Below, piece after piece: positions 1 to 64,000 of a DNA stretch of 64,000 nucleotides. The translations under genes were made by a program, and so were the position numbers. The notes under the pieces are model-generated. The model was not told the DNA's origin and searched no databases. It saw only the letters and a list, made by a program, of their open reading frames with translations. The stretch is from Pseudomonadota bacterium. GTDB lineage: Bacteria > Pseudomonadota > Gammaproteobacteria > Burkholderiales > Methylophilaceae. Each line of letters opens with the position of its first letter. Position 1 is the stretch's first letter. The stretch lies in NCBI GenBank assembly GCA_020053735.1, contig JAGVMP010000015.1:12708-76707 (forward strand), given 5' to 3'.

Positions 1-63
1 TATTGATAATTAACAATTTATACTGTTTTTTGCAACAATAAGCTAAATTAAGGCTTTAATGGC

Positions 64-101
64 ATGCCCTGGAAGCCGCATGGATATTGCCTTGCAGGGC
101 A
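64..101. repeat. Family A palindrome (short form)
   Basis: tgccctg..gcatggatattg..cagggca. Confidence 0.85.
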
Positions 102-113
102 GCTGTTTTTTAC

Positions 114-371
114 TTAATTACGGTGTCTTAACTTTAATGCTAATACCATGCACGCCAACAGTAGCGTGACAATATTGGCCAAAAGCACAGGCCAGCTGCC
201 AATTTTAAAACCATAAATAATCCAACCCAATACGCCTGCAGTAAACAGGCTGTACATGGGCAGAGAAACGCCGGACAAATCGCGCGTTTTCCATGAGTGA
301 TACGCCTGTGGCACAAAGGCAAACGTAGTTAAAAAAGCCGAGAAATAGCCAATTATTTCTATGTTATTCAT
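114..371 (-). CDS. SemiSWEET/PQ-loop family small transporter
   Basis: 85 aa, three hydrophobic helices, FVPQ motif, 'KTRDLSGVSL' loop typical of SemiSWEET. Confidence 0.85.
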   Translation of the reverse strand: MNNIEIIGYFSAFLTTFAFVPQAYHSWKTRDLSGVSLPMYSLFTAGVLGWIIYGFKIGSWPVLLANIVTLLLACMVLALKLRHRN

Positions 372-441
372 ACTTAAGTTCTCTAAAATAGTTTTCTAAT
401 ATCATTCGCCAAAGTTTTCGTTTAAAAATACAAAGCTTTAA

Positions 442-527
442 GTCAGACGAGGCGCGCAATGACGACGTGTACGTTTGTGTACACGAGGTACGATTTGATT
501 AAGTACCGTATAACAATGTATGACGAC
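442..527 (+). repeat. Family B repeat (GTAC-loop-GTAC core)
   Basis: gtcagacgaggc..gtgtac/gtacac gagg..acaatgtatgac. Confidence 0.7.
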
Positions 528-539
528 AAGATTTGTATT

Positions 540-1346
540 TTAATTATGGAAAGCAATCCAGTCAGTATGTATCTTATCCCAATCTTGCAGCGCCAAGCCA
601 TGCGCATTAAACAATTCACGAATTTGTACTGAATCCCACATTAATACATCTTCTAAAATGGGCACCAACACACTCACCGCGTTGTCGCTAAGCACGGTTC
701 TATTGGCTATGCGGCCGATTGATTTAGTTTCCGACACCGCGATAGTATGCCCATCGCGACTATTCACATCGTGCATTACGTATAAATCTGAACTGCCATC
801 GCCTATGTAAATCACGCGATCAGAACTCATTTGCAATTTTTGCTCGATTGTTTCCAATACCGCCACTTTGCCATTACCTGCTGGCACGTGGTTAATCGCG
901 CAAATCTCGCCTGTATCGGTATCAAACTCAAGTTCAGAGCCAAATATATGTTCTGGCGGCACGATATTCTCTAAGGCAGAGCGCACCACTAGGGCAGGCC
1001 CTGCCGAAATCACATAAAAATCAAAGCGGTAGCCATCTATGCCAGCACTCAAAATCTCGGTGAGTAGCTTTACATTATCTTTTAACCGCACGCACTTGCC
1101 AGCCTCCACTAGGTGCTCACGCCTCACCCCACGAAAAGCAGGATCATGTCGCAGCAAATACGCCAGCTCTGCGCCCTGCTTCACTAGATTAGTGCGTGCC
1201 AGTCCCGCTACTTTATCTTCAAAATTACTTATACCCAACATCTCAGCCAACACATGGCCAGAATCATTAAAACTCAAGGTTTGGTCAAAATCGCTCGCGA
1301 CTAAATAGTCTACTGTTGCTTCTGTCCTAGTACTCGTCATCTTCAT
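540..1346 (-). CDS. HAD-superfamily hydrolase (phosphatase-like)
   Basis: Motif I 'SDFDQT', motif IV 'GDGSSD'; likely start at ATG 1346 or 1340 rather than the ORF-track start 1430. Confidence 0.75.
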
Positions 1347-1663
1347 TAATTGCGCCTTTAACATGCAACAACTATAAGCGTGCATAAGTCGTGCCAGTTT
1401 AAATTTAATTGCCAAATCTATTGCAAACACCCCGTAGATGTTGGCTTGCAGACTAGTTTAATGATGAAATTTGACTAAGTGATGACAACGATTGTGATTG
1501 TAAAATGAGTTAAAACGGTGCGTTTATGCAATTAAACAATACTTTATAAGTATCCGATTAACTATAATAAAAATAAAGCGTTATGAAGTAATATGCTGGT
1601 GCGAAAAACGTACATAATCAAACCAATGTTGGCACTTTATTTCTACTGGTAGAAACTTGACAA

Positions 1664-2506
1664 ATGAACTTGAAGATAAAAAATACTCGGTTATATAGCA
1701 AGGCTTTGCTGTTAGTTATTGTGTGCTTCAGTGCCGAATTCAGCCATGCCAATACCATTGAAAATGAAACTGACAGCGCACTTGTGAATAAACGCAGTGC
1801 AGGCTGTGGAATAACTCAAGTGGGTACTGGAAAATTTATGCAGATGAAAATCCGCGTGCTTGATCAAGACCGCAAATACCATCTGCTTGTTCCAACCAAT
1901 TACGACCCCAATCGGGCATATCCGCTCATTTTTCGCTGGCACGGCGCGGGTGGCAATGGTCTTCGTGGTGGCCTAGGCATTGAATACAGCGCTAAGGACA
2001 ACGCCATTGTGGTTAGCGCAGCTGCGATGGGTAAATATTGGCGCATCTATAGTGACTCCATTGATTTACACTTATTCGACAGCATGCTCGATACAATCTC
2101 AAGTCAGTATTGTATTGATCGCAACCGTATTTTTAGCTATGGCTTCAGTGTTGGGGGCACATTTAGCAACCTGCTCGCCTGCGAGCGAGGTGATGTGTTG
2201 CGCGCGAGCGCTACTATTGCGAGTGGTTTTGCGGGCGGTAACTGCAAGGGTAAAGTAGCCACTTGGTTACTTCACGACCAAAACGACGATGCGGTACCAA
2301 TAGCAAAGGGAGAGGCTGTCCGTGAACGGGCAGTTGCAACAAATGGCTGCTCTACAAACACTATCGAAGAAGCTAATGGCTGTCTGCGTTATCAGGGCTG
2401 CGATGCAGCGCCAGTGGTTTGGTGCGAGTCAAAAGGATTTGGCCACAATATTCGTGGCGACTATGCACCAGCGCAAGTATGGAAATTTTTTCAAAGCTTG
2501 CCCTGA
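1664..2506 (+). CDS. Secreted alpha/beta-hydrolase, PHB depolymerase/CE1 esterase-like
   Basis: Signal peptide, 'SAGCG', 'PLIFRWHG', nucleophile elbow GFSVGG, 'HDQND' acid, C-terminal 'GH'. Confidence 0.7.
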   Translation: MNLKIKNTRLYSKALLLVIVCFSAEFSHANTIENETDSALVNKRSAGCGITQVGTGKFMQMKIRVLDQDRKYHLLVPTNYDPNRAYPLIFRWHGAGGNGLRGGLGIEYSAKDNAIVVSAAAMGKYWRIYSDSIDLHLFDSMLDTISSQYCIDRNRIFSYGFSVGGTFSNLLACERGDVLRASATIASGFAGGNCKGKVATWLLHDQNDDAVPIAKGEAVRERAVATNGCSTNTIEEANGCLRYQGCDAAPVVWCESKGFGHNIRGDYAPAQVWKFFQSLP

Positions 2507-2560
2507 TGTCGGGTAGTGAAATTAAAACGTTTTTACATCTTTAATTACTAAAAGTCATTG

Positions 2561-2592
2561 GCCTGCAGACCAATATCCATGCGGGTTGCGGA
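2561..2592. repeat. Family A palindrome (short form)
   Basis: gcctgcagaccaatatccatgcgggttgcgga. Confidence 0.85.
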
Positions 2593-2634
2593 GGAATAAG
2601 TTTTCATTTGTAAAGTGAGGCAACCTCACCAAAG

Positions 2635-3558
2635 TCAGGTGTCAAGTGATTCGTTCCACTCGGAGCCCAGCACCCAGCTAAGCGCAGACATGCGGCCGCT
2701 CAGCAAACCCCATTCGAAATCATCCCAACCTAGATTCTTTTTACCAAACTTCTGTTCGATTCGTCTTGCTGCCTTTTTCGCTGTAACCAAAATTTCTTCT
2801 TGATCAGGGCTGAGAGTTTCTTCACCAGTGGCGAGTCTACGCAGCCAATTCTGGTGGCGATTCCACCAAATCTTGTCCCATAACTCGCTGTATTCCTTGA
2901 GAATTGCCGCATCATTACGACGAAGTACCATTGGCCAATATTCACCGTCTTCTTCGTCTGATGGGATCCACTCAACCATGTCCCCATCATCGTTGTAACC
3001 GATTCGGTGGCCATTGGGCCCGATTTCACCTGACTTAAAGGGTTCGTTCGTTTGCGACACATTACGCTGAATGTCGCGCACTGGATGCAGCGCTAAAAAT
3101 TCTCGGTTCAGTTTGCGCAACTGTAGAACGAGGTCGTGTTCAAACCGCCTGATTTCTATACCTTCTTCCTGCAACCTTAGTTCGCCAAGACCTCGAATTA
3201 TATAGTTCGGGTCAAGTGTACCGATAACGACACGTTTTAGTTTTCGCTCGATAACCCTGTCGGAACATGATATCTTTGGATGGTTCCTGTGCGTACATGG
3301 CTCTAGTGTTGAAAAAAGCGTGGCACCCTCTAAGTCAACACCTTGCAGCTTGCGCTCTAATAATGTGTATTCGGCATGTTCACCTGCTTTTAACTCACCA
3401 CGATACGCTGCAGCTAATACTATGCCATCTCGTGCCACAACGGCGCCTACCTTTGGCGATACTTTATTCTCTTCACTTACACATTTAGCGGCAAGCTCGA
3501 TGGCCAGTTGCATCAATTCCCGCTCGCTGTAAGCCATATCAGGGGCAATCACCGTCAT
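2635..3558 (-). CDS. RibD-like zinc-dependent deaminase domain fused to an uncharacterised C-terminal domain
   Basis: 'VGAVV', HAE and '[15 protein letters not shown]' deaminase motifs; no RibD reductase domain; ATGA overlap with glmM stop. Confidence 0.75.
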
Positions 3559-4916
3559 GTAGCTACAGTCTTTACTACTTCCGCAATTTCCTCCGCCAAT
3601 TTTTGCACCAGCTTTGCATCTTGGCCTTCTACCATCACGCGGATTTTTGGCTCGGTACCTGATGCGCGTAGCAACACACGTCCTGTACCCTTTAACTCAG
3701 CTTCGGCACTTTTAACCGCTTCTTGAAGCTGTGGCATACTCAAATCTAATTTCGCTTGGTTTGCTTTAGGTTGATATGTCACGTTAATCAGCACTTGCGG
3801 GTACAGCACCAGCTCTGCGCGCATTTGGGTGAGCGTTTTGCCACTTTGTTTTAACGCATGCAGCACTTGCAACGCTGCGATAATCGCATCGCCACTGGTG
3901 TGCTTGTCTAGTGTGAGAATATGCCCAGAATTTTCGCCACCCAGCTTCCAATTTCTTTCATTCAACAGTTCTAGCACATATCGATCGCCCACGTTAGCGC
4001 GCGCAAACGGAATTTGGTGTTTTGCCAGTGCATGCTCAAGCGCCAAGTTTGTCATTAAAGTACCCGCAACGCCGCCTTTTAACTTACCTTTGGCATATAA
4101 ACCCAACGCAATAATATATAAAAGCTGGTCGCCATCGAGCAGATTGCCGCCGGCATCCACCATCATCACGCGGTCGCCATCACCATCAAAGGCAATGCCT
4201 AAATCGGCTTGATGTTCCACTACCGCTTTTTGTAAGGCTTGCGGATGGGTGGAGCCGACTTGCTCGTTAATATTCAAGCCATCGGGTTTGTTGCCAATCG
4301 CAATAATTTCTGCGCCAAGCTCGTGAAACACATCGGGTGCCACATGGTAAGTGGCACCGTGCGCACAATCCAGCACAATTTTTAGGCCGCGTAAGTCAAG
4401 GTTGCTGGGAAAGGTGCTTTTGCAAAACTCCACATAGCGCCCAGCAGCAGCATCAATACGCCTTGCTTTGCCTAACTTGGCCGATTCCATCACTTGCATC
4501 GGTTTGTCTAGCTCAGCCTCAATCGCATGCTCAATGGCATCTGGCAGCTTTGCGCCTTCAGCCGAAAAAAACTTAATGCCGTTATCATAATACGGGTTGT
4601 GTGAGGCAGAAATGACGATGCCCGCCTGCGCGCGCAAAGCACGCGTGAGATAGGCGACAGCTGGTGTAGGCATCGGGCCTACCAGCAACACATCAACCCC
4701 TGCCGCAGACAGGCCTGCCTCTAATGCGGCCTCAAACATATAGCCTGAAATACGTGTATCTTTGCCAATCAGCACTGCGGGGCGTTTTGTTTTTGAATCT
4801 GCCGAAGCAAGCACACGGCCTGCCGCATAGCCCAAACGCATCACAAAATCTGGCGTAATGGGGTGCTCGCCTACTTTGCCGCGAATGCCATCGGTACCGA
4901 AATATTGTTTGCTCAT
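3555..4916 (-). CDS. glmM: Phosphoglucosamine mutase
   Basis: 'YFGTDGIRG', 'ISASHNP', 'FDGDGDR', 'RASGTEP'; start set at MSKQ (4916). Confidence 0.97.
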
Positions 4917-4983
4917 ATTTATATTATCCAAAACTTCTTTAAATTTATCTTACTTAGTAAACCGTTACGAGCTACATCAATAC

Positions 4984-5085
4984 AAGGCGCACGGCACACA
5001 GGAACCAGAATGTACGAATAGGTACATGAGGATTCCGAGTACAATTTTAATTAAAAGCCTGCAACACCCAAGTGATGCGGCGCAG
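4984..5085 (+). repeat. Family B repeat
   Basis: aaggcgcacgg..atgtac gaatag gtacat gaggattccgagtac. Confidence 0.8.
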
Positions 5086-5090
5086 TAGGT

Positions 5091-5912
5091 TTACATTATG
5101 GCAGAAACGACTTTGAGTGCTTCTACTGTTGCCTTTACATCATGCACCCGCAGTATTTTAGCACCCTTCATTGCGGCTATCACGCTTGCCGCGATGCTAG
5201 CGTAAAGCCGCGCGTCAACATCATTGCCCGTCATTTGTCCCAATACAGATTTGCGCGACAGCCCCACCAGCAACGGCTGGCCTAAATCTGCGAAACTTTC
5301 CAGATTTTGCAGTAGCGTAATGTTATGTTCGCGTGTTTTGCCAAAGCCAAAACCTGGATCAAGTAAAATAGTATATTCCCCGCAACCCGCATGTATGCTT
5401 GCTTGCAGGCGTGTCTTTAAAAAGGCTTTTATATCATTTATTACATCATTATATTGCGGATTTTGCTGCATGGTCTGCGGTGTGCCCTGCATGTGCATCA
5501 GGCATACGCCTACGTTCGAACTTGCAATAATTTCAACAGCGCCTACTTCTTGCAGCGCACGCACGTCATTTACCATGCTAGCACCAGCTTTAATCGCGGC
5601 TTGCATCACGGCGGGCTTGTAAGTGTCGATAGAAATAGGAATGCTCACCTGCTTTACTAGGGCCTCAATCACTGGAATGACGCGATCCAGCTCTTCTTGC
5701 AGGCTGACAGGCGTAGCGTTGGGGCGGGTGGATTCGCCACCAATATCCAAAATGCTAGCGCCCTCATCAGCTAATTTAAGTGCGTGCGCAACAGCTAAAT
5801 TGGTTTGCGAGAATTTGCCGCCATCAGAGAATGAATCAGGCGTGACATTGACAATACCCATGACTTTGGGGCTTGCTAAATCAAGCTGGAAATTACCGCA
5901 GTTGAAAATCAT
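5091..5912 (-). CDS. folP: Dihydropteroate synthase
   Basis: 'MGIVNVTPDSFSDGG', 'DIGGESTRP', 'DPGFGFGK', 'GLSRKS', 'LRVHDV'. Confidence 0.97.
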   Translation of the reverse strand: MIFNCGNFQLDLASPKVMGIVNVTPDSFSDGGKFSQTNLAVAHALKLADEGASILDIGGESTRPNATPVSLQEELDRVIPVIEALVKQVSIPISIDTYKPAVMQAAIKAGASMVNDVRALQEVGAVEIIASSNVGVCLMHMQGTPQTMQQNPQYNDVINDIKAFLKTRLQASIHAGCGEYTILLDPGFGFGKTREHNITLLQNLESFADLGQPLLVGLSRKSVLGQMTGNDVDARLYASIAASVIAAMKGAKILRVHDVKATVEALKVVSAIM

Positions 5913-5930
5913 AGCTGATTATACTATAGC

Positions 5931-6026
5931 CGTCATTGCGAGGAGTGAAGCGACAAAGCAATCCATATTGAAGGTATAAAAACACTGGATTGCCACGCCC
6001 AAGTTGAAACTTAGTCTCGCAATGAC
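5931..6026. repeat. Family C (CGTC-tagged REP-like) inverted doublet
   Basis: cgtcattgcgag..gcaatcc ... ggattgcc..ctcgcaatgac. Confidence 0.85.
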
Positions 6027-6030
6027 CAAT

Positions 6031-6060
6031 AAATAAGGGCTAATAAATTAGCCCTTATTT
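6031..6060. terminator. Intrinsic terminator after ftsH
   Basis: Perfect IR aaataagggctaat/attagcccttattt. Confidence 0.8.
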
Positions 6061-6076
6061 TAACACCTTTTTAATG

Positions 6077-7966
6077 CTAACTTTTAGCTGTGGGTTGTGG
6101 CACAGGTGTAGCGCTATTACCAGCTGAGCCAGTATCACTCGGCTTTACCTTTGGCTGGCGCGGTTTAGGTGCACGTACTGGAATGCCCGCCATAATATCG
6201 TTAATTTGGTCGGCGTCAATGGTTTCATATTCCATCAGCGCCGCTGTCATTGCTTCAACTTTATCACGGTTATCTTCTAGTAATTTACGTGCAATTCCAT
6301 ATTGCTCATCCAAAATACGACGGATTTCTGCATCCACTTTTTGCTGCGTGGCCTCAGAAACGGTTTTACTACTCATGCTACCAAAAAATGAATCTTGCTC
6401 ATCGCCCGCGTATACCATGGTGCCCAGCGCATCACTCATACCGTATTTAGTCACCATCGCGCGCGCAAGCTTGGTGGCGCGTTCAAAGTCATTGCTGGCA
6501 CCAGTACTCATTTGATGCATAAAGATTTCTTCGGCAATACGACCGCCAAATAAAATCGAGATTTCTTCCAGCATTTTGTCTTTATAGTTACTAATGCGAT
6601 CAAACTCAGGCAGTTGCCAAGTTAAACCTAGCGCCCAACCACGCGGCATAATGGTGACTTTATGCACAGGATCTGCTTTTGGTAACAACTTCGCCACCAC
6701 GGCATGGCCAGATTCGTGATAAGCCGTGTTACGACGCTCTTCTTCACGCATGACCATACTTTTTCTTTCTGGACCCATGTAGATTTTATCTTTTGCGTCT
6801 TCAAAATCTTCCATGTCTACCGTGCGTTTGCTACGGCGCGCGGCAAATAAAGCAGCCTCATTCACCAAGTTGGCTAAATCTGCACCACTAAAACCAGGCG
6901 TACCACGCGCGATAATATCGGCTTTCACATCTGGGTCAATTGGCACTTTACGCATATGTACCAATAAGATTTGTTCGCGGCCTTTAATATCAGGCAAGCC
7001 CACCATCACTTGGCGGTCAAAACGACCAGGGCGCAATAAAGCTTTATCTAATACGTCGGCACGGTTGGTTGCCGCAATAATAATTACGCCTGAGCTGGCT
7101 TCAAAACCATCCATCTCCACCAATAATTGGTTAAGCGTTTGTTCGCGTTCATCGTTGCCGCCGCCAGTACCCGCACCACGGCTACGGCCCACGGCATCGA
7201 TTTCATCAATAAAGATAATGCAAGGTGAGTTCTTTTTAGCGGTTTCAAACATATCGCGCACGCGCGCCGCACCCACACCGACAAACATTTCAACGAAATC
7301 AGAGCCTGAGATTGAGAAGAATGGCACTTTCGCTTCACCCGCAATGGCACGTGCAAGTAAGGTTTTACCAGTACCCGGAGGGCCTACAAGCAACACACCG
7401 CGCGGAATACGACCACCTAATTTTTGGAACTTAGCCGGCTCTTTTAAAAAGTCGACTAACTCAGTCACTTCTTCTTTAGCTTCATCACAACCAGCCACAT
7501 CGGCAAAAGTGGTTTGATTTGAACTTTCGTCTAATTGACGCGCTTTACTTTTACCGAATGAGAAAGGGCCACCACCTTTGCCGCCGCCTTGCATTTGGCG
7601 CATAAAGAAAATCCATACACCAATGAGTAGAATCATTGGGAACCATGACATGAAAATATCCATCAACAATGAGCGTTGTTGTTCTGGTTTAGCCTCAACC
7701 TGCACATTGTATTTGAGCAAATCGTTCACCATCCACAAATCATTCGGCGCGTAGGTGCTGAACTCTTTGCCATCTTGCGTTTTGCCACGCACGACGCGGC
7801 CGTCAATTTGCACACTGGCAATACGGCCATCTTTCACTTCTTGCATAAATTGTGAGTATTTAACCTGGCTATCTGCTTTACCTTGACCAGAAAACTGGTT
7901 AAACACGGTCATCAGCACTAGCGCCACCACCAACCAAATTGCAATACTTTTTGCGATGTTATTCAA
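6077..7966 (-). CDS. ftsH: ATP-dependent zinc metalloprotease FtsH
   Basis: Two TM helices, Walker [12 protein letters not shown] 'ALLRPGRFD', HESGH zinc site; TTG start. Confidence 0.98.
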
Positions 7967-8106
7967 AGCCTGTTCCTTATAAAACGCACGTTGTTTTACT
8001 ACTTAATCTGTTACTTAAATTCTAAACCTATTCAGACTGAATATGACAGGTTTATTTTTTTACCATCTCTTAAACTATTTTTTACCTAGGTTATTTTTTA
8101 CCTGGG

Positions 8107-8724
8107 CTACTTTTTACCAAGGCCAAGCAAATACACTTCGCTACTGCGGTCGCGCGATGCTTTTGGCTTACGCGTGACGACTTTATCAAACTGTAGCCGC
8201 ATCGTTTTTACCATGTCATCAAAACCAGCGCCGATAAATACCTTGACCAAAAAATTGCCATTTGGTTTCAACCAAACCTTACTAAAATCCAGTGCCAATT
8301 CCGTCAAATACATGGCGCCTGCTTGGTCTACGTCACTAATGCCACTTATATTGGGCGCCATATCGGCAATTACAAGGTCTACCGGTTTATTATTTAGCTT
8401 AGTCTCCAACTGTTTAAGCACCGCTTCTTCGCGAAAATCCCCTTGGATAAAGTCCACACCTGCAATCGGATGCATGTCTAAAATATCCAGTGCTATGATT
8501 TTTCCTTGACCCTTTAGGCGCTGTACCGCCACTTGGCACCAACTGCCAGGCGTAGAGCCTAAATCGACAATGGTCATGCCCGGTTTGATGAGCTTGTCTT
8601 TGTCGTCAATCTCAGTCAGCTTATAGGCGGCGCGTGCGCGATAGCCTTCTTTTTGCGCGCGTTTCACAAATTCGTCATTCAGATGCTCTTGCATCCATGC
8701 TTTGCTGGTTTTTGAGACTTTCAA
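8107..8724 (-). CDS. rlmE: 23S rRNA Um2552 methyltransferase
   Basis: 'YRARAAYKL', 'DLGSTPGSW', 'SDMAP'-like 'ADMAPN', 'KASRDRSSEVY'; upstream of ftsH. Confidence 0.96.
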   Translation of the reverse strand: MKVSKTSKAWMQEHLNDEFVKRAQKEGYRARAAYKLTEIDDKDKLIKPGMTIVDLGSTPGSWCQVAVQRLKGQGKIIALDILDMHPIAGVDFIQGDFREEAVLKQLETKLNNKPVDLVIADMAPNISGISDVDQAGAMYLTELALDFSKVWLKPNGNFLVKVFIGAGFDDMVKTMRLQFDKVVTRKPKASRDRSSEVYLLGLGKK

Positions 8725-8758
8725 ATTAAAAATTGGCCTTCATGGTAAAATATGGGTT

Positions 8759-9067
8759 ATGAAACTAAACACCAAACAAATAGCGCATTTACGCGGCTTA
8801 GCGCATAGCTTAAACCCTGTGGTGATGATAGGCAACAACGGGCTGACCGACAATATTATCAAGGAAATTGAGCTTAATTTAAACGCGCATGAGTTGATTA
8901 AAATTCAAGTGGCGGGCGAGGACCGCGATGCGCGCAAAGCCATCTATGTTGAAATTTGCAGCAAAACCAACGCGGTTGCGGTGCATCACATCGGCAAGCA
9001 GCTGGTCGTTTATCGTGCCAGTGAAACAGTGAAAGAAAAAGCGAAAATTCACATTCCTAAACTATAA
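8759..9067 (+). CDS. yhbY: CRM-domain ribosome assembly RNA-binding protein
   Basis: 'LRGLAHSLNPVVMIG', 'HELIKI', 'IGKQLVVYR'; divergent from rlmE; ATG at 8759. Confidence 0.92.
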   Translation: MKLNTKQIAHLRGLAHSLNPVVMIGNNGLTDNIIKEIELNLNAHELIKIQVAGEDRDARKAIYVEICSKTNAVAVHHIGKQLVVYRASETVKEKAKIHIPKL

Positions 9068-9071
9068 AAAA

Positions 9072-9229
9072 CATGCCCTGCAAACCAATATCCATGCGGC
9101 CTATCAGGCATGAATAACCAGCTTTGACGTGTAAATAACCAACTTTTAGTTGGTATATTTCACGGGCAAGCCAAATACTGGCTTAGCTGGTATATTCTGC
9201 GGGGACAACCCTTGCGGTTGCAGAGCATG
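9072..9229. repeat. Family A long form with nested hairpin modules
   Basis: catgccctgca..gcagagcatg termini; internal duplicated hairpin. Confidence 0.85.
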
Positions 9230-9258
9230 CCTTTTGATGTTGATTTAAAAAGTGCTTT

Positions 9259-9696
9259 TTATCTAACTTTTAAAACCAGCACAAAACCTAGTAAGCACTC
9301 TACCAAATACGCCACGCTCGCCACGCCGTGCCAAGCTTTAAATCGGTTGGCAAATACACTTTGCATCACATCATTCGGCAGTGCATCCGTTTTTAATTGC
9401 GCGAGTATTGGTTGAATACCAAAATGTCCCGCCAGAATCAGCAGCAGCATAAAAAATACCGCCCAAAAAAAGCCTTGCTTCAAGCTAGCAGTGCCGTAAT
9501 CCAGCAAACGCTGAACGAGCAAATAAAACGCACTAACTGCGCCAATATAACTGACCATAGTAAACAGTTTACCTGCCAAGCTGCCTGCTAATTGTTTATC
9601 CTGCAAGCTGTCAAACAGCACATAAGCGGTAAGCCCTGTCATCCACAATGCGCCTACCCACAGCGTAACAACGATTAAATTTAGGCGCGATAGCAT
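9259..9696 (-). CDS. DUF4149-like membrane protein
   Basis: Four hydrophobic helices, 'AGSLAGKLF', 'FKAWHG'; typical neighbour of greA in betaproteobacteria. Confidence 0.7.
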   Translation of the reverse strand: MLSRLNLIVVTLWVGALWMTGLTAYVLFDSLQDKQLAGSLAGKLFTMVSYIGAVSAFYLLVQRLLDYGTASLKQGFFWAVFFMLLLILAGHFGIQPILAQLKTDALPNDVMQSVFANRFKAWHGVASVAYLVECLLGFVLVLKVR

Positions 9697-9714
9697 GATT
9701 TAAAATAGTACGGT

Positions 9715-10197
9715 TTAGATGTAACTAACTTCGAGCACTTCAAGCTCTTTAATACCGCCAGGTGATTGCACTTCTGCAATTTCACCTTCTGACTTGCCAA
9801 TTAAAGCGCGTGCAATCGGCGAACCAACTGAAACTTTACCGCCTTTAATATCCGCTTCATCTTCACCGACAATTTGGTAGGTTTTGGCTTCGCCTGAGTC
9901 TAAATCTTCAAATCTAACCGTTGCACCAAATACCACACGGCCCTCAGCGTTTAAAGTGGCTGGATCGATAACCTGTAAGTTAGAAAGTTTTGATTCTAGC
10001 TCGGCAATGCGACCTTCGATAAAGCTTTGTTTTTCTTTAGCCGCTTCATATTCAGCATTCTCTGATAAATCGCCCTGCGCGCGCGCCTCGGCAATGGCCA
10101 AAATAACACTTGGTCTATCTTCACTGCGTAAGCGTTGTAGCTCCACCTTGAGCAACTCTGCGCCCTTAACGGTAACGGGGATTTGTCCTAATGCCAT
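9715..10197 (-). CDS. greA: Transcription elongation factor GreA
   Basis: 'AEARAQGDLSENAEY', 'SPIARALIGK'. Confidence 0.97.
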   Translation of the reverse strand: MALGQIPVTVKGAELLKVELQRLRSEDRPSVILAIAEARAQGDLSENAEYEAAKEKQSFIEGRIAELESKLSNLQVIDPATLNAEGRVVFGATVRFEDLDSGEAKTYQIVGEDEADIKGGKVSVGSPIARALIGKSEGEIAEVQSPGGIKELEVLEVSYI

Positions 10198-10221
10198 ACT
10201 TTATTGCCAATCTTTAATAGT

Positions 10222-10259
10222 AAAAAAATAAACCACACTCAGTGCGAGCGTGGTTTTTT
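10222..10259 (-). terminator. Intrinsic terminator between carB and greA
   Basis: aaaccac..gtggttt hairpin with T-run on the minus strand. Confidence 0.65.
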
Positions 10260-10281
10260 GTAAGTTAATAATGAGTGTATT

Positions 10282-13200
10282 TTATGTCAGCTTTTTATGC
10301 AAGTCTTGAATAGACTCTACTTGTAACTCTTGCATATGCGCCATACCGATACACGCAGCCTTCGCGCCAGCCAGCGTCGTGTAGTAAGTGACTTTGTTTT
10401 GTAATGCGCTACGGCGAATTTCGTAACTATCCGCCACCGCTTTTTTATCTTCGGTTACATTCACAATAAAGCTGATTTCGTGGTTCTTAATCATATCCAC
10501 CACGTGCGGCCTACCCTCTGCAACTTTATTCACGGGGGTTACAACCAGACCATATTCCTTCAACACGTTTGCAGTGCCCTTTGTTGCTACCAAAGAAAAC
10601 CCCAGTTTTGCTAAATCGTGTGCAATATCCACTACTTTTAGATGATCTTCATTGCGTACGCTAATAAAAGCACGCCCACCCTTAGGTAATTTTTCTGATG
10701 CGCCAAGTTGCGCTTTAACAAACGCTTCAGCAAATGTTGCGCCAACGCCCATCACTTCGCCTGTCGATTTCATTTCAGGACCAAGGATGGTATCAACACC
10801 CGGGAACTTGATAAACGGAAACACGGCTTCTTTCACTGAGTAATACGGTGGAATCACCTCTTTAGTGACGCCTTGTGATTTCAGACTTTGCCCCGCCATG
10901 CAACGCGCTGCAATTTTTGCCAGTTGCAAACCACAAGCTTTTGACACAAACGGCACTGTTCTTGATGCGCGCGGATTCACTTCTAGCACATAGACTGTTT
11001 CGCCTTGAATAGCAAACTGCACATTCATTAAGCCTTTAACGCCAAGCGCCAAGGCCATTTGCACGGTTTGTACGCGCAATACATCTTGCAGTTCTTTGCT
11101 TAGACTATAAGGCGGCAATGAACAAGCTGAGTCACCTGAGTGAACACCCGCTTGCTCTACGTGCTGCATAATGCCGCCTATCAGCACGTCCTCACCATCG
11201 CAAATCGCATCTACATCAATTTCTAGTGCGTCATTTAAAAAACGGTCTAGCAGCACAGGCGAATCGTTCGATACTTTCACCGCTTCGCGCATGTAGCGCT
11301 CTAATTGGCTTTGCTCATGCACAATTTCCATGGCACGACCGCCTAACACATAACTTGGGCGCACCACCAGTGGATATCCAATTTCATTGGCTGCAATAAG
11401 CGCCGCCTCTGGCGTACGCGCAGTGCGGTTTGGTGGTTGTTTTAAGCCTAAATCCTGCAGCATTTTTTGAAAGCGCTCACGGTCTTCAGCGCGGTCAATC
11501 GCATCTGGCGTGGTACCAATAATGGGCACACCTGCTTTTTCTAAACCTCTTGCCAATTTAAGTGGAGTTTGGCCGCCATACTGCACAATCACGCCCACTG
11601 GCTTTTCGATGTGCACAACTTCCAGCACATCCTCCAGTGTCACCGGCTCAAAATATAAACGGTCACTGGTGTCGTAATCGGTCGAAACGGTTTCAGGATT
11701 ACAGTTAACCATGATAGTTTCGTAACCGTCATCACGCATAGCAAACGCGGCATGCACGCAGCAATAATCAAACTCAATACCTTGGCCAATTCTATTTGGA
11801 CCGCCCCCCAGCACCATGATTTTTTTCTTATCTGTTGGTGCGGCTTCGCATACTTGCTCGTAGCTAGAATACATATATGCCGTATTGGTGGCGAACTCTG
11901 CCGCGCAAGTATCGACACGTTTATACACCGGGCGAATATTGTGTGCTTGGCGATAGGCGCGCACCGCGTGCTGGTCGGTTTCTAACAGCGTAGCCAATCT
12001 GCGGTCGCTAAATCCACAGCGTTTTAATTTGAACAGCGCATTCTTATCAAGATCGGCAATGTGTTTACCTTTTAATGAAGCTTCGCGCGCGATAATATCT
12101 TTAATTTGCGCCAGAAACCAAGGGTCAATTTTGCTGATATTAAATATCTGCTCAATGCTCATGCCCATTCTAAAGGCGTCGCCCACATACCAAATACGTT
12201 CTGGCCCAGGCTCGCCCATTTCTTTGGTAATACGGTCAATGTCATTACTGATTTCGTCTAGGCCATCTACGCCAACCTCAAGCCCACGCAAGGCTTTTTG
12301 GAATGACTCTTGGAAGGTACGGCCAATCGCCATCACTTCGCCCACCGACTTCATTTGCGTGGTGAGACGCGAATCTGCTTGCGGGAATTTTTCAAAAGCG
12401 AATCTTGGTATTTTAGTGACCACGTAATCAATGCTAGGCTCAAAGCTGGCTGGGGTTGCTCCACCCGTAATATCATTCTTCAATTCATCCAGTGTAAACC
12501 CCACCGCCAACTTAGCTGCCACCTTAGCAATCGGGAAGCCAGTGGCTTTTGAAGCCAACGCAGATGATCGCGACACACGTGGATTCATCTCAATCACAAT
12601 CATGCGGCCATTGTCTGGGTTAATGGCAAATTGCACATTAGAGCCGCCCGTATCGACGCCAATTTCGCGTAATACCGCCAAGCTGGCATTACGCATGATT
12701 TGATACTCTTTGTCCGTTAAGGTCTGTGCTGGTGCGACAGTGATTGAATCACCCGTGTGCACACCCATCGGGTCAAGGTTTTCAATTGAGCAGATGATGA
12801 TGCAGTTGTCCGCCTTGTCGCGCACCACTTCCATCTCATACTCTTTCCAGCCCAGCATCGACTCTTCAATCAATAGCTCTTTGGTGGGTGATGCGTCTAA
12901 GCCACGCTCGCAAATGGTGATGAATTCTTCGCGATTATAAGCAATGCCACCCCCACTACCGCCCATGGTGAACGAAGGGCGAATAATGGCTGGGTAGCCA
13001 ATACTGGCTTGCACTTGCAACGCTTCTTCCATGCTATGCGCAATGCTAGAACGTGCAGAATCCAAGCCAATTTTGGTCATCGCCTCTTTAAATTTTTGAC
13101 GATCTTCGGCTTTGTCGATAGCCTCTTTTGAAGCACCAATCATTTCCACCTTATATTTAGCCAGCACGCCGTACTTATCTAAATCCAAGGCACAGTTAAG

Positions 13201-13485
13201 CGCGGTTTGGCCGCCCATGGTGGGTAGCAAAGCATCGGGACGCTCTTTTGCAATGATTTTCTCGACTACTTTCCAAGTAATTGGCTCGATGTATGTCGCA
13301 TCTGCCATTTCTGGGTCGGTCATAATGGTGGCAGGGTTCGAGTTCACCAAAATCACACGGTAACCTTCTTCACGCAACGCTTTGCAGGCTTGTGCGCCCG
13401 AGTAATCAAACTCGCAGGCTTGGCCAATGACGATAGGCCCTGCACCAATAATGAGAATGGACTTAATATCTGTACGCTTGCCCAT
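10282..13485 (-). CDS. carB: Carbamoyl-phosphate synthase large subunit
   Basis: 1067 aa; '[18 protein letters not shown]', duplicated ATP-grasp domains, C-terminal MGS domain. Confidence 0.99.
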
Positions 13486-14633
13486 TAACTCGGCTTCCTT
13501 TGCTTCATCATTTCAATAAATTGGTCAAACAACTCACTCATTTCGGTGGGTCCTGGACTCGCTTCCGGGTGGCCTTGAAAGCTAAACGCAGGTTTATCAG
13601 TAAGCGCAATGCCTTGCAAGCTACCATCGAATAAAGACACATGGGTAATTTTCACATTGCTGGGCAAGGTTGCAGCATCGGCAGCAAAACCGTGGTTTTG
13701 GCTAGTAATGAACACGCGCTTGCTTGCTATCTCTTGCACGGGATGATTCGCACCATGGTGACCGAATTTCATCTTGAGTGTTTTGGCACCAGACGCCAGC
13801 GCCAACAATTGATGTCCCAAACAAATACCAAATGTTGGGATGCCCGTTTCCACCAAGATTTTAATGGCACTAATAGCGTAATCGCAAGGTTCAGGATCAC
13901 CTGGGCCATTCGATAAAAATATGCCATCTGGCTTATAGCTTAGCGCAACCTCTGCACTGGTTTGTGCTGGCAGCACGGTTACTTTACAGCCACGCGACAC
14001 CAGCATGCGTAAGATATTGCGCTTAACGCCATAATCAAAGGCAACCACATGATATTGTTGTGCGGGCGCTGCGGTAAAACCCTTGCCTAGCGTCCATTCC
14101 CCTTCAGCGAATTCGTAAGCCGTTTTACAGCTCACCACTTTGGCTAAATCCATGCCACTTAGTCCTGGAAAAGCTTGGGCATTTTGTAAAGCAATTTTTT
14201 CATCCACCTCGCCCGCCATAATGCAGCCTGCTTGCGCACCTTTTTCACGCAAATGCCGCGTCAGCGCTCGCGTATCAATATCAGCAATGGCAACAATATG
14301 ATTAGCTTTTAAATAATCACTTAAGTTTTGCGTGCTGCGGAAATTACTCTCCAGCAAAGGCAAATCGCGAATGATTAAACCCGCTGCATAGATTTTTCCC
14401 GATTCAACATCTTCAGCATTGATGCCAGTATTGCCGATATGCGGATAAGTGAGTGTAACGATTTGTTCGGTATAAGATGGATCCGTAAGAATTTCTTGAT
14501 AGCCAGTCATGCTGGTGTTAAATACCACCTCGCCGACAGTGTGCCCAGAGGCGCCAATTGCAATGCCTTTAAAAACAGTTCCATCTGCTAACACTAACAC
14601 TGCTGGAATTGCTTTTGGCACAGATTGTAACAC
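13485..14633 (-). CDS. carA: Carbamoyl-phosphate synthase small subunit
   Basis: 'GEVVFNT', 'LSNGPGDP', 'GICLGHQ', '[10 protein letters not shown]'; TAATG overlap with carB. Confidence 0.98.
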
Positions 14634-14693
14634 TGGTCACTCCTTAATTTTCGATGCGGCGCACATGGTTTAATAGGCAAAACTAGATGTGCA

Positions 14694-14768
14694 AAACGGG
14701 AGGAGCTTGTTGGACTCTTCCCGTTTCAGAATTGCCGAATTATAGCGGAATTTAGCTTAAGGTTCAAG
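14694..14768 (-). promoter_or_regulatory. sigma70-like carA promoter and 5' leader hairpin
   Basis: Minus strand TTGAAC (14767-14762), 17-nt spacer, TATAAT (14744-14739); hairpin AAACGGGA..TCCCGTTT then T-run at 14726-14693. Confidence 0.65.
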
Positions 14769-15398
14769 CTGGCTTTGTAGATTTAACAACTGCTTATCGT
14801 GTAAATGCCCTAACAAAACTTGTGCAAAAATCGCGCCAATCAATGCTAAAAGCATATCCCACTGCGTATCCCATATGTCGCCTTGCGTCCCCAAAAAGTC
14901 CTCTGCAGCCCCTCCCGCAGCCACTGCCACCCACCATTCGACAAACTCATAGCAGGCACTAATGCTTAGACAAATACAGCACACCACAAAAAATAACCAA
15001 GCACCAGTTTTGACAACAAAATTCCTGATTAAAATTTCGCGCGCAATGATGGCTGGCACAAAACCCTGTGCAAAATGCCCAATGCGGTCGTAATAATTCC
15101 TATCCAAATCAAATGTTTCTTTAAGCCAACTGAATACAGGCAACTCATTGATTGGAACCAAGGCATAAGTGTAATGACCGCCAATCATCAGAATAATGGC
15201 ATGGATGAGTATTAAAATGTACAACAGTCGCGTAAGCGGAAATTTTTGATGCGTAAAAAACAAAATTGGCAGCGCAATAATGACAGGCATCACTTCTAAC
15301 AACCAAGTGAAAAAATCATGTGGCTTAATGGCTGACCACACAAACACCACGGCAAATATGGACAACAAAGCACCAAAAAAACATACTTGCCGTGTCAT
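14757..15398 (-). CDS. DUF2238/YjdF-like inner membrane protein
   Basis: 'WLLEV.P', 'GGHYTYA', 'RNYYDRIGHFAQG', 'GTQGDIWDTQWDM'. Confidence 0.85.
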   Translation of the reverse strand: MTRQVCFFGALLSIFAVVFVWSAIKPHDFFTWLLEVMPVIIALPILFFTHQKFPLTRLLYILILIHAIILMIGGHYTYALVPINELPVFSWLKETFDLDRNYYDRIGHFAQGFVPAIIAREILIRNFVVKTGAWLFFVVCCICLSISACYEFVEWWVAVAAGGAAEDFLGTQGDIWDTQWDMLLALIGAIFAQVLLGHLHDKQLLNLQSQLEP

Positions 15399-15416
15399 AT
15401 TGCTACAAAAAAATTA

Positions 15417-16643
15417 TTAATCTGGCTGGTAAATTGCATAACAATTGCGCCCTTGACGCTTGGCTACGTACATGGCGTCGTCGGCATATTTAATTAGGTG
15501 GCTCGGGTTATCATCATGCTCAGGGTAAAGCGCTATGCCAATACTCACACCCACTTGCAAAGTTTTCCCAGCAATATCAAATGGCTTAGCAAGCTCACTA
15601 ATCACCTTTTCGGCTGTTGCGATTACCTGTTGTTCATCCTTAAGCTTGGGCAGCAAAATCACGAACTCATCACCACCAATGCGCGCCACTGTGTCTTCCG
15701 CGCGCAACAGGCTAGTCAAGCGATCAGCTACTTTTTTGAGCAGTTGATCGCCAATCACATGCCCGTACGTATCATTAATCACCTTAAAATAGTCCAAATC
15801 TAAAAACAGTACCGCAACGACATTCTGAGCACGACTTGCTTCTTTAAGCGCCTGTTGCATCCTATCTTCCAGCAAGCGGCGATTTGGTAGTCCAGTCAAA
15901 GCATCATTATTCGCCAGCTCAGACAGCGCAGATTGAGAATGGAATAGTTGCGCCAATAGTTTTTCGCGCTTTTTACTTTGAAAGATAAGTCCAGCCAGAA
16001 TCACTAAAAAGAACAAAGTAATCATAGTTGGCGCAATAATTTTTTTGTAGATTTGCTGATTCCAATTACTTACCGCCACATCTATACCCAGCATGACAAA
16101 GTTGGGCGTTTCGATTGTAGTAGTGAGTGGCACATGTGCGCTTACCCAAGTGCCCCAGCGATCCGTGACTGGCCCCTCAACCAACGACTTCCTAGTCTGC
16201 ATCCCTCGCTTTAATGCATCACTTGCCTCTACAAACACGTCTCCTAAATGTGAAATTTCTGACGGTGGTTGTGGGCTAGCATCCAATAAAAACTTTACCT
16301 GCAATTTATTTTTTTGATTTTGTACGTACAGCAAATAAATGAAATGGCAATTTCTATTGGCTTTACACGCGCTGTTTAATTGATGCTCTAATTGGGCTAA
16401 ATCGGTCTTATTGATATTATTCGGATTGGTGTTGAGCGTAGCTGCATGCGGCTGCCAATCTATGGATTGCTCGATGGTTTTTGCATAAGTAATTAAATTA
16501 TCACGCATTTCTTCATCTTGAGTTTTAGCAAGATAAAATATGTAGAACATACCTATCAGCAAGGTGAGAAAAAACAGGACTCTGTACCAATATTTGGCTT
16601 GGTTTTGTATGCGCTGAAATTTAATGAATTCGAACAGTTGCAA
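15417..16643 (-). CDS. Membrane-anchored diguanylate cyclase (GGDEF)
   Basis: Two TM helices around a periplasmic sensor; 'DALTGLPNRR', 'DLDYFKVINDTYGH', 'RIGGDEF'. Confidence 0.92.
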   Translation of the reverse strand: MQLFEFIKFQRIQNQAKYWYRVLFFLTLLIGMFYIFYLAKTQDEEMRDNLITYAKTIEQSIDWQPHAATLNTNPNNINKTDLAQLEHQLNSACKANRNCHFIYLLYVQNQKNKLQVKFLLDASPQPPSEISHLGDVFVEASDALKRGMQTRKSLVEGPVTDRWGTWVSAHVPLTTTIETPNFVMLGIDVAVSNWNQQIYKKIIAPTMITLFFLVILAGLIFQSKKREKLLAQLFHSQSALSELANNDALTGLPNRRLLEDRMQQALKEASRAQNVVAVLFLDLDYFKVINDTYGHVIGDQLLKKVADRLTSLLRAEDTVARIGGDEFVILLPKLKDEQQVIATAEKVISELAKPFDIAGKTLQVGVSIGIALYPEHDDNPSHLIKYADDAMYVAKRQGRNCYAIYQPD

Positions 16644-16682
16644 GGACTTGAGGATTTAACGTACTAATTTTTTAAATTGAGA

Positions 16683-17486
16683 TTATTTCAAACTCAATAC
16701 ATCGCGCATATCGAACAAACCTGACTTTTTGCTTTGCAAATACTTAGCTGCACGTAAAGCACCGAGTGCAAACGTTGCACGACTGCTGGCTTTGTGAGTG
16801 ATTTCCACGCGCTCGCCTATGCCAGCAAACACCACTGTGTGGTCTCCTACAACATCGCCACCGCGTAATGTGGCAAAGCCAATTTTGCCAGCCTCACGCT
16901 CACCAGTCACACCTTCGCGTGCATAGATAGCGCAATCTTTCAGATCTTGCCCTAAACCAGCTGCCGCCGCCTCGCCCAATCTTAAAGCCGTACCAGATGG
17001 CGCATCCACTTTATGGCGATGGTGCATTTCTACCACCTCAATATCGTAACCATCATTCAATACTTTAGCCGCTTGCTCAACCAAATCTAGCAGCAAAGTC
17101 ACGCCCACACTCATGTTAGGCGCAAACACAATCGCCACTTTTTTGGCAGCGGCTTCAATTTTGGCTTTTTGCTCTACAGTAAACCCCGTCGTACCAATCA
17201 CCTGTTTTACTTTGTATTGCTGGCAAATTTCTAAATAATCCAAACTTGCCTCAGGCCGCGTAAAATCAATCAGCACATCTGCGCCTTGCAGCGTTTCTGC
17301 AGCATCATCACTAATATATACGCCTGTGTTTTTGCCCACTGACTCACCAGCATCGCGACCAATACTGGCGCTACCAGTTCGGTCAAGCGCACCAAACAGT
17401 TGCAACTCAGCATCGTCAACCACACCTTGAATCAGCGCTTGACCCATGCGCCCACTGGCGCCTGCTATTACAATTTTTGTCGTCAT
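16683..17486 (-). CDS. dapB: 4-hydroxy-tetrahydrodipicolinate reductase
   Basis: 'GASGRMG', 'IDFTRP', '[15 protein letters not shown]'. Confidence 0.97.
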
Positions 17487-17519
17487 AATATTTTACTTAA
17501 AAATTTTAACTTAAAACCT

Positions 17520-18602
17520 TTAAAAACCAATCTTCTCTAACATGCGCTCAAAGTAGCCTGGCGCCTCTTCTGGCGGTAATGGTGCTTCTATTTTTTTTGG
17601 TTTAGCCACCGTTTTATTACTAGTAGCATCGCTTTTAATTTCGGCTTCTGGCGCCGCTTCAATTGGTGCTTGTAGGTTATTCAAATCTAGATTTCGATCC
17701 ATTCTGAAAATCAATGGCTCGCCTGCTTTGGCTGCCGGCATAGGCACAGGTGCTTTTGGCTCGTCAGCCTGCGGCGCTTCCACCTGCGGGGCCTCTATGA
17801 GTTGAGGCGTTTCTACAGGCTTTACTTTTTCCGCAGGCGCCGCTTCTGTCACGGGAGCTTCAATTACTGGTGCTGTAATGACAGGCGCTTCTACAGCTGG
17901 TGCGCTAGTCGCAGGCGCATCTAACTTTGGCGCTTCAACTACTGGAACATCAGTTGCTGGCACATCAACTGCAGGTGCATCAGGCGCCAGCACACCACCA
18001 ATTGGCACCGCTAATACAGATGGTACCTCTGTCGTTGGCGCTTCGCCAGCGGGTGCATCTGCACTGCTTGCTGGTGCATCGCCAGCAGGCGCTTGGATAT
18101 TGGCTTCTGGGGCATCAGTTTTTTCTCGCGCGGCGGGCAGCTTCTCATTTTCTTTTGCAGGCTCATCACTTTTCCAGAACTTCAGCTTCTCTGACCAGCT
18201 TTTTTCTTGTTTAGGTTTTGGTTCTACCGTAATGGTTTTCGCAACGCTCGACTCATTGCCAGTAGCCGCCCCAGCTGTGCCCTGTGGCACGACATCACCA
18301 CGTACCTTGGTCAGTAAATCTTTATCAAAATCCAAAATCACACGTCGCTGCTCGACAATTTTGCCTGCTTGACGCAATTGATAAAAATAATCCCAACGGT
18401 CTTTATGAAAGCTATCCACAATGAGTGGCGAGCCCATAATAAATTTGACCTGCGATTTAGTCATGCCAGGCCGCAATTGCAGTAGCATCTTAGAGGTGAC
18501 TACATTACCTTGCTGGATATCCATTTTAAATGGTTTTATGGTAGGAATAGTCGAACCGCAACCAGCCAACAAGAGGGAAAGAACGATTAAAAAATAGCGC
18601 AT
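17520..18602 (-). CDS. bamE: Outer membrane assembly lipoprotein BamE with long Pro/Ala/Glu-rich C-terminal extension
   Basis: Lipobox LLAGC, 'DIQQGN', 'PGMTKSQVKFIMGSP', 'RWDY'; dapB-bamE/fur synteny. Confidence 0.92.
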   Translation of the reverse strand: MRYFLIVLSLLLAGCGSTIPTIKPFKMDIQQGNVVTSKMLLQLRPGMTKSQVKFIMGSPLIVDSFHKDRWDYFYQLRQAGKIVEQRRVILDFDKDLLTKVRGDVVPQGTAGAATGNESSVAKTITVEPKPKQEKSWSEKLKFWKSDEPAKENEKLPAAREKTDAPEANIQAPAGDAPASSADAPAGEAPTTEVPSVLAVPIGGVLAPDAPAVDVPATDVPVVEAPKLDAPATSAPAVEAPVITAPVIEAPVTEAAPAEKVKPVETPQLIEAPQVEAPQADEPKAPVPMPAAKAGEPLIFRMDRNLDLNNLQAPIEAAPEAEIKSDATSNKTVAKPKKIEAPLPPEEAPGYFERMLEKIGF

Positions 18603-18743
18603 GAATTTATGGAGTTAAAGACTTATTACTAAATTGGCGTTAATATAACACGTCGGGACTTAGGCTAAAACCTTAATAGTGGTTTTAGTCGATTTAACCC
18701 TTCATTATTAGTCAAAACTTATTGGTAAAAAACGAGCAAAATT

Positions 18744-19169
18744 ATGCATGATCAAAAAGACTTAAAAAACGCTGGACTGAAGGCAACGTTGCCGCGGCTA
18801 AAGATTTTAGAGCTATTTGAAACCAGTAAAGAGCGCCATCTGTCAGCTGAAGATGTATATAAAATTTTAATCACCACCGGTGAGGATGTTGGCTTAGCAA
18901 CGGTGTATCGCGTACTCACACAATTTGAAGAGGCAGGGTTATTGTCGCGCCACCACTTTGAAAGTGGTAAGGCGGTATTTGAGCTAAACGAAGGCACGCA
19001 CCATGATCACATCGTATGCGTTAAATGTGGCCGTGTAGAAGAGTTTTACGACGAAGAAATTGAAAAGCGCCAAAAAGATGCAGCAGAATCGCGCGGCTTT
19101 GTCATGCAAGAACATTCGCTGATGATTTATGGCTTGTGCGCTAAACAACCTTGCGGCCCAAAAAGGTAA
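18744..19169 (+). CDS. fur: Ferric uptake regulator
   Basis: '[12 protein letters not shown]', 'GLATVYRVL', 'HHDHIVC'. Confidence 0.98.
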
Positions 19170-19296
19170 TTACGCAAAAAGATAGGCAAGCAGCATTTTT
19201 AGCGTGTCTTCTTGATGGGGAAGTAGAACGTTTGATTAAGTAAAATCTAAACAAAAAAGTAATAACAATTATAATTTTTTTGAAAGGTTTAACAAG

Positions 19297-20898
19297 GTGC
19301 TTAACATGTTTAAACAATATTCTTCCATGGTTGCATCCTTAGTTCCAAAGGTAGTCAATTATTCTTTTGCGTTTGTTTTAGCCGCCACCCTCGCCGCTTG
19401 TGGCACCAACCCTGTTACCAAGAAAAAAGAATTTCAATTCGTTTCGCAAGATAAAGAAATCGCCATTGGCAAAGAAAACTACTCGCCTGCGCGCCAATCA
19501 CAAGGCGGCGATTATATTATCGATCCCGAACTCACCGCCTATGTGCAAAGCGTCGGCAATCGTCTAGCCAAAGTATCCGATCGCCCCGATTTACCTTATG
19601 AATTTGCAGTGTTAAACGATTCTGTGCCCAACGCTTGGGCAATGCCAGGCGGCAAAATCGCCTTTAATCGTGGCTTATTGTACGAGTTGAATAGTGAGGC
19701 TGAATTAGCAGCTGTGATGGGGCACGAGATTGTGCATGCGGCGGCGCGCCACGGTGCTAAAAACATGGAACGCGGCATCTTTATGCAAGGCGCAATGATT
19801 GCAGTGGGCATTGGCACGGCCAATACTGATTACGCCAATTTGGCCGTGGGTGCTTCGCAACTTGGTGCGCAATTAATCGGCAGTAAATATGGGCGCGATG
19901 CTGAAAGCGAATCTGATTATTACGGCATGCTATACATGAAAAAAGCGGGTTATGACCCTGCCGCCGCGGTGACCCTACAAGAAACTTTTGTACGCTTAAG
20001 CAAAGATCGTAAAAGTGATTTTATTACCGGCTTGTTTGCTAGCCACCCACCCTCCCAAGAACGCGTCGATGCCAACAAAGTCACCTTAGCCAAAATTGGT
20101 GCTGGCGGCGAGATGGGTAAAGAAGCTTATGCGCAAAAAGTGGGTAAACTCAAAGCCACCCAGCCCGCTTACAAAGCCTATGATGATGCCATTGCCGCGC
20201 TGAAGAAAAATGACACCGCCACTGCCACCACCTTGGCACAAAAAGCCATTGCGGGCGAGCCTCGCGAACCGCGCTTTCAAGAATTATTGGGCGACATTGC
20301 GCTGAGCCAAAAGAAAAACCAAGAGTCACTAGTTTATTACGACAAAGCCATTAAAATACAGCCCGATTACTTTAAACCGCACGTGCAAAGTGGCATTGCG
20401 CTGTATAACATGGGCAAAAAAGCGGAAGCCGAGCCATTTTTAAAACGCGCCAATGAACTGCTGCCCACCGCGCCCGGTCATGCGCTGCTAGGCGATATTG
20501 CCGAAGGTCGTGGCGATATTGACGGCGCCTTAAAACATTATCAAATTGCCGCCACTTCAAATTCTGAGATTGGAAAACAAGCCAACGAACATGCGGTTAA
20601 AATTGATTTGCCGCGCAACCCTGCTAAATATATTCGCAGCGGCGCGCAGGCAGATAATAGTGGCAACTTATTTGCGGTGGTAGAAAACGGCACTAGCTTG
20701 CCTGTTGGTCGCGTGCAAGTACGCGTGGTGAAATACGATGCACAAACAGGCCGCGCTATTGGGCAAAGCCAACCGTTAATTATCAACGGCGTACAACCTG
20801 GCAAACGCAACCAAATAGCGGTTGGTGAACGCGTAAAAACCGCGCAAGAAGCGCAGTTGTACAAGGTGGTGGTGGAAGCGGCGGAGTTGGTTAAATAA
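19297..20898 (+). CDS. M48-family metalloprotease lipoprotein with TPR repeats (BepA-like)
   Basis: Lipobox LAACG, 'PNAWAMPGG', HEIVH zinc motif, 'ESESD', 'ASHP', C-terminal TPR-like helices. Confidence 0.88.
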   Translation: MLNMFKQYSSMVASLVPKVVNYSFAFVLAATLAACGTNPVTKKKEFQFVSQDKEIAIGKENYSPARQSQGGDYIIDPELTAYVQSVGNRLAKVSDRPDLPYEFAVLNDSVPNAWAMPGGKIAFNRGLLYELNSEAELAAVMGHEIVHAAARHGAKNMERGIFMQGAMIAVGIGTANTDYANLAVGASQLGAQLIGSKYGRDAESESDYYGMLYMKKAGYDPAAAVTLQETFVRLSKDRKSDFITGLFASHPPSQERVDANKVTLAKIGAGGEMGKEAYAQKVGKLKATQPAYKAYDDAIAALKKNDTATATTLAQKAIAGEPREPRFQELLGDIALSQKKNQESLVYYDKAIKIQPDYFKPHVQSGIALYNMGKKAEAEPFLKRANELLPTAPGHALLGDIAEGRGDIDGALKHYQIAATSNSEIGKQANEHAVKIDLPRNPAKYIRSGAQADNSGNLFAVVENGTSLPVGRVQVRVVKYDAQTGRAIGQSQPLIINGVQPGKRNQIAVGERVKTAQEAQLYKVVVEAAELVK

Positions 20899-20940
20899 TG
20901 TACATTAAGTTTAATTAGATATTTTTTACTTTAGACTCGA

Positions 20941-21507
20941 ATGACAACAGATCTGCCACTACAATCAATTGCAGCTATAGCCACTGTAGTTGCTGCATTG
21001 ATTACAGGAGCCATTTCCTTTGTAAATTTAGTCTTAACAAAGGAACAAAAAACCTCAGAATTTAGGCAAGCTTGGGTTGATGGCCTTAGGAATGATTTAG
21101 CCAGTTTCTTCGCTGCAGCACGAGTATTTGCTAGAGCAGTAGAAAAAGCTATTTTAGACAATGATTCGAAAGCACTTGCCCAAAGAGAAAGCGATCTCCG
21201 TCATCAGGCTGCAGATACCCACTGCAAAATCAAGCTCCGTTTAAATCCTGATGAAGAGGAGCACAAAGAATTATTACGCCTGATTGATCGAGCAATCACC
21301 GAGCAGAACACTATGCTTACCCAAAAAACGGATATCACAGAAACAATTAGAGCCATTGATATAGCAACTGAATACGCCCGTCCTATTTTGAAAAAAGAAT
21401 GGGTACGGGTAAAAGAGGGCGAATCCTCATTTCAAGTGGCGCGTAATTTAGCATTTATCGTTGTGGTAGTGTCAATTATCCTTATAGTCTTTGTTCTAAG
21501 ATCCTAG
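20941..21507 (+). CDS. Hypothetical protein with N- and C-terminal TM helices
   Basis: 188 aa ORF; hydrophobic termini, helical middle 'KEQKTSEFRQAWVDGLR'. Confidence 0.7.
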   Translation: MTTDLPLQSIAAIATVVAALITGAISFVNLVLTKEQKTSEFRQAWVDGLRNDLASFFAAARVFARAVEKAILDNDSKALAQRESDLRHQAADTHCKIKLRLNPDEEEHKELLRLIDRAITEQNTMLTQKTDITETIRAIDIATEYARPILKKEWVRVKEGESSFQVARNLAFIVVVVSIILIVFVLRS

Positions 21508-21577
21508 CATCTCTTTAGCATGACTTCGTATGGTCTAAGCCCACATAGGGCACAATAACTGAAAGGCATTGCGCCAG

Positions 21578-21976
21578 ATGCAGGAAATTATTAAGTTATT
21601 ACTTTTAATATCATTTCCATTAATTTCAGGCTGTGCCGACTTAACTGATGCTGCAACGCGTTTTGCTTACGATATTGAGACGGGTGAAAGCCGCTTAGGT
21701 AAGTCTGATGGCGACAATTACAGCATTCAACACAAAACACCCTCAAAAGCAGATGAATGCACTGGGGCATACAAAGTGCAATTAGATAAAGTTGGTGCGT
21801 TTATTATTTGGTGCTACGACACTGCTGGCAACACTGTATCTAGCCATAGCACTAGTTACCATGCGCGTTTTATCGATACGCCGCAAACTTACCTATTAGA
21901 TAAACCTGCAGGCTCGACGCTGACGGTTGATTTGGAAAGGCGCGCTGGCCGCGCTGTTGTTACTAATGTTCGATAA
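21578..21976 (+). CDS. Hypothetical lipoprotein (paralog 1)
   Basis: Lipobox LISGC; 'DAATRFAY'; ATG at 21578 (ORF track starts at TTG 21569). Confidence 0.7.
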   Translation: MQEIIKLLLLISFPLISGCADLTDAATRFAYDIETGESRLGKSDGDNYSIQHKTPSKADECTGAYKVQLDKVGAFIIWCYDTAGNTVSSHSTSYHARFIDTPQTYLLDKPAGSTLTVDLERRAGRAVVTNVR

Positions 21977-21979
21977 TGC

Positions 21980-22405
21980 ATGAAAGTTGATATGAAATAT
22001 CTCACCATATTAATTGCAGCAGCCACATTATTGACGGGTTGCGAGTACACCATTAGTGATGCTGCCACGCGCGTGCGTTATGCTTTTCAAAAAGCAGAAA
22101 TTACCAGCTTTTTTCTATCTGAAAATGACACCACCACCATCACCGTAGCGCCAGACCATTGGCCAGAAGGCTGTAAAAAAGGGGAAGGTTATCAGTTGAT
22201 ATTAATGCCTTACAAAGGCAATAAGCAAGTAGCCAGTGGCGACATTGTGGTTGATTGCTTTGGAGAAAATGGCTACCACACAGGCTTTGGCTCTAAGGAT
22301 ATTGTTATTGCGCAAGAAATGACTATAAAAAAGAAATCGGGCGAAAAAGTACAGATTACCTTGCGCAAATCACATTCTGCCCTAGAAATTATTGAATTGA
22401 AGTAA
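21980..22405 (+). CDS. Hypothetical lipoprotein (paralog 2)
   Basis: Lipobox LLTGC; 'DAATRVRY'; 3 bp after the previous gene. Confidence 0.7.
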   Translation: MKVDMKYLTILIAAATLLTGCEYTISDAATRVRYAFQKAEITSFFLSENDTTTITVAPDHWPEGCKKGEGYQLILMPYKGNKQVASGDIVVDCFGENGYHTGFGSKDIVIAQEMTIKKKSGEKVQITLRKSHSALEIIELK

Positions 22406-22423
22406 GTAAAAATGAAGAAATAT

Positions 22424-22462
22424 ATGCCCTGCGAGGCAATATCCATGAGCCTTACAGGGCAC
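22424..22462. repeat. Family A palindrome (short form)
   Basis: atgccctgcgaggcaatatccatgagccttacagggca. Confidence 0.85.
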
Positions 22463-22482
22463 ACTTTTTAAGCCAGTAGGTT

Positions 22483-22682
22483 GGGGAAGACCCTGCGATC
22501 TTATGAGTGCTGAAAGCGCGAGTTCCGCAGCCGACACTCAGATGCGGCGCTAAGACCGAAGGGAGCCAGTATTTGGCTTCCCCACTTTGCTAAGCCACTA
22601 AAGTGGCTAGCAAAGTGTGACGGCAGCGGGGTAGCCTTTTCTTTCCCCTATTTCTTTTGGCTAAGCAAAAGAAATAGGGTCG
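22483..22682 (+). repeat. Family D structured repeat
   Basis: gcgagttccgcagccg .. cctatttcttttg/caaaagaaatagg. Confidence 0.75.
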
Positions 22683-22715
22683 CTAACAAAACGAAAAAAT
22701 ACTTTACTAAAAACT

Positions 22716-22778
22716 AGATTGCTTTGCTTCACTCGCAATGACAAATCAAAATGGATTCCCGCTTTCGCGGGAATGACG
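22716..22778 (-). repeat. Family C tandem units
   Basis: gattgctttgcttcactcgcaatgac plus ggattcccgctttcgcgggaatgacg. Confidence 0.85.
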
Positions 22779-22788
22779 GTGCGGAAGT

Positions 22789-24477
22789 TTAAACCCCCAA
22801 CATCTCTTTGGCATGTTCACGCGTAGTGTCAGTAATTTGAATACCTCCCAACATGCGGGCAATTTCTTCCACCCGTTCGGTTTGGCTTAAGGGTTGAATA
22901 TGACTTAACGTTGCGCCATTGACTTGTGTTTTGCTGACTTGTAAATGCTGTGCAGCTTGCGCGGCGACTTGCGGTAAATGGGTAATCACTAACACTTGGC
23001 GTTCTGCACCGAGTTGTTTCAGCAGTTGCCCTACTACCTCGGCCACACCACCGCCTATGCCCACATCCACCTCATCAAAAATCATACAATCCACATTTTT
23101 ACGATTCGCGCTGCCTTGAGATGCCCCCTGGCCATCGCCAAGTGAATTCAAAGCTAAGGTAACGTGTAGCGCCAAACTGATTCTTGAGAGTTCGCCTCCA
23201 GAAGCCACTTTATTCAATGGGCGCGGCTCCACACCCGCATGCCCTGCCACTAAAAATTCTACGGTTTCTAAACCATTACTTGTCGCCTCACAAGCATTTA
23301 AGGCGACATCAAATCGTCCACCGCTTAATGAAAGGCGCTGCATTTCTGCACTGATTCTTTGGCTTAATGTTTTTGCCGCTTGCTGGCGGTTGCTGCTTAA
23401 TTGTTTAGCTGAAGCTTGATAAGTCGCATAGGCTTCTGCCTCTAGTTTAGCCAGCGCACCATCGTTTGCGAATGTTTCCAGCTGCGCCATCCGCGTTAAA
23501 TCTGCGCTTAGTAAATCAGGCAACTCTTCTGGCTTACTACGGTATTTTCGTGCTGTGTTGTGCACTGCTTGAATGCGATTCTCAACCTCGTTCAGTCGCG
23601 CTGGATCTAACTCTGCACGTTGTAAATAACGGTTTAAACTACGTGAGGCTTCTTCTAACTGGATGATGGCAGAATCCACCTCCTCTGCCGCTTCTTTCAA
23701 TTGCGCATCAAATTCTACTAAGCCAACAAGCTTAGCTTGCACTTGCGCCAACATACTAATGACTGCAGGTTCATTCTCGTCTAAAGCTGCAATACAAGCC
23801 TCTAAACCGCTTAGCAAGCTGGCGCCGTTGGCTAGTTTATGATGCTCGGCCTGCAAATCTTCCCATTCGCTAACCTCAAAATTGAGTTGTTTTAGCTCGC
23901 GCGTTTTATCGCGCAATTCTGCCAGTTCATCCGCATAAGCCGCTGCATTTTTTTCAACCTCTATGCGCTGACGATGTAAATCTACCCAAGTTTTATATTG
24001 CTTGGTGACTTGGCTTGCCAAATCAAGATGTTGTGCAAATTCATCTAAAATTTGGCGCTGTGTATTGATTTTAAGCAGCGAGTGATGCGCGTTTTGGCTA
24101 TAAATATCCACCAATAATTCGCCCAACGCGTTTAGCTGACCAATGGTGACTGCGACGCCGTTAATAAAACCGCGACTGCGGCCATCCGCATAAATAACAC
24201 GCCTGAGAACCAATATTGGTGCGGCCTCCAGGGCAGCTCCTTCAAGCCAAATAGAAGCACTTTCGTTATTTGAAAATGTAGCACTGATATCTGCGCGTTC
24301 CGCACCTGCGCGAATCACGGCACCATCGTTGCGCTCACCCAAGGCCAATGAAAGCGCATCAATCAAGATAGACTTGCCCGCGCCCGTTTCGCCAGTGAGC
24401 GTGGTAAAGCCGCCCGAAAATTCTAGGTCAAGCGTTTCGACAATAATAAAATCACGGATGGATAATGTTTGTAACAT
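22789..24477 (-). CDS. recN: DNA repair protein RecN
   Basis: Walker A 'TGETGAGKS', signature 'ASGGELSR', Walker B 'FDEVD', 'ITHLPQVAA'. Confidence 0.97.
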   Translation of the reverse strand: MLQTLSIRDFIIVETLDLEFSGGFTTLTGETGAGKSILIDALSLALGERNDGAVIRAGAERADISATFSNNESASIWLEGAALEAAPILVLRRVIYADGRSRGFINGVAVTIGQLNALGELLVDIYSQNAHHSLLKINTQRQILDEFAQHLDLASQVTKQYKTWVDLHRQRIEVEKNAAAYADELAELRDKTRELKQLNFEVSEWEDLQAEHHKLANGASLLSGLEACIAALDENEPAVISMLAQVQAKLVGLVEFDAQLKEAAEEVDSAIIQLEEASRSLNRYLQRAELDPARLNEVENRIQAVHNTARKYRSKPEELPDLLSADLTRMAQLETFANDGALAKLEAEAYATYQASAKQLSSNRQQAAKTLSQRISAEMQRLSLSGGRFDVALNACEATSNGLETVEFLVAGHAGVEPRPLNKVASGGELSRISLALHVTLALNSLGDGQGASQGSANRKNVDCMIFDEVDVGIGGGVAEVVGQLLKQLGAERQVLVITHLPQVAAQAAQHLQVSKTQVNGATLSHIQPLSQTERVEEIARMLGGIQITDTTREHAKEMLGV

Positions 24478-24501
24478 AACTAAACTTAAAATCTTTCAAT
24501 T

Positions 24502-24599
24502 CCGTCATTCCCGCGCAGGCGGGAATCCATTGTAAATGGTAACTTTTTCTGGATTCCGTGGTTCGCCATTAAAACCAATGGCTCCCGTCGGAATGACGG
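24502..24599. repeat. Family C inverted doublet
   Basis: ccgtcattcccgcgcaggcgggaatcc ... ggattccg..cggaatgacgg. Confidence 0.85.
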
Positions 24600-24684
24600 G
24601 GTGTAATGTTATTTGGTTGGTAAAATATATATGGTTTTGTAAGCGCATATAAACTTTATTTATTTTTGTTAAGAATCGAAAATG

Positions 24685-24745
24685 ACAAGGCAACAAGGCG
24701 AAGACAGTGCAAATGGTACGGCGAGCTCGCAGTCAACAAAGTCAG
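24685..24745 (+). repeat. Family B repeat (degenerate)
   Basis: aaggc..gaagacagtgc..gtacggcgag..aacaaagtc. Confidence 0.55.
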
Positions 24746-24766
24746 TTTTGAATGTTAGCAAAAATG

Positions 24767-25657
24767 TTAACCCCAGTTTAACTTGATACGTAACATCTCG
24801 AAGTAGCAATACTCACTTGGGTGCAGCAAGGTTACTTTTTGCGCGGCGCGGCGCACGACAATTTTATCGCCAGCTTCTAAATCTAGCTGAAATTGGCCAT
24901 CAAAACTCACATATGCAGAATCTATTTGCACCAAGCTTACTTCGATTTTGCTATCTGCACTGACCGTGATTGGCCGATTACTCAAGGTGTGTGGGCTAAT
25001 AGGCACCAGCGCAATGGCATCGACATTGGGGTGCAAAATAGGTCCGCCAGCAGACAAAGAATAGGCGGTGGTGCCAGTGGGTGTGCTGATAATCAAGCCA
25101 TCGCCACGTTGTTTGTGCACAAATTTTCCGTCTATTTCTACTTCTAACTCTATCAGACGCAAGCCGCTTTTTACCACCACATCATTCAACGCCAAACCTG
25201 AATAAACTTGCTTGCCTGCACGCTGCACACTGGCTTGCAGCAACATACGCGTTTCAGTGGTGTGCGCACCTGCTAATATTCGATCAATCACAATCAGCAT
25301 GTCTTCTGCGCGTAAATCGGTGAGAAAACCAAAGCGACCACGATTGATACCTACCAAGGGAATGTTGTCACCTATGAGGCTACGCGCCACGCTAAGCATA
25401 GTGCCATCGCCGCCCATCACAATCGCTAAATCTACTTTTTTTCCAATATCTTCTAGGCTGGCGGTATGAAAACCAGTAAGTTCAGCATGTTGCGCAGTGT
25501 TATGCTCTAGCCAAACATCAATATTTTTAGCGCGTAAATGACGTGCCAAATCAGCCAAATCAGTTTGCATTTGCTGCAAGGCAGCCGCATTCATGTATTT
25601 GCCAATGATGCCGATTGAAGCAAAGGCGGTCGAAGTAGTTTGCACAGTTGTTTGCAC
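24767..25657 (-). CDS. nadK: NAD kinase
   Basis: 'GGDGTML', 'GRFGFLT', 'LNDVV', 'TPTGTTAYSLSAGG'. Confidence 0.96.
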   Translation of the reverse strand: MQTTVQTTSTAFASIGIIGKYMNAAALQQMQTDLADLARHLRAKNIDVWLEHNTAQHAELTGFHTASLEDIGKKVDLAIVMGGDGTMLSVARSLIGDNIPLVGINRGRFGFLTDLRAEDMLIVIDRILAGAHTTETRMLLQASVQRAGKQVYSGLALNDVVVKSGLRLIELEVEIDGKFVHKQRGDGLIISTPTGTTAYSLSAGGPILHPNVDAIALVPISPHTLSNRPITVSADSKIEVSLVQIDSAYVSFDGQFQLDLEAGDKIVVRRAAQKVTLLHPSEYCYFEMLRIKLNWG

Positions 25658-25786
25658 GGTTGTTTTAATGCATGAATTAAATCACAGATGCGCTAACCTG
25701 AGAAGCAAATCCAGCTATTCTGTCTGCACTAATTCAGGCAAAATAGCGTCATACTTATTTCACGCATTAATGATATCGACGATTGC

Positions 25787-26800
25787 ATGGATAAACGCGC
25801 GCAAATCTTACTTAAAACCTTGGTAGAACATTACATTAGTGATGGTCAGCCCATTGGCTCGCGCACCCTCTTGCAGCACAGTGGCTTGGATGTAAGCCCT
25901 GCAACGATTCGGAATGTGATGAGCGATTTGGAGCACTTGGGCTTTATCGCCAGCCCGCACACATCAGCCGGACGCATCCCCACACAAAAAGGTTACCGCC
26001 TGTTTGTGGATACCTTGCTGACCGTGCAACCGCTAGAAACCAAAGCGGTAAACCAGTTAAGAAGCGGCTTAAGCTCACCCAACCAAAACGAGCTGATTAA
26101 CAGTGCAGCCGATATGCTGTCACAACTCACCCAGTTTGCTGGTTTGGTAATGATACCCAAGCGTAAAGCTTTAAGTTTCAAGCATTTAGAGTTTCTACCG
26201 CTGACCGAAAAAAGGATATTAGTCATCATCGTCACCAGTGACGGCAACGTGCAAAACCGCATCATTTTGAGTGAAAAGCCATACTCAGCCAGTGAACTCA
26301 CTCAGGCTAGCAACTATTTTAATGCCAATTTTTCTGGCCAAACCTTTGATGAGGTGCAGCAAAAACTGCATACCGAACTCAAACAAATGCAAACAGATAT
26401 GAACGTGTTGATGAACGCCGCCCTGCAGGCCAATATCCATGCGGGTGATGGCAATGGTGTTGTGATAGCGGGTGAACGTAACTTACTGAATATTGACGAA
26501 CTTTCTACCAATGTGAATAGCCTACGCAAATTGTTCGAGATTTTTGAGCGCAGAACCTCGTTGATGCAACTTTTGGACAACAGCCAGCACGCAGAAGGTA
26601 TCCAAATTTTTATCGGTGGCGAAAGTGGTTATCTTCCGTTAGATGAATGCAGCATGGTGACCGCGCCGTATGAGGCCGATGGTCAAGTCGTCGGCACACT
26701 AGGTGTAATAGGTCCGACTAGAATGGCCTATGAACGGGTGATACCGATTGTAGATGTCACAGCAAAATTACTATCAAACGCTCTGAGTTCAGGTGCTTAA
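25787..26800 (+). CDS. hrcA: Heat-inducible transcription repressor HrcA
   Basis: 'PIGSRTL', 'SPATIRNVMSDLE', 'PHTSAGRIPT', 'GVIGPTRMAY'. Confidence 0.97.
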   Translation: MDKRAQILLKTLVEHYISDGQPIGSRTLLQHSGLDVSPATIRNVMSDLEHLGFIASPHTSAGRIPTQKGYRLFVDTLLTVQPLETKAVNQLRSGLSSPNQNELINSAADMLSQLTQFAGLVMIPKRKALSFKHLEFLPLTEKRILVIIVTSDGNVQNRIILSEKPYSASELTQASNYFNANFSGQTFDEVQQKLHTELKQMQTDMNVLMNAALQANIHAGDGNGVVIAGERNLLNIDELSTNVNSLRKLFEIFERRTSLMQLLDNSQHAEGIQIFIGGESGYLPLDECSMVTAPYEADGQVVGTLGVIGPTRMAYERVIPIVDVTAKLLSNALSSGA

Positions 26801-26806
26801 GTGCTT

Positions 26807-26892
26807 ACGCCTTCACATCACGTCGTTACGCGGTACTCGTCCCCTCGACGTACTAGGTGTACAGTCTCGGGTTCTACGTTCCGTGCGCCTTG
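26807..26892 (-). repeat. Family B repeat
   Basis: Reverse complement aaggcgcacggaacg..gtac..gtac..gagg..gagtaccgcgtaacg. Confidence 0.8.
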
Positions 26893-26975
26893 TGCTGTTT
26901 TGCCTCAGCTGCTTAATCATACTGAATCAATATTTTCAAATGCATATTTTTAAAATTCATATTGCTAAGAAAGAC

Positions 26976-27055
26976 AAGGCGCGAGTTCAAAAATTGGACG
27001 CGCATATGTTTTATATGTAAGGATAATTTTTGGATGAGTAACGCAGTATTTCGAC
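26976..27055 (+). repeat. Family B variant
   Basis: aaggcgcgag..catat gtttt atatg taaggat..gagtaacgcagta. Confidence 0.6.
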
Positions 27056-27084
27056 GGAATATGAATTTTTAAAGGTATAGATTT

Positions 27085-28206
27085 ATGGCGTATTACAACC
27101 CAGAACCACCCTACACCCACGGCGACCAACTGAAAGTCGGCATTTTACTGGCTAATCTTGGTACGCCAGATGCGCCCACTGCAAAGGCTTTGCGGCCGTA
27201 TCTAAAACAGTTTTTAAGTGACACTAGAGTTGTAGAAATTCCGCGTGTCATTTGGTGGTTTATTTTAAACTGCATTATTTTGGTGATTCGCCCAAAAAAA
27301 TCAGCCGCAAAATATGCGCAAGTGTGGATGCCAGACGGCTCGCCTTTGATGGTGTACGCACAGCGTCAAACAAAAATGCTGCAAGGTTTTTTAGGCCAAA
27401 AAATCAACTCGCCGTTTGCGGTGGAATTAGGTATGAGCTACGGCAACCCCAGCATGAAATCTGCCATTGAAAAATTAAAAGCACAGCACTGTGACCGCAT
27501 TTTGGTGTTACCCGTGTTTCCACAGTACGCTGCCAGCAGCACGGCTGCCGCGCTGGATGCGGTATGGAAAGTGTTGCTGAAAATGCGCAATGTGCCAGGT
27601 ATACGCACCGTGCGCGGCTATCATGACCACCCCGCCTACATCACCGCACTAGAAAAAAGTGTACTCAAGCATTGGGAAATTAATGGTAGACCTGATTTTG
27701 CCACAGGCGAAAAATTGGTGATGAGCTTTCACGGGGTGCCAAAAGTGCATTTAACCAAAGGCGACCCTTACCACTGCACTTGCCAAAAAACTGCGCGTCT
27801 ACTGGCGGAAAGTTTAGGGTTAAGTAAAGGCCAGTACTTGGTGGCGTTTCAATCACGCTTTGGCAAACAGGAATGGCTGAAGCCTTATCTGGCAAGCACT
27901 TTAGAAACGTTAGGCAAGGCTAAAACAAAACGCATTGATGTGATTTGCCCAGGTTTTAGCAGTGATTGCTTGGAAACACTGGAAGAAATTGCCATGGAAG
28001 GTAAACATATCTTTCAAAGCAATGGCGGCGGCGATTACCAATATATTCCTGCGTTGAACGACAACGACGCATGGATACACGCACTTACTCAAATTGCACT
28101 AGAAAACTTGCACGGTTGGGTGAGTAGTGATTGGAATGCGCAAACAGCTAAAATTGAAAATGCGGCAACTAAAGCCAATGCGCAAGCTTTGGGCGCTAGC
28201 CAATAA
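27085..28206 (+). CDS. hemH: Ferrochelatase
   Basis: 'NLGTPDAP', 'SFHGVP', 'FQSRFG', 'WLKPY', 'SDCLETLEEI'. Confidence 0.97.
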   Translation: MAYYNPEPPYTHGDQLKVGILLANLGTPDAPTAKALRPYLKQFLSDTRVVEIPRVIWWFILNCIILVIRPKKSAAKYAQVWMPDGSPLMVYAQRQTKMLQGFLGQKINSPFAVELGMSYGNPSMKSAIEKLKAQHCDRILVLPVFPQYAASSTAAALDAVWKVLLKMRNVPGIRTVRGYHDHPAYITALEKSVLKHWEINGRPDFATGEKLVMSFHGVPKVHLTKGDPYHCTCQKTARLLAESLGLSKGQYLVAFQSRFGKQEWLKPYLASTLETLGKAKTKRIDVICPGFSSDCLETLEEIAMEGKHIFQSNGGGDYQYIPALNDNDAWIHALTQIALENLHGWVSSDWNAQTAKIENAATKANAQALGASQ

Positions 28207-28277
28207 GCGTTATAATGCATGGCAATATTGCTTTATTCATGAGGGCTTTTATCAATGCATTATTTGGGTTGCAGTAT

Positions 28278-28358
28278 AAGGCGCACGGAACGCAGAAGCC
28301 GAGATGTACGCAGTTGTACATCGAGGCTACGAGTACCGCGTAACGCAGTAATGCGCCC
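28278..28358 (+). repeat. Family B repeat
   Basis: aaggcgcacggaacgcagaagccgagatgtacgcagttgtacatcgaggctacgagtaccgcgtaacgcag. Confidence 0.85.
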
Positions 28359-28388
28359 AAAGAATATATTGAGAGAAGTGCCCGAATT

Positions 28389-29390
28389 ATGATTGTGATT
28401 ACTGGCGGAGCCGGCATGATAGGTAGCATCATCGCTTGGCACCTCAACACCAAACTTGGTCGCAATGACTTGGTGATTGTTGACCACATCACGCATGAAG
28501 CGCAATGGCAAAACCTGGTGCATCGGCAATATGCTGAATATTTAGACAAAGACCAGTTATTTGACTTTTTAGAAGGTAACGATGACGTCAACGCCGTCAT
28601 CCACATGGGAGCGATTAGCGCAACCACCGAGCGCGATTTTAATAGGCTGGTTGAAGCGAATATTCATTACAGCCAAGACTTATGGGCGTGGTGCACTGAA
28701 CATCAAGTGCCGTTTTTTTTCGCCAGCTCGGCCGCCACTTATGGTGACGGTAGCTTAGGCTATGACGATGCAAGCGTTGACAAGCTACGTCCACTTAATG
28801 GCTACGGCTATTCGAAACACTTTTTTGACCAATGGGCGTTAAAACAACTGCCTGAGAACTCTCCTCCAGCGTGGGCGGGCTTCAAGTTTTTTAATGTGTA
28901 TGGCCCTAACGAATACCATAAAGAGCGCATGGCCAGCGTGGCTTTTCACACCTTCAACCAATTTAGCCAAACTGGCGCGATGAAGTTATTTAAAGGCACT
29001 GACAATATAAAAGGCTCTGGAGTAGGCGTAAAAGATGGTGAACAGCAACGTGATTTTGTTTATGTTAAAGACGCTGCATCCATCGTGGCGTATTTTTTTA
29101 GCGCAGCCTTAACGAATAAGCCTGCACCGAGTGGCATTTACAATATTGGCACAGGCAAAGCACGCAGCTTTAAAGATTTGGCGACTAATGTCATGACAAG
29201 CATGGGCAAGACACCCAACATTGAATACATTGATATGCCCTTGGATTTGCAGGGAAAGTACCAATATTATACTCAAGCGCCAATGGCAAAAATTCGTGCG
29301 GCTGGTTATAAATCCCCTATGACCAGCTTAGAAGACGGCGTTAAAGATTATGTGCAGAATTACCTGATGCAAGATGACCCTTACTGTTAA
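28389..29390 (+). CDS. hldD: ADP-L-glycero-D-manno-heptose 6-epimerase
   Basis: 'TGGAGMIGS', 'HMGAISATT', 'YGYSK', 'FFNVYGPNEYHK', 'KYQYYTQA'. Confidence 0.93.
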   Translation: MIVITGGAGMIGSIIAWHLNTKLGRNDLVIVDHITHEAQWQNLVHRQYAEYLDKDQLFDFLEGNDDVNAVIHMGAISATTERDFNRLVEANIHYSQDLWAWCTEHQVPFFFASSAATYGDGSLGYDDASVDKLRPLNGYGYSKHFFDQWALKQLPENSPPAWAGFKFFNVYGPNEYHKERMASVAFHTFNQFSQTGAMKLFKGTDNIKGSGVGVKDGEQQRDFVYVKDAASIVAYFFSAALTNKPAPSGIYNIGTGKARSFKDLATNVMTSMGKTPNIEYIDMPLDLQGKYQYYTQAPMAKIRAAGYKSPMTSLEDGVKDYVQNYLMQDDPYC

Positions 29391-29430
29391 TGACATGCAT
29401 CATAAAATTCAGCTTCTTAAGATGCAGTAC

Positions 29431-29523
29431 AAGGCGTACAGCTTTTAAATTGAAGGTCTGCAGAAGCCGAAACAGTATGTTTTATACGGTGAGGTTGCGA
29501 GCACCGCGCAACGCTGTAATGCG
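29431..29523 (+). repeat. Family B repeat
   Basis: aaggcg..gcagaagccga..gtat gtttt atac..gaggttgcgagcaccgcgcaacgctg. Confidence 0.75.
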
Positions 29524-29531
29524 ATTAAGAA

Positions 29532-30107
29532 ATGGATTTTAAAATGAAATATATTGAATATTTAAAAGGCGAACACACTGCCCATATGGCTATGTATGAA
29601 AGTTTGCCAAGCTTATTTACGCAAATTTCAGACGTCGGTATTTTGCTGCAACAATGCATCAAAAACGGCGGAAAAATTTTGATTTGCGGTAACGGCGGCA
29701 GTGCAGCTGATAGCCAGCATATTGCGGCAGAGATTGTCGGCCGATTTAAAAAAGAACGTAAAGGGTTGCCTGCTATCGCGCTCACCACCGACACTTCCAT
29801 CCTCACCTCTGTTGGCAACGATTACGGTTACGATTACATTTTTGCGCGGCAAGTAGAGGCGCTATGCACACCTAAAGACTTGTTGATTGGTATCACCACT
29901 TCGGGTAACAGCGCCAACGTGGTACGCGCAATTGAAGCTGCCAATGAAATCGGCGCAACTACCATTGGCTTAACGGGCGGCAGCGGCGGAAAAATGAATG
30001 GATTATGCACACACAACATTATCGCGCCTAGTAATGTGACCGCACGCGTGCAAGAGGCACACATATTTATTGGGCATTGTCTTTGTGAAATTTTAGAATC
30101 TGACTAA
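29532..30107 (+). CDS. gmhA: Phosphoheptose isomerase
   Basis: '[12 protein letters not shown]', 'TTSGNS', 'RVQEAH'. Confidence 0.96.
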
Positions 30108-30136
30108 TGAATACCTCAAAAACCTACTACACAACT

Positions 30137-30216
30137 CATCTGCATCGTTACGCGGTGCTCGCAAGCTCCCTGTACAACCCCGTACTATCTCGCTTTCTGT
30201 GCTCCGTGCGCCTTGC
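30137..30216 (-). repeat. Family B repeat
   Basis: Reverse complement aaggcgcacggagcacag..gtac..gtac..gcgagcaccgcgtaacg. Confidence 0.8.
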
Positions 30217-30255
30217 ATATAGGCCGCTCGCAACGGTTTTATAAAGTATTCATTT

Positions 30256-31725
30256 ATGCCACAAACGCTAATTAATACCGTCAAACAATTTGGTAGCAAA
30301 ACTTTAGGCTCTGCCAAACAACACGCACTCGTCATTGGCGATGTGATGTTAGACCGCTATTTAATGGGTGAAGTTGGTCGCATTTCGCCTGAAGCACCGG
30401 TGCCTGTGGTGCTGATTAAAAGTGAAGAGGTACGCGCTGGTGGTGCATCCAATGTGGCTGCCAACTTGGCACTTTTAGGGATTAGTACACGCTTGGTGGG
30501 CTGTGTTGGGGTAGATGCCGAAGCAAATACTTTAAGCAATCTCATCAAGGCCAGCGGTGTTAAGGCCAATTTAATTGCCAGCAAAGTACGCCCCACCATC
30601 GCTAAAACGCGTATTTTAGGCGGCCATCAACAAATGTTGCGGCTAGATCAAGAAGACAGTGCAAGTTTTTCTGAGTTAGAAACCATCAGCTTATTACAAG
30701 TGCTTAAAGTAGAGCTGGCTGAAAAGCCGAGTGTGGTGGTCTTGTCCGATTACGCCAAAGGCTTGCTCAACGAAACGATTTGTCAGCAAATAATCAGCCA
30801 ATGCCAATCACACAAAATTCCTGTTTTAGTGGATCCAAAAGGTACAGACTACAGTAAATATAAAGGGGCAACCGCACTTACCCCCAATAAGAAAGAAGCT
30901 GCAGAGGCCTGCCATACCAACAGCCAAGACACGGACTTAATCAGCAAAGTCACAGCACTAAAAACCAAACTAGATTTGAGCTTTATGGCGGTCACCCGTG
31001 GTGAAGAAGGCATTAGCCTCATTGAAAAAGCTGCACACCACATACCTGCCACTGCACAAAAAGTGTTTGATGTTTCTGGTGCGGGCGACACGGTGATTGC
31101 AACGCTAGCTGCTGGGTTAATGCATGATTTAACACCAATACAAAGCTTGGAGTTGGCCAATATTGCCGCTGGCGTGGTGGTAGGCAAAGTAGGCACTGTG
31201 CCGATTACGCGCGCTGACTTACTAGAAGCGCTCACCGCCAAACAAGGGAATGAGCAAGCACATAAAATTTGCGATTTAGCTGAATTAAATTCAAAAGTGA
31301 ACGCTTGGAAGCAAGCCAAGCAAAAAATCGTGTTTACCAATGGCTGCTTTGATTTGCTGCATGCTGGCCATGTGACATATCTTGAAGCTGCAAAAAAACG
31401 CGGTGATAAATTGATACTTGGCTTAAATACTGATCGATCAGTCAGCGCGATAAAAGGCCCTAGCAGACCAGTGGTACATGAGAATGACCGCGCGCGCGTG
31501 CTGGCCGCGCTTGAAAGTGTGGATGCCGTGATTTTGTTTGACGAAGATACGCCGCTCAAATTGATTAAAGCACTCAAGCCAGACATCATCGCCAAAGGTA
31601 GCGATTACACTGCAAGCCAAGTGGTTGGTGGCAAAGAGGTGCAAAGCTGGGGTGGCGAAATTGCGCTAATTGAATTGGTAGAAGGCCGAAGCACCAGCAA
31701 TATTATTCGTAAACTGAATACGTAA
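30256..31725 (+). CDS. hldE: Bifunctional heptose-7-P kinase / heptose-1-P adenylyltransferase
   Basis: 'GRISPEAPVPV', 'DVSGAGDTV', 'NGCFDLLHAGH', 'STSNII'. Confidence 0.96.
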   Translation: MPQTLINTVKQFGSKTLGSAKQHALVIGDVMLDRYLMGEVGRISPEAPVPVVLIKSEEVRAGGASNVAANLALLGISTRLVGCVGVDAEANTLSNLIKASGVKANLIASKVRPTIAKTRILGGHQQMLRLDQEDSASFSELETISLLQVLKVELAEKPSVVVLSDYAKGLLNETICQQIISQCQSHKIPVLVDPKGTDYSKYKGATALTPNKKEAAEACHTNSQDTDLISKVTALKTKLDLSFMAVTRGEEGISLIEKAAHHIPATAQKVFDVSGAGDTVIATLAAGLMHDLTPIQSLELANIAAGVVVGKVGTVPITRADLLEALTAKQGNEQAHKICDLAELNSKVNAWKQAKQKIVFTNGCFDLLHAGHVTYLEAAKKRGDKLILGLNTDRSVSAIKGPSRPVVHENDRARVLAALESVDAVILFDEDTPLKLIKALKPDIIAKGSDYTASQVVGGKEVQSWGGEIALIELVEGRSTSNIIRKLNT

Positions 31726-32750
31726 TGGCTGACAAAATTCTAGTCCTTGGTCCAGCGTGGGTAGGCGATATGGTACTGGCACAAAGCCTATTTAAAACGC
31801 TCAAACTCAACCGACCTGATTGCATTATTGACGTTGCTGCTCCCGCGTGGACATTGCCTTTACTAGAGCGTATGCCAGAAGTTTCTGGCAAGATTGCTCT
31901 GCCATTTAAACATGGCGAACTGGCTTTTTGGCAGCGCATTCAATTTGGCAAAAGCTTAAAAAATGCAGGTTACAGTCAAGCAATCATTCTCACCAACTCG
32001 TTTAAATCAGCTTTGCTGCCTTGGGCGGCCAGCATAGCAAAACGCACCAGCTTTTTAGGTGAAATGCGCTACGGTTTAATTAACGATATCCGCCCACTTG
32101 ATAAAACCAAGCTCAAAAAAACGGTAGAACGGTTTGTGACACTAGGTTTAGATAAAGATGTATCTTTGCCAAAAACCATTCCAAACCCATACTTAAACAG
32201 TGCCCCAGAAGCCGCATGGATATTGGCTTACAGGCTAGGTGTTTTGGATAATAAGAGTAAAGTGCTGGGCATTTGCCCAGGTGCAGAGTACGGTGAGGCC
32301 AAACGCTGGCCAGCCGAATACTATGCCGAAGTAGCCAATGATGCACTCAAAAAGGGTTGGCAAGTGTTATTGTTTGGGTCAGATAAAGACATGCCAGTAA
32401 CCACTCAAATCAACCAGCTTACGCAAAATAAATGTGTTGATTTAGGTGGCAAAACTAAACTGGGCGAAGCGATAGATTTGATGTCGATTTGCGATACCGT
32501 GATTAGCAACGACTCTGGTTTGATGCATGTGGCCGCCGCGCTAAGTAATGAAACTAGCGCAAAAAAACTCATCGCCATATTTGGCAGCAGCGACCCTTAC
32601 CACACGCCACCTATGCAGCCAGATGCAGTGATAGAATATTTAGGCTTAAGTTGCAGCCCTTGCTTTAAGCGTGAGTGCCCGCTTAAAGATGAGGCGCATT
32701 TAGCTTGCTTAAAAAATATCACGCCGCAGTTGATTGCCACTAAAATTTAG
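31725..32750 (+). CDS. waaF: LPS heptosyltransferase II
   Basis: 'PAWVGDMV', 'PGAEYGEAKRWP', 'NDSGLMHVAAA'. Confidence 0.94.
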   Translation: MADKILVLGPAWVGDMVLAQSLFKTLKLNRPDCIIDVAAPAWTLPLLERMPEVSGKIALPFKHGELAFWQRIQFGKSLKNAGYSQAIILTNSFKSALLPWAASIAKRTSFLGEMRYGLINDIRPLDKTKLKKTVERFVTLGLDKDVSLPKTIPNPYLNSAPEAAWILAYRLGVLDNKSKVLGICPGAEYGEAKRWPAEYYAEVANDALKKGWQVLLFGSDKDMPVTTQINQLTQNKCVDLGGKTKLGEAIDLMSICDTVISNDSGLMHVAAALSNETSAKKLIAIFGSSDPYHTPPMQPDAVIEYLGLSCSPCFKRECPLKDEAHLACLKNITPQLIATKI

Positions 32751-32765
32751 TTCTGAATTTAAACC

Positions 32766-34301
32766 ATGCAATTTATTATCCCTAATTTTTTCAACAAAAT
32801 AGAGTCAGTTGCACCAAAAAAACTTTTTTTGATTGTGGTGCTGGCGAGCATGCTGCTGGCTGGCTGGATGCAATATATTCAACATGGTTGGATTAACCCA
32901 GATACGGTACTGTATTTCGAGCAAGCGCGCTTAATTGCCTTAGGTGACTGGGCTGGTGCGATTCAAGTGTTCAATTGGCCGCTGTATGGCGCGTGCATTG
33001 CAGCAGTACATAAAATCACCAGCTTAGGTATTCATCAATCGGCTCAAGTACTGAATATGCTATTTTTTGGCATTGCTACAGCCAGCTTTTTAACCATTAT
33101 TCAATTGGCTGGTGGCGGTACACGCGTCATGCTAGCAGGCACACTATTGCTGTTTGGTGGGCAATATTTAGTGGGTGACGTGCTGGAAATGTTGATGCGC
33201 GACGAAGGGTTTTGGGCGTTTTACTTAAGTGGCTTAGTGTTTTTTATACGCTATGTGCAGCACAATAAACTAAACGATGCGTTGCTGTGGCAGGTATGCA
33301 TCATGATTGCCACCCTATTCCGCATTGAAGCCATTTGCTATTTAATTGGCTTGCCACTTTGCTTGCTGTTGATGCGTGAGCTTAGCTGGAATAATCGCTT
33401 ACTGCGCATACTAAACACCTATTCAGTTGCTATTTTTGCGCTGATTGTGATTGCTGCAACAATTACTATTAGTGAGAATTTAAGTATGCGCAATTTTGGT
33501 CGTCTGCAAGAAGTGTTTTCGTTGAATCTATATCAAGAATTTACACTTAAACTTTTCACTCAAGCGCAAATCATGTCTAGTCAGGTGCTGGGGAAATACC
33601 TAGAAGAATTTGCAGTGATAGGTTTATTATTGACTTTCATTTATATAATAATAGTAAAAACAATCTCTGCCACTGGCATATTTGCTGCAGTTTTTGCTGG
33701 GCTTGCGCTAAAAAATCATGGTACAAATATAGAGACGAAAGCCTATTTTGTGCTGAAAACTACTGCATTTGTCGCACTTATTAGCATGGCGCTAATTATC
33801 GTCAAGGTATTTGTGCTGTCTGGCCGCTATGTGGCTGGCTTAAGCTGGGTATTGCTGGTACTTGGTGCCTTTTATTTTGCAGCGCTGTTGGCAAGCAATC
33901 AGAAAAGAATAGCCCTCATTACCTCGCTTGTGGTGATTGCGCTTTGTCTTGGATTTGTAAAAAACATCTTGCCGAAACGCCAGGGTTATAACTACATGCA
34001 AGAGGCGGTGGCTTGGCTAAGTAAAAATAATACCCAAAACCTGCCAGTGTTCTATGATGAAAAGCGATTACGTTATTATGCAAGTGCACCATTTACAAAC
34101 GATTCAGATGACTGGGAATCTCTTTCAAAGAAATTTCAATCTGCGTCAATACATCACTATGGCTACTTAATGCTACGTCACTCCAGCAAGTATCCAGAAA
34201 GAAAACAATACTTAAAAGACCATTTGCCAAGCTATCAAGAAATTGCCAGCTTTAATTCCGTTAAGTCTAAAAATAGTATTGTTATTTATCAACGTAAGTA
34301 A
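32766..34301 (+). CDS. Polytopic membrane protein, probable GT-C fold glycosyltransferase
   Basis: About 11-12 hydrophobic segments; acidic first-loop motif 'INPDTVLY'; soluble C-terminal domain; inside LPS operon. Confidence 0.55.
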   Translation: MQFIIPNFFNKIESVAPKKLFLIVVLASMLLAGWMQYIQHGWINPDTVLYFEQARLIALGDWAGAIQVFNWPLYGACIAAVHKITSLGIHQSAQVLNMLFFGIATASFLTIIQLAGGGTRVMLAGTLLLFGGQYLVGDVLEMLMRDEGFWAFYLSGLVFFIRYVQHNKLNDALLWQVCIMIATLFRIEAICYLIGLPLCLLLMRELSWNNRLLRILNTYSVAIFALIVIAATITISENLSMRNFGRLQEVFSLNLYQEFTLKLFTQAQIMSSQVLGKYLEEFAVIGLLLTFIYIIIVKTISATGIFAAVFAGLALKNHGTNIETKAYFVLKTTAFVALISMALIIVKVFVLSGRYVAGLSWVLLVLGAFYFAALLASNQKRIALITSLVVIALCLGFVKNILPKRQGYNYMQEAVAWLSKNNTQNLPVFYDEKRLRYYASAPFTNDSDDWESLSKKFQSASIHHYGYLMLRHSSKYPERKQYLKDHLPSYQEIASFNSVKSKNSIVIYQRK

Positions 34302-34351
34302 CTTAAAATACTGCACTGATTGCGCTACGACATCCCTTAGAAAGATATTTT

Positions 34352-35293
34352 ATGCAGGTACTATGCCCAATTTGTAACCAACCATCCACTTACAATTTTA
34401 GTAGCCGAGATTTAATGTTTAATCATTATGATAGGTATGATTACCATTGCTGCACTAGCTGTGATTTTACATTTCAGCACCCCTTGCCCACTACAGAACA
34501 GATTGGCTCTTTTTATCCCGATGAATATGAAGTCTACGAAGAACAATCTCGCTTAAAAAAAGTAAGTGGTCTTAGAAAGTCTGTTTTAAAAAAATATTAC
34601 GGTTACAGCCACTTAAATACCAGCGCATTCAATGATTTTATTTGCTTTATTCCTAAGTTATTTAATAATAACTTTGAGATTCATTTCAGTTCAAATGGGA
34701 AAGTACTGGATGTCGGATGTGGAAATGGGCGTTATCTAGATGGCATGAAAAAACTAGGCTGGCTAGTAAAAGGCGTGGAGTTTAACGAGAGCGCGGTACG
34801 CGTATGTAATCTCTCTGGTTTAGATGTACATCATGGAGATTTACTTTCCGCAAACTTTGATACTGATAGTTTTGACGTCATCAATGTCAGTCATGTAATT
34901 GAGCATGTTCCTAATCCGAAAGAGTTCTTCGCTGAGCTTTCACGAGTACTGAAAAAAAATGGTACGCTTATTATCAAAACACCCAACAGTCAGGCTCTAG
35001 GCAGAAGATTATTTAGTATTAATTGGTACGCAAACGATGTGCCAAGGCATATTTATTTATTCTCTGAAAAAAATTTTAATGTTCTGGCAAATGCTAGCAG
35101 TTTAAAAGTCCAACAATTACGAACTCGCACTACCCCAAAAATCATCTTAAACAGCATTGATTATGTTGTAGCCAATAATTCTAAACCATCAAAAAAGGTT
35201 AAGTGGATGAGATTCATTGCAAGATTATATGTGCTATTTGCGCAATATAAAAAAAGAGGCGATGAAATATTTGCTGTTTTTACTAAACACTAA
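34352..35293 (+). CDS. Class I SAM-dependent methyltransferase with N-terminal Cys cluster
   Basis: 'CPIC...CTSC', 'VLDVGCGNG', 'SHVIEHVPNP'. Confidence 0.85.
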   Translation: MQVLCPICNQPSTYNFSSRDLMFNHYDRYDYHCCTSCDFTFQHPLPTTEQIGSFYPDEYEVYEEQSRLKKVSGLRKSVLKKYYGYSHLNTSAFNDFICFIPKLFNNNFEIHFSSNGKVLDVGCGNGRYLDGMKKLGWLVKGVEFNESAVRVCNLSGLDVHHGDLLSANFDTDSFDVINVSHVIEHVPNPKEFFAELSRVLKKNGTLIIKTPNSQALGRRLFSINWYANDVPRHIYLFSEKNFNVLANASSLKVQQLRTRTTPKIILNSIDYVVANNSKPSKKVKWMRFIARLYVLFAQYKKRGDEIFAVFTKH

Positions 35294-35299
35294 ACAGAC

Positions 35300-36280
35300 A
35301 TGTCTAAAAAAATTCTGTTTATCTCAAAAGGTCAATATACTTCCTCCACACGCTATCGTGCTATGCAGTATTTCCCGAGTTTTATCGATAATGGTTGGCA
35401 GCCTACTCACATCACCATTTCAGGTGGGGCTATCCCAGTTTTAAAAACATTTATTGCTGCGATAAATGCCGATGTGATTGTTTTATTGCGTAAAACTTTT
35501 CCATTCCCTATATTTTGGATATTACGTCAATTATCAAAAAAGTTAATTTTTGATTTCGATGATGCCATTTTCGTTAATACTAATGGCTCACACTCCAAAA
35601 CTAGAATGAATCGCTTCAAAACTACTGTTGCCAGTTGTGACTATATTTTCGCGGGTAATCAATATTTAGCTGACGAGGCAAAAAAATATAATAGTGCAGT
35701 AGCAGTAATTCCCACCTCTTTAGAAATAAGTAAATATGATTTATCTTGTCAAAAAGATGATGCGATTTTTGAGCTAGTGTGGATTGGCAGTACATCTACC
35801 AAAAAATATATTACAGAAATTATTCCAGCACTTGAAAAAGCGGCACAAACTATTCCAAATTTGCAGCTTAAAATTATTGCTGATTTCGAGCTAGCAAGCC
35901 CAATACTTAACATTAAAAATGTTGCTTGGACAGAACATGATGAAGCAATAGAGTTGTGTAAGGCCGACGTAGGGCTAGCGCCTATGCCTGAAAATAACTG
36001 GACAAAAGGTAAGTGCGCGCTAAAAGTGTTGCAGTATATGGCGACAGGCCTACCTGTAATATCATCTGCGGCAGGCGTCAATGCTTACGTTGTCGAAAAT
36101 GGGGTTAGTGGATACCTGGCCTATGACAACAGTGAATGGTGTGAGTTAGTCATTCAAATAAATAAAGAAAAATCTATTTTGAAGCAGATGGGAATACTTG
36201 GCAAAGAACGCGCCTATAAAGAATTTTCTATCAATGTGGTTTTTCAAAAGATGTTAAAAATATTAACCCAAAAAGATTAG
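35300..36280 (+). CDS. GT4-family glycosyltransferase
   Basis: 'FDFDDAI', 'WIGS', 'KCALKVLQYMATGLPVI'. Confidence 0.88.
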   Translation: MSKKILFISKGQYTSSTRYRAMQYFPSFIDNGWQPTHITISGGAIPVLKTFIAAINADVIVLLRKTFPFPIFWILRQLSKKLIFDFDDAIFVNTNGSHSKTRMNRFKTTVASCDYIFAGNQYLADEAKKYNSAVAVIPTSLEISKYDLSCQKDDAIFELVWIGSTSTKKYITEIIPALEKAAQTIPNLQLKIIADFELASPILNIKNVAWTEHDEAIELCKADVGLAPMPENNWTKGKCALKVLQYMATGLPVISSAAGVNAYVVENGVSGYLAYDNSEWCELVIQINKEKSILKQMGILGKERAYKEFSINVVFQKMLKILTQKD

Positions 36281-36379
36281 GTAGTCTTAACACAACTTTA
36301 AATTCAGACAATAAAGCAACAAAATTTACACACAAGCTTTCAAACAAAGCGCTTCACTACCTTTTGTAATCATCGCACA

Positions 36380-37078
36380 CTAGAGCATTCTGTTTTGAAT
36401 ATCTTTCAATCTTATATCCGCTTTTCTACAATTTGCTTGGTAGCCATCAACCAGTGCTTGAATCTCTCTATAGCCAAAAACAAATTTAATTTCAAGATCT
36501 CGCCAAAATCGTGAAAAGTTTTTTAATCTTCTTCGGCTATCTAATGACCAAGGAAATATTGTCATATCAGCAATATCAATCAAACCCATTCTTTTTTCAG
36601 ATGTCAGTACGATATTACCAAGATGCAGGCCTCTGAAATAAATTCCCTTTTCGTGTACCTCTGCTATAAAAGCGCCTAAGTCTTTAGATAGTGCAATACT
36701 AATGTTTCTTGAGCGCAAAATATCAAGGATGGTATCCCCATACAATGGCTCGTAAACTACCGCTGTTTTATTAGAATTTTGTATATGATACAGCTGCTTA
36801 ACTTTAACAGTAGGAATCCCTAACTTAGCAATACGTTCTGCGTTTCTACAAAACATTCTTGCGTAAGAGTATACATGCGCGATACTAAACAGGCGTTTAA
36901 CACGAAAGATTTTGATGAAATCACCATTGGCAAGTTTTGCAACTTTGATGCCATACTGATCTTGCTCAAAGATAGCCTCTGCATTCGCAAGCCAGCGATT
37001 TAACTCCACCTGAGTCAGCAACTCACTTTTTTGGTATGAATACCCGAAAGTACATGCAACTTGCATTGTGACAATCAT
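36380..37078 (-). CDS. LPS kinase-like protein (Kdo/WaaP family; 'toluene tolerance'-type)
   Basis: 'FIKIFR', 'HEKGIYFRGLHLGNI', 'LIDIAD' kinase-fold motifs. Confidence 0.7.
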   Translation of the reverse strand: MIVTMQVACTFGYSYQKSELLTQVELNRWLANAEAIFEQDQYGIKVAKLANGDFIKIFRVKRLFSIAHVYSYARMFCRNAERIAKLGIPTVKVKQLYHIQNSNKTAVVYEPLYGDTILDILRSRNISIALSKDLGAFIAEVHEKGIYFRGLHLGNIVLTSEKRMGLIDIADMTIFPWSLDSRRRLKNFSRFWRDLEIKFVFGYREIQALVDGYQANCRKADIRLKDIQNRML

Positions 37079-37098
37079 GACAAATTTATTACAACAGA

Positions 37099-38112
37099 TT
37101 ATAGCTTATAGTATTTTTTATACCAAATCGAAAATTTTTCTATCCCAGTTTTCAAGTCTGTGTTTGGTTTAAACCCTACCCACGCCTCTAGTGCGCTAGT
37201 GTCGGCATAAGTCGCTTTTACATCCCCTGCTTGTATGGGTAAAAATTCTTTTTGCGCTTTTCTGTCCAACGCATCCTCTAAAAAACCGATAAAATCGAGT
37301 AGTTTTTCAGGATGATTATTCCCAATATTGAACAGTCTGTAAGGCGCATGGATATTGCCTCCCAGAGCATCGATTTGAGGCATTATAAGTTTGGCTGGTG
37401 GTTTATGTAGCACACGAATGACAGCTTCGACAATGTCGTCGATATAAGTAAAATCGCGCATCATATCGCCATAATTAAACACTTTAATTGGCTTATTGTT
37501 GAGAATAGCATCTGCAAATAAAAATGGCGCCATATCTGGCCTGCCCCATGGCCCATACACAGTAAAGAAGCGTAATCCAGTCGTTGGGATACCATACAGA
37601 TGGCTGTAGGTATGTGCCATCAATTCATTGGCTTTTTTCGTTGCTGCATACAAACTCACGGGGTGATCGACATTATCTGTCTCAGAAAATGGCAATTTAG
37701 TATTGCCGCCGTATACGCTAGATGAGCTTGCATACACCAAATGTTGCGGTTTAATCGCGCGGCACGCCTCTAGCACATTGGTAAACGCAACGATGTTGCT
37801 GCTGATATATGCATGTGGATTTTCGAGCGAGTAACGCACCCCCGCTTGCGCCGCGAGATGAATGACGCTATCTGGATTTTCACCTACAAATAATCGAGCT
37901 GTTGCAAGCTGCTCAGCTAAATCAAGCTTAACAAATTTAAAGTTTTTGGCATTTGGGTGCGCTTGAATGGTTTCAAGTCGCGCTTCTTTTAAACTTAGGT
38001 CGTAATAATCATTCATATTATCGACTCCAACCACGACGTCACCACGTGTCAACAACTGAAGCGCTGTATGAAACCCAATAAATCCTGCTACCCCTGTTAA
38101 TAATACTTTCAT
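37099..38112 (-). CDS. UDP-glucuronate 4-epimerase
   Basis: 'TGVAGFIG', '[11 protein letters not shown]', 'YAATKKANE', '[10 protein letters not shown]'; follows ugd. Confidence 0.88.
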
Positions 38113-38118
38113 TGCAAT

Positions 38119-39447
38119 TTATTTGGTCAAGCGCCCGATTGCGTGGTATTCAATACCAGCATTTTTTACTACGGCAGGATCATAAATATTACGGCCATCA
38201 AAAATAATATTTGATTTAAGCTTCCTTTTTATCTGACTAAAGTCTTGGCTTCTAAATTCCTTCCACTCAGTCACAATCACCAAGGCATCTGCATTATCCA
38301 AAGCTTGGCTTGGGCTTTCAGCATAACTTAACCCTTTTATACCATTCAATATGCGCTTGGTTTCTTGCATGGCAACTGGGTCGTAAGCCGTTACCGTAGC
38401 CCCTGCTGCCAGCAGATCAGCAATTAGCACACGACTAGAAGCCTCACGCATATCGTCCGTATTAGGTTTAAATGCCAAACCCCATACTGCAAAATGTTTA
38501 TCAGCCAAGTTTTCACCAAAATATTTTTTAATTTTTTTGGTTAATACTTGTTTTTGAGCATCATTGGCCGCTTCAACCGCATTCAGCACTTTTAAATCAT
38601 AAGCATTATTTTTACCTGTGCTAATCAGCGCTTTCACATCCTTAGGAAAACAGGATCCACCATAACCACAACCTGGGTACAAAAAGTCATAACCAATGCG
38701 CGGATCAGAGCCTATACCTTTGCGTACAGATTCAATATCTGCGCCTAAGAGTTCAGCCAAATTAGCAAGTTCATTCATAAAGCTAATGCGTGTCGCCAAC
38801 ATTGCATTAGCGGCATATTTAGTAAGTTCTGCGGAACGCAAATCCATCATAACTAAACGCTCGTGATTGCGCTGAAATGGCGCATAAAGCGTGCGCATTA
38901 CTTTTATACTTTGCTCATCTTCAGCGCCAATAATAATGCGATCTGGACGCATAAAATCTTCTACTGCTGCACCTTCTTTTAAAAATTCTGGGTTGGACAC
39001 CACACTAAAATCTATTGTCTTACTGCGCGCTAGAAGTTCTTCCGCAATCGCTTCTTTTACTTTATCCGCAGTGCCTACTGGCACAGTAGATTTATCTACC
39101 ACCACTTTATAACCAGTCATGTACTTGCCAATATTTCTTGCTGCGGCAACCACATACTGCAAGTCAGCAGAGCCGTCTTCATCAGGTGGCGTTCCAACTG
39201 CAATAAATTGCACATCGCCAAACGCAACCGATTGCTCAATATTTGTCGTAAATTTTAGTCGTCCAGCGGCTACATTACGGCGCACCATCTCGAGCAAACC
39301 AGGCTCATGAATAGGAATGCCACCATTTTCCAAAATTTTAATCTTTGCAGGGTCAACATCCAAGCAAAGTACATGATTGCCTACTTCAGCCAAGCAAGCA
39401 CCTGACACTAAGCCAACATAGCCTGTCCCGATTATAGCCACTTTCAT
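38119..39447 (-). CDS. ugd: UDP-glucose 6-dehydrogenase
   Basis: 'GTGYVGL', 'SNPEFLKEG', '[10 protein letters not shown]', '[10 protein letters not shown]'. Confidence 0.95.
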
Positions 39448-39469
39448 TGGAGTTCAATCCTGTCTGTAT

Positions 39470-40900
39470 TTAATTTGGACATATTGAACCAATACCATAG
39501 ACGATAAGTTTTTTCTTCTTTTTAAGGTAGGGTTCAAATACTTTCATTTGGCAATCTGCGTTTTCAGCAACTTTATTATGATATTTTCCCTCGCTTAATA
39601 CCAGTGCGCCTTGGCCTGCATTCTTTAACTGTGTTAATTCGTCTAATGATATCGTTTTAATTGGCATATTTGCATAGTAAATTAAACGCATATCAAGCGC
39701 TCCAAAAGTGTAAAGTTGCTTAACTGGTGTTGTGCTAGACCAAGCTTGAAATTGTGAAAATACAGACACTCGGTAATCAAATATTTTCGATTCGATAAAC
39801 ATATAAAATCCCGCAAAAATCATTAGTAAAATCAAGCCTAAACTTAATATGATCCATTTAACTTGTACTTTGCAGGATTCAAAAATATGCGCAAGTTGAA
39901 TCGCCAATAAAATAATAATAATAGGATAAATAGGTAACAAATATTTAGCATGTTTGTTACTGAATATTGAAAAAATAATGATGGGCAGTACACAAGCTGT
40001 AAGCAATATTAAAAAATCAGGATTGCTTTTATGCGCCATCCATAAGCGCTTAGGCTGATATAAAAATAGCGCTATCAGCAATAAAAAGTCTGTGGCTAAC
40101 CAAGCAATATAACTTAAAAGTGGTTTGGCTACGACATCGCTTAACATTTTGTTTAACATGTCACGTTCTGCGATGGTTGCCCAAATATCTGAGCCTAATT
40201 TAGACATTACTGCAACATACCAAGACAAAGCAATGACCATAAATATAAGCCAGCCAATTTTATTGGTAAGCACTTCTTTAACTTGTTGATTTTTTGTCCA
40301 CACTACAATCACTAACAGCGGCGCTGTTACAAAGATCATCGCCACTGGACCTTTAGTCAGTACTGCCAAAGCGAGTAAAGCATAACTTAGGTAAATCCAA
40401 TAGGGCTTGGCTTGATCTTGCACATACTGAATTGCCGATAATAACGCCCCAAAACACAAAGCGGTTAACAACATCTCAATTTCTACTCTACGCGCTAACA
40501 TGGCAAAGCCTACATTTACAATCAATAATTGAATTGCAAATAAGGCAGCCCAATCACCAAAATGTTTTTTTGTATAAAAATATACCATGCTAGCAACTGA
40601 TGTGGCAGCGATTGCGGATGGAAGGCGTAATGTCCATTCATTGACTTGTCCAAGCAACGTGGACATAACCAATGAACACCAATATAAGAGTGGTGGCTTT
40701 GTCAGGTATAACTCACCATTTTGTGTAGGAAGCAGCCAATTACCGCTAGTGAACATCTCTTTAACGGCTAGAGCGCGTCGCCCCTCATTTAAGGACATTA
40801 ACTGCAAGCTACCCAAGCCCCAAAATAAGACTAAAACCCCCAATACAATTGTAGTTATGAGTAGATACTGATGATTTTTTGCTGAAGGTAACTTCATCAA
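39470..40900 (-). CDS. ArnT/Rgt-like GT-C glycosyltransferase (lipid-carrier dependent)
   Basis: 'NEGRRA..VKEM', 'KPPLLYW', 'LRLPSA', 'LTKGP'. Confidence 0.85.
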   Translation of the reverse strand: MMKLPSAKNHQYLLITTIVLGVLVLFWGLGSLQLMSLNEGRRALAVKEMFTSGNWLLPTQNGELYLTKPPLLYWCSLVMSTLLGQVNEWTLRLPSAIAATSVASMVYFYTKKHFGDWAALFAIQLLIVNVGFAMLARRVEIEMLLTALCFGALLSAIQYVQDQAKPYWIYLSYALLALAVLTKGPVAMIFVTAPLLVIVVWTKNQQVKEVLTNKIGWLIFMVIALSWYVAVMSKLGSDIWATIAERDMLNKMLSDVVAKPLLSYIAWLATDFLLLIALFLYQPKRLWMAHKSNPDFLILLTACVLPIIIFSIFSNKHAKYLLPIYPIIIILLAIQLAHIFESCKVQVKWIILSLGLILLMIFAGFYMFIESKIFDYRVSVFSQFQAWSSTTPVKQLYTFGALDMRLIYYANMPIKTISLDELTQLKNAGQGALVLSEGKYHNKVAENADCQMKVFEPYLKKKKKLIVYGIGSICPN

Positions 40901-41244
40901 AGCTTGCTTTGATTACGCTTGATCAGCATTAAATTGCGCGTATACACAACCGTACCTGGCAACTGACCCAGAATAATGACAGGGTCTAGCTTATGTAAAC
41001 CATAGGCTAGCACCACCAATCCGCCAATTAAACTTAAGTACCAAAAGCTAATCGGTATTAAACTTTTGCCATGTTTTTCGCTATGTATCCATTGCACAAT
41101 AAACCGTGCCATAAACAAGCATTGACCTAACAGGCCTATCCCCAGCCATATTAATTCGATGCTTGGCATGCCAACAATATAGGCATTTAACGCATTGATG
41201 ATATGCGAAAAATACAAACCAATACCATCATTAACTATTTGCAT
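40897..41244 (-). CDS. Lipid A biosynthesis N-terminal (LAB_N) domain membrane protein
   Basis: 'GLLGQCLFMARFIVQWIHSEK', 'FWYLSLIGG', 'DPVIILGQ'. Confidence 0.88.
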   Translation of the reverse strand: MQIVNDGIGLYFSHIINALNAYIVGMPSIELIWLGIGLLGQCLFMARFIVQWIHSEKHGKSLIPISFWYLSLIGGLVVLAYGLHKLDPVIILGQLPGTVVYTRNLMLIKRNQSKL

Positions 41245-41246
41245 GG

Positions 41247-41990
41247 CTAGTCAGCTATATCTACAATAATTTCAGGCACTTTAGTTTCAGGTACTTTCGC
41301 GCGGCGTTGCAACCAAGCGACACCAAACAAATCGAAAATACCTACTAGCAACCTATCAATCGTACCGTAGTTAGATTTTCCATGTGCACGATTACGATGA
41401 CTTACAGGGATTGAGAGAGTTTTCCCGCCACGCCGTTTAATAAGGGCAGGCAAAAAACGATGCATGTGATCAAAATATGGCAAGTCTAAAAAGGCTTCTC
41501 GACTAAATAATTTCAACCCGCAGCCCGTGTCTGGCGTATTGTCATTGAGCATTTTTGAACGCACTGTATTCGCAATAACTGAAGAGATTCTTTTAATCCA
41601 AGTATCACGACGGCTAGCACGCCGATTGCCTCCAACCAAATCTACACCATCCTCTAAAGCTGCCATTAACTTCAAAATATCCGCAGGATCATTTTGCCCA
41701 TCGCCATCTAATGTTGCAACCCAATCATATTGAGCATACTTAACGCCAGTTCTCACCGCAGTACTTTGTCCACAGCTTTTTAAATGCTGCACAATTTTTA
41801 ATTGTGGGTACTGTTGCGCTAAGGCCGACAGACTTGCAAAAGTCGCATCTGTACTACCATCGTCCACATAAATAATTTCATGCACTATACTTTGCAAGGC
41901 ACTATCTATCTCAGCAATCAAGCTAGCCACATTATCTTGCTCATTTCTCACTGGCACCACAACAGATAACGCTTTTAAATGTATGGTCAT
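41247..41990 (-). CDS. Polyprenyl-phosphate glycosyltransferase (GT2, RgtE/ArnC-like)
   Basis: 'VDDGSTD', 'LDGDGQNDP', 'DTGCGLKLF', 'FDHMHRFLPAL'. Confidence 0.88.
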   Translation of the reverse strand: MTIHLKALSVVVPVRNEQDNVASLIAEIDSALQSIVHEIIYVDDGSTDATFASLSALAQQYPQLKIVQHLKSCGQSTAVRTGVKYAQYDWVATLDGDGQNDPADILKLMAALEDGVDLVGGNRRASRRDTWIKRISSVIANTVRSKMLNDNTPDTGCGLKLFSREAFLDLPYFDHMHRFLPALIKRRGGKTLSIPVSHRNRAHGKSNYGTIDRLLVGIFDLFGVAWLQRRAKVPETKVPEIIVDIAD

Positions 41991-41991
41991 C

Positions 41992-42672
41992 TTAATTCCC
42001 TAACAGCTCTTCTATATTTTTAACTACCGCTATTGTATTTTTTTGACAATAGCTTTGCCAGTCTTTAACTTCTGTCCAATCACTTAAAAACAAAAAATCC
42101 AGCCCTGCCTTTTTGGCAGCTTGATAATCGTATTTACTATCTCCTAAAAATAATGCGGGTAACTGAATATTACCATTGGCAATCTCACGCGCAAGTACGT
42201 CCTCCTTTTGATCTGGTCCACCAAAAATGCCCGCTTCAAATAGCTGGGCTAGGTTGTAACTATCTATATTCCGACGGGGGAAAATCCTTCTTAATTCAGC
42301 CTGATCACCTCCAGAGAGAAGCATCCATGTGGCTTGCGGCGTTGCTACTTTTAGCGCTGGTAATGCAGGTGCAATTTCACATTGCATCAAACTTTTATCT
42401 AAAATGTCTTCAAATGCTTCTAGGTATTTCTGCACTATTTCAGTTGTAATCGGTTGTTTTACAATCTCTTTTAAGTAATACTCAATTTTTCCATTACGCG
42501 GAAAACTGCCTTTGGTGACGTGGTGATGCACAAACGCTTGCGCTTCAGCATCACTACCGCCATTGCGTTTAGCCACGTCAAAGTAAGCCTGTACTTTTGC
42601 TTTGTTGCTATTAAGCACCACGCCATCGCAATCAAACACTATGGTTTTGTATTTTGCCAAATTTAAATTCAA
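41992..42672 (-). CDS. HAD-family hydrolase
   Basis: 'VFDCDGVV', 'GDSKYD'. Confidence 0.8.
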   Translation of the reverse strand: MNLNLAKYKTIVFDCDGVVLNSNKAKVQAYFDVAKRNGGSDAEAQAFVHHHVTKGSFPRNGKIEYYLKEIVKQPITTEIVQKYLEAFEDILDKSLMQCEIAPALPALKVATPQATWMLLSGGDQAELRRIFPRRNIDSYNLAQLFEAGIFGGPDQKEDVLAREIANGNIQLPALFLGDSKYDYQAAKKAGLDFLFLSDWTEVKDWQSYCQKNTIAVVKNIEELLGN

Positions 42673-42709
42673 TGCTAAATCTCAATCAATAAATGCGAGA
42701 AAAAATATC

Positions 42710-42746
42710 TGCTCTGCAAGCCAATATCCATGAGGCTTGCAGAGCA
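42710..42746. repeat. Family A palindrome (short form)
   Basis: Perfect 13-bp arms tgctctgcaagcc/ggcttgcagagca around aatatccatga. Confidence 0.9.
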
Positions 42747-42787
42747 TCAAAATGATGTTATATAAAAATCACGTTGCGTAAACAAAA

Positions 42788-42810
42788 AAAGGCTGTTATT
42801 AACAGCCTTT
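42788..42810 (-). terminator. Terminator after eda
   Basis: aaaggctgtt/aacagccttt IR with A-run (minus-strand U-tail). Confidence 0.75.
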
Positions 42811-42830
42811 ATTGTAGCTTAAAATTTAGC

Positions 42831-43457
42831 TTACGCTGGCTGAATGGCGCTCGCTTGTTTAGCCAATTTAGTAATATGCGCCCAATCTTTACGTGCCACT
42901 GCATCGGCTGGGGTCAGCCAAGTTCCACCACACACTACCACGTTGGGCAACGCCAGAAACTGTGGCGCACTTTCAACTGTGACGCCACCAGTGGGGCAAA
43001 ATTTCACATCACCAAATGGCCCTGCGAAACCTTTTAATAAGTTAATGCCACCAACTGCTACAGCTGGGAACAATTTTAAGAAGAAGTAATCATCTGCATT
43101 TGCAGTCATAATCTCACTGCCTGTTGAAACACCAGGCAACAAACTTAAGCCAATCTTGCGAGAAAATAAGCCAAGCTCACTTGTATAGCCTGGGCTTACC
43201 GCAAATTTGCAACCTACATCGAGTGAGTTTTGTGCATCTTTTAAATTGCGTACCGTGCCGCTGCCCATAATCGCATCTGGCACGTGCTTGGCAATTTGCT
43301 CCATGGCTTGTAGCGCGCAGCTTGAGCGCAGGGTGACTTCTAACACACGAATACCGCCCTCAAGCAGTGCTTCTGCCATCGGCACAGCATCTTCTACTTT
43401 GTTGATGACGATAACGGGAATGACAGGGCCCTGCTTAGCTAAATCTAATGTGTTCAT
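42831..43457 (-). CDS. eda: KDPG aldolase
   Basis: 'LEVTLR', 'GSGTV', 'KLFPA', 'FCPTGGV'. Confidence 0.96.
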   Translation of the reverse strand: MNTLDLAKQGPVIPVIVINKVEDAVPMAEALLEGGIRVLEVTLRSSCALQAMEQIAKHVPDAIMGSGTVRNLKDAQNSLDVGCKFAVSPGYTSELGLFSRKIGLSLLPGVSTGSEIMTANADDYFFLKLFPAVAVGGINLLKGFAGPFGDVKFCPTGGVTVESAPQFLALPNVVVCGGTWLTPADAVARKDWAHITKLAKQASAIQPA

Positions 43458-43514
43458 GTTTAAGTTTTTACCTAAATTAAATAGTTGGAATAATAATGAT
43501 ATTTAAATTTAAAT

Positions 43515-43542
43515 TGGATTCCCGCCTGCGCGGGAATGACGG
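43515..43542 (-). repeat. Family C single unit
   Basis: tggattcccgcctgcgcgggaatgacgg. Confidence 0.85.
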
Positions 43543-43559
43543 AATGAGAAATACTTGAA

Positions 43560-43661
43560 TTCGGTTTCAAAACACATTGAGACGAGGCATTTGGCCGTAG
43601 ACAGTACGTTTTTGTACGGCAAGGCCAAATAACAAAGTATCAATGTTGTTTTCAAACCGAA
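43560..43661 (+). repeat. Family B repeat with long imperfect terminal IR
   Basis: ttcggtttcaaaacacattga..gacgaggc..gtagacagtac..gtacg..acaaagta..tcaatgttgttttcaaaccgaa. Confidence 0.8.
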
Positions 43662-45476
43662 CTACAGCCAAGTGATGGCGCCTTCTTCGGCTGACAGTAC
43701 GTTGCGCCGCATCCCTCCAAACAACTCACGCCCTAAACCATGCGAGTTATTTTGACGCTTAATGTCAGAAAGCTCTTCTACTTCACGCTCGGCCCATTCA
43801 TCTTCATCTACCAGCACATTCACCATACCTACCGTGGCGTTTAAACGAATAATGTCGCCAGTTCTTACCTTAGCTAACGGGCCGCCTGCAGAGGCTTCTG
43901 GCGTTAAATGAATCGCTGCTGGAATTTTACCTGAAGCGCCGCTCATACGACCATCGGTGACTATCGCCACCATAAAGCCTTTATTTTGTAATACAGCAAG
44001 AGGTGGCGTGAGTTTATGTAACTCTGGCATGCCGTTGGCTTTTGGACCCTGGAAACGCACCACAGCCACAAAATCGCGCTCTAGCTCACCGCGGTCAAAC
44101 GCCTCTAATAGCTCTTCTTGTGCGTCGAACACTATCGCAGGAGCTTCGATAATGTGCCTATCTTCTGGCACCGCAGAAATTTTAATGACACTACGACCTA
44201 AGTTGCCTTTAAGCAAGCGTAGACCACCGGATTCGTTAAATGGAAAAGCTGCTGTGCGCACGATGGTTTCATCTGTACTTTCTTTTGGCAAGTCTTTCCA
44301 AACCAATGTGTTATTTTCATTCACTGGCAATTTGCCGTAATCGCGCAAGCCACCATAGGCTACGGTAAATACATCTGGATACATATAACCTGCATCGATG
44401 AGCTCACGAATCACAAATGCTGGTCCACCTGCCGCCTGAAATTCATTCACATCTGCTTTGCCATTTGGATAAACGCTTGCCAACAATGGCGTTGTTTTAG
44501 CCAAGTGATAGAAATCTGTCCAATCAATCATAATGCCAGCCGCGCGCGCCACTGCCACCCAATGAATGAGGTGATTTGTAGAGCCGCCCGTTGCTAGTAG
44601 CGCCACCATGGCATTCACAATCACGTGTTCATCCACCAGCTTACCAATAGGTGTAAACTGCGCTTGCTTGGTATTTGCCAGCACCATTTTCACAGCTTCT
44701 CGTGTCAGCAGTTCGCGCAAGCCATCATGTGGATGCACAAATGCCGCACCTGGCACATGCAAGCCCATCGCTTCTAGCAGCATTTGGTTACTATTGGCGG
44801 TGCCATAAAAAGTACAAGTGCCCGCGCCATGATAAGCGGCAGATTCACTGGCTAACAACTCATCGCGACCAACTAGGCCTTGCGCATATTTTTCGCGCAC
44901 TTTGCTTTTTGCTGTGTTATCTAAGCCAGTAGACATCGGCCCAGCGGGCACAAACACGCAGGGCAAATGGCCAAAATGCAATGCACCTATTAACAAACCT
45001 GGCACGATTTTATCGCACACACCTAGCAACAAGGCAGCGTCAAACACATCATGCGAAAGCGCAATAGCAGTGCCCATGGCAATATTATCGCGGCTAAACA
45101 GTGACATTTCCATGCCTGGCTCGCCTTGCGTAATCCCATCACACATCGCTGGTACGCCGCCTGCCACTTGCACGGTGGCACCGTGTTTGTGTGCTTCATC
45201 GCGTAAAATTTCTGGATAATTAGCATATGGCTGATGCGCAGAAAGCATCTCGTTATAAGCAGTCACAATGCCAATATTGGTGGCTTTTTCTGCAAAAATA
45301 CGTAATTTATCACTGGCTGGCATGGCGGCAAACGCATGTGCCACATTGGCGCAGCCCAAACGATCAGCACCCTTTTTACGATTCAGCATCGCATCTACAC
45401 GATGCAGATAAGCACTGCGTGTTGGGCGACTTTTTTCGATGATGCGTTCGGTGACTTCTACGTGTGATTGTTTCAT
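43662..45476 (-). CDS. edd: 6-phosphogluconate dehydratase
   Basis: 'CANVAHAFA', 'MLSAHQPY', 'AMCDGITQG', '[11 protein letters not shown]', '[10 protein letters not shown]'. Confidence 0.97.
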
Positions 45477-45593
45477 AAGGGTATCTTCAAAAATCTACTG
45501 CCTAAAATAAACTGCACTAGCCTGATTATCGCTAAATACGGGGCATCCGTCAATTTAAACACCACTAAGATGTATGTAGATTTATTAACATAT

Positions 45594-45632
45594 CATGCCT
45601 GCAAACCGCATGGATATTGGCTTGCAGGCATG
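45594..45632. repeat. Family A palindrome (short form)
   Basis: catgcctgcaaacc-gcatggatatt-ggcttgcaggcatg. Confidence 0.9.
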
Positions 45633-45665
45633 CTATTTTAATAATTTGATGTTTTATTTTAGTGG

Positions 45666-47384
45666 TTATTTTTTAGTCACCAGTATGTCTTCAAGCATGA
45701 GATACTCTAAATCACAGCCGTAAAACATATTCAGCGCATCGGTCGGGCTACAAATCATGGGCTCACCGCGACGATTGAGGGAAGTATTCAGTACCACTGC
45801 GTTGCCGCGCAATTTCTCTAAATGCTCAATCAATTCGTAATAACGCGGATTGGTCTCACGTGTCACCACTTGCGCACGCGCCGTGCCATCTTCATGTACC
45901 ACTTCAGGGATACGCGAATTCCACGCGGGGTTTACATCAAATGTAAACGTCATATAGGGTGCAGGATGATTCGTTTGCAGAATATCCTCCGCCACCGTAT
46001 CTAACATACTCGGGCAGAATGGACGCCAGCGTTCACGGTATTTAATTTGTGCGTTAATGCGATCCGCCACACCAGCGTAACTCGGGTCACCCAAAATACT
46101 GCGGCAGCCAAGTGAGCGCGGGCCAAACTCCATGCGGCCTTGAAACCATGCTAGCGGATTGCCAGCAGCTAACAATTCAGCCGCTTTTTGTGGGAAATTT
46201 TCAACTTTTGTGAAAATTGGCTTATTCGGGTGCGCCTCGCACGCAGCCACACATTCGGCACTGGTAAAACTGGGGCCAAGGTAAGCATGTTGCATCTTGT
46301 AGATAGTTTCACCTTCCAGATGCGCAGCATAAGTCGCCGCACCTAAGCTGGTGCCGTTGTCACCAGACGCGGGCTGCACGAACAGTTCTTTGACATGCGG
46401 CATGGCGATAATACGTTGATTTAATTTAACATTCAGTGCAACACCGCCCGCCATCGCCACTTTGCCCGTTTCCTTAATGATATCACCCAAATAATAGGCT
46501 ATCATTTGCAGGGCTAAATCTTCCAGCAGCTTTTGCACACTGGCAGCATAGTGAATATACGGGTCATCAATCTCATCGCCGCTACGTTTTGGCCCCAGCC
46601 AGTCGATGAGTTTTTGCGTAAAGTAAAAACCTTTACCGTCTTCTTTATAGCGCCGCAAACCAACTACATTGACATAGTCGGTATTGACAATCAGTTCGCC
46701 GTTTTCAAACTTAGCCAAACGGCTAAAATCGTATTTGCTAGCGTCGCCAAAAGGCGCCATGCCCATTACTTTAAATTCGCCATCCAGCATATCAAAACCC
46801 AAAAACTCGGTAAGGGCGCCGTATAAGCCGCCTAATGAATCAGGGTCGTAAAACTCTTTAATTTTGTGGATTTTGCCATGCTCGCCATAGCCAAAAAAGG
46901 TGGTCGCGTATTCGCCTTTACCATCGATACCAACGATGGCCGTTTTTTCAGTAAATCCGCTTAAATGATATGCGCTAGAGGCATGCGCTAAGTGATGCTC
47001 AACCGGTACGAACTTGGCCTTAGTTAAGCCTAGATCTTGCATCAATTTTAATGATTTATCACGGTTGCGGCGAAAGCGCCGATTACCATTAAATATGGCG
47101 TCTAAAGCGCGATCTGGCGCATACCAATAACGTTTGGCATAATGCCAGCGCGCGCTGGTCGAAAGTGGAATTTCCGCATACGGAAATGCGACAATATCAA
47201 CATCTTCTGGCTTAACACCCGCTTGTTTTAGACAGAATTGAGCGGCTTCATAAGGGAATTTATTTTTGGCGTGTTTGTCGCGAATAAAGCGCTCTTCTTC
47301 CGCCGCTGCAATAATTTTTCCATCAATTAAAATTGCGGCCGAGGCATCATGCCCCAACGCGCCCGAAAGACCTAATGTAATCAT
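45666..47384 (-). CDS. Carbamoyltransferase (NodU/CmcH family)
   Basis: 'HDASAA', 'EEERF', 'EHHLAHASSAY', 'GGVALN', 'EFGPRSLG.RSIL', 'LNTSLN'; start at MITLG (47384). Confidence 0.92.
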   Translation of the reverse strand: MITLGLSGALGHDASAAILIDGKIIAAAEEERFIRDKHAKNKFPYEAAQFCLKQAGVKPEDVDIVAFPYAEIPLSTSARWHYAKRYWYAPDRALDAIFNGNRRFRRNRDKSLKLMQDLGLTKAKFVPVEHHLAHASSAYHLSGFTEKTAIVGIDGKGEYATTFFGYGEHGKIHKIKEFYDPDSLGGLYGALTEFLGFDMLDGEFKVMGMAPFGDASKYDFSRLAKFENGELIVNTDYVNVVGLRRYKEDGKGFYFTQKLIDWLGPKRSGDEIDDPYIHYAASVQKLLEDLALQMIAYYLGDIIKETGKVAMAGGVALNVKLNQRIIAMPHVKELFVQPASGDNGTSLGAATYAAHLEGETIYKMQHAYLGPSFTSAECVAACEAHPNKPIFTKVENFPQKAAELLAAGNPLAWFQGRMEFGPRSLGCRSILGDPSYAGVADRINAQIKYRERWRPFCPSMLDTVAEDILQTNHPAPYMTFTFDVNPAWNSRIPEVVHEDGTARAQVVTRETNPRYYELIEHLEKLRGNAVVLNTSLNRRGEPMICSPTDALNMFYGCDLEYLMLEDILVTKK

Positions 47385-47394
47385 CCTAATACAC

Positions 47395-48927
47395 TCATTC
47401 ACTCATCTCTTTATTAGCATAGATCCCCGCTTTAATTAAAATTGCGGGGTCGGGATAAATCACTTTAAATGTTTTCACGAACGCATTATACAGGGCTGGC
47501 TCATTCTGCCAATTTTGCATAAAACGATGCAAATCTTTTAAATGCGCAACACTGCTGGTGAAATGAGTGCGGTGTTGGCGCATGCTATCTAAATCTATCA
47601 GCAATGGCTGCGCACCTTGCATTTTGATGTTGGTGGCTTTCATATCGCCATGCGAAATATGCAGCAGATAAAGTTTGTAAAAAAGCGTTGCAATATTTTT
47701 TACTGCCTCAGCGCGCTGGGATTTATTTTGTGTTTGAGCAAAATATTGGGCAACATCGGGTGCATCAGTATATTCTGCTAAAAAATAAGCTTTGCCTCTA
47801 AACACTCCCAAACTACGATGCTCGATGAGCGCAATTGGCTTTGCTGTTGCAATCTTCAATATTTTAAGCCGATGTGCATTCGCCCATGACGCCGCAGCAC
47901 GGCTTTGACGAAAGGCGCGACTGATGCCATGCCAAAAGTTTTTGATGTTATAGCGCTTAATGACTATCTTTTTATCATCCATTTCTACAAGCGCGACTGT
48001 GCAAGTGTTGCTATTTTTAAGTAGATTCTGAGTACCAATTAACGCATCTAAATCCTCAGTAAAGTCGGTATTTTCCGCATCGCTGGAAGCCAATATCCAT
48101 GCGCCTTTCATGCATGAATAACCAGCTTTAGCTGGTATATTCTGCGGGGACGACCCCTGCGGTTGCAGAGCATACTTTTTCACATCTGTGCACTGCCGAA
48201 AAACTTTTTTATCTGCATAGGCAGATGCTGCCTTGATACGATGTCGCTCAGATAAACGGCTGATATCTGAAGCTACAAGCTCAACACTAGGGTTCGCCAT
48301 GTGATATTGCATTAAAAGTTTAGGCATCCATGCTAAAACCTCGAGCACATCAAATTTGGACAAAAGAACGGCAAAATTTGATGAAGCTTGTTGGTAAGAA
48401 ATAACATCGTATTGGCGAATACCATCGCCATCAATGCTATAAAGTTGCTGACCATCAAACAAAAAGTTTTTAAGATATAAATCTGTTTGCATTAAACGCG
48501 CATGGTGATGCTGACCAAGCGTCTGAGCAAGCATAGAGGCCAACTCTAATCGTTGTGACGCATTACGCTGCACCCATACTGATTCGACATTCTGACTATG
48601 AGGGATAGCTTCAAATATCAATATTTCTGTATCATCAAGCGTGTCAATAAGCAATAATTTTGAAGTGGCGATACTTGCGGCAATGAGTGCGTCCACACCT
48701 TGTTTATCTCTTTGTGCATAGCGCTTAGCGCCATTGCCAATAAACAACTTAGCATACACCGCCTGCCCTTTCCAAACACCTCGGCACACCAAACGCTTAT
48801 TGGCTACTCGACGTACCACTTGCTCCACTATAAGCGCGTCACCATTACTTAGCCAAAGCGAAAATGTTTGATTCTCATCATTTGATAACGCAGACAAATT
48901 GTTTAGCAAAGCGAATTGATCTGCCAT
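47395..48927 (-). CDS. Two-domain LPS kinase (Kdo/WaaP family)
   Basis: Two kinase-like halves ('QTDLYLKNFL..IDGD' and 'HGDMKATNI..IDLD'); start MADQ overlaps upstream stop (TAATG). Confidence 0.8.
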   Translation of the reverse strand: MADQFALLNNLSALSNDENQTFSLWLSNGDALIVEQVVRRVANKRLVCRGVWKGQAVYAKLFIGNGAKRYAQRDKQGVDALIAASIATSKLLLIDTLDDTEILIFEAIPHSQNVESVWVQRNASQRLELASMLAQTLGQHHHARLMQTDLYLKNFLFDGQQLYSIDGDGIRQYDVISYQQASSNFAVLLSKFDVLEVLAWMPKLLMQYHMANPSVELVASDISRLSERHRIKAASAYADKKVFRQCTDVKKYALQPQGSSPQNIPAKAGYSCMKGAWILASSDAENTDFTEDLDALIGTQNLLKNSNTCTVALVEMDDKKIVIKRYNIKNFWHGISRAFRQSRAAASWANAHRLKILKIATAKPIALIEHRSLGVFRGKAYFLAEYTDAPDVAQYFAQTQNKSQRAEAVKNIATLFYKLYLLHISHGDMKATNIKMQGAQPLLIDLDSMRQHRTHFTSSVAHLKDLHRFMQNWQNEPALYNAFVKTFKVIYPDPAILIKAGIYANKEMSE

Positions 48928-50471
48928 TACTTGGATACTATCTTCCATAATGCCCAGCGGCCAATTTGCTTTTCCTGCATCACAACTCCATTTTCTAGTA
49001 CGGGCTTATCTTTGCTCAATAGCCATAATGTTTTATTTACCACCAATAACTGTTCTAGCTGCTTCCCACCCAAAGGCTGGATGGGGCGATTAGCATAAAA
49101 TGACACTGCCCCATCTCCAGGCTTGGCTTGATATAAAGGCTTAGCTTGATAGAGCGCTTGAGACGAAGTTGAATCAATAGCAACTGATTGCACTAGCTGC
49201 TTAATGTCGTCTTTTTCTGTGTCTTTAGTGATGTACTGCTCCGCAAATAAATAAATAAACGTTGCAAATACTGCCGCTAATAAAACAGGTGTCTGAGGAG
49301 CGGGAATATTCAACTCACGTTTTAACAACCAAGGACCAAGCAATAATAAGGGCCAAATCAGAACGGTTGGCAAGCTCAACACATGCGTCAAGCCTTGCTT
49401 ACGTATTCCGACCACAAACAACGCAATCACAGCAATCGCTAATAAGCAAAAAATGACGCGGTTAAATTGATAAAACCTGCCTTGCGCCACTTGTAAATAA
49501 TAGCCGATAAGAATCGCAATCGATGGTAAAAAAAGTAAGGCATATTGCGTTTGTTTGTTAACAGTAAACGTGAGCAACACGAATACGACTAGCAACCAAA
49601 TAATAGAGAAATGCACAACCTTAGGTAACGGTCGATGTTGATACAACCATATACCCGCAGGGACCAACAGCAAACTCCATGGTGCAAAAAACTCTACAGC
49701 ATGCGCTAAATACCAGTAAATCGGCTGCTGATGTGTGCCAGATACAAACGTTTCATCTACCTGACGCGATACAAATTGTTGCGCCACATCTGGCATACTG
49801 ATTAAAATCCATGCATACCATGCAAATGCGCTGACTAAAAAAATCATTATCCCAGTTGGGTTAATGATTGCTTTAACCGTGTGCAATTGTTTAGTCGCAA
49901 ACGCGTAACCCAACACAGTCATTAATGGAATGGCAATGCCCGCAGGGCCTTTTGTCAAAAAACCAAGCCCTAATGCCAGCATGAACAAATAAACTGTTTT
50001 TTTGTTTGGTGACTCAAAAAGCTTGAACCCAGCAAAGCAAGCTAGAGAGACAAAAAACAATAACGTAGCATCCGCCTCAGCACTTCTAAAATAGCGCATC
50101 CCTAAGAAGCTTGTACACATCACCAACACAGCATTCGCTGCGGCTTGAATATTTAAGGTATCTTTTAACCAAATAAACAACAAGCAAGCTGAAAGTAATG
50201 CAAACAAAAGAGAAGGCACGCGTGCTGCCGCCTCACTCACACCAAATAATTTATAGCTAAGCGCAGTCGTCCAATAGGTCAACGGCGGTTTTTGTAAGCG
50301 TAGCTCGCCATTATAGTGTGGCACCACCCAATCATTACGCACCACCATTTCACGTGCGGTCTCAGCTATTCGAGCCTCTTGTATTTTATCAATAGCGCGA
50401 CCCGCTGAGCCAAACAACAAACCAATCAATATAACACTTAACAATCCGACGCTAATTTTCAGCATATACAC
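48927..50471 (-). CDS. Second ArnT-like GT-C glycosyltransferase
   Basis: 'QEARIAETAREM', 'KPPLTYW', 'ARVPS', 'LTKGP'. Confidence 0.85.
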   Translation of the reverse strand: MYMLKISVGLLSVILIGLLFGSAGRAIDKIQEARIAETAREMVVRNDWVVPHYNGELRLQKPPLTYWTTALSYKLFGVSEAAARVPSLLFALLSACLLFIWLKDTLNIQAAANAVLVMCTSFLGMRYFRSAEADATLLFFVSLACFAGFKLFESPNKKTVYLFMLALGLGFLTKGPAGIAIPLMTVLGYAFATKQLHTVKAIINPTGIMIFLVSAFAWYAWILISMPDVAQQFVSRQVDETFVSGTHQQPIYWYLAHAVEFFAPWSLLLVPAGIWLYQHRPLPKVVHFSIIWLLVVFVLLTFTVNKQTQYALLFLPSIAILIGYYLQVAQGRFYQFNRVIFCLLAIAVIALFVVGIRKQGLTHVLSLPTVLIWPLLLLGPWLLKRELNIPAPQTPVLLAAVFATFIYLFAEQYITKDTEKDDIKQLVQSVAIDSTSSQALYQAKPLYQAKPGDGAVSFYANRPIQPLGGKQLEQLLVVNKTLWLLSKDKPVLENGVVMQEKQIGRWALWKIVSK

Positions 50472-50560
50472 TCACTTATTTTCAACCTCACATCACAGAT
50501 TATATCAGCCCAGCCGAGGCTAGTCGCTAAGTATGGATGCGCTATGTTATGATTTTATAT

Positions 50561-51430
50561 ATGTTACAAGTCATTTTTAAGCCTCTTAAATACCTATCTC
50601 TAAAGACTATCCATCAATACGGAACGCTTATTGGTCAGTTAGTGTTTTTATTATCTCCACAAATAAAACATCTGGCTTATAACAACTTAAAGCAAAGCAG
50701 CCTGATTAATCAAAAAATGGACTTAAACAAAACAATCCAAATCAACGCTAGGGAATTTGGTAAGTCCATTGTAGAAAGTTTGGCAATGTGGCAAAAAAGT
50801 GAATCTGAGCTGATCTCTTTGGTAAAAAGCTGTTCAAACTGGCATATAGTTGAAGAGGCCTTAAATAAAGGCAAGGGGATTATTTTTCTTACGCCTCATT
50901 TAGGCTGCTTTGAAATTACTTCTATTTATTACGGCAATCAGCACCCCATTACTGTGTTATATCGTCCGCCAAAAATCAAGTGGTTAGAGCGCCTTATTCT
51001 TAATGGCCGTGAGCGCACTGGCGTGACGCTAGCAGCCGCCAATGCCAGTGGTGTGCGTAAACTATTGCAAGCACTAAAACGTGGTGAAGCGATTGGTATT
51101 TTGCCCGACCAGATCCCCGCAGCAGGGGAAGGCGAATGGGCAGATTTTTTTGGCAAACCTGCCTATACTATGAGTTTAGCCAGTAAGCTGGCAGAGAAAA
51201 CGGGTGCAACTGTGATTATGGGCTTTGGCGAGCGCTTAGCACACGGTGCAGGCTACGCGCTGCATTTAAGGAAAATAGACAGCATTGCCACGCCCGCCTT
51301 GCTGAATAAAGCGATTGAACAACAAATTGCCCAAAAACCTAGCCAATATTTGTGGAGTTACAACCGTTACAAAGTGAGAGGCCACGCACTTAAAAAACAT
51401 ACACTTAAAAAAACTCAGCAAGATAATTAG
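50561..51430 (+). CDS. lpxL: Lipid A late acyltransferase (LpxL/HtrB family)
   Basis: 'LTPHLGCFE', 'ILPDQ', 'FFGKPA', 'QYLWSYNRYK'; exact start uncertain (50537-50561). Confidence 0.75.
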   Translation: MLQVIFKPLKYLSLKTIHQYGTLIGQLVFLLSPQIKHLAYNNLKQSSLINQKMDLNKTIQINAREFGKSIVESLAMWQKSESELISLVKSCSNWHIVEEALNKGKGIIFLTPHLGCFEITSIYYGNQHPITVLYRPPKIKWLERLILNGRERTGVTLAAANASGVRKLLQALKRGEAIGILPDQIPAAGEGEWADFFGKPAYTMSLASKLAEKTGATVIMGFGERLAHGAGYALHLRKIDSIATPALLNKAIEQQIAQKPSQYLWSYNRYKVRGHALKKHTLKKTQQDN

Positions 51431-51448
51431 CTGGCTGTAGTAATAAGT

Positions 51449-52279
51449 CTAGTTAATTGCAGATTTTTCTTTGGCTAAACGCTGTTGAAATTTTGTGCTG
51501 TTAAACTTGGCAAATAACTTGTTCGCACGCGCCTCCACTTTTGCCCAAAAAGCAGCTGTTTGTGGTAAATAATGTTGCTTGAATATGCCTAAATCTTGGG
51601 CACCTAGATCTTGCGCACATAGGCCATTTTGCAACATCGAGAAATATAAACCGGCAATGTCTTTCATCACGGCATCACCATTCGGTGACTGATTTTGCAG
51701 CATGCGATGCAAATCGATTAAGTGCAAATCGTAATGATTGGCTGCAGCGTTTTGACGGCTTAGCACAAAATGGCATAGATAAAAATCGCGGTGACACAAA
51801 CCAGCACTGTGTAGTTTGCTGGCAATGTCAGCCACAGCCGTCTGCATTAAGCGTTTAGAATCTTCAAGCATAGGGTAAGACTGGCTATCCATCAGCATTT
51901 CTTCTAACGAGACAATGTCGCCCAAATCTTCCGTTAACACAAAAGATTGCATAGTTGCAGGGTTGCAACCGCGTTGGCCATAAGCCACCAATGGCGTGCT
52001 AGCAATACCTATCTCACTTAACTTTTGTAATGCGCGTACTTCAGTCATGGCGCCTAAAATCGGCAGTTTTAAGCTCAGCAGATTTTTAAAAACCTCACCC
52101 CAACCCACGCCAAAATGCTGTTTGATGAAGTAATATTTTCCGCCAAGCTCGGTACGCATGGTCTTGCGACCAGGTACATCGCGAAATGCCTTGCCTTGCA
52201 ACTGCATGCAAGCTTCAAACACATCGCCTTTTAGATGCGCTGAAATAGCTTCTGGCACATAAAGCACTTGCTTAACCAT
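51449..52279 (-). CDS. waaP: LPS core heptose kinase
   Basis: 'YFIKQH', 'CHRDFYLCHF', 'LIDLHR', 'KDIAGLYFS'; directly after waaG. Confidence 0.85.
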   Translation of the reverse strand: MVKQVLYVPEAISAHLKGDVFEACMQLQGKAFRDVPGRKTMRTELGGKYYFIKQHFGVGWGEVFKNLLSLKLPILGAMTEVRALQKLSEIGIASTPLVAYGQRGCNPATMQSFVLTEDLGDIVSLEEMLMDSQSYPMLEDSKRLMQTAVADIASKLHSAGLCHRDFYLCHFVLSRQNAAANHYDLHLIDLHRMLQNQSPNGDAVMKDIAGLYFSMLQNGLCAQDLGAQDLGIFKQHYLPQTAAFWAKVEARANKLFAKFNSTKFQQRLAKEKSAIN

Positions 52280-53435
52280 GTTGCCCTTTCTTGGATTGTG
52301 CTTTCTTAGCTTCTGGCCGCTTTTCACCAGCAAGCCGAATCAAAATTTCCGCTTCTGCACTGCCATCATTTTCTTGCATGATTTTTTGCGCTTGTTTTAA
52401 GCCGTTATCTGCCCACATTTGTTTGTGCTCGCTTGTGCGCATTTGCGCAAATAGCGCATTAAAATTGGCTTGCTCAAACGGCATTTCGCATACCAAGCCT
52501 GCATTAGCCTCACGCACATAATGTGCATAGCCGCAACTTGCAGTCACTAGCATTGGCGTGGCGCTGGCCATGCCTTCCAAAATCACTAGCCCGGTATTCT
52601 CACGGTAAGCTGGGTGAATACACACATCGGCGCCTTGCATCAGTTGCGGAATATCTGGCCGGCCTTTTGAAATCACGACGTTCTCAGCAACTCCCAAATT
52701 TTGCGCCAGCTTGGTAAATTGCCTAGGGTTGTCTTGGCCTACAGCGATCAAGCGGGTATTGGCGCGCAACGCATCGGGCAAAGCCTTTAACGCTAAAATT
52801 GCGCGATCCAAACCTTTCATGGCAAAGCCAGAGCCTGTCAGTAAATAGACGAAATCATTCGCAGCAAAATTAAATTGTTGCCGCAAATAAGCGCGTGCTT
52901 CTGCTTTGGGTTTTAATACAAAACGCTCGGGCAACAAACACGGTGGAATATAATGAAAGCGTCTGTCTTGCGTGCCATACCAGTGCTGGAAATGCGGTTT
53001 CTCAGCCAACGAAACGGCTAAAATCTCCGTAGCAGATTCGCCAGAAAACACCGCTTTTTCACAAGTAGCAAACCACTTAAAACGCGGCAAAAGCCGATAC
53101 AAAAAACTTCGCTGCTGGTGTGCGCGCTCAATAAAACAAGGGTCGGCGGCAAAGTGTGCATCCAAGCCTGCCATACGGTTATAGCCAAAAATATAATCGA
53201 AACTCTCTGTTTTTAAAAAAGTTGCCTCAATAAATTTTTGATAGCGCTGGTAATTGAATAGTCCTGTTTGCGGTAGCACATGCACTTCAATGCCAACTGG
53301 TGCTTCGCCCTGCCAGCTCATGGTAAACACTTCCACCGTGTGTCCACGTTTCAGCAGCTCATTCGCGGTGCGCAACATATCGCGCTGCATGCCACCGAAG
53401 GGAAAGTATTTAAATATAATAAAAGCAAATTTCAT
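52272..53435 (-). CDS. waaG: LPS core GT4 hexosyltransferase (WaaG/WapG-like)
   Basis: 'KYFPFGGMQRD', 'GSGFAMKGLDR', 'HPAYRENTG'; start MKFAF (53435). Confidence 0.85.
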   Translation of the reverse strand: MKFAFIIFKYFPFGGMQRDMLRTANELLKRGHTVEVFTMSWQGEAPVGIEVHVLPQTGLFNYQRYQKFIEATFLKTESFDYIFGYNRMAGLDAHFAADPCFIERAHQQRSFLYRLLPRFKWFATCEKAVFSGESATEILAVSLAEKPHFQHWYGTQDRRFHYIPPCLLPERFVLKPKAEARAYLRQQFNFAANDFVYLLTGSGFAMKGLDRAILALKALPDALRANTRLIAVGQDNPRQFTKLAQNLGVAENVVISKGRPDIPQLMQGADVCIHPAYRENTGLVILEGMASATPMLVTASCGYAHYVREANAGLVCEMPFEQANFNALFAQMRTSEHKQMWADNGLKQAQKIMQENDGSAEAEILIRLAGEKRPEAKKAQSKKGQHG

Positions 53436-53454
53436 AAAGCCCTCAGCACAGCGA

Positions 53455-53550
53455 CTGCGCTTGTGCATACTTTGTTAAAAATTGGCTCAAAATCCTCATG
53501 TATGGGCATATACATTCCAGTTTTTCGCCAATTTTTGCCTCGTCAGCACT
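53455..53550 (-). repeat. Family B repeat (hybrid subtype)
   Basis: Reverse complement gacgaggc..ggaatgtat..atacatgaggatt..aacaaagtat. Confidence 0.75.
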
Positions 53551-53599
53551 GCGCTCGTAACACTGTGCCAAGGCCTTTAATCGCATTTTATGCGAAAAT

Positions 53600-54577
53600 A
53601 TGACAATGAAACGAATTCTTCTTGTAAAAACCTCATCTTTGGGCGATGTCATCCACAATTTGCCGGTGGTAAACGATATTTTGCAGCATGCCCCACAAGC
53701 GCATATCGATTGGCTGGTAGAAGAGTCCTTTGCAGATATTCCACACTTACATACAGGCATAAGCCATGTATTTACGCTGGCTTTTCGGCGTTGGCGCAAG
53801 CAGCTATTCAACAAGAAAACTTGGCAAGAAATTGCTGCGTTTAAGCAATTAATCCAACAGAGTCATTACGATGCCATTATCGATACACAAGGTTTACTTA
53901 AAAGCGCCCTGGCCATGCATTACGCGCACGGCACAAAGCATGGTTACGATAAACAGTCCATCCGTGAGCCACTAGCGAGTTACTTTTACGATAAAACCTA
54001 TGCGATTTCTTATCAGCAGCATGCGGTCATGCGTAACCGTGCGCTGTGTGCGTTAAGTTTAGGCTATGAAACCCCAACCGATGCGCCTGATTACGGCATG
54101 CCCACAAAACGCATGGCTATTCATCCGCATACTAGTGATTTGCAGTCTGATTATATGATTGCCTTGCACGGCACCAGCCGTGATAGCAAGTTGTGGCCAG
54201 TTGAACATTGGGTAGCCTTAGGCAAGCAACTCGCGCTGCAAAACCTGAACATGGTGTTACCTTGGGCAAGCGGCGCTGAACATACACGTGCAAATTTAAT
54301 TTCTACTCAACTATCCAACGCTGTTGTATTGCCCAAGTTGAGCATCAGTGAACTTGCAGGCGTCATTGCCAATGCCAAAGCTGCTATTGGTGTAGATACT
54401 GGTTTATCACACCTTGCCGGCGCGCTCAATATTCCCACCGTCGCCATTTACACTGACACCAACCCTGCACTCACTGGCGTGGTGGCGGGCAAACTCGCAC
54501 CCGCCATCAACTTGGGCGGCATTCACCAAACACCCACTGTAGAGGACGTTTTAGGCGCTTTAAAACCCCATATTTAA
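53600..54577 (+). CDS. waaC: LPS heptosyltransferase I
   Basis: 'VKTSSLGDVIH', 'IDTQGLLKS', 'HAVMRNR', 'GVDTGLSHLA'. Confidence 0.94.
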   Translation: MTMKRILLVKTSSLGDVIHNLPVVNDILQHAPQAHIDWLVEESFADIPHLHTGISHVFTLAFRRWRKQLFNKKTWQEIAAFKQLIQQSHYDAIIDTQGLLKSALAMHYAHGTKHGYDKQSIREPLASYFYDKTYAISYQQHAVMRNRALCALSLGYETPTDAPDYGMPTKRMAIHPHTSDLQSDYMIALHGTSRDSKLWPVEHWVALGKQLALQNLNMVLPWASGAEHTRANLISTQLSNAVVLPKLSISELAGVIANAKAAIGVDTGLSHLAGALNIPTVAIYTDTNPALTGVVAGKLAPAINLGGIHQTPTVEDVLGALKPHI

Positions 54578-54593
54578 CTACGCCTTAATTTGT

Positions 54594-54689
54594 ATGCCCT
54601 GCAGAGCTCATGAATATTGGGTTTCACGCATGAATAACCAGCTTTAGCTGGTATATTCTGCGGGGACAACCCCTGCGGTTGCAGGGCAT
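54594..54689. repeat. Family A long form (96 bp)
   Basis: TIR atgccctgca/tgcagggcat; internal hairpins accagct/agctggt and gggg/cccc. Confidence 0.9.
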
Positions 54690-54741
54690 CATTTTATTCT
54701 CGACGCTATTTAAGCAGCTACAAACAAAATGCAAACCAGCT

Positions 54742-54769
54742 CTTGAAATCAACTTCACTATCCCCATTT
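54742..54769 (+). promoter_or_regulatory. sigma32 (RpoH) heat-shock promoter of grpE
   Basis: CTTGAAA-13 nt-CCCCATTT, matches consensus, about 50 bp before grpE. Confidence 0.8.
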
Positions 54770-54806
54770 TCTGTGTAGTGTTATTAAAAACATAACTAAA
54801 GATTTT

Positions 54807-55343
54807 TTGGGGAAACACATGCAAGCAGATGAAAACAATCAAGACCAAGACAAAAATCAGGCGCAAGAGGCGCAGCCAGAAGTAGCGACGGAGCAAACCG
54901 CCGAAGAAAAAATCACGGCACTGCAGGCTGCGCTAGAAGAAGCCAAAGCCAGCGTGCTGTATATTAAAGCAGAAGGTGAAAATATACGCCGCCGCGCTAT
55001 GGATGATATCGACAAAGCGCGTAAATTTGCACTAGAAAAATTCTCAAACGAATTACTGGCGGTAAAAGATAGTTTAGACGCCGCTTTAAACGTGGGCAAT
55101 GCCGATGTAGAAAGCTACAAAAATGGCGTAGAACTGACTGCAAAACAACTCAGCGCGGTGTTTGAGAAATTCAATATCGCAGAAGTAAATCCAGTGGGCG
55201 AGAAATTCGATCCGAATAAACACCAAGCGATTTCAATGCTAGAGAACAGTGGCGAGCCAAATACTGTGACCAGCGTGCTACAAAAAGGCTACATCCTGAA
55301 TGATCGCGTATTGAGGCCAGCGTTGGTGATGGTGGCAAAGTAA
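54807..55343 (+). CDS. grpE: Nucleotide exchange factor GrpE
   Basis: 'AEGENIRRR', 'FDPNKHQA', '[16 protein letters not shown]'; ATG at 54819 is an alternative start. Confidence 0.97.
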
Positions 55344-55389
55344 ACTGCAAAATAAAATTCGAAAAAATAGCCTTAGATTAAACAAGGCT

Positions 55390-55417
55390 ATTGAAAATAA
55401 CAAAACCACCCGCATTA
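55390..55417 (+). promoter_or_regulatory. Possible sigma32 promoter of dnaK
   Basis: ATTGAAA-13 nt-CCGCATTA, one or two mismatches to consensus. Confidence 0.45.
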
Positions 55418-55434
55418 TAGATTTATGCACAAGC

Positions 55435-55528
55435 ATTGTGTCGAGATAGTCAGACGCGAAGTGGTGGCGTAGACAGTACAAGCTAGTACGACAAGCCGCC
55501 ACGACAAAGTATGACTGATTGACACAAG
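55435..55528 (+). repeat. Family B repeat upstream of dnaK
   Basis: gtcagacg..gtagacagtac aagcta gtacgacaag..acaaagtatgac; flanking IR ttgtgtc/gacacaa. Confidence 0.8.
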
Positions 55529-55562
55529 GCGCTAGAAAATTTGAATTGAAAAGGAAATTGTA

Positions 55563-57485
55563 ATGGGAAAAATTATTGGTATAGATTTAGGTACAACAAA
55601 CTCTTGCGTCGCCGTGATGGAAGGTGGCAAGCCACGCGTGATTGAAAACGCCGAAGGCACACGCACCACGCCATCTATCATCGCTTATCAAGAAGATGGC
55701 GAAATTTTAGCGGGCGCGCCAGCTAAGCGCCAAGCAGTGACCAACCCGAAAAACACACTGTATGCGGTGAAACGCCTGATTGGTCGCCGTTTCGAAGAAA
55801 AAGAAGTACAAAAAGACATCAAGCTGATGCCTTACACCATTGCCAAAGCCGATAACGGTGACGCATGGGTAGAAGTGCGCGGCCAAAAAATGGCGCCGCC
55901 ACAAATCTCGGCTGAAGTTTTACGCAAAATGAAAAAAACCGCCGAAGATTATTTGGGCGAAGAAGTGACTGAAGCGGTGATTACCGTGCCGGCTTACTTT
56001 AACGACAGCCAACGCCAAGCCACTAAAGATGCGGGTCGTATTGCTGGTTTAGACGTAAAACGTATTATTAACGAGCCAACTGCGGCAGCGTTAGCCTTTG
56101 GTTTAGACAAACAAGAAGGTGACCGCAAAATTGCCGTGTATGACTTAGGCGGCGGTACGTTTGACGTATCGATTATCGAAATCTCCAGCATTGATGGCGA
56201 ACATCAATTTGAAGTGCTTTCGACCAATGGCGATACGTTCTTGGGTGGTGAAGACTTTGATAATCGCATTATCGACTTTTTGGCGGATGAATTTAAAAAA
56301 GAGAATGGCCTGGATTTACGCAACGATTTATTGGCGAAGCAACGCTTAAAAGAAGCGGCAGAAAAGGCCAAGATCGAATTATCTGGCGCAACGCAAACTG
56401 AGGTGAATTTACCTTACATTACTGCCGACGCCACTGGGCCGAAGCACTTGGTGGTGAAAATCACCCGCGCAAAATTAGAGTCTTTAGTAGACGATTTAAT
56501 CGAACGCACCATGGCGCCTTGTAAAATGGCGATTAAAGATGCGGGCGTAAAAATTGAAGATATTACTGACGTGATTTTGGTGGGTGGTCAAAGCCGTATG
56601 CCAAAAGTGCAAGAGAAAGTACAAGAAATTTTTGGTAAAGAGCCACGTAAAGACGTTAACCCAGATGAAGCGGTGGCTGTTGGCGCGGCGATTCAAGGTG
56701 GCGTGTTGCAAGGTGATGTAAAAGATGTGTTGTTGCTAGACGTAACGCCATTAAGCTTGGGCATTGAAACCATGGGCGGCGTGATGACGAAAATCATCAA
56801 GAAAAACACCACCATTCCCACCAAAGCGGCACAAACGTTTTCAACTGCGGAAGATAATCAAAACGCTGTGACGATTCAAGTATTACAAGGCGAGCGTGAA
56901 ATGGCATCGGCCAACAAGTCACTTGGCCAGTTTAATTTAAGCGATATTCCACCCGCACCGCGTGGCATGCCGCAAATTGAAGTAACGTTTGACATTGACG
57001 CCAACGGCATTATGCACGTAAGCGCCAAAGACAAAGCCACTGGCAAAGAAAACAAAATTACCATTAAAGCGAACTCTGGTTTATCTGAAGCAGAAATTCA
57101 GCAAATGGAAGAAGATGCCATTAAGTATGCAGATGAAGACAAAAAATACCGTGAGTTAGTGGATGCGCGTAACGCAGCTGACGGCATGGTGCACAGCGTG
57201 AAAAAATCACTGGCTGAGCATGGTGATAAGTTAGATGAAGCTGAAAAAACCGCTATTGAAACTGCATTGAAAGAGGTAGAGGAAGTGTTACAAAGCGACG
57301 ATAAAGACACGATTGTTGCCAAAACAAATACACTGACAGAAGCAGCGCAAAAACTTGGTGAAAAAGTGTACGCGGCAGAGCAAGCAGCCAACAATACGCA
57401 AAGTGCGCAGCCGTCTCAAGAAGGTGAAAAAACCGTAGATGGCGACGTAGTAGATGCTGAGTTTGAAGAAGTGAAAAAAGACTAA
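55563..57485 (+). CDS. dnaK: Chaperone DnaK
   Basis: 'GIDLGTTNS', 'VPAYFND', 'DLGGGTFD', C-terminal 'DAEFEEV'. Confidence 0.99.
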
Positions 57486-57516
57486 TGCTGAAAGCTAGCG
57501 CTTAACAAGCAGGACA

Positions 57517-57540
57517 AGAGCCACGACCATCGTGGCTTTT
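57517..57540 (+). terminator. Terminator hairpin after dnaK
   Basis: agagccacg/cgtggcttt plus T-run. Confidence 0.7.
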
Positions 57541-57604
57541 GTCTATGTCTAATTCAACATTTTGATTAAAGTAACTGTATAGACTTTAAGTAATTGGATA
57601 AAAC

Positions 57605-58729
57605 ATGGCGGCCACAAAAAGAGATTATTACGAAGTATTAGGCGTGAATAAAGATGCCTCCGAAGAAGAAATTAAAAAATCTTATCGCAAACTGGCGATG
57701 AAATATCACCCTGATCGCAATCCAGACAATCCGAAATCAGAAGCGCAATTTAAAGAGGCGAAAGAAGCCTATGAAATGCTGTCTGACGACCAAAAACGCG
57801 CAGCTTACGATCAATACGGCCATGCTGGTGTAGAGCAAGGCGCAGGTGCCGGTGGCTTTGGCGCGGCTGGTTTTGGTGATGCTTTCGGCGATATTTTCGG
57901 CGATATCTTTGGTGGTGGCCGCGCTGGCGGGCAACGTAATAACGTATACCGCGGTGCGGATTTACGCTACAACATGGAAATTAGCCTGGAAGACGCAGCT
58001 AAAGGTACTGAAACCAAAATCCGCATTCCAGTGCAAACCACTTGCGAAACCTGCAAAGGTAATGGCGCGCGCCCAGGCACACAGCCAGTCACTTGTACCA
58101 CCTGCGGCGGCCATGGCCAAGTACGCATGCAACAAGGATTTTTTTCGGTGCAACAAACCTGCCCGAAATGTCATGGCAACGGCAAAATGGTAAAAGAACC
58201 ATGCCCTACTTGTAGCGGCGCTGGACGTGTTAAACAGAACAAAACCTTGTCAGTTAAAATTCCTGCGGGCGTGGATGAAGGCGATAGAATTCGCTTAACG
58301 GGCGAAGGCGAAGCCGGTGTTAATGGTGGGCCAACTGGCGATTTGTATGTGGTGGTTCACCTGAAACAACATGAAATATTCCAACGTGATGGCGGAAATT
58401 TACATTGTGAAATGCCGATCAGCTTCACAACTGCAGCATTGGGCGGCGAGATAGAAGTGCCGACATTAGGCGGCTCTGCCAAAATGAAAATCCCAGCAGA
58501 AACCCAAACGGGCGGCGTATTCCGATTAAAAGGCAAAGGTATTAAACCGTTAAGGCAATCTGACCACGGCGATTTAATGGTGCATGTGGTGATAGAAACG
58601 CCAGTAAAACTGACCGAAAAACAAAAAGATTTACTGCGTGAATTTGACGTTAGCACCCAAGCCGATGCGGGCAAGCATAGTCCAAAAAACAAAAGCTGGG
58701 TAGATAAAGCGAAAGACTTTTTTGGGTAG
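57605..58729 (+). CDS. dnaJ: Chaperone DnaJ
   Basis: J-domain HPD, G/F region, four CxxCxGxG repeats. Confidence 0.99.
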
Positions 58730-58752
58730 ATAGTTAATTACTGTTTTTTATT

Positions 58753-59337
58753 TTAATCTTTTTGGGAGGCGTAAAATCGCCTCCCAATTTCATCTGCGAG
58801 TAGATCCGTCCAAATGCGAACATCAAATGAATCAAGATAGTTTGGCCAAGTAATATCTGCAAGTCCAAAATAAGTATTCATTAAATAAAGAATTCTTCGC
58901 AAAGGGCTATTTGCTGGCATGTCTCCACTATCAATCTTATCAAGTGAGGTTTCAAGTAATGACATTAGGACATAATACTCACCGTCATAATTACTGTTAG
59001 GCCAGATTTCATCTCCCACAATTTCAAATATGCTTTCTTTATTTAATCCTTCGACTATTCTTGGAACTGGGCGAAGGCCAGTTGGATTTACTTCTATCCA
59101 ATGTTTAATAAGTTTGATTTCCTCGTTTAGCCAATAAGCTTTACCATTGGCCTCGCCTGCATGTCCTGAGTTTCGGAAAGCTGAAATACGATAGGAAATT
59201 GCGGACTCTCGAAAAACTTTTGAGGCTTCCTCGTAATTTTTCTCCGCACTATGTTTCTCGGCAAGAACGAACAAGTCTTCGAGGGCTTGCTGGTCGCCTT
59301 TAGTAGAAAGACGAATAAGTTCTTGGTATTCCATCAA
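58753..59337 (-). CDS. Hypothetical helical protein
   Basis: 194 aa ORF with RBS-like GAGGAGGA upstream; AT-richer than flanks; no recognisable motif. Confidence 0.6.
   Translation of the reverse strand: MMEYQELIRLSTKGDQQALEDLFVLAEKHSAEKNYEEASKVFRESAISYRISAFRNSGHAGEANGKAYWLNEEIKLIKHWIEVNPTGLRPVPRIVEGLNKESIFEIVGDEIWPNSNYDGEYYVLMSLLETSLDKIDSGDMPANSPLRRILYLMNTYFGLADITWPNYLDSFDVRIWTDLLADEIGRRFYASQKD
58762..58787. terminator. Hairpin between dnaJ and the convergent ORF
   Basis: Perfect IR ttgggaggcg/cgcctcccaa; overlaps the last codons of ORF 58753-59337. Confidence 0.7.
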
Positions 59338-59417
59338 TTATCCTCCTCATGATATATTGACGCATCAACTGTACGCATGCAGTATGTGTCGGATTATACT
59401 TTAAGGATAATATTCGA

Positions 59418-59978
59418 ATGTTGAAGAAAATTCTAATAACCTTATTAACTATATACCTCATTGGCGCATTTGTTGATTACCTTGATCGTGAGGGTATTAA
59501 AAATGGACTGTGGAATAACTTAATTTGGCGAGATGGTGCACTGCCGCTTGTTTCATTGGCCAAAGGATTGTTGTGGCCAATTCATTTGATTTCTAATGCT
59601 CAACCAACAAAAATTTATTCTCAATCCACAAAAACTACTGCCATGCAATTTGTAGAAATACTTCACAACGCAAATAAATACCCCCTATGCAGTTCTAATG
59701 GATGTATTCAAGATATTACAGCAAAAGATAACACTGTAATTGCCACATATATATTGCCAAATATCTTTATAGAACTACCAAAAAATTTAACTGCGAACTC
59801 TGCCACAACGGCTGAAAAAATGAGACCGAGTGTACTTAGAGAAATTTGCGCTGAAATTCAACCTGACTTCCCCGACAAATCGATGAAATGGAAGTCCGAT
59901 TACTATTCGAGTGACCACCAGTTTGTTGCATCTATTTTAATGACATTGGATGAATGCCCAGTACATGGGGCGCAATAA
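59418..59978 (+). CDS. Hypothetical membrane-anchored/exported protein
   Basis: N-terminal hydrophobic helix, Cys-containing C-terminal domain; AAGGA RBS. Confidence 0.6.
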   Translation: MLKKILITLLTIYLIGAFVDYLDREGIKNGLWNNLIWRDGALPLVSLAKGLLWPIHLISNAQPTKIYSQSTKTTAMQFVEILHNANKYPLCSSNGCIQDITAKDNTVIATYILPNIFIELPKNLTANSATTAEKMRPSVLREICAEIQPDFPDKSMKWKSDYYSSDHQFVASILMTLDECPVHGAQ

Positions 59979-60000
59979 CTGAAAGACATTGCACCGAATG

Positions 60001-60232
60001 AGTCCCCTGCTGCCATGCCGAGCAACACAATCAAGTTGGGAGTTTTCGGCGAGGACTGTTTGAGTTCCGAACAAGCCTTGATTTGTGAGGCTTGTAAGGG
60101 CGAGTTCCGCAGCCGCCCGACTTGATGAGTAGCGCAGGGAAGCCGAAGGCCTTGGCAGGGGGTGTATTTTTCTTTGATTACTTTCTTTTGGACACTCAAA
60201 AGAAAGTGATTAGGTGTCGGGCTACCCCCGAC
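60001..60232 (+). repeat. Family D structured repeat
   Basis: gcgagttccgcagccg .. actttcttttg/caaaagaaagt. Confidence 0.75.
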
Positions 60233-60249
60233 TACACTCTGTGAAAGGC

Positions 60250-60366
60250 TGGATTCTTCACTACACTCAGAATGACAATTCAAAATGGATTCCCGCTTTC
60301 GCACCACAGGCACTCCGATTTACTAAGTGCTTAAGCACTTAGTAAAGTCGTATGCGGGAATGGCGG
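60250..60366 (-). repeat. Family C tandem units, second with an internal insertion
   Basis: ggattc..gaatgac plus ggattcccgctttcgc-[51 bp]-gcgggaatggcgg. Confidence 0.8.
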
Positions 60367-60378
60367 CTGTGTGAGCAT

Positions 60379-60417
60379 ATGCTCTGCAGACCAATATCCA
60401 TGCGGCTTGCAGGGCAT
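60379..60417. repeat. Family A palindrome (39 bp)
   Basis: atgctctgcagaccaatatccatgcggcttgcagggcat. Confidence 0.9.
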
Positions 60418-60441
60418 GATTTAAAAGAATCATTTAAAGCG

Positions 60442-60876
60442 TTATGTGCGCCAAGGATGTTTCGGCATATTGCAAACACCTGCAACATCGACACCCGCTT
60501 GTGCCACAATATGGTCGTTTTCAACCGAATCGCCACTCACGCCAATAGCACCAACCAGCATACCTTCGTTATCGACAATTGGCAGACCACCTGGGAAGGT
60601 GATTAAGCCATCGTTAGAGTGTTCAATGCCATAAAGTGGTTGACCTGGCAACGAGAGCTTACCGATTTCGCCTGAAGGCATGGCAAAATGGCAGGCTGTT
60701 TTTGCTTTTTTAATGGCAATATCAATGCTGCCTACCCAGGCGTCATCCATGCGGGTAAAGCTTTTTAGGTTGCCGCCTGAATCTAAAATGGCGATACACA
60801 TTTTTACGCCTATCTGTTTAGACTTCTCTACGGCTTTATCTACAATCTGTTGTGCGAGTTCATAACTTACGTGCAT
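60442..60876 (-). CDS. GlcG/HbpS-like heme-binding protein
   Basis: 'RMDDAW.GSIDIA..KA.TA', 'FPGGLPI', 'GAIGVSG'. Confidence 0.88.
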
Positions 60877-61196
60877 GTAACTTCCTTTATTGATGGGTAA
60901 TCCGATATGTTAGCACATTAGCCTAGGCACTTCTGTAGGCGGTTGTGAAGCTAAGCATGTTGATTGTATTCACTCAATATGACCTGCAGATGAACATGCA
61001 ACCCAAAGAACTTTTCAAGTAAATTAACTGTCGAAACTGTGCAATTCAAAACTTTGCAATAATGATTTATGTGGGTGGGCGTTGGTGCTTGCCATATGAG
61101 TTTAAAAGAGTGATGTGAGACTGAAACAATAATTTCTGCCTCTCTCCATTTGGCGGCATGCTACGCAACCTTTAATTAAGGTGCTAATGGAGGAGA

Positions 61197-61709
61197 ATGG
61201 TCATGAAACGCATGTATTTTTTAGTCCCCGGAATTGAAATCACCAAAAAAATTGTCGATGTACTTTTGCTGGCGCGGGTTGATCATCGCCACATTCATGT
61301 ATTAGGCAAGCGCGACACCCCACTGGAAGGCTTGCCAGAAGCGTCATTTCTGCAAAAAAGCGATTTTGTGCCTGCACTAGAACGCGGCATGATATTTGGC
61401 GGACTGACTGGCATTCTATTGGGAGCTTTTGTGATGGCGTTTCCAGGCGAGTTAGTACTGAGTGGCGGCACCATTTTAGCGACGTTCTTAATTGGTACTG
61501 GTCTTGGTGCATGGATATCAAGTATGGTAGGTAGCAGTATTGCTAATAGCCAAATTACGCAATTTGCGCCAGCCATTGAAAGTGGCAAGCTTTTGATGAT
61601 GGTAGATGTACCGCGCAGCCGTATCGAGAGCATTGAGCAGCTAGTTAAAGAGCGCTATCCTCAAGCCATATGCGAGGGAACTGAGCCCACTATGCCAGCT
61701 TTTCCTTGA
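61197..61709 (+). CDS. DUF1269-like membrane protein
   Basis: 'KRMYFL.P', 'LPEAS', glycine-rich TM hairpin, 'G.LLMMVDVP', 'GTEPTMPAFP'. Confidence 0.7.
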   Translation: MVMKRMYFLVPGIEITKKIVDVLLLARVDHRHIHVLGKRDTPLEGLPEASFLQKSDFVPALERGMIFGGLTGILLGAFVMAFPGELVLSGGTILATFLIGTGLGAWISSMVGSSIANSQITQFAPAIESGKLLMMVDVPRSRIESIEQLVKERYPQAICEGTEPTMPAFP

Positions 61710-61762
61710 ATTTTGCTGAAATAAATTGATAGGAAGCGATTTATAATACATGATTCACAAGG

Positions 61763-61848
61763 CATGCTCTGCGGACTAATACCCCAGGGCACCCTCTCTC
61801 AAACTCACTTCATGAGTTTGACTCACCTTGTATCCATGAGGGTTTCGC
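61763..61848. repeat. Family A copy interrupted by an insertion
   Basis: catgctctgcggactaata..[insert with aaactca/tgagttt hairpin]..tatccatgagggtttc. Confidence 0.6.
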
Positions 61849-62057
61849 ATTCGACTTAGTGCTTTCGCATTGAACTTAGCGCTTTAGCGCTTAGTGAAAT
61901 GGTGAAGACCTTTACGGTCTTAGCACTTAGCGAGAATGGTGATGCCAAGGACTGGTACAGGGCAAGTATTTTTGTTACATCTGCTTACCAATATTTAAGC
62001 CTAGCCTTACATTCCAGTTACATGCGTGCCATCAAGCTGTAACATCCACCACCTATA

Positions 62058-62444
62058 ATGAAATCTCTTTACAAAAGGAGTTTTAAAATTATGAATCAAA
62101 AGTTCATCAGCAATGTTTTTACTAGCACCTTACTGATTGGCGGCTTAGTTGTCTCTAGCTTACAGGCCAATGCAGCAGGTTTTCATGAAGGTTTAAACAA
62201 CAATGGCAAAACTATTTCATCTGCCAAATTTTACGAAGTGTTAGCCAAAACTAAAATGGATCATTTAGGCTACAATTTTGGTAAACCTGATGAAATACAA
62301 ACACTTAAAGACATTTCAGGCGCTAGCGTAGGTTCTGTTTGGGTGTATCGTGATGCCGTACAAAAAGATAACAGCAAGCAAGATGCTCACTTTGTGATTA
62401 TTGATGGCAAATTGCAATACGCCACTTTGTCTAACGCGTCATAA
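62058..62444 (+). CDS. Small secreted protein
   Basis: Signal peptide ending 'ANA'; 'FGKPD..VWVY' recalls a BamE/BLIP-like fold (weak). Confidence 0.65.
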   Translation: MKSLYKRSFKIMNQKFISNVFTSTLLIGGLVVSSLQANAAGFHEGLNNNGKTISSAKFYEVLAKTKMDHLGYNFGKPDEIQTLKDISGASVGSVWVYRDAVQKDNSKQDAHFVIIDGKLQYATLSNAS

Positions 62445-62487
62445 ATGTTCAATTAATCATTGTTAGGTAATAAATAACCTATCCCAG

Positions 62488-62514
62488 AACAGCCTGCATA
62501 TGTAGGCTGTTTTT
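62488..62514 (+). terminator. Terminator after the secreted-protein gene
   Basis: aacagcct/aggctgtt plus T-run. Confidence 0.75.
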
Positions 62515-62574
62515 GTTTGTGTCAGTTGAAAGTTACATTTGCATGAAAAATGTGACAGGAACACTAAATAAAAT

Positions 62575-62677
62575 ATGCCCTACAAGGCAATATCCATGCG
62601 GGTTTCAGAGCATATATTTTGGCGTATGAATAATGTGCATTTGCACATATATTCTACGGACAAGACCCTTGCGGTCT
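62575..62677. repeat. Family A long-form variant
   Basis: atgccctacaaggcaatatccatgcgggtttcagagcat plus module 2 with atgtgca/tgcacat stem. Confidence 0.85.
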
Positions 62678-62946
62678 TATGTTTCAATTAAACTATTTTG
62701 AATCGCAATTAACTCTGCATTTGCATCACTAAAGTCTTCATATTTTTTGCCGTTTGTTCTAGCATACCAATACTTACTGTTCCACGCATCACCTTCAATT
62801 TTATGTAATACCGCGTGTATCCAATTGGCCATTGGGTCTGAGTAATCTTGCGCAATATTGTGCGACTTGTCCCAATCCCCCTCCAGCGCGACCTGTACTG
62901 CAATTAATAATGCTGGCTTATTCATTCTCTGACTCAAAATAGCCAA
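62677..62946 (-). CDS. Conserved hypothetical protein
   Basis: 'GDWDKSH', 'WIHAVLHKIEGD.WN..YWY'. Confidence 0.65.
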   Translation of the reverse strand: MAILSQRMNKPALLIAVQVALEGDWDKSHNIAQDYSDPMANWIHAVLHKIEGDAWNSKYWYARTNGKKYEDFSDANAELIAIQNSLIET

Positions 62947-63169
62947 GTTTTTTACTTCTTGGTAGTGCTTTTAATTGCGCCTCGGCAACACTCGCGGTGG
63001 ATCTGTCTACATATAATTTTGAAGCAATGATTTTGATGGGTGGGTTGGCGCGGGTATAACGTGCGCCTTTACCAGACGAATGTGCGGCGAACCGCGCAGG
63101 CAAATCATTGGTAATGCCTGTGTAATAGGCGCCGTTATTACACTCTAGCAAGTATAAAACCCAAGACAT
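62918..63169 (-). CDS. GIY-YIG nuclease family protein (UPF0213-like)
   Basis: 'VLYLLEC...YYTGITNDL..RF..H..GKGARYT', 'AEAQLK'. Confidence 0.88.
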   Translation of the reverse strand: MSWVLYLLECNNGAYYTGITNDLPARFAAHSSGKGARYTRANPPIKIIASKLYVDRSTASVAEAQLKALPRSKKLGYFESENE

Positions 63170-63235
63170 ATTGTCAGATTAACTTAGGCTATATCAAAAT
63201 TTCATCAGCACAAATGAGAGCACGGGATAAAGTGC

Positions 63236-63310
63236 AAGGCGCAAGGCGCGCAGAAACCGGAATGTATGGGGTATACATGAGGATTGCGAGCACCGCGTAA
63301 CGTAGCAATT
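63236..63310 (+). repeat. Family B repeat
   Basis: aaggcgc x2..ggaatgtat..atacatgaggattgcgagcaccgcgtaacg. Confidence 0.8.
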
Positions 63311-63321
63311 TGCCCACGCCA

Positions 63322-63723
63322 TCATTTGGGGTATGAAATGCTACCTTTTTGGATAAACTCAATCTTATAACCATCTGGGTCTTCTACAAACGCAATAATA
63401 ATGGTGCCGTGTTTCATCGGCCCAGCTTCACGCACCACTTTGCCACCTTTGGCTTTTACCTCATCGCATGCGGCATAAGCATCATCCACCTCAAGCGCCA
63501 TGTGCCCATAGGCACCACCCATCTCGTAACTGGTTTTGCCGTAGTTATAGGTAAGCTCTAACACGGTATTGTCATACTCATTACCATAGCCCACAAAAGC
63601 CAGCGTAAATTCGCCGTCAGGGTAGTCGTGCTGCCGAATCAGCTTCATGCCGAGCACTTCGGTATAAAAGGCAATTGAGCGGTCTAAATCACCAACACGC
63701 AACATGGTGTGTAAAATTCTCAT
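63322..63723 (-). CDS. gloA: Lactoylglutathione lyase (glyoxalase I)
   Basis: '[15 protein letters not shown]', 'LELTYN', 'DPDGYKIE'; start MRIL (63723). Confidence 0.95.
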
Positions 63724-63727
63724 TTTT

Positions 63728-64000
<273 letters not shown>

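Follow-up and report, generated by a model that had tools for sequence, protein, structure and literature searches.

How a repetitive DNA element can come to lie within a protein-coding gene without breaking its reading frame is the question raised by a feature of ~95 bp at positions 48079-48173 of a 64,000-nt stretch of bacterial DNA (hereafter, the window). The feature is located inside an ORF of 517 amino acids (47395..48948, minus strand) that was identified, from the ORF itself, Pfam, and an AlphaFold model, as the gene of a tandem kinase-like protein in a lipopolysaccharide (LPS)-core locus. The nearest public relatives of this protein and of HrcA come from Methylotenera, Methylophilus or Methylophilaceae MAGs, and the window belongs to an uncultured Methylotenera-like Methylophilaceae bacterium. 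A first-pass annotation had correctly placed the element inside the LPS kinase gene and regarded it as a complete long-form copy that was recently inserted, adding about 30 amino acids in a linker near the junction of the two kinase halves. Here, we examine what was inserted, how old the insertion is, and which process might have produced it.

Several known repeat systems offer points of comparison. Repetitive extragenic palindromes (REPs), as represented by the REP/BIME and REPIN-RAYT systems of Enterobacteria and Pseudomonas, are imperfect palindromes of 35-40 nt that are present in high copy number, mostly downstream of genes, form mosaic arrays, and show presence/absence polymorphism among strains, with intragenic copies also known (PMC3733652; PMC3116915); the GTAG at one end is the RAYT cleavage site (PMC3733652). 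Rickettsia palindromic elements (RPEs), which are ~100-150 bp long, have a CGTC end tag, and occur in obligate intracellular alphaproteobacteria (PMC3733652), reside in frame in several unrelated housekeeping genes per genome, where the encoded peptide is tolerated at the protein surface (PMC10969869; PMC3733652). DNA uptake sequences (USS in Pasteurellaceae, DUS in Neisseriaceae) combine a conserved short core with many coding copies in a preferred frame, located at poorly conserved positions without a change in length, and with intergenic hairpins (PMC2817400). In the literature that we searched, no paper couples repetitive extragenic palindromes with Methylophilaceae.

Anatomy of the element in the kinase gene

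Dissection of the sequence shows that the 95-bp feature is two-layered, with a 57-nt unit, here denoted module 2, nested in a resident REP-like palindrome of ~38 nt. The first part of the palindrome (48077..48105) combines, on the plus strand, an arm, GCATCGCTGGAAGCC, with the conserved loop/core, CCAATATCCATGCGCC, which shows one mismatch to the 15-mer CCAATATCCATGCGG of the repeat family, and encodes, on the coding strand, G282-A291 (GAWILASSDA), with a beta strand at residues 282-288 in the AlphaFold model. Module 2 (48106..48162; TTTCATGCATGAATAACCAGCTTTAGCTGGTATATTCTGCGGGGACGACCCCTGCGG) contains two small hairpins and encodes 19 amino acids, P263-K281 (PQGSSPQNIPAKAGYSCMK). The second arm of the palindrome (48163..48174; TTGCAGAGCATA), which reads TAT GCT CTG CAA on the coding strand, encodes Y259-Q262 at the end of the preceding beta strand. 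The short unit is free of stop codons in all six reading frames and module 2 in one of the six, which is exactly the frame used by the kinase gene. The peptide quoted in the first-pass annotation was read correctly, and the frame is unbroken; the tryptic peptides predicted at the insert are YALQPQGSSPQNIPAK and AGYSCMK. A protein-database search with the element-encoded peptide alone retrieved no word-sharing candidates, a result that is uninformative on other in-frame copies.

The resemblance to the long-form copy at 54594..54689 (plus strand, intergenic), originally described as nearly exact over module 2, is real for that module and does not extend to module 1. The intergenic copy consists of the REP arms, an inverted loop, and module 2 (54622-54678), which is placed between the loop and the 3' arm of the palindrome, and folds as a single structure closed by the outer arms (dG -25.8 kcal/mol, z -5.2). 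Module 2 proper is identical at 55 of the 57 positions between 48106-48162 and 54622-54678, and the identity is 93% for 48106-48179 versus 54622-54695. A 39-mer, GCATGAATAACCAGCTTTAGCTGGTATATTCTGCGGGGA, has just two exact occurrences in the window (48112 and 54628), and none are expected in shuffled sequences. The module-1 parts are poorly matched, since 54594-54689 carries the 11-nt loop in the opposite orientation to that at 48079-48105. In both copies, module 2 lies directly 5' of the TTGCAG arm.

A high-copy, mosaic repeat family

The window contains about 16 copies of the ~38-nt palindrome (as a density, 10-16 copies in 64 kb, or ~1 per 4-6 kb), ~40% of which are intragenic. The consensus of the short unit, ATGCCCTGCAAGCC-AATATCCATGC-GGCTTGCAGGGCAT, forms an 11-nt loop on a 13-bp stem (folding dG -15.9 kcal/mol, z -5.7), and the 15-mer that comprises the loop and the inner stem is its best-conserved part, exceeding the stems in conservation. 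Across eight metagenomes of freshwater, sediment, and biofilm origin, the contig depth on the element is 30-1775x compared to ~2-49x on its flanks, a pile-up that identifies it as a high-copy dispersed repeat, and contigs continue from the element into many different flanks. Within the kinase gene, the depth is 30-885x across module 2 and ~2-49x across the rest of the gene. With its palindrome, ~16 copies, and spikes of metagenome depth, the short unit agrees with classical REPs in being an imperfect palindrome of 20-40 nt that is dispersed at high copy number.

Two further copies on the plus strand are mosaics. An extended intergenic copy at 9063..9234 joins a REP unit to additional hairpin modules and the 3' part of module 2 (72% identical to 48106-48179), and a diverged intergenic copy at 62565..62691 has a complete short REP and, after it, a unit resembling module 2 (61% identical), the central stem of which is exchanged in a compensatory way, TGTGCATTTGCACA for CCAGCTTTAGCTGG. 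Metagenome contigs also contain module 2, bounded in the same way, within other intergenic mosaics from which the palindrome is missing, and this makes module 2 a separate component of a BIME-like system.

Neither GTAG nor CTAC was found within 12 nt of the ends in the examined context (22 nt on either side of the core) of 13 window copies, and neither CGTC nor GACG was found at the ends of 13 window copies. Lacking both end tags, the family cannot be assigned to either of the REP superfamilies known so far, of which there are two (PMC3733652). Among ten small REP-adjacent ORFs in the 64 kb of the genome that are visible, none had a Pfam match to a Y1 transposase (RAYT, Y1/HUH type), the kind of gene that accompanies classical REPs and usually has REPs on its flanks, and a scan of 47000-55500 against Rfam at E <= 1 matched no known RNA family.

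Empty and filled sites

Altogether, 120 homologs of the kinase were compared for the spacing of two conserved motifs, KKVFRxC and NTCTV. The intervening segment comprises 55-56 amino acids in most homologs, 53 in a 'W(I/V)L' subgroup, and 72 in the window and in two other genes, P0002/L001 and P0005/L081. The insert is present in 3 of the 120 orthologs, and close relatives are without it. The orthologs are accordingly not equally long regardless of the repeat (53-56 versus 72 amino acids), and the clean gap anticipated by the first-pass annotation was found, albeit with 19 rather than ~30 residues. The empty site of L084 reads TAT GCT CTG CAA followed directly by GGC GCA TGG ATA TTG GCT TCC AGC GAT; in the window, the same sequence flanks the CAA/GGC junction over 29 + 12 nt, with exactly 57 nt added in between. 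The flank corresponding to 48077..48105 is identical in the empty-site orthologs L084, L085, and L086. The inserted unit is, therefore, module 2, 57 nt or 19 amino acids (P263-K281), and not the entire ~95 bp: the other ~13 amino acids of the proposed ~30 (YALQ...GAWILASSD) are encoded by the REP unit that was already in the gene and is also found in orthologs without module 2.

A biofilm-metagenome contig (X7), ~89% identical to the window on the side of the N-terminal half, skips 48108-48165 (58 nt) and has one C instead, indicating an empty allele in a fairly close relative. The intergenic 54594 site varies among related strains as well: a contig from another metagenome (X4) skips 54621-54678 (58 nt, with one C in addition), so that a perfect palindrome of the short type remains, and of two X1 contigs, one carries a different short variant and the other, missing 160 nt, has no element at all. 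These alignments show module 2 coming and going as an exact unit of 57 nt, independently at the two loci.

The left flanks of module 2 differ between copies, ..CCATGCGCC in the gene and ..GAATATTGGG in the intergenic copy, so that there is no target duplication. A 5-nt duplication (TGCGG) at the module junctions was considered and ruled out, given the different left flank of the intergenic copy (..ATATTGGG). The outer arms are inverted repeats, as expected of a MITE, but no duplication accompanies module 2 at the two loci. The position of module 2 directly 5' of the TTGCAG arm, whatever the orientation of the loop, together with the lack of a duplication, points to an arm- or hairpin-directed mode of entry.

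The orthologs without module 2 retain an in-frame REP unit at this site, with 27-30 of 35 positions matching the consensus, compared to at most 21 elsewhere in the same genes. Orthologs with F(Y/I)AAS at the site match the loop-flipped unit (26/35 in L082, weaker in the others), and in distant orthologs, the match to the consensus is at background and the length of the region is unchanged.

Structural and expression context of the insert

Assignment to the Kdo/WaaP lipopolysaccharide kinases is based on a PF06293 domain, HGD..N..D.D motifs, and the LPS-core gene context (PMT_2, carbamoyltransferase, lipid A acyltransferase, GT9, and other Kdo kinases). Only the C-terminal half of the protein scores in Kdo/WaaP (PF06293 on residues 312-492, E 1.6e-16); it keeps the HGD..N..DLD catalytic motifs, with all family-invariant residues intact (H433, G434, D435, N440, D452, and D454). 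The N-terminal half has a TD..KN..DGD motif, and the two halves align collinearly, with the catalytic motifs in register, although the alignment is weak at 21% identity. The AlphaFold model (pLDDT 90.8, pTM 0.88), which among PDB folds is best matched by the pseudokinase-kinase tandems of TYK2/JAK and by PRPK/Bud32, suggests that both halves are kinase-like in fold. In this model, residues 261-280 form a coil of low confidence (pLDDT 48-58) between the confidently modelled strands 256-260 (VKKYA) and 282-288 (GAWILAS). The model and the fold search confirm the earlier placement of the element near the junction of the two kinase halves, and the clean empty sites in L084 and the X7 contig, along with this coil, support an insertion tolerated in a linker.

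At the RNA level, the insert is predicted to fold with -44 kcal/mol (z -3.0), compared to z +0.3 for the empty site, and the stable mRNA structure thus added might matter. An internal terminator or promoter splitting the kinase gene was ruled out because no such signal was detected at the element. A search for RNA-seq runs with related sequence found none; the related runs were all DNA metagenomes, none with more than 33% of the words.

In-frame short units in other genes

Solid intragenic short units were identified in six genes, encoding a BamE-domain protein, RecN, HrcA, a GT9 heptosyltransferase, an NAD-epimerase, and the kinase. The intragenic copies share one reading phase (6-7 of 7, with a weak copy in FolP included), which yields ALQA-NIHA-ACRA or, in the other orientation, ALQA-AWIL-ACRA; by our own arithmetic, the probability that the six solid copies fall into one phase by chance is (1/3)^5, or ~0.004. 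In HrcA, GT9, and the kinase, the stretch encoded by the repeat corresponds to a variable segment of equal length in the orthologs, with no addition of 13 amino acids. The FolP copy (5376-5420) probably results from chance, having four mismatches in the core and resembling a native FolP motif.

Age of the insertion and a recombination tract

The first-pass annotation took the high identity to the intergenic copy as a sign of recent insertion, and the distribution of filled sites does not support this. The L001 gene (84% amino acid identity) carries the insert, and its module has a derived G in common with the window; the L081 gene, distant at 59%, carries a consensus-like insert at the same site; and the X4 contig spans the filled site with both flanks, so that the filled in-frame junction is represented in four independent assemblies, including the window. 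As L001, L081, and the X4 contig are all filled, the insertion is not private to the strain, and the comparison shows a polymorphic insert that is not very recent either. Over 73 nt, the L081 copy shares 94.5% of its positions with the intergenic copy of the window and is embedded in a host gene saturated with changes; an independent gain or a short-patch transfer is needed to account for it. Identity to the intergenic copy is not a reliable clock because all copies stay near the family consensus.

The block at 48100..50750 (~2.7 kb), which includes the PMT_2 gene, the N-terminal half of the kinase, and the element, is 91-94% identical to L001 at the DNA level, compared to 59-89% beyond its left end and a patchy 76-92% beyond its right end. 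The N-terminal half of the kinase is close only to L001, L082, and L083, and from codon ~258 onward, L085 and L007 are as close to the window as L001, or closer. Having different nearest lineages for its two halves, the gene is a recombinant mosaic with the element at a tract end, and 48100..50750 is a recombination tract the right end of which coincides with the element.

Discussion

The explanation that we favor, and consider probable, is a two-layer insertion of selfish repeats in a functional gene. As the first layer, a ~38-nt REP-like palindrome would have long been built into the coding sequence of the tandem-kinase gene in a Methylotenera-like clade, in the phase ALQ(A/G)-AWIL-A(S/C)(S/R). 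As the second layer, module 2, a component of the same BIME-like mosaic system, would have entered the palindrome directly 5' of the TTGCAG arm in a hairpin- or arm-directed process without target-site duplication, either by single-strand transposition or by copying, with a long-form copy at another genomic position as the template. The insertion would fall where the chain turns from one strand to the next as the second kinase-like domain begins, such that the 19 extra residues would form a flexible surface loop, and the copy in the gene would have survived because the gene reads it in the one frame of six that is free of stop codons. From the structure prediction, we infer that the insert is neutral or nearly so and not a functional domain; it is most likely a tolerated selfish passenger. 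The insertion would predate the split from the L001 lineage, remain polymorphic among relatives that are ~90% identical, and mark the end of a recombination tract in the LPS locus. Of this scheme, the anatomy, the empty and filled sites at two loci, the high copy number, the frame filter, the position of the loop, and the mosaic junction are direct results; the mechanism of insertion and the neutrality of the insert are inferred.

Single-strand transposition as known in the IS200/IS605 family is a candidate parallel for the insertion of module 2. IS200/IS605 elements and their miniature derivatives (PATEs) insert at a fixed position next to a hairpin, without target-site duplication, and contain subterminal hairpins, a pattern that module 2 seems to share in its fixed position next to a hairpin, the lack of a duplication, and its own hairpins, but at only 57 nt and with no cleavage motif or transposase identified here. 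The absence from the family of the GTAG tag that is cleaved by RAYTs counts against the scheme, as does the lack of a transposase among the ten small ORFs examined in the window. Against the first layer as an insertion, the alignments indicate that the short in-gene units are not clean additions of 13 amino acids and that orthologs with no similarity to the REP have a region just as long; the scheme therefore does not account for the entry of the palindrome into the gene.

The alternatives bear on different parts of this scheme. One possible route, tentatively held and less probable than the scheme as a whole, of which it would be a sub-mechanism, dispenses with transposition and with any transposase: the resident short REP would acquire module 2 from a long-form REP located elsewhere in the genome through short-patch gene conversion or template switching during replication, with the arms and the loop serving as homology, and the process would homogenise the copies and create recombination junctions at the element. 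The flanks identical to the empty site, the long-form copies with the same junction in the genome, and the module-2 copies, which in three divergent host genes with saturated synonymous sites retain ~95% identity to the consensus, are all compatible with such copying, as are the recombination tract that ends at the element and the lack of both a target duplication and, in the ten small ORFs of the window, a transposase. However, the homology arms are very short, with ~12 nt on one side; conversion from a 54594-type copy would flip the loop in the gene, whereas the loop orientation beside module 2 differs; and the occurrence of module 2 outside REP units, with other flanks and the same boundaries, suggests mobility of its own. 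A more distant alternative, which we deem unlikely, is that the short unit, or perhaps the whole system, is a USS/DUS-like or other protein-recognition or recombination signal with the core CCAATATCCATGCGG that accumulates in place, so that the intragenic copies arise by mutation and biased recombination without a change in length and module 2 is an accessory hairpin. Such a signal would fit the conservation of the loop/core above the stems, the common reading phase, the tract end at the element, and the segments of native length in variable regions of the kinase, HrcA, and GT9, a pattern like that in PMC2817400. The density of the family is several-fold below that of USS/DUS, though, palindromic arms and not the core alone are present in the in-gene copies, the 160-nt presence/absence of a whole unit at the intergenic site looks like insertion or deletion of an element, and a discrete 57-nt module is left unexplained. 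In an elaboration that we likewise hold to be unlikely, the core would be a functional recombination/uptake signal of freshwater Methylophilaceae, written in place in one phase, with loop flips giving NIHA or AWIL, that sets the tract ends in surface-polysaccharide loci, and module 2 would be a hyper-parasite targeting its hairpin.

The remaining alternatives concern the insert itself. Co-option, in which the 19-residue loop or the interdomain mRNA structure is functional, for example in regulation, as a site of interaction, or by pausing translation to aid domain folding, would explain conservation in three divergent genes, where the insert DNA is 95-96% identical among the window, L001, and L081, compared to 84% and 59% for the host proteins, and the stable RNA fold is added exactly between the domains. 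We regard this as very unlikely: intergenic copies are equally conserved, so that conservation reflects the repeat family and not the protein, the insert is missing from nearly all orthologs, including close relatives, the region is predicted to be disordered, and two of the three differences between copies change an amino acid. Mis-joining of contigs at a high-copy repeat, which would be consistent with the abundance of the element in the source communities and with the switch of identity to L001 falling exactly at the repeat, has hardly any chance of being the explanation, because the filled in-frame junction is independently reproduced, the high-identity block has two ends and a repeat at only one of them, and neither the reading frame nor any invariant residue is disrupted. 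For the mosaic junction, too, an assembly chimera is unlikely, given the two tract ends and the reproduced junction.

The nearest known counterparts are Rickettsia palindromic elements and intragenic REPs (PMC10969869; PMC3733652). As with RPEs, short palindromes reside in frame in several genes with housekeeping functions, here those for the kinase, HrcA, RecN, GT9, the epimerase, and the BamE-domain protein, all in one phase. Unlike RPEs, the elements described here consist of a 38-nt unit with a nested 57-nt module, lack the CGTC tag, and, in the case of the short units, add no length to the host proteins, and they are found in a betaproteobacterial methylotroph that lives freely in fresh water. 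The family shares with REP/BIME systems the same kind of palindrome, high copy number, a placement mostly downstream of genes, mosaics, and presence/absence variation but differs from REP/REPIN-RAYT in the absence of a GTAG tag and of a RAYT in the window, in the loop rather than the stem being best conserved, and in the large intragenic share. The resemblance to USS/DUS, the cores of which mark DNA that competent cells take up preferentially, lies in the conserved core, the frame bias in coding regions at poorly conserved positions, the intergenic copies in hairpins, and the constant length in HrcA, GT9, and the kinase; it is offset by the density, which is well short of the ~1 per kb typical of USS/DUS, by the arms inside the in-gene copies, and by the insertion/deletion polymorphism of whole units.

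Palindromic repeats translated within housekeeping proteins are best known from Rickettsia, and the present family provides a parallel in an abundant free-living freshwater methylotroph. The natural alleles with no, short, and long elements at two sites make the insertion mechanism of a 57-nt hairpin unit testable, and for the tandem kinase, they amount to an experiment of nature on linker insertion. In practical terms, peptides encoded by the repeats swell protein annotations, and metagenome assemblies are likely to break or to form chimeras at these elements. Finally, the location of an element at a tract end in an LPS locus suggests that these repeats help shuffle the genes for surface structures.

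Short REP-like units within genes and other dispersed repeats

Beyond the kinase gene, short REP-like units were found in the window inside genuine housekeeping genes, those for a BamE-domain protein, RecN, HrcA, a GT9 heptosyltransferase and an NAD-epimerase (18078-18122, 24188-24235, 26422-26446, 32201-32245 and 37333-37377), along with a weak match inside FolP (5376-5420). All in-gene units in the window share a single reading phase, coding for ALQA-NIHA-ACRA or ALQA-AWIL-ACRA, and in HrcA and the GT9 protein the unit stands in for a native segment of equal length, with 0 residues gained.

Two other dispersed repeat families are present in the window. One (22743-22779, 24499-24540, 43506-43545 and 60277-60313) has the core ATTCCCGC-N-GCGGGAAT(GACGG), whose layout may resemble that of the dRS3/NIME repeat in Neisseria (ATTCCC-N8-GGGAAT). 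The other (4954-5042, 26816-26897, 28272-28353, 29475-29520, 30141-30244 and 63264-63309) centres on CGTTACGCGGTGCTCGCAA, which also appears as the complement, together with AAGGCGCACGGA motifs, and its intergenic copies lie in either orientation.

Variation among kinase orthologs

At the kinase linker site, other, differing small insertions occur in further orthologs (nucleotide records L062, 3675-3861, and L059, 3722-3983; protein P0008; and the protein/nucleotide pairs P0014/L087 and P0026/L003). These comprise a 27-nt unit (ATGLKHSRAS), 4-aa inserts and, in L059, an insert of ~30 aa, and this variety marks the 5' arm of the palindrome resident in the kinase gene as an indel hot spot. Separately, one ortholog, P0081, carries a ~27-aa insertion in the C-terminal kinase domain, in which a PNAR(G/E)L(N/G)SA-like unit is repeated in tandem (columns 435-462 of the ortholog alignment A2).

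A contig labelled as the archaeon 'Candidatus Nitrosopumilus salarius BD31' (L035, NZ_AEXL02000126.1) codes for a tandem LPS kinase of the Methylophilaceae type that shares 46% identity with the query; the contig is probably contamination of the archaeal assembly. The MAG JANNOS01, source of the closest ortholog (L001), also contains a second, differing allele fragment of the kinase gene (L069; 64% identity, FYAASS type), which points to either a strain mixture in the bin or a paralog.

Loop orientation and stem structure

With respect to module 2, which is asymmetric, the palindrome's 11-nt loop is found pointing either way (48090-48104 versus 54606-54620 in the window), as it is in loose ends from three metagenome runs (X1, X2 and X5), and among kinase orthologs the loop site codes for AWIL or F(Y/I)AA. 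Together, these alternatives suggest that the loop flips between the inverted arms, for example, via quasipalindrome template switching. A diverged module-2-like copy at 62618-62691 retains the flanking GAATAA..TATATTC of the kinase copy (48106-48162), with TGTGCA/TGCACA replacing CCAGCT/AGCTGG in the central stem; because this swap is fully compensatory, the comparison suggests that structure, rather than sequence, has been maintained in this copy.
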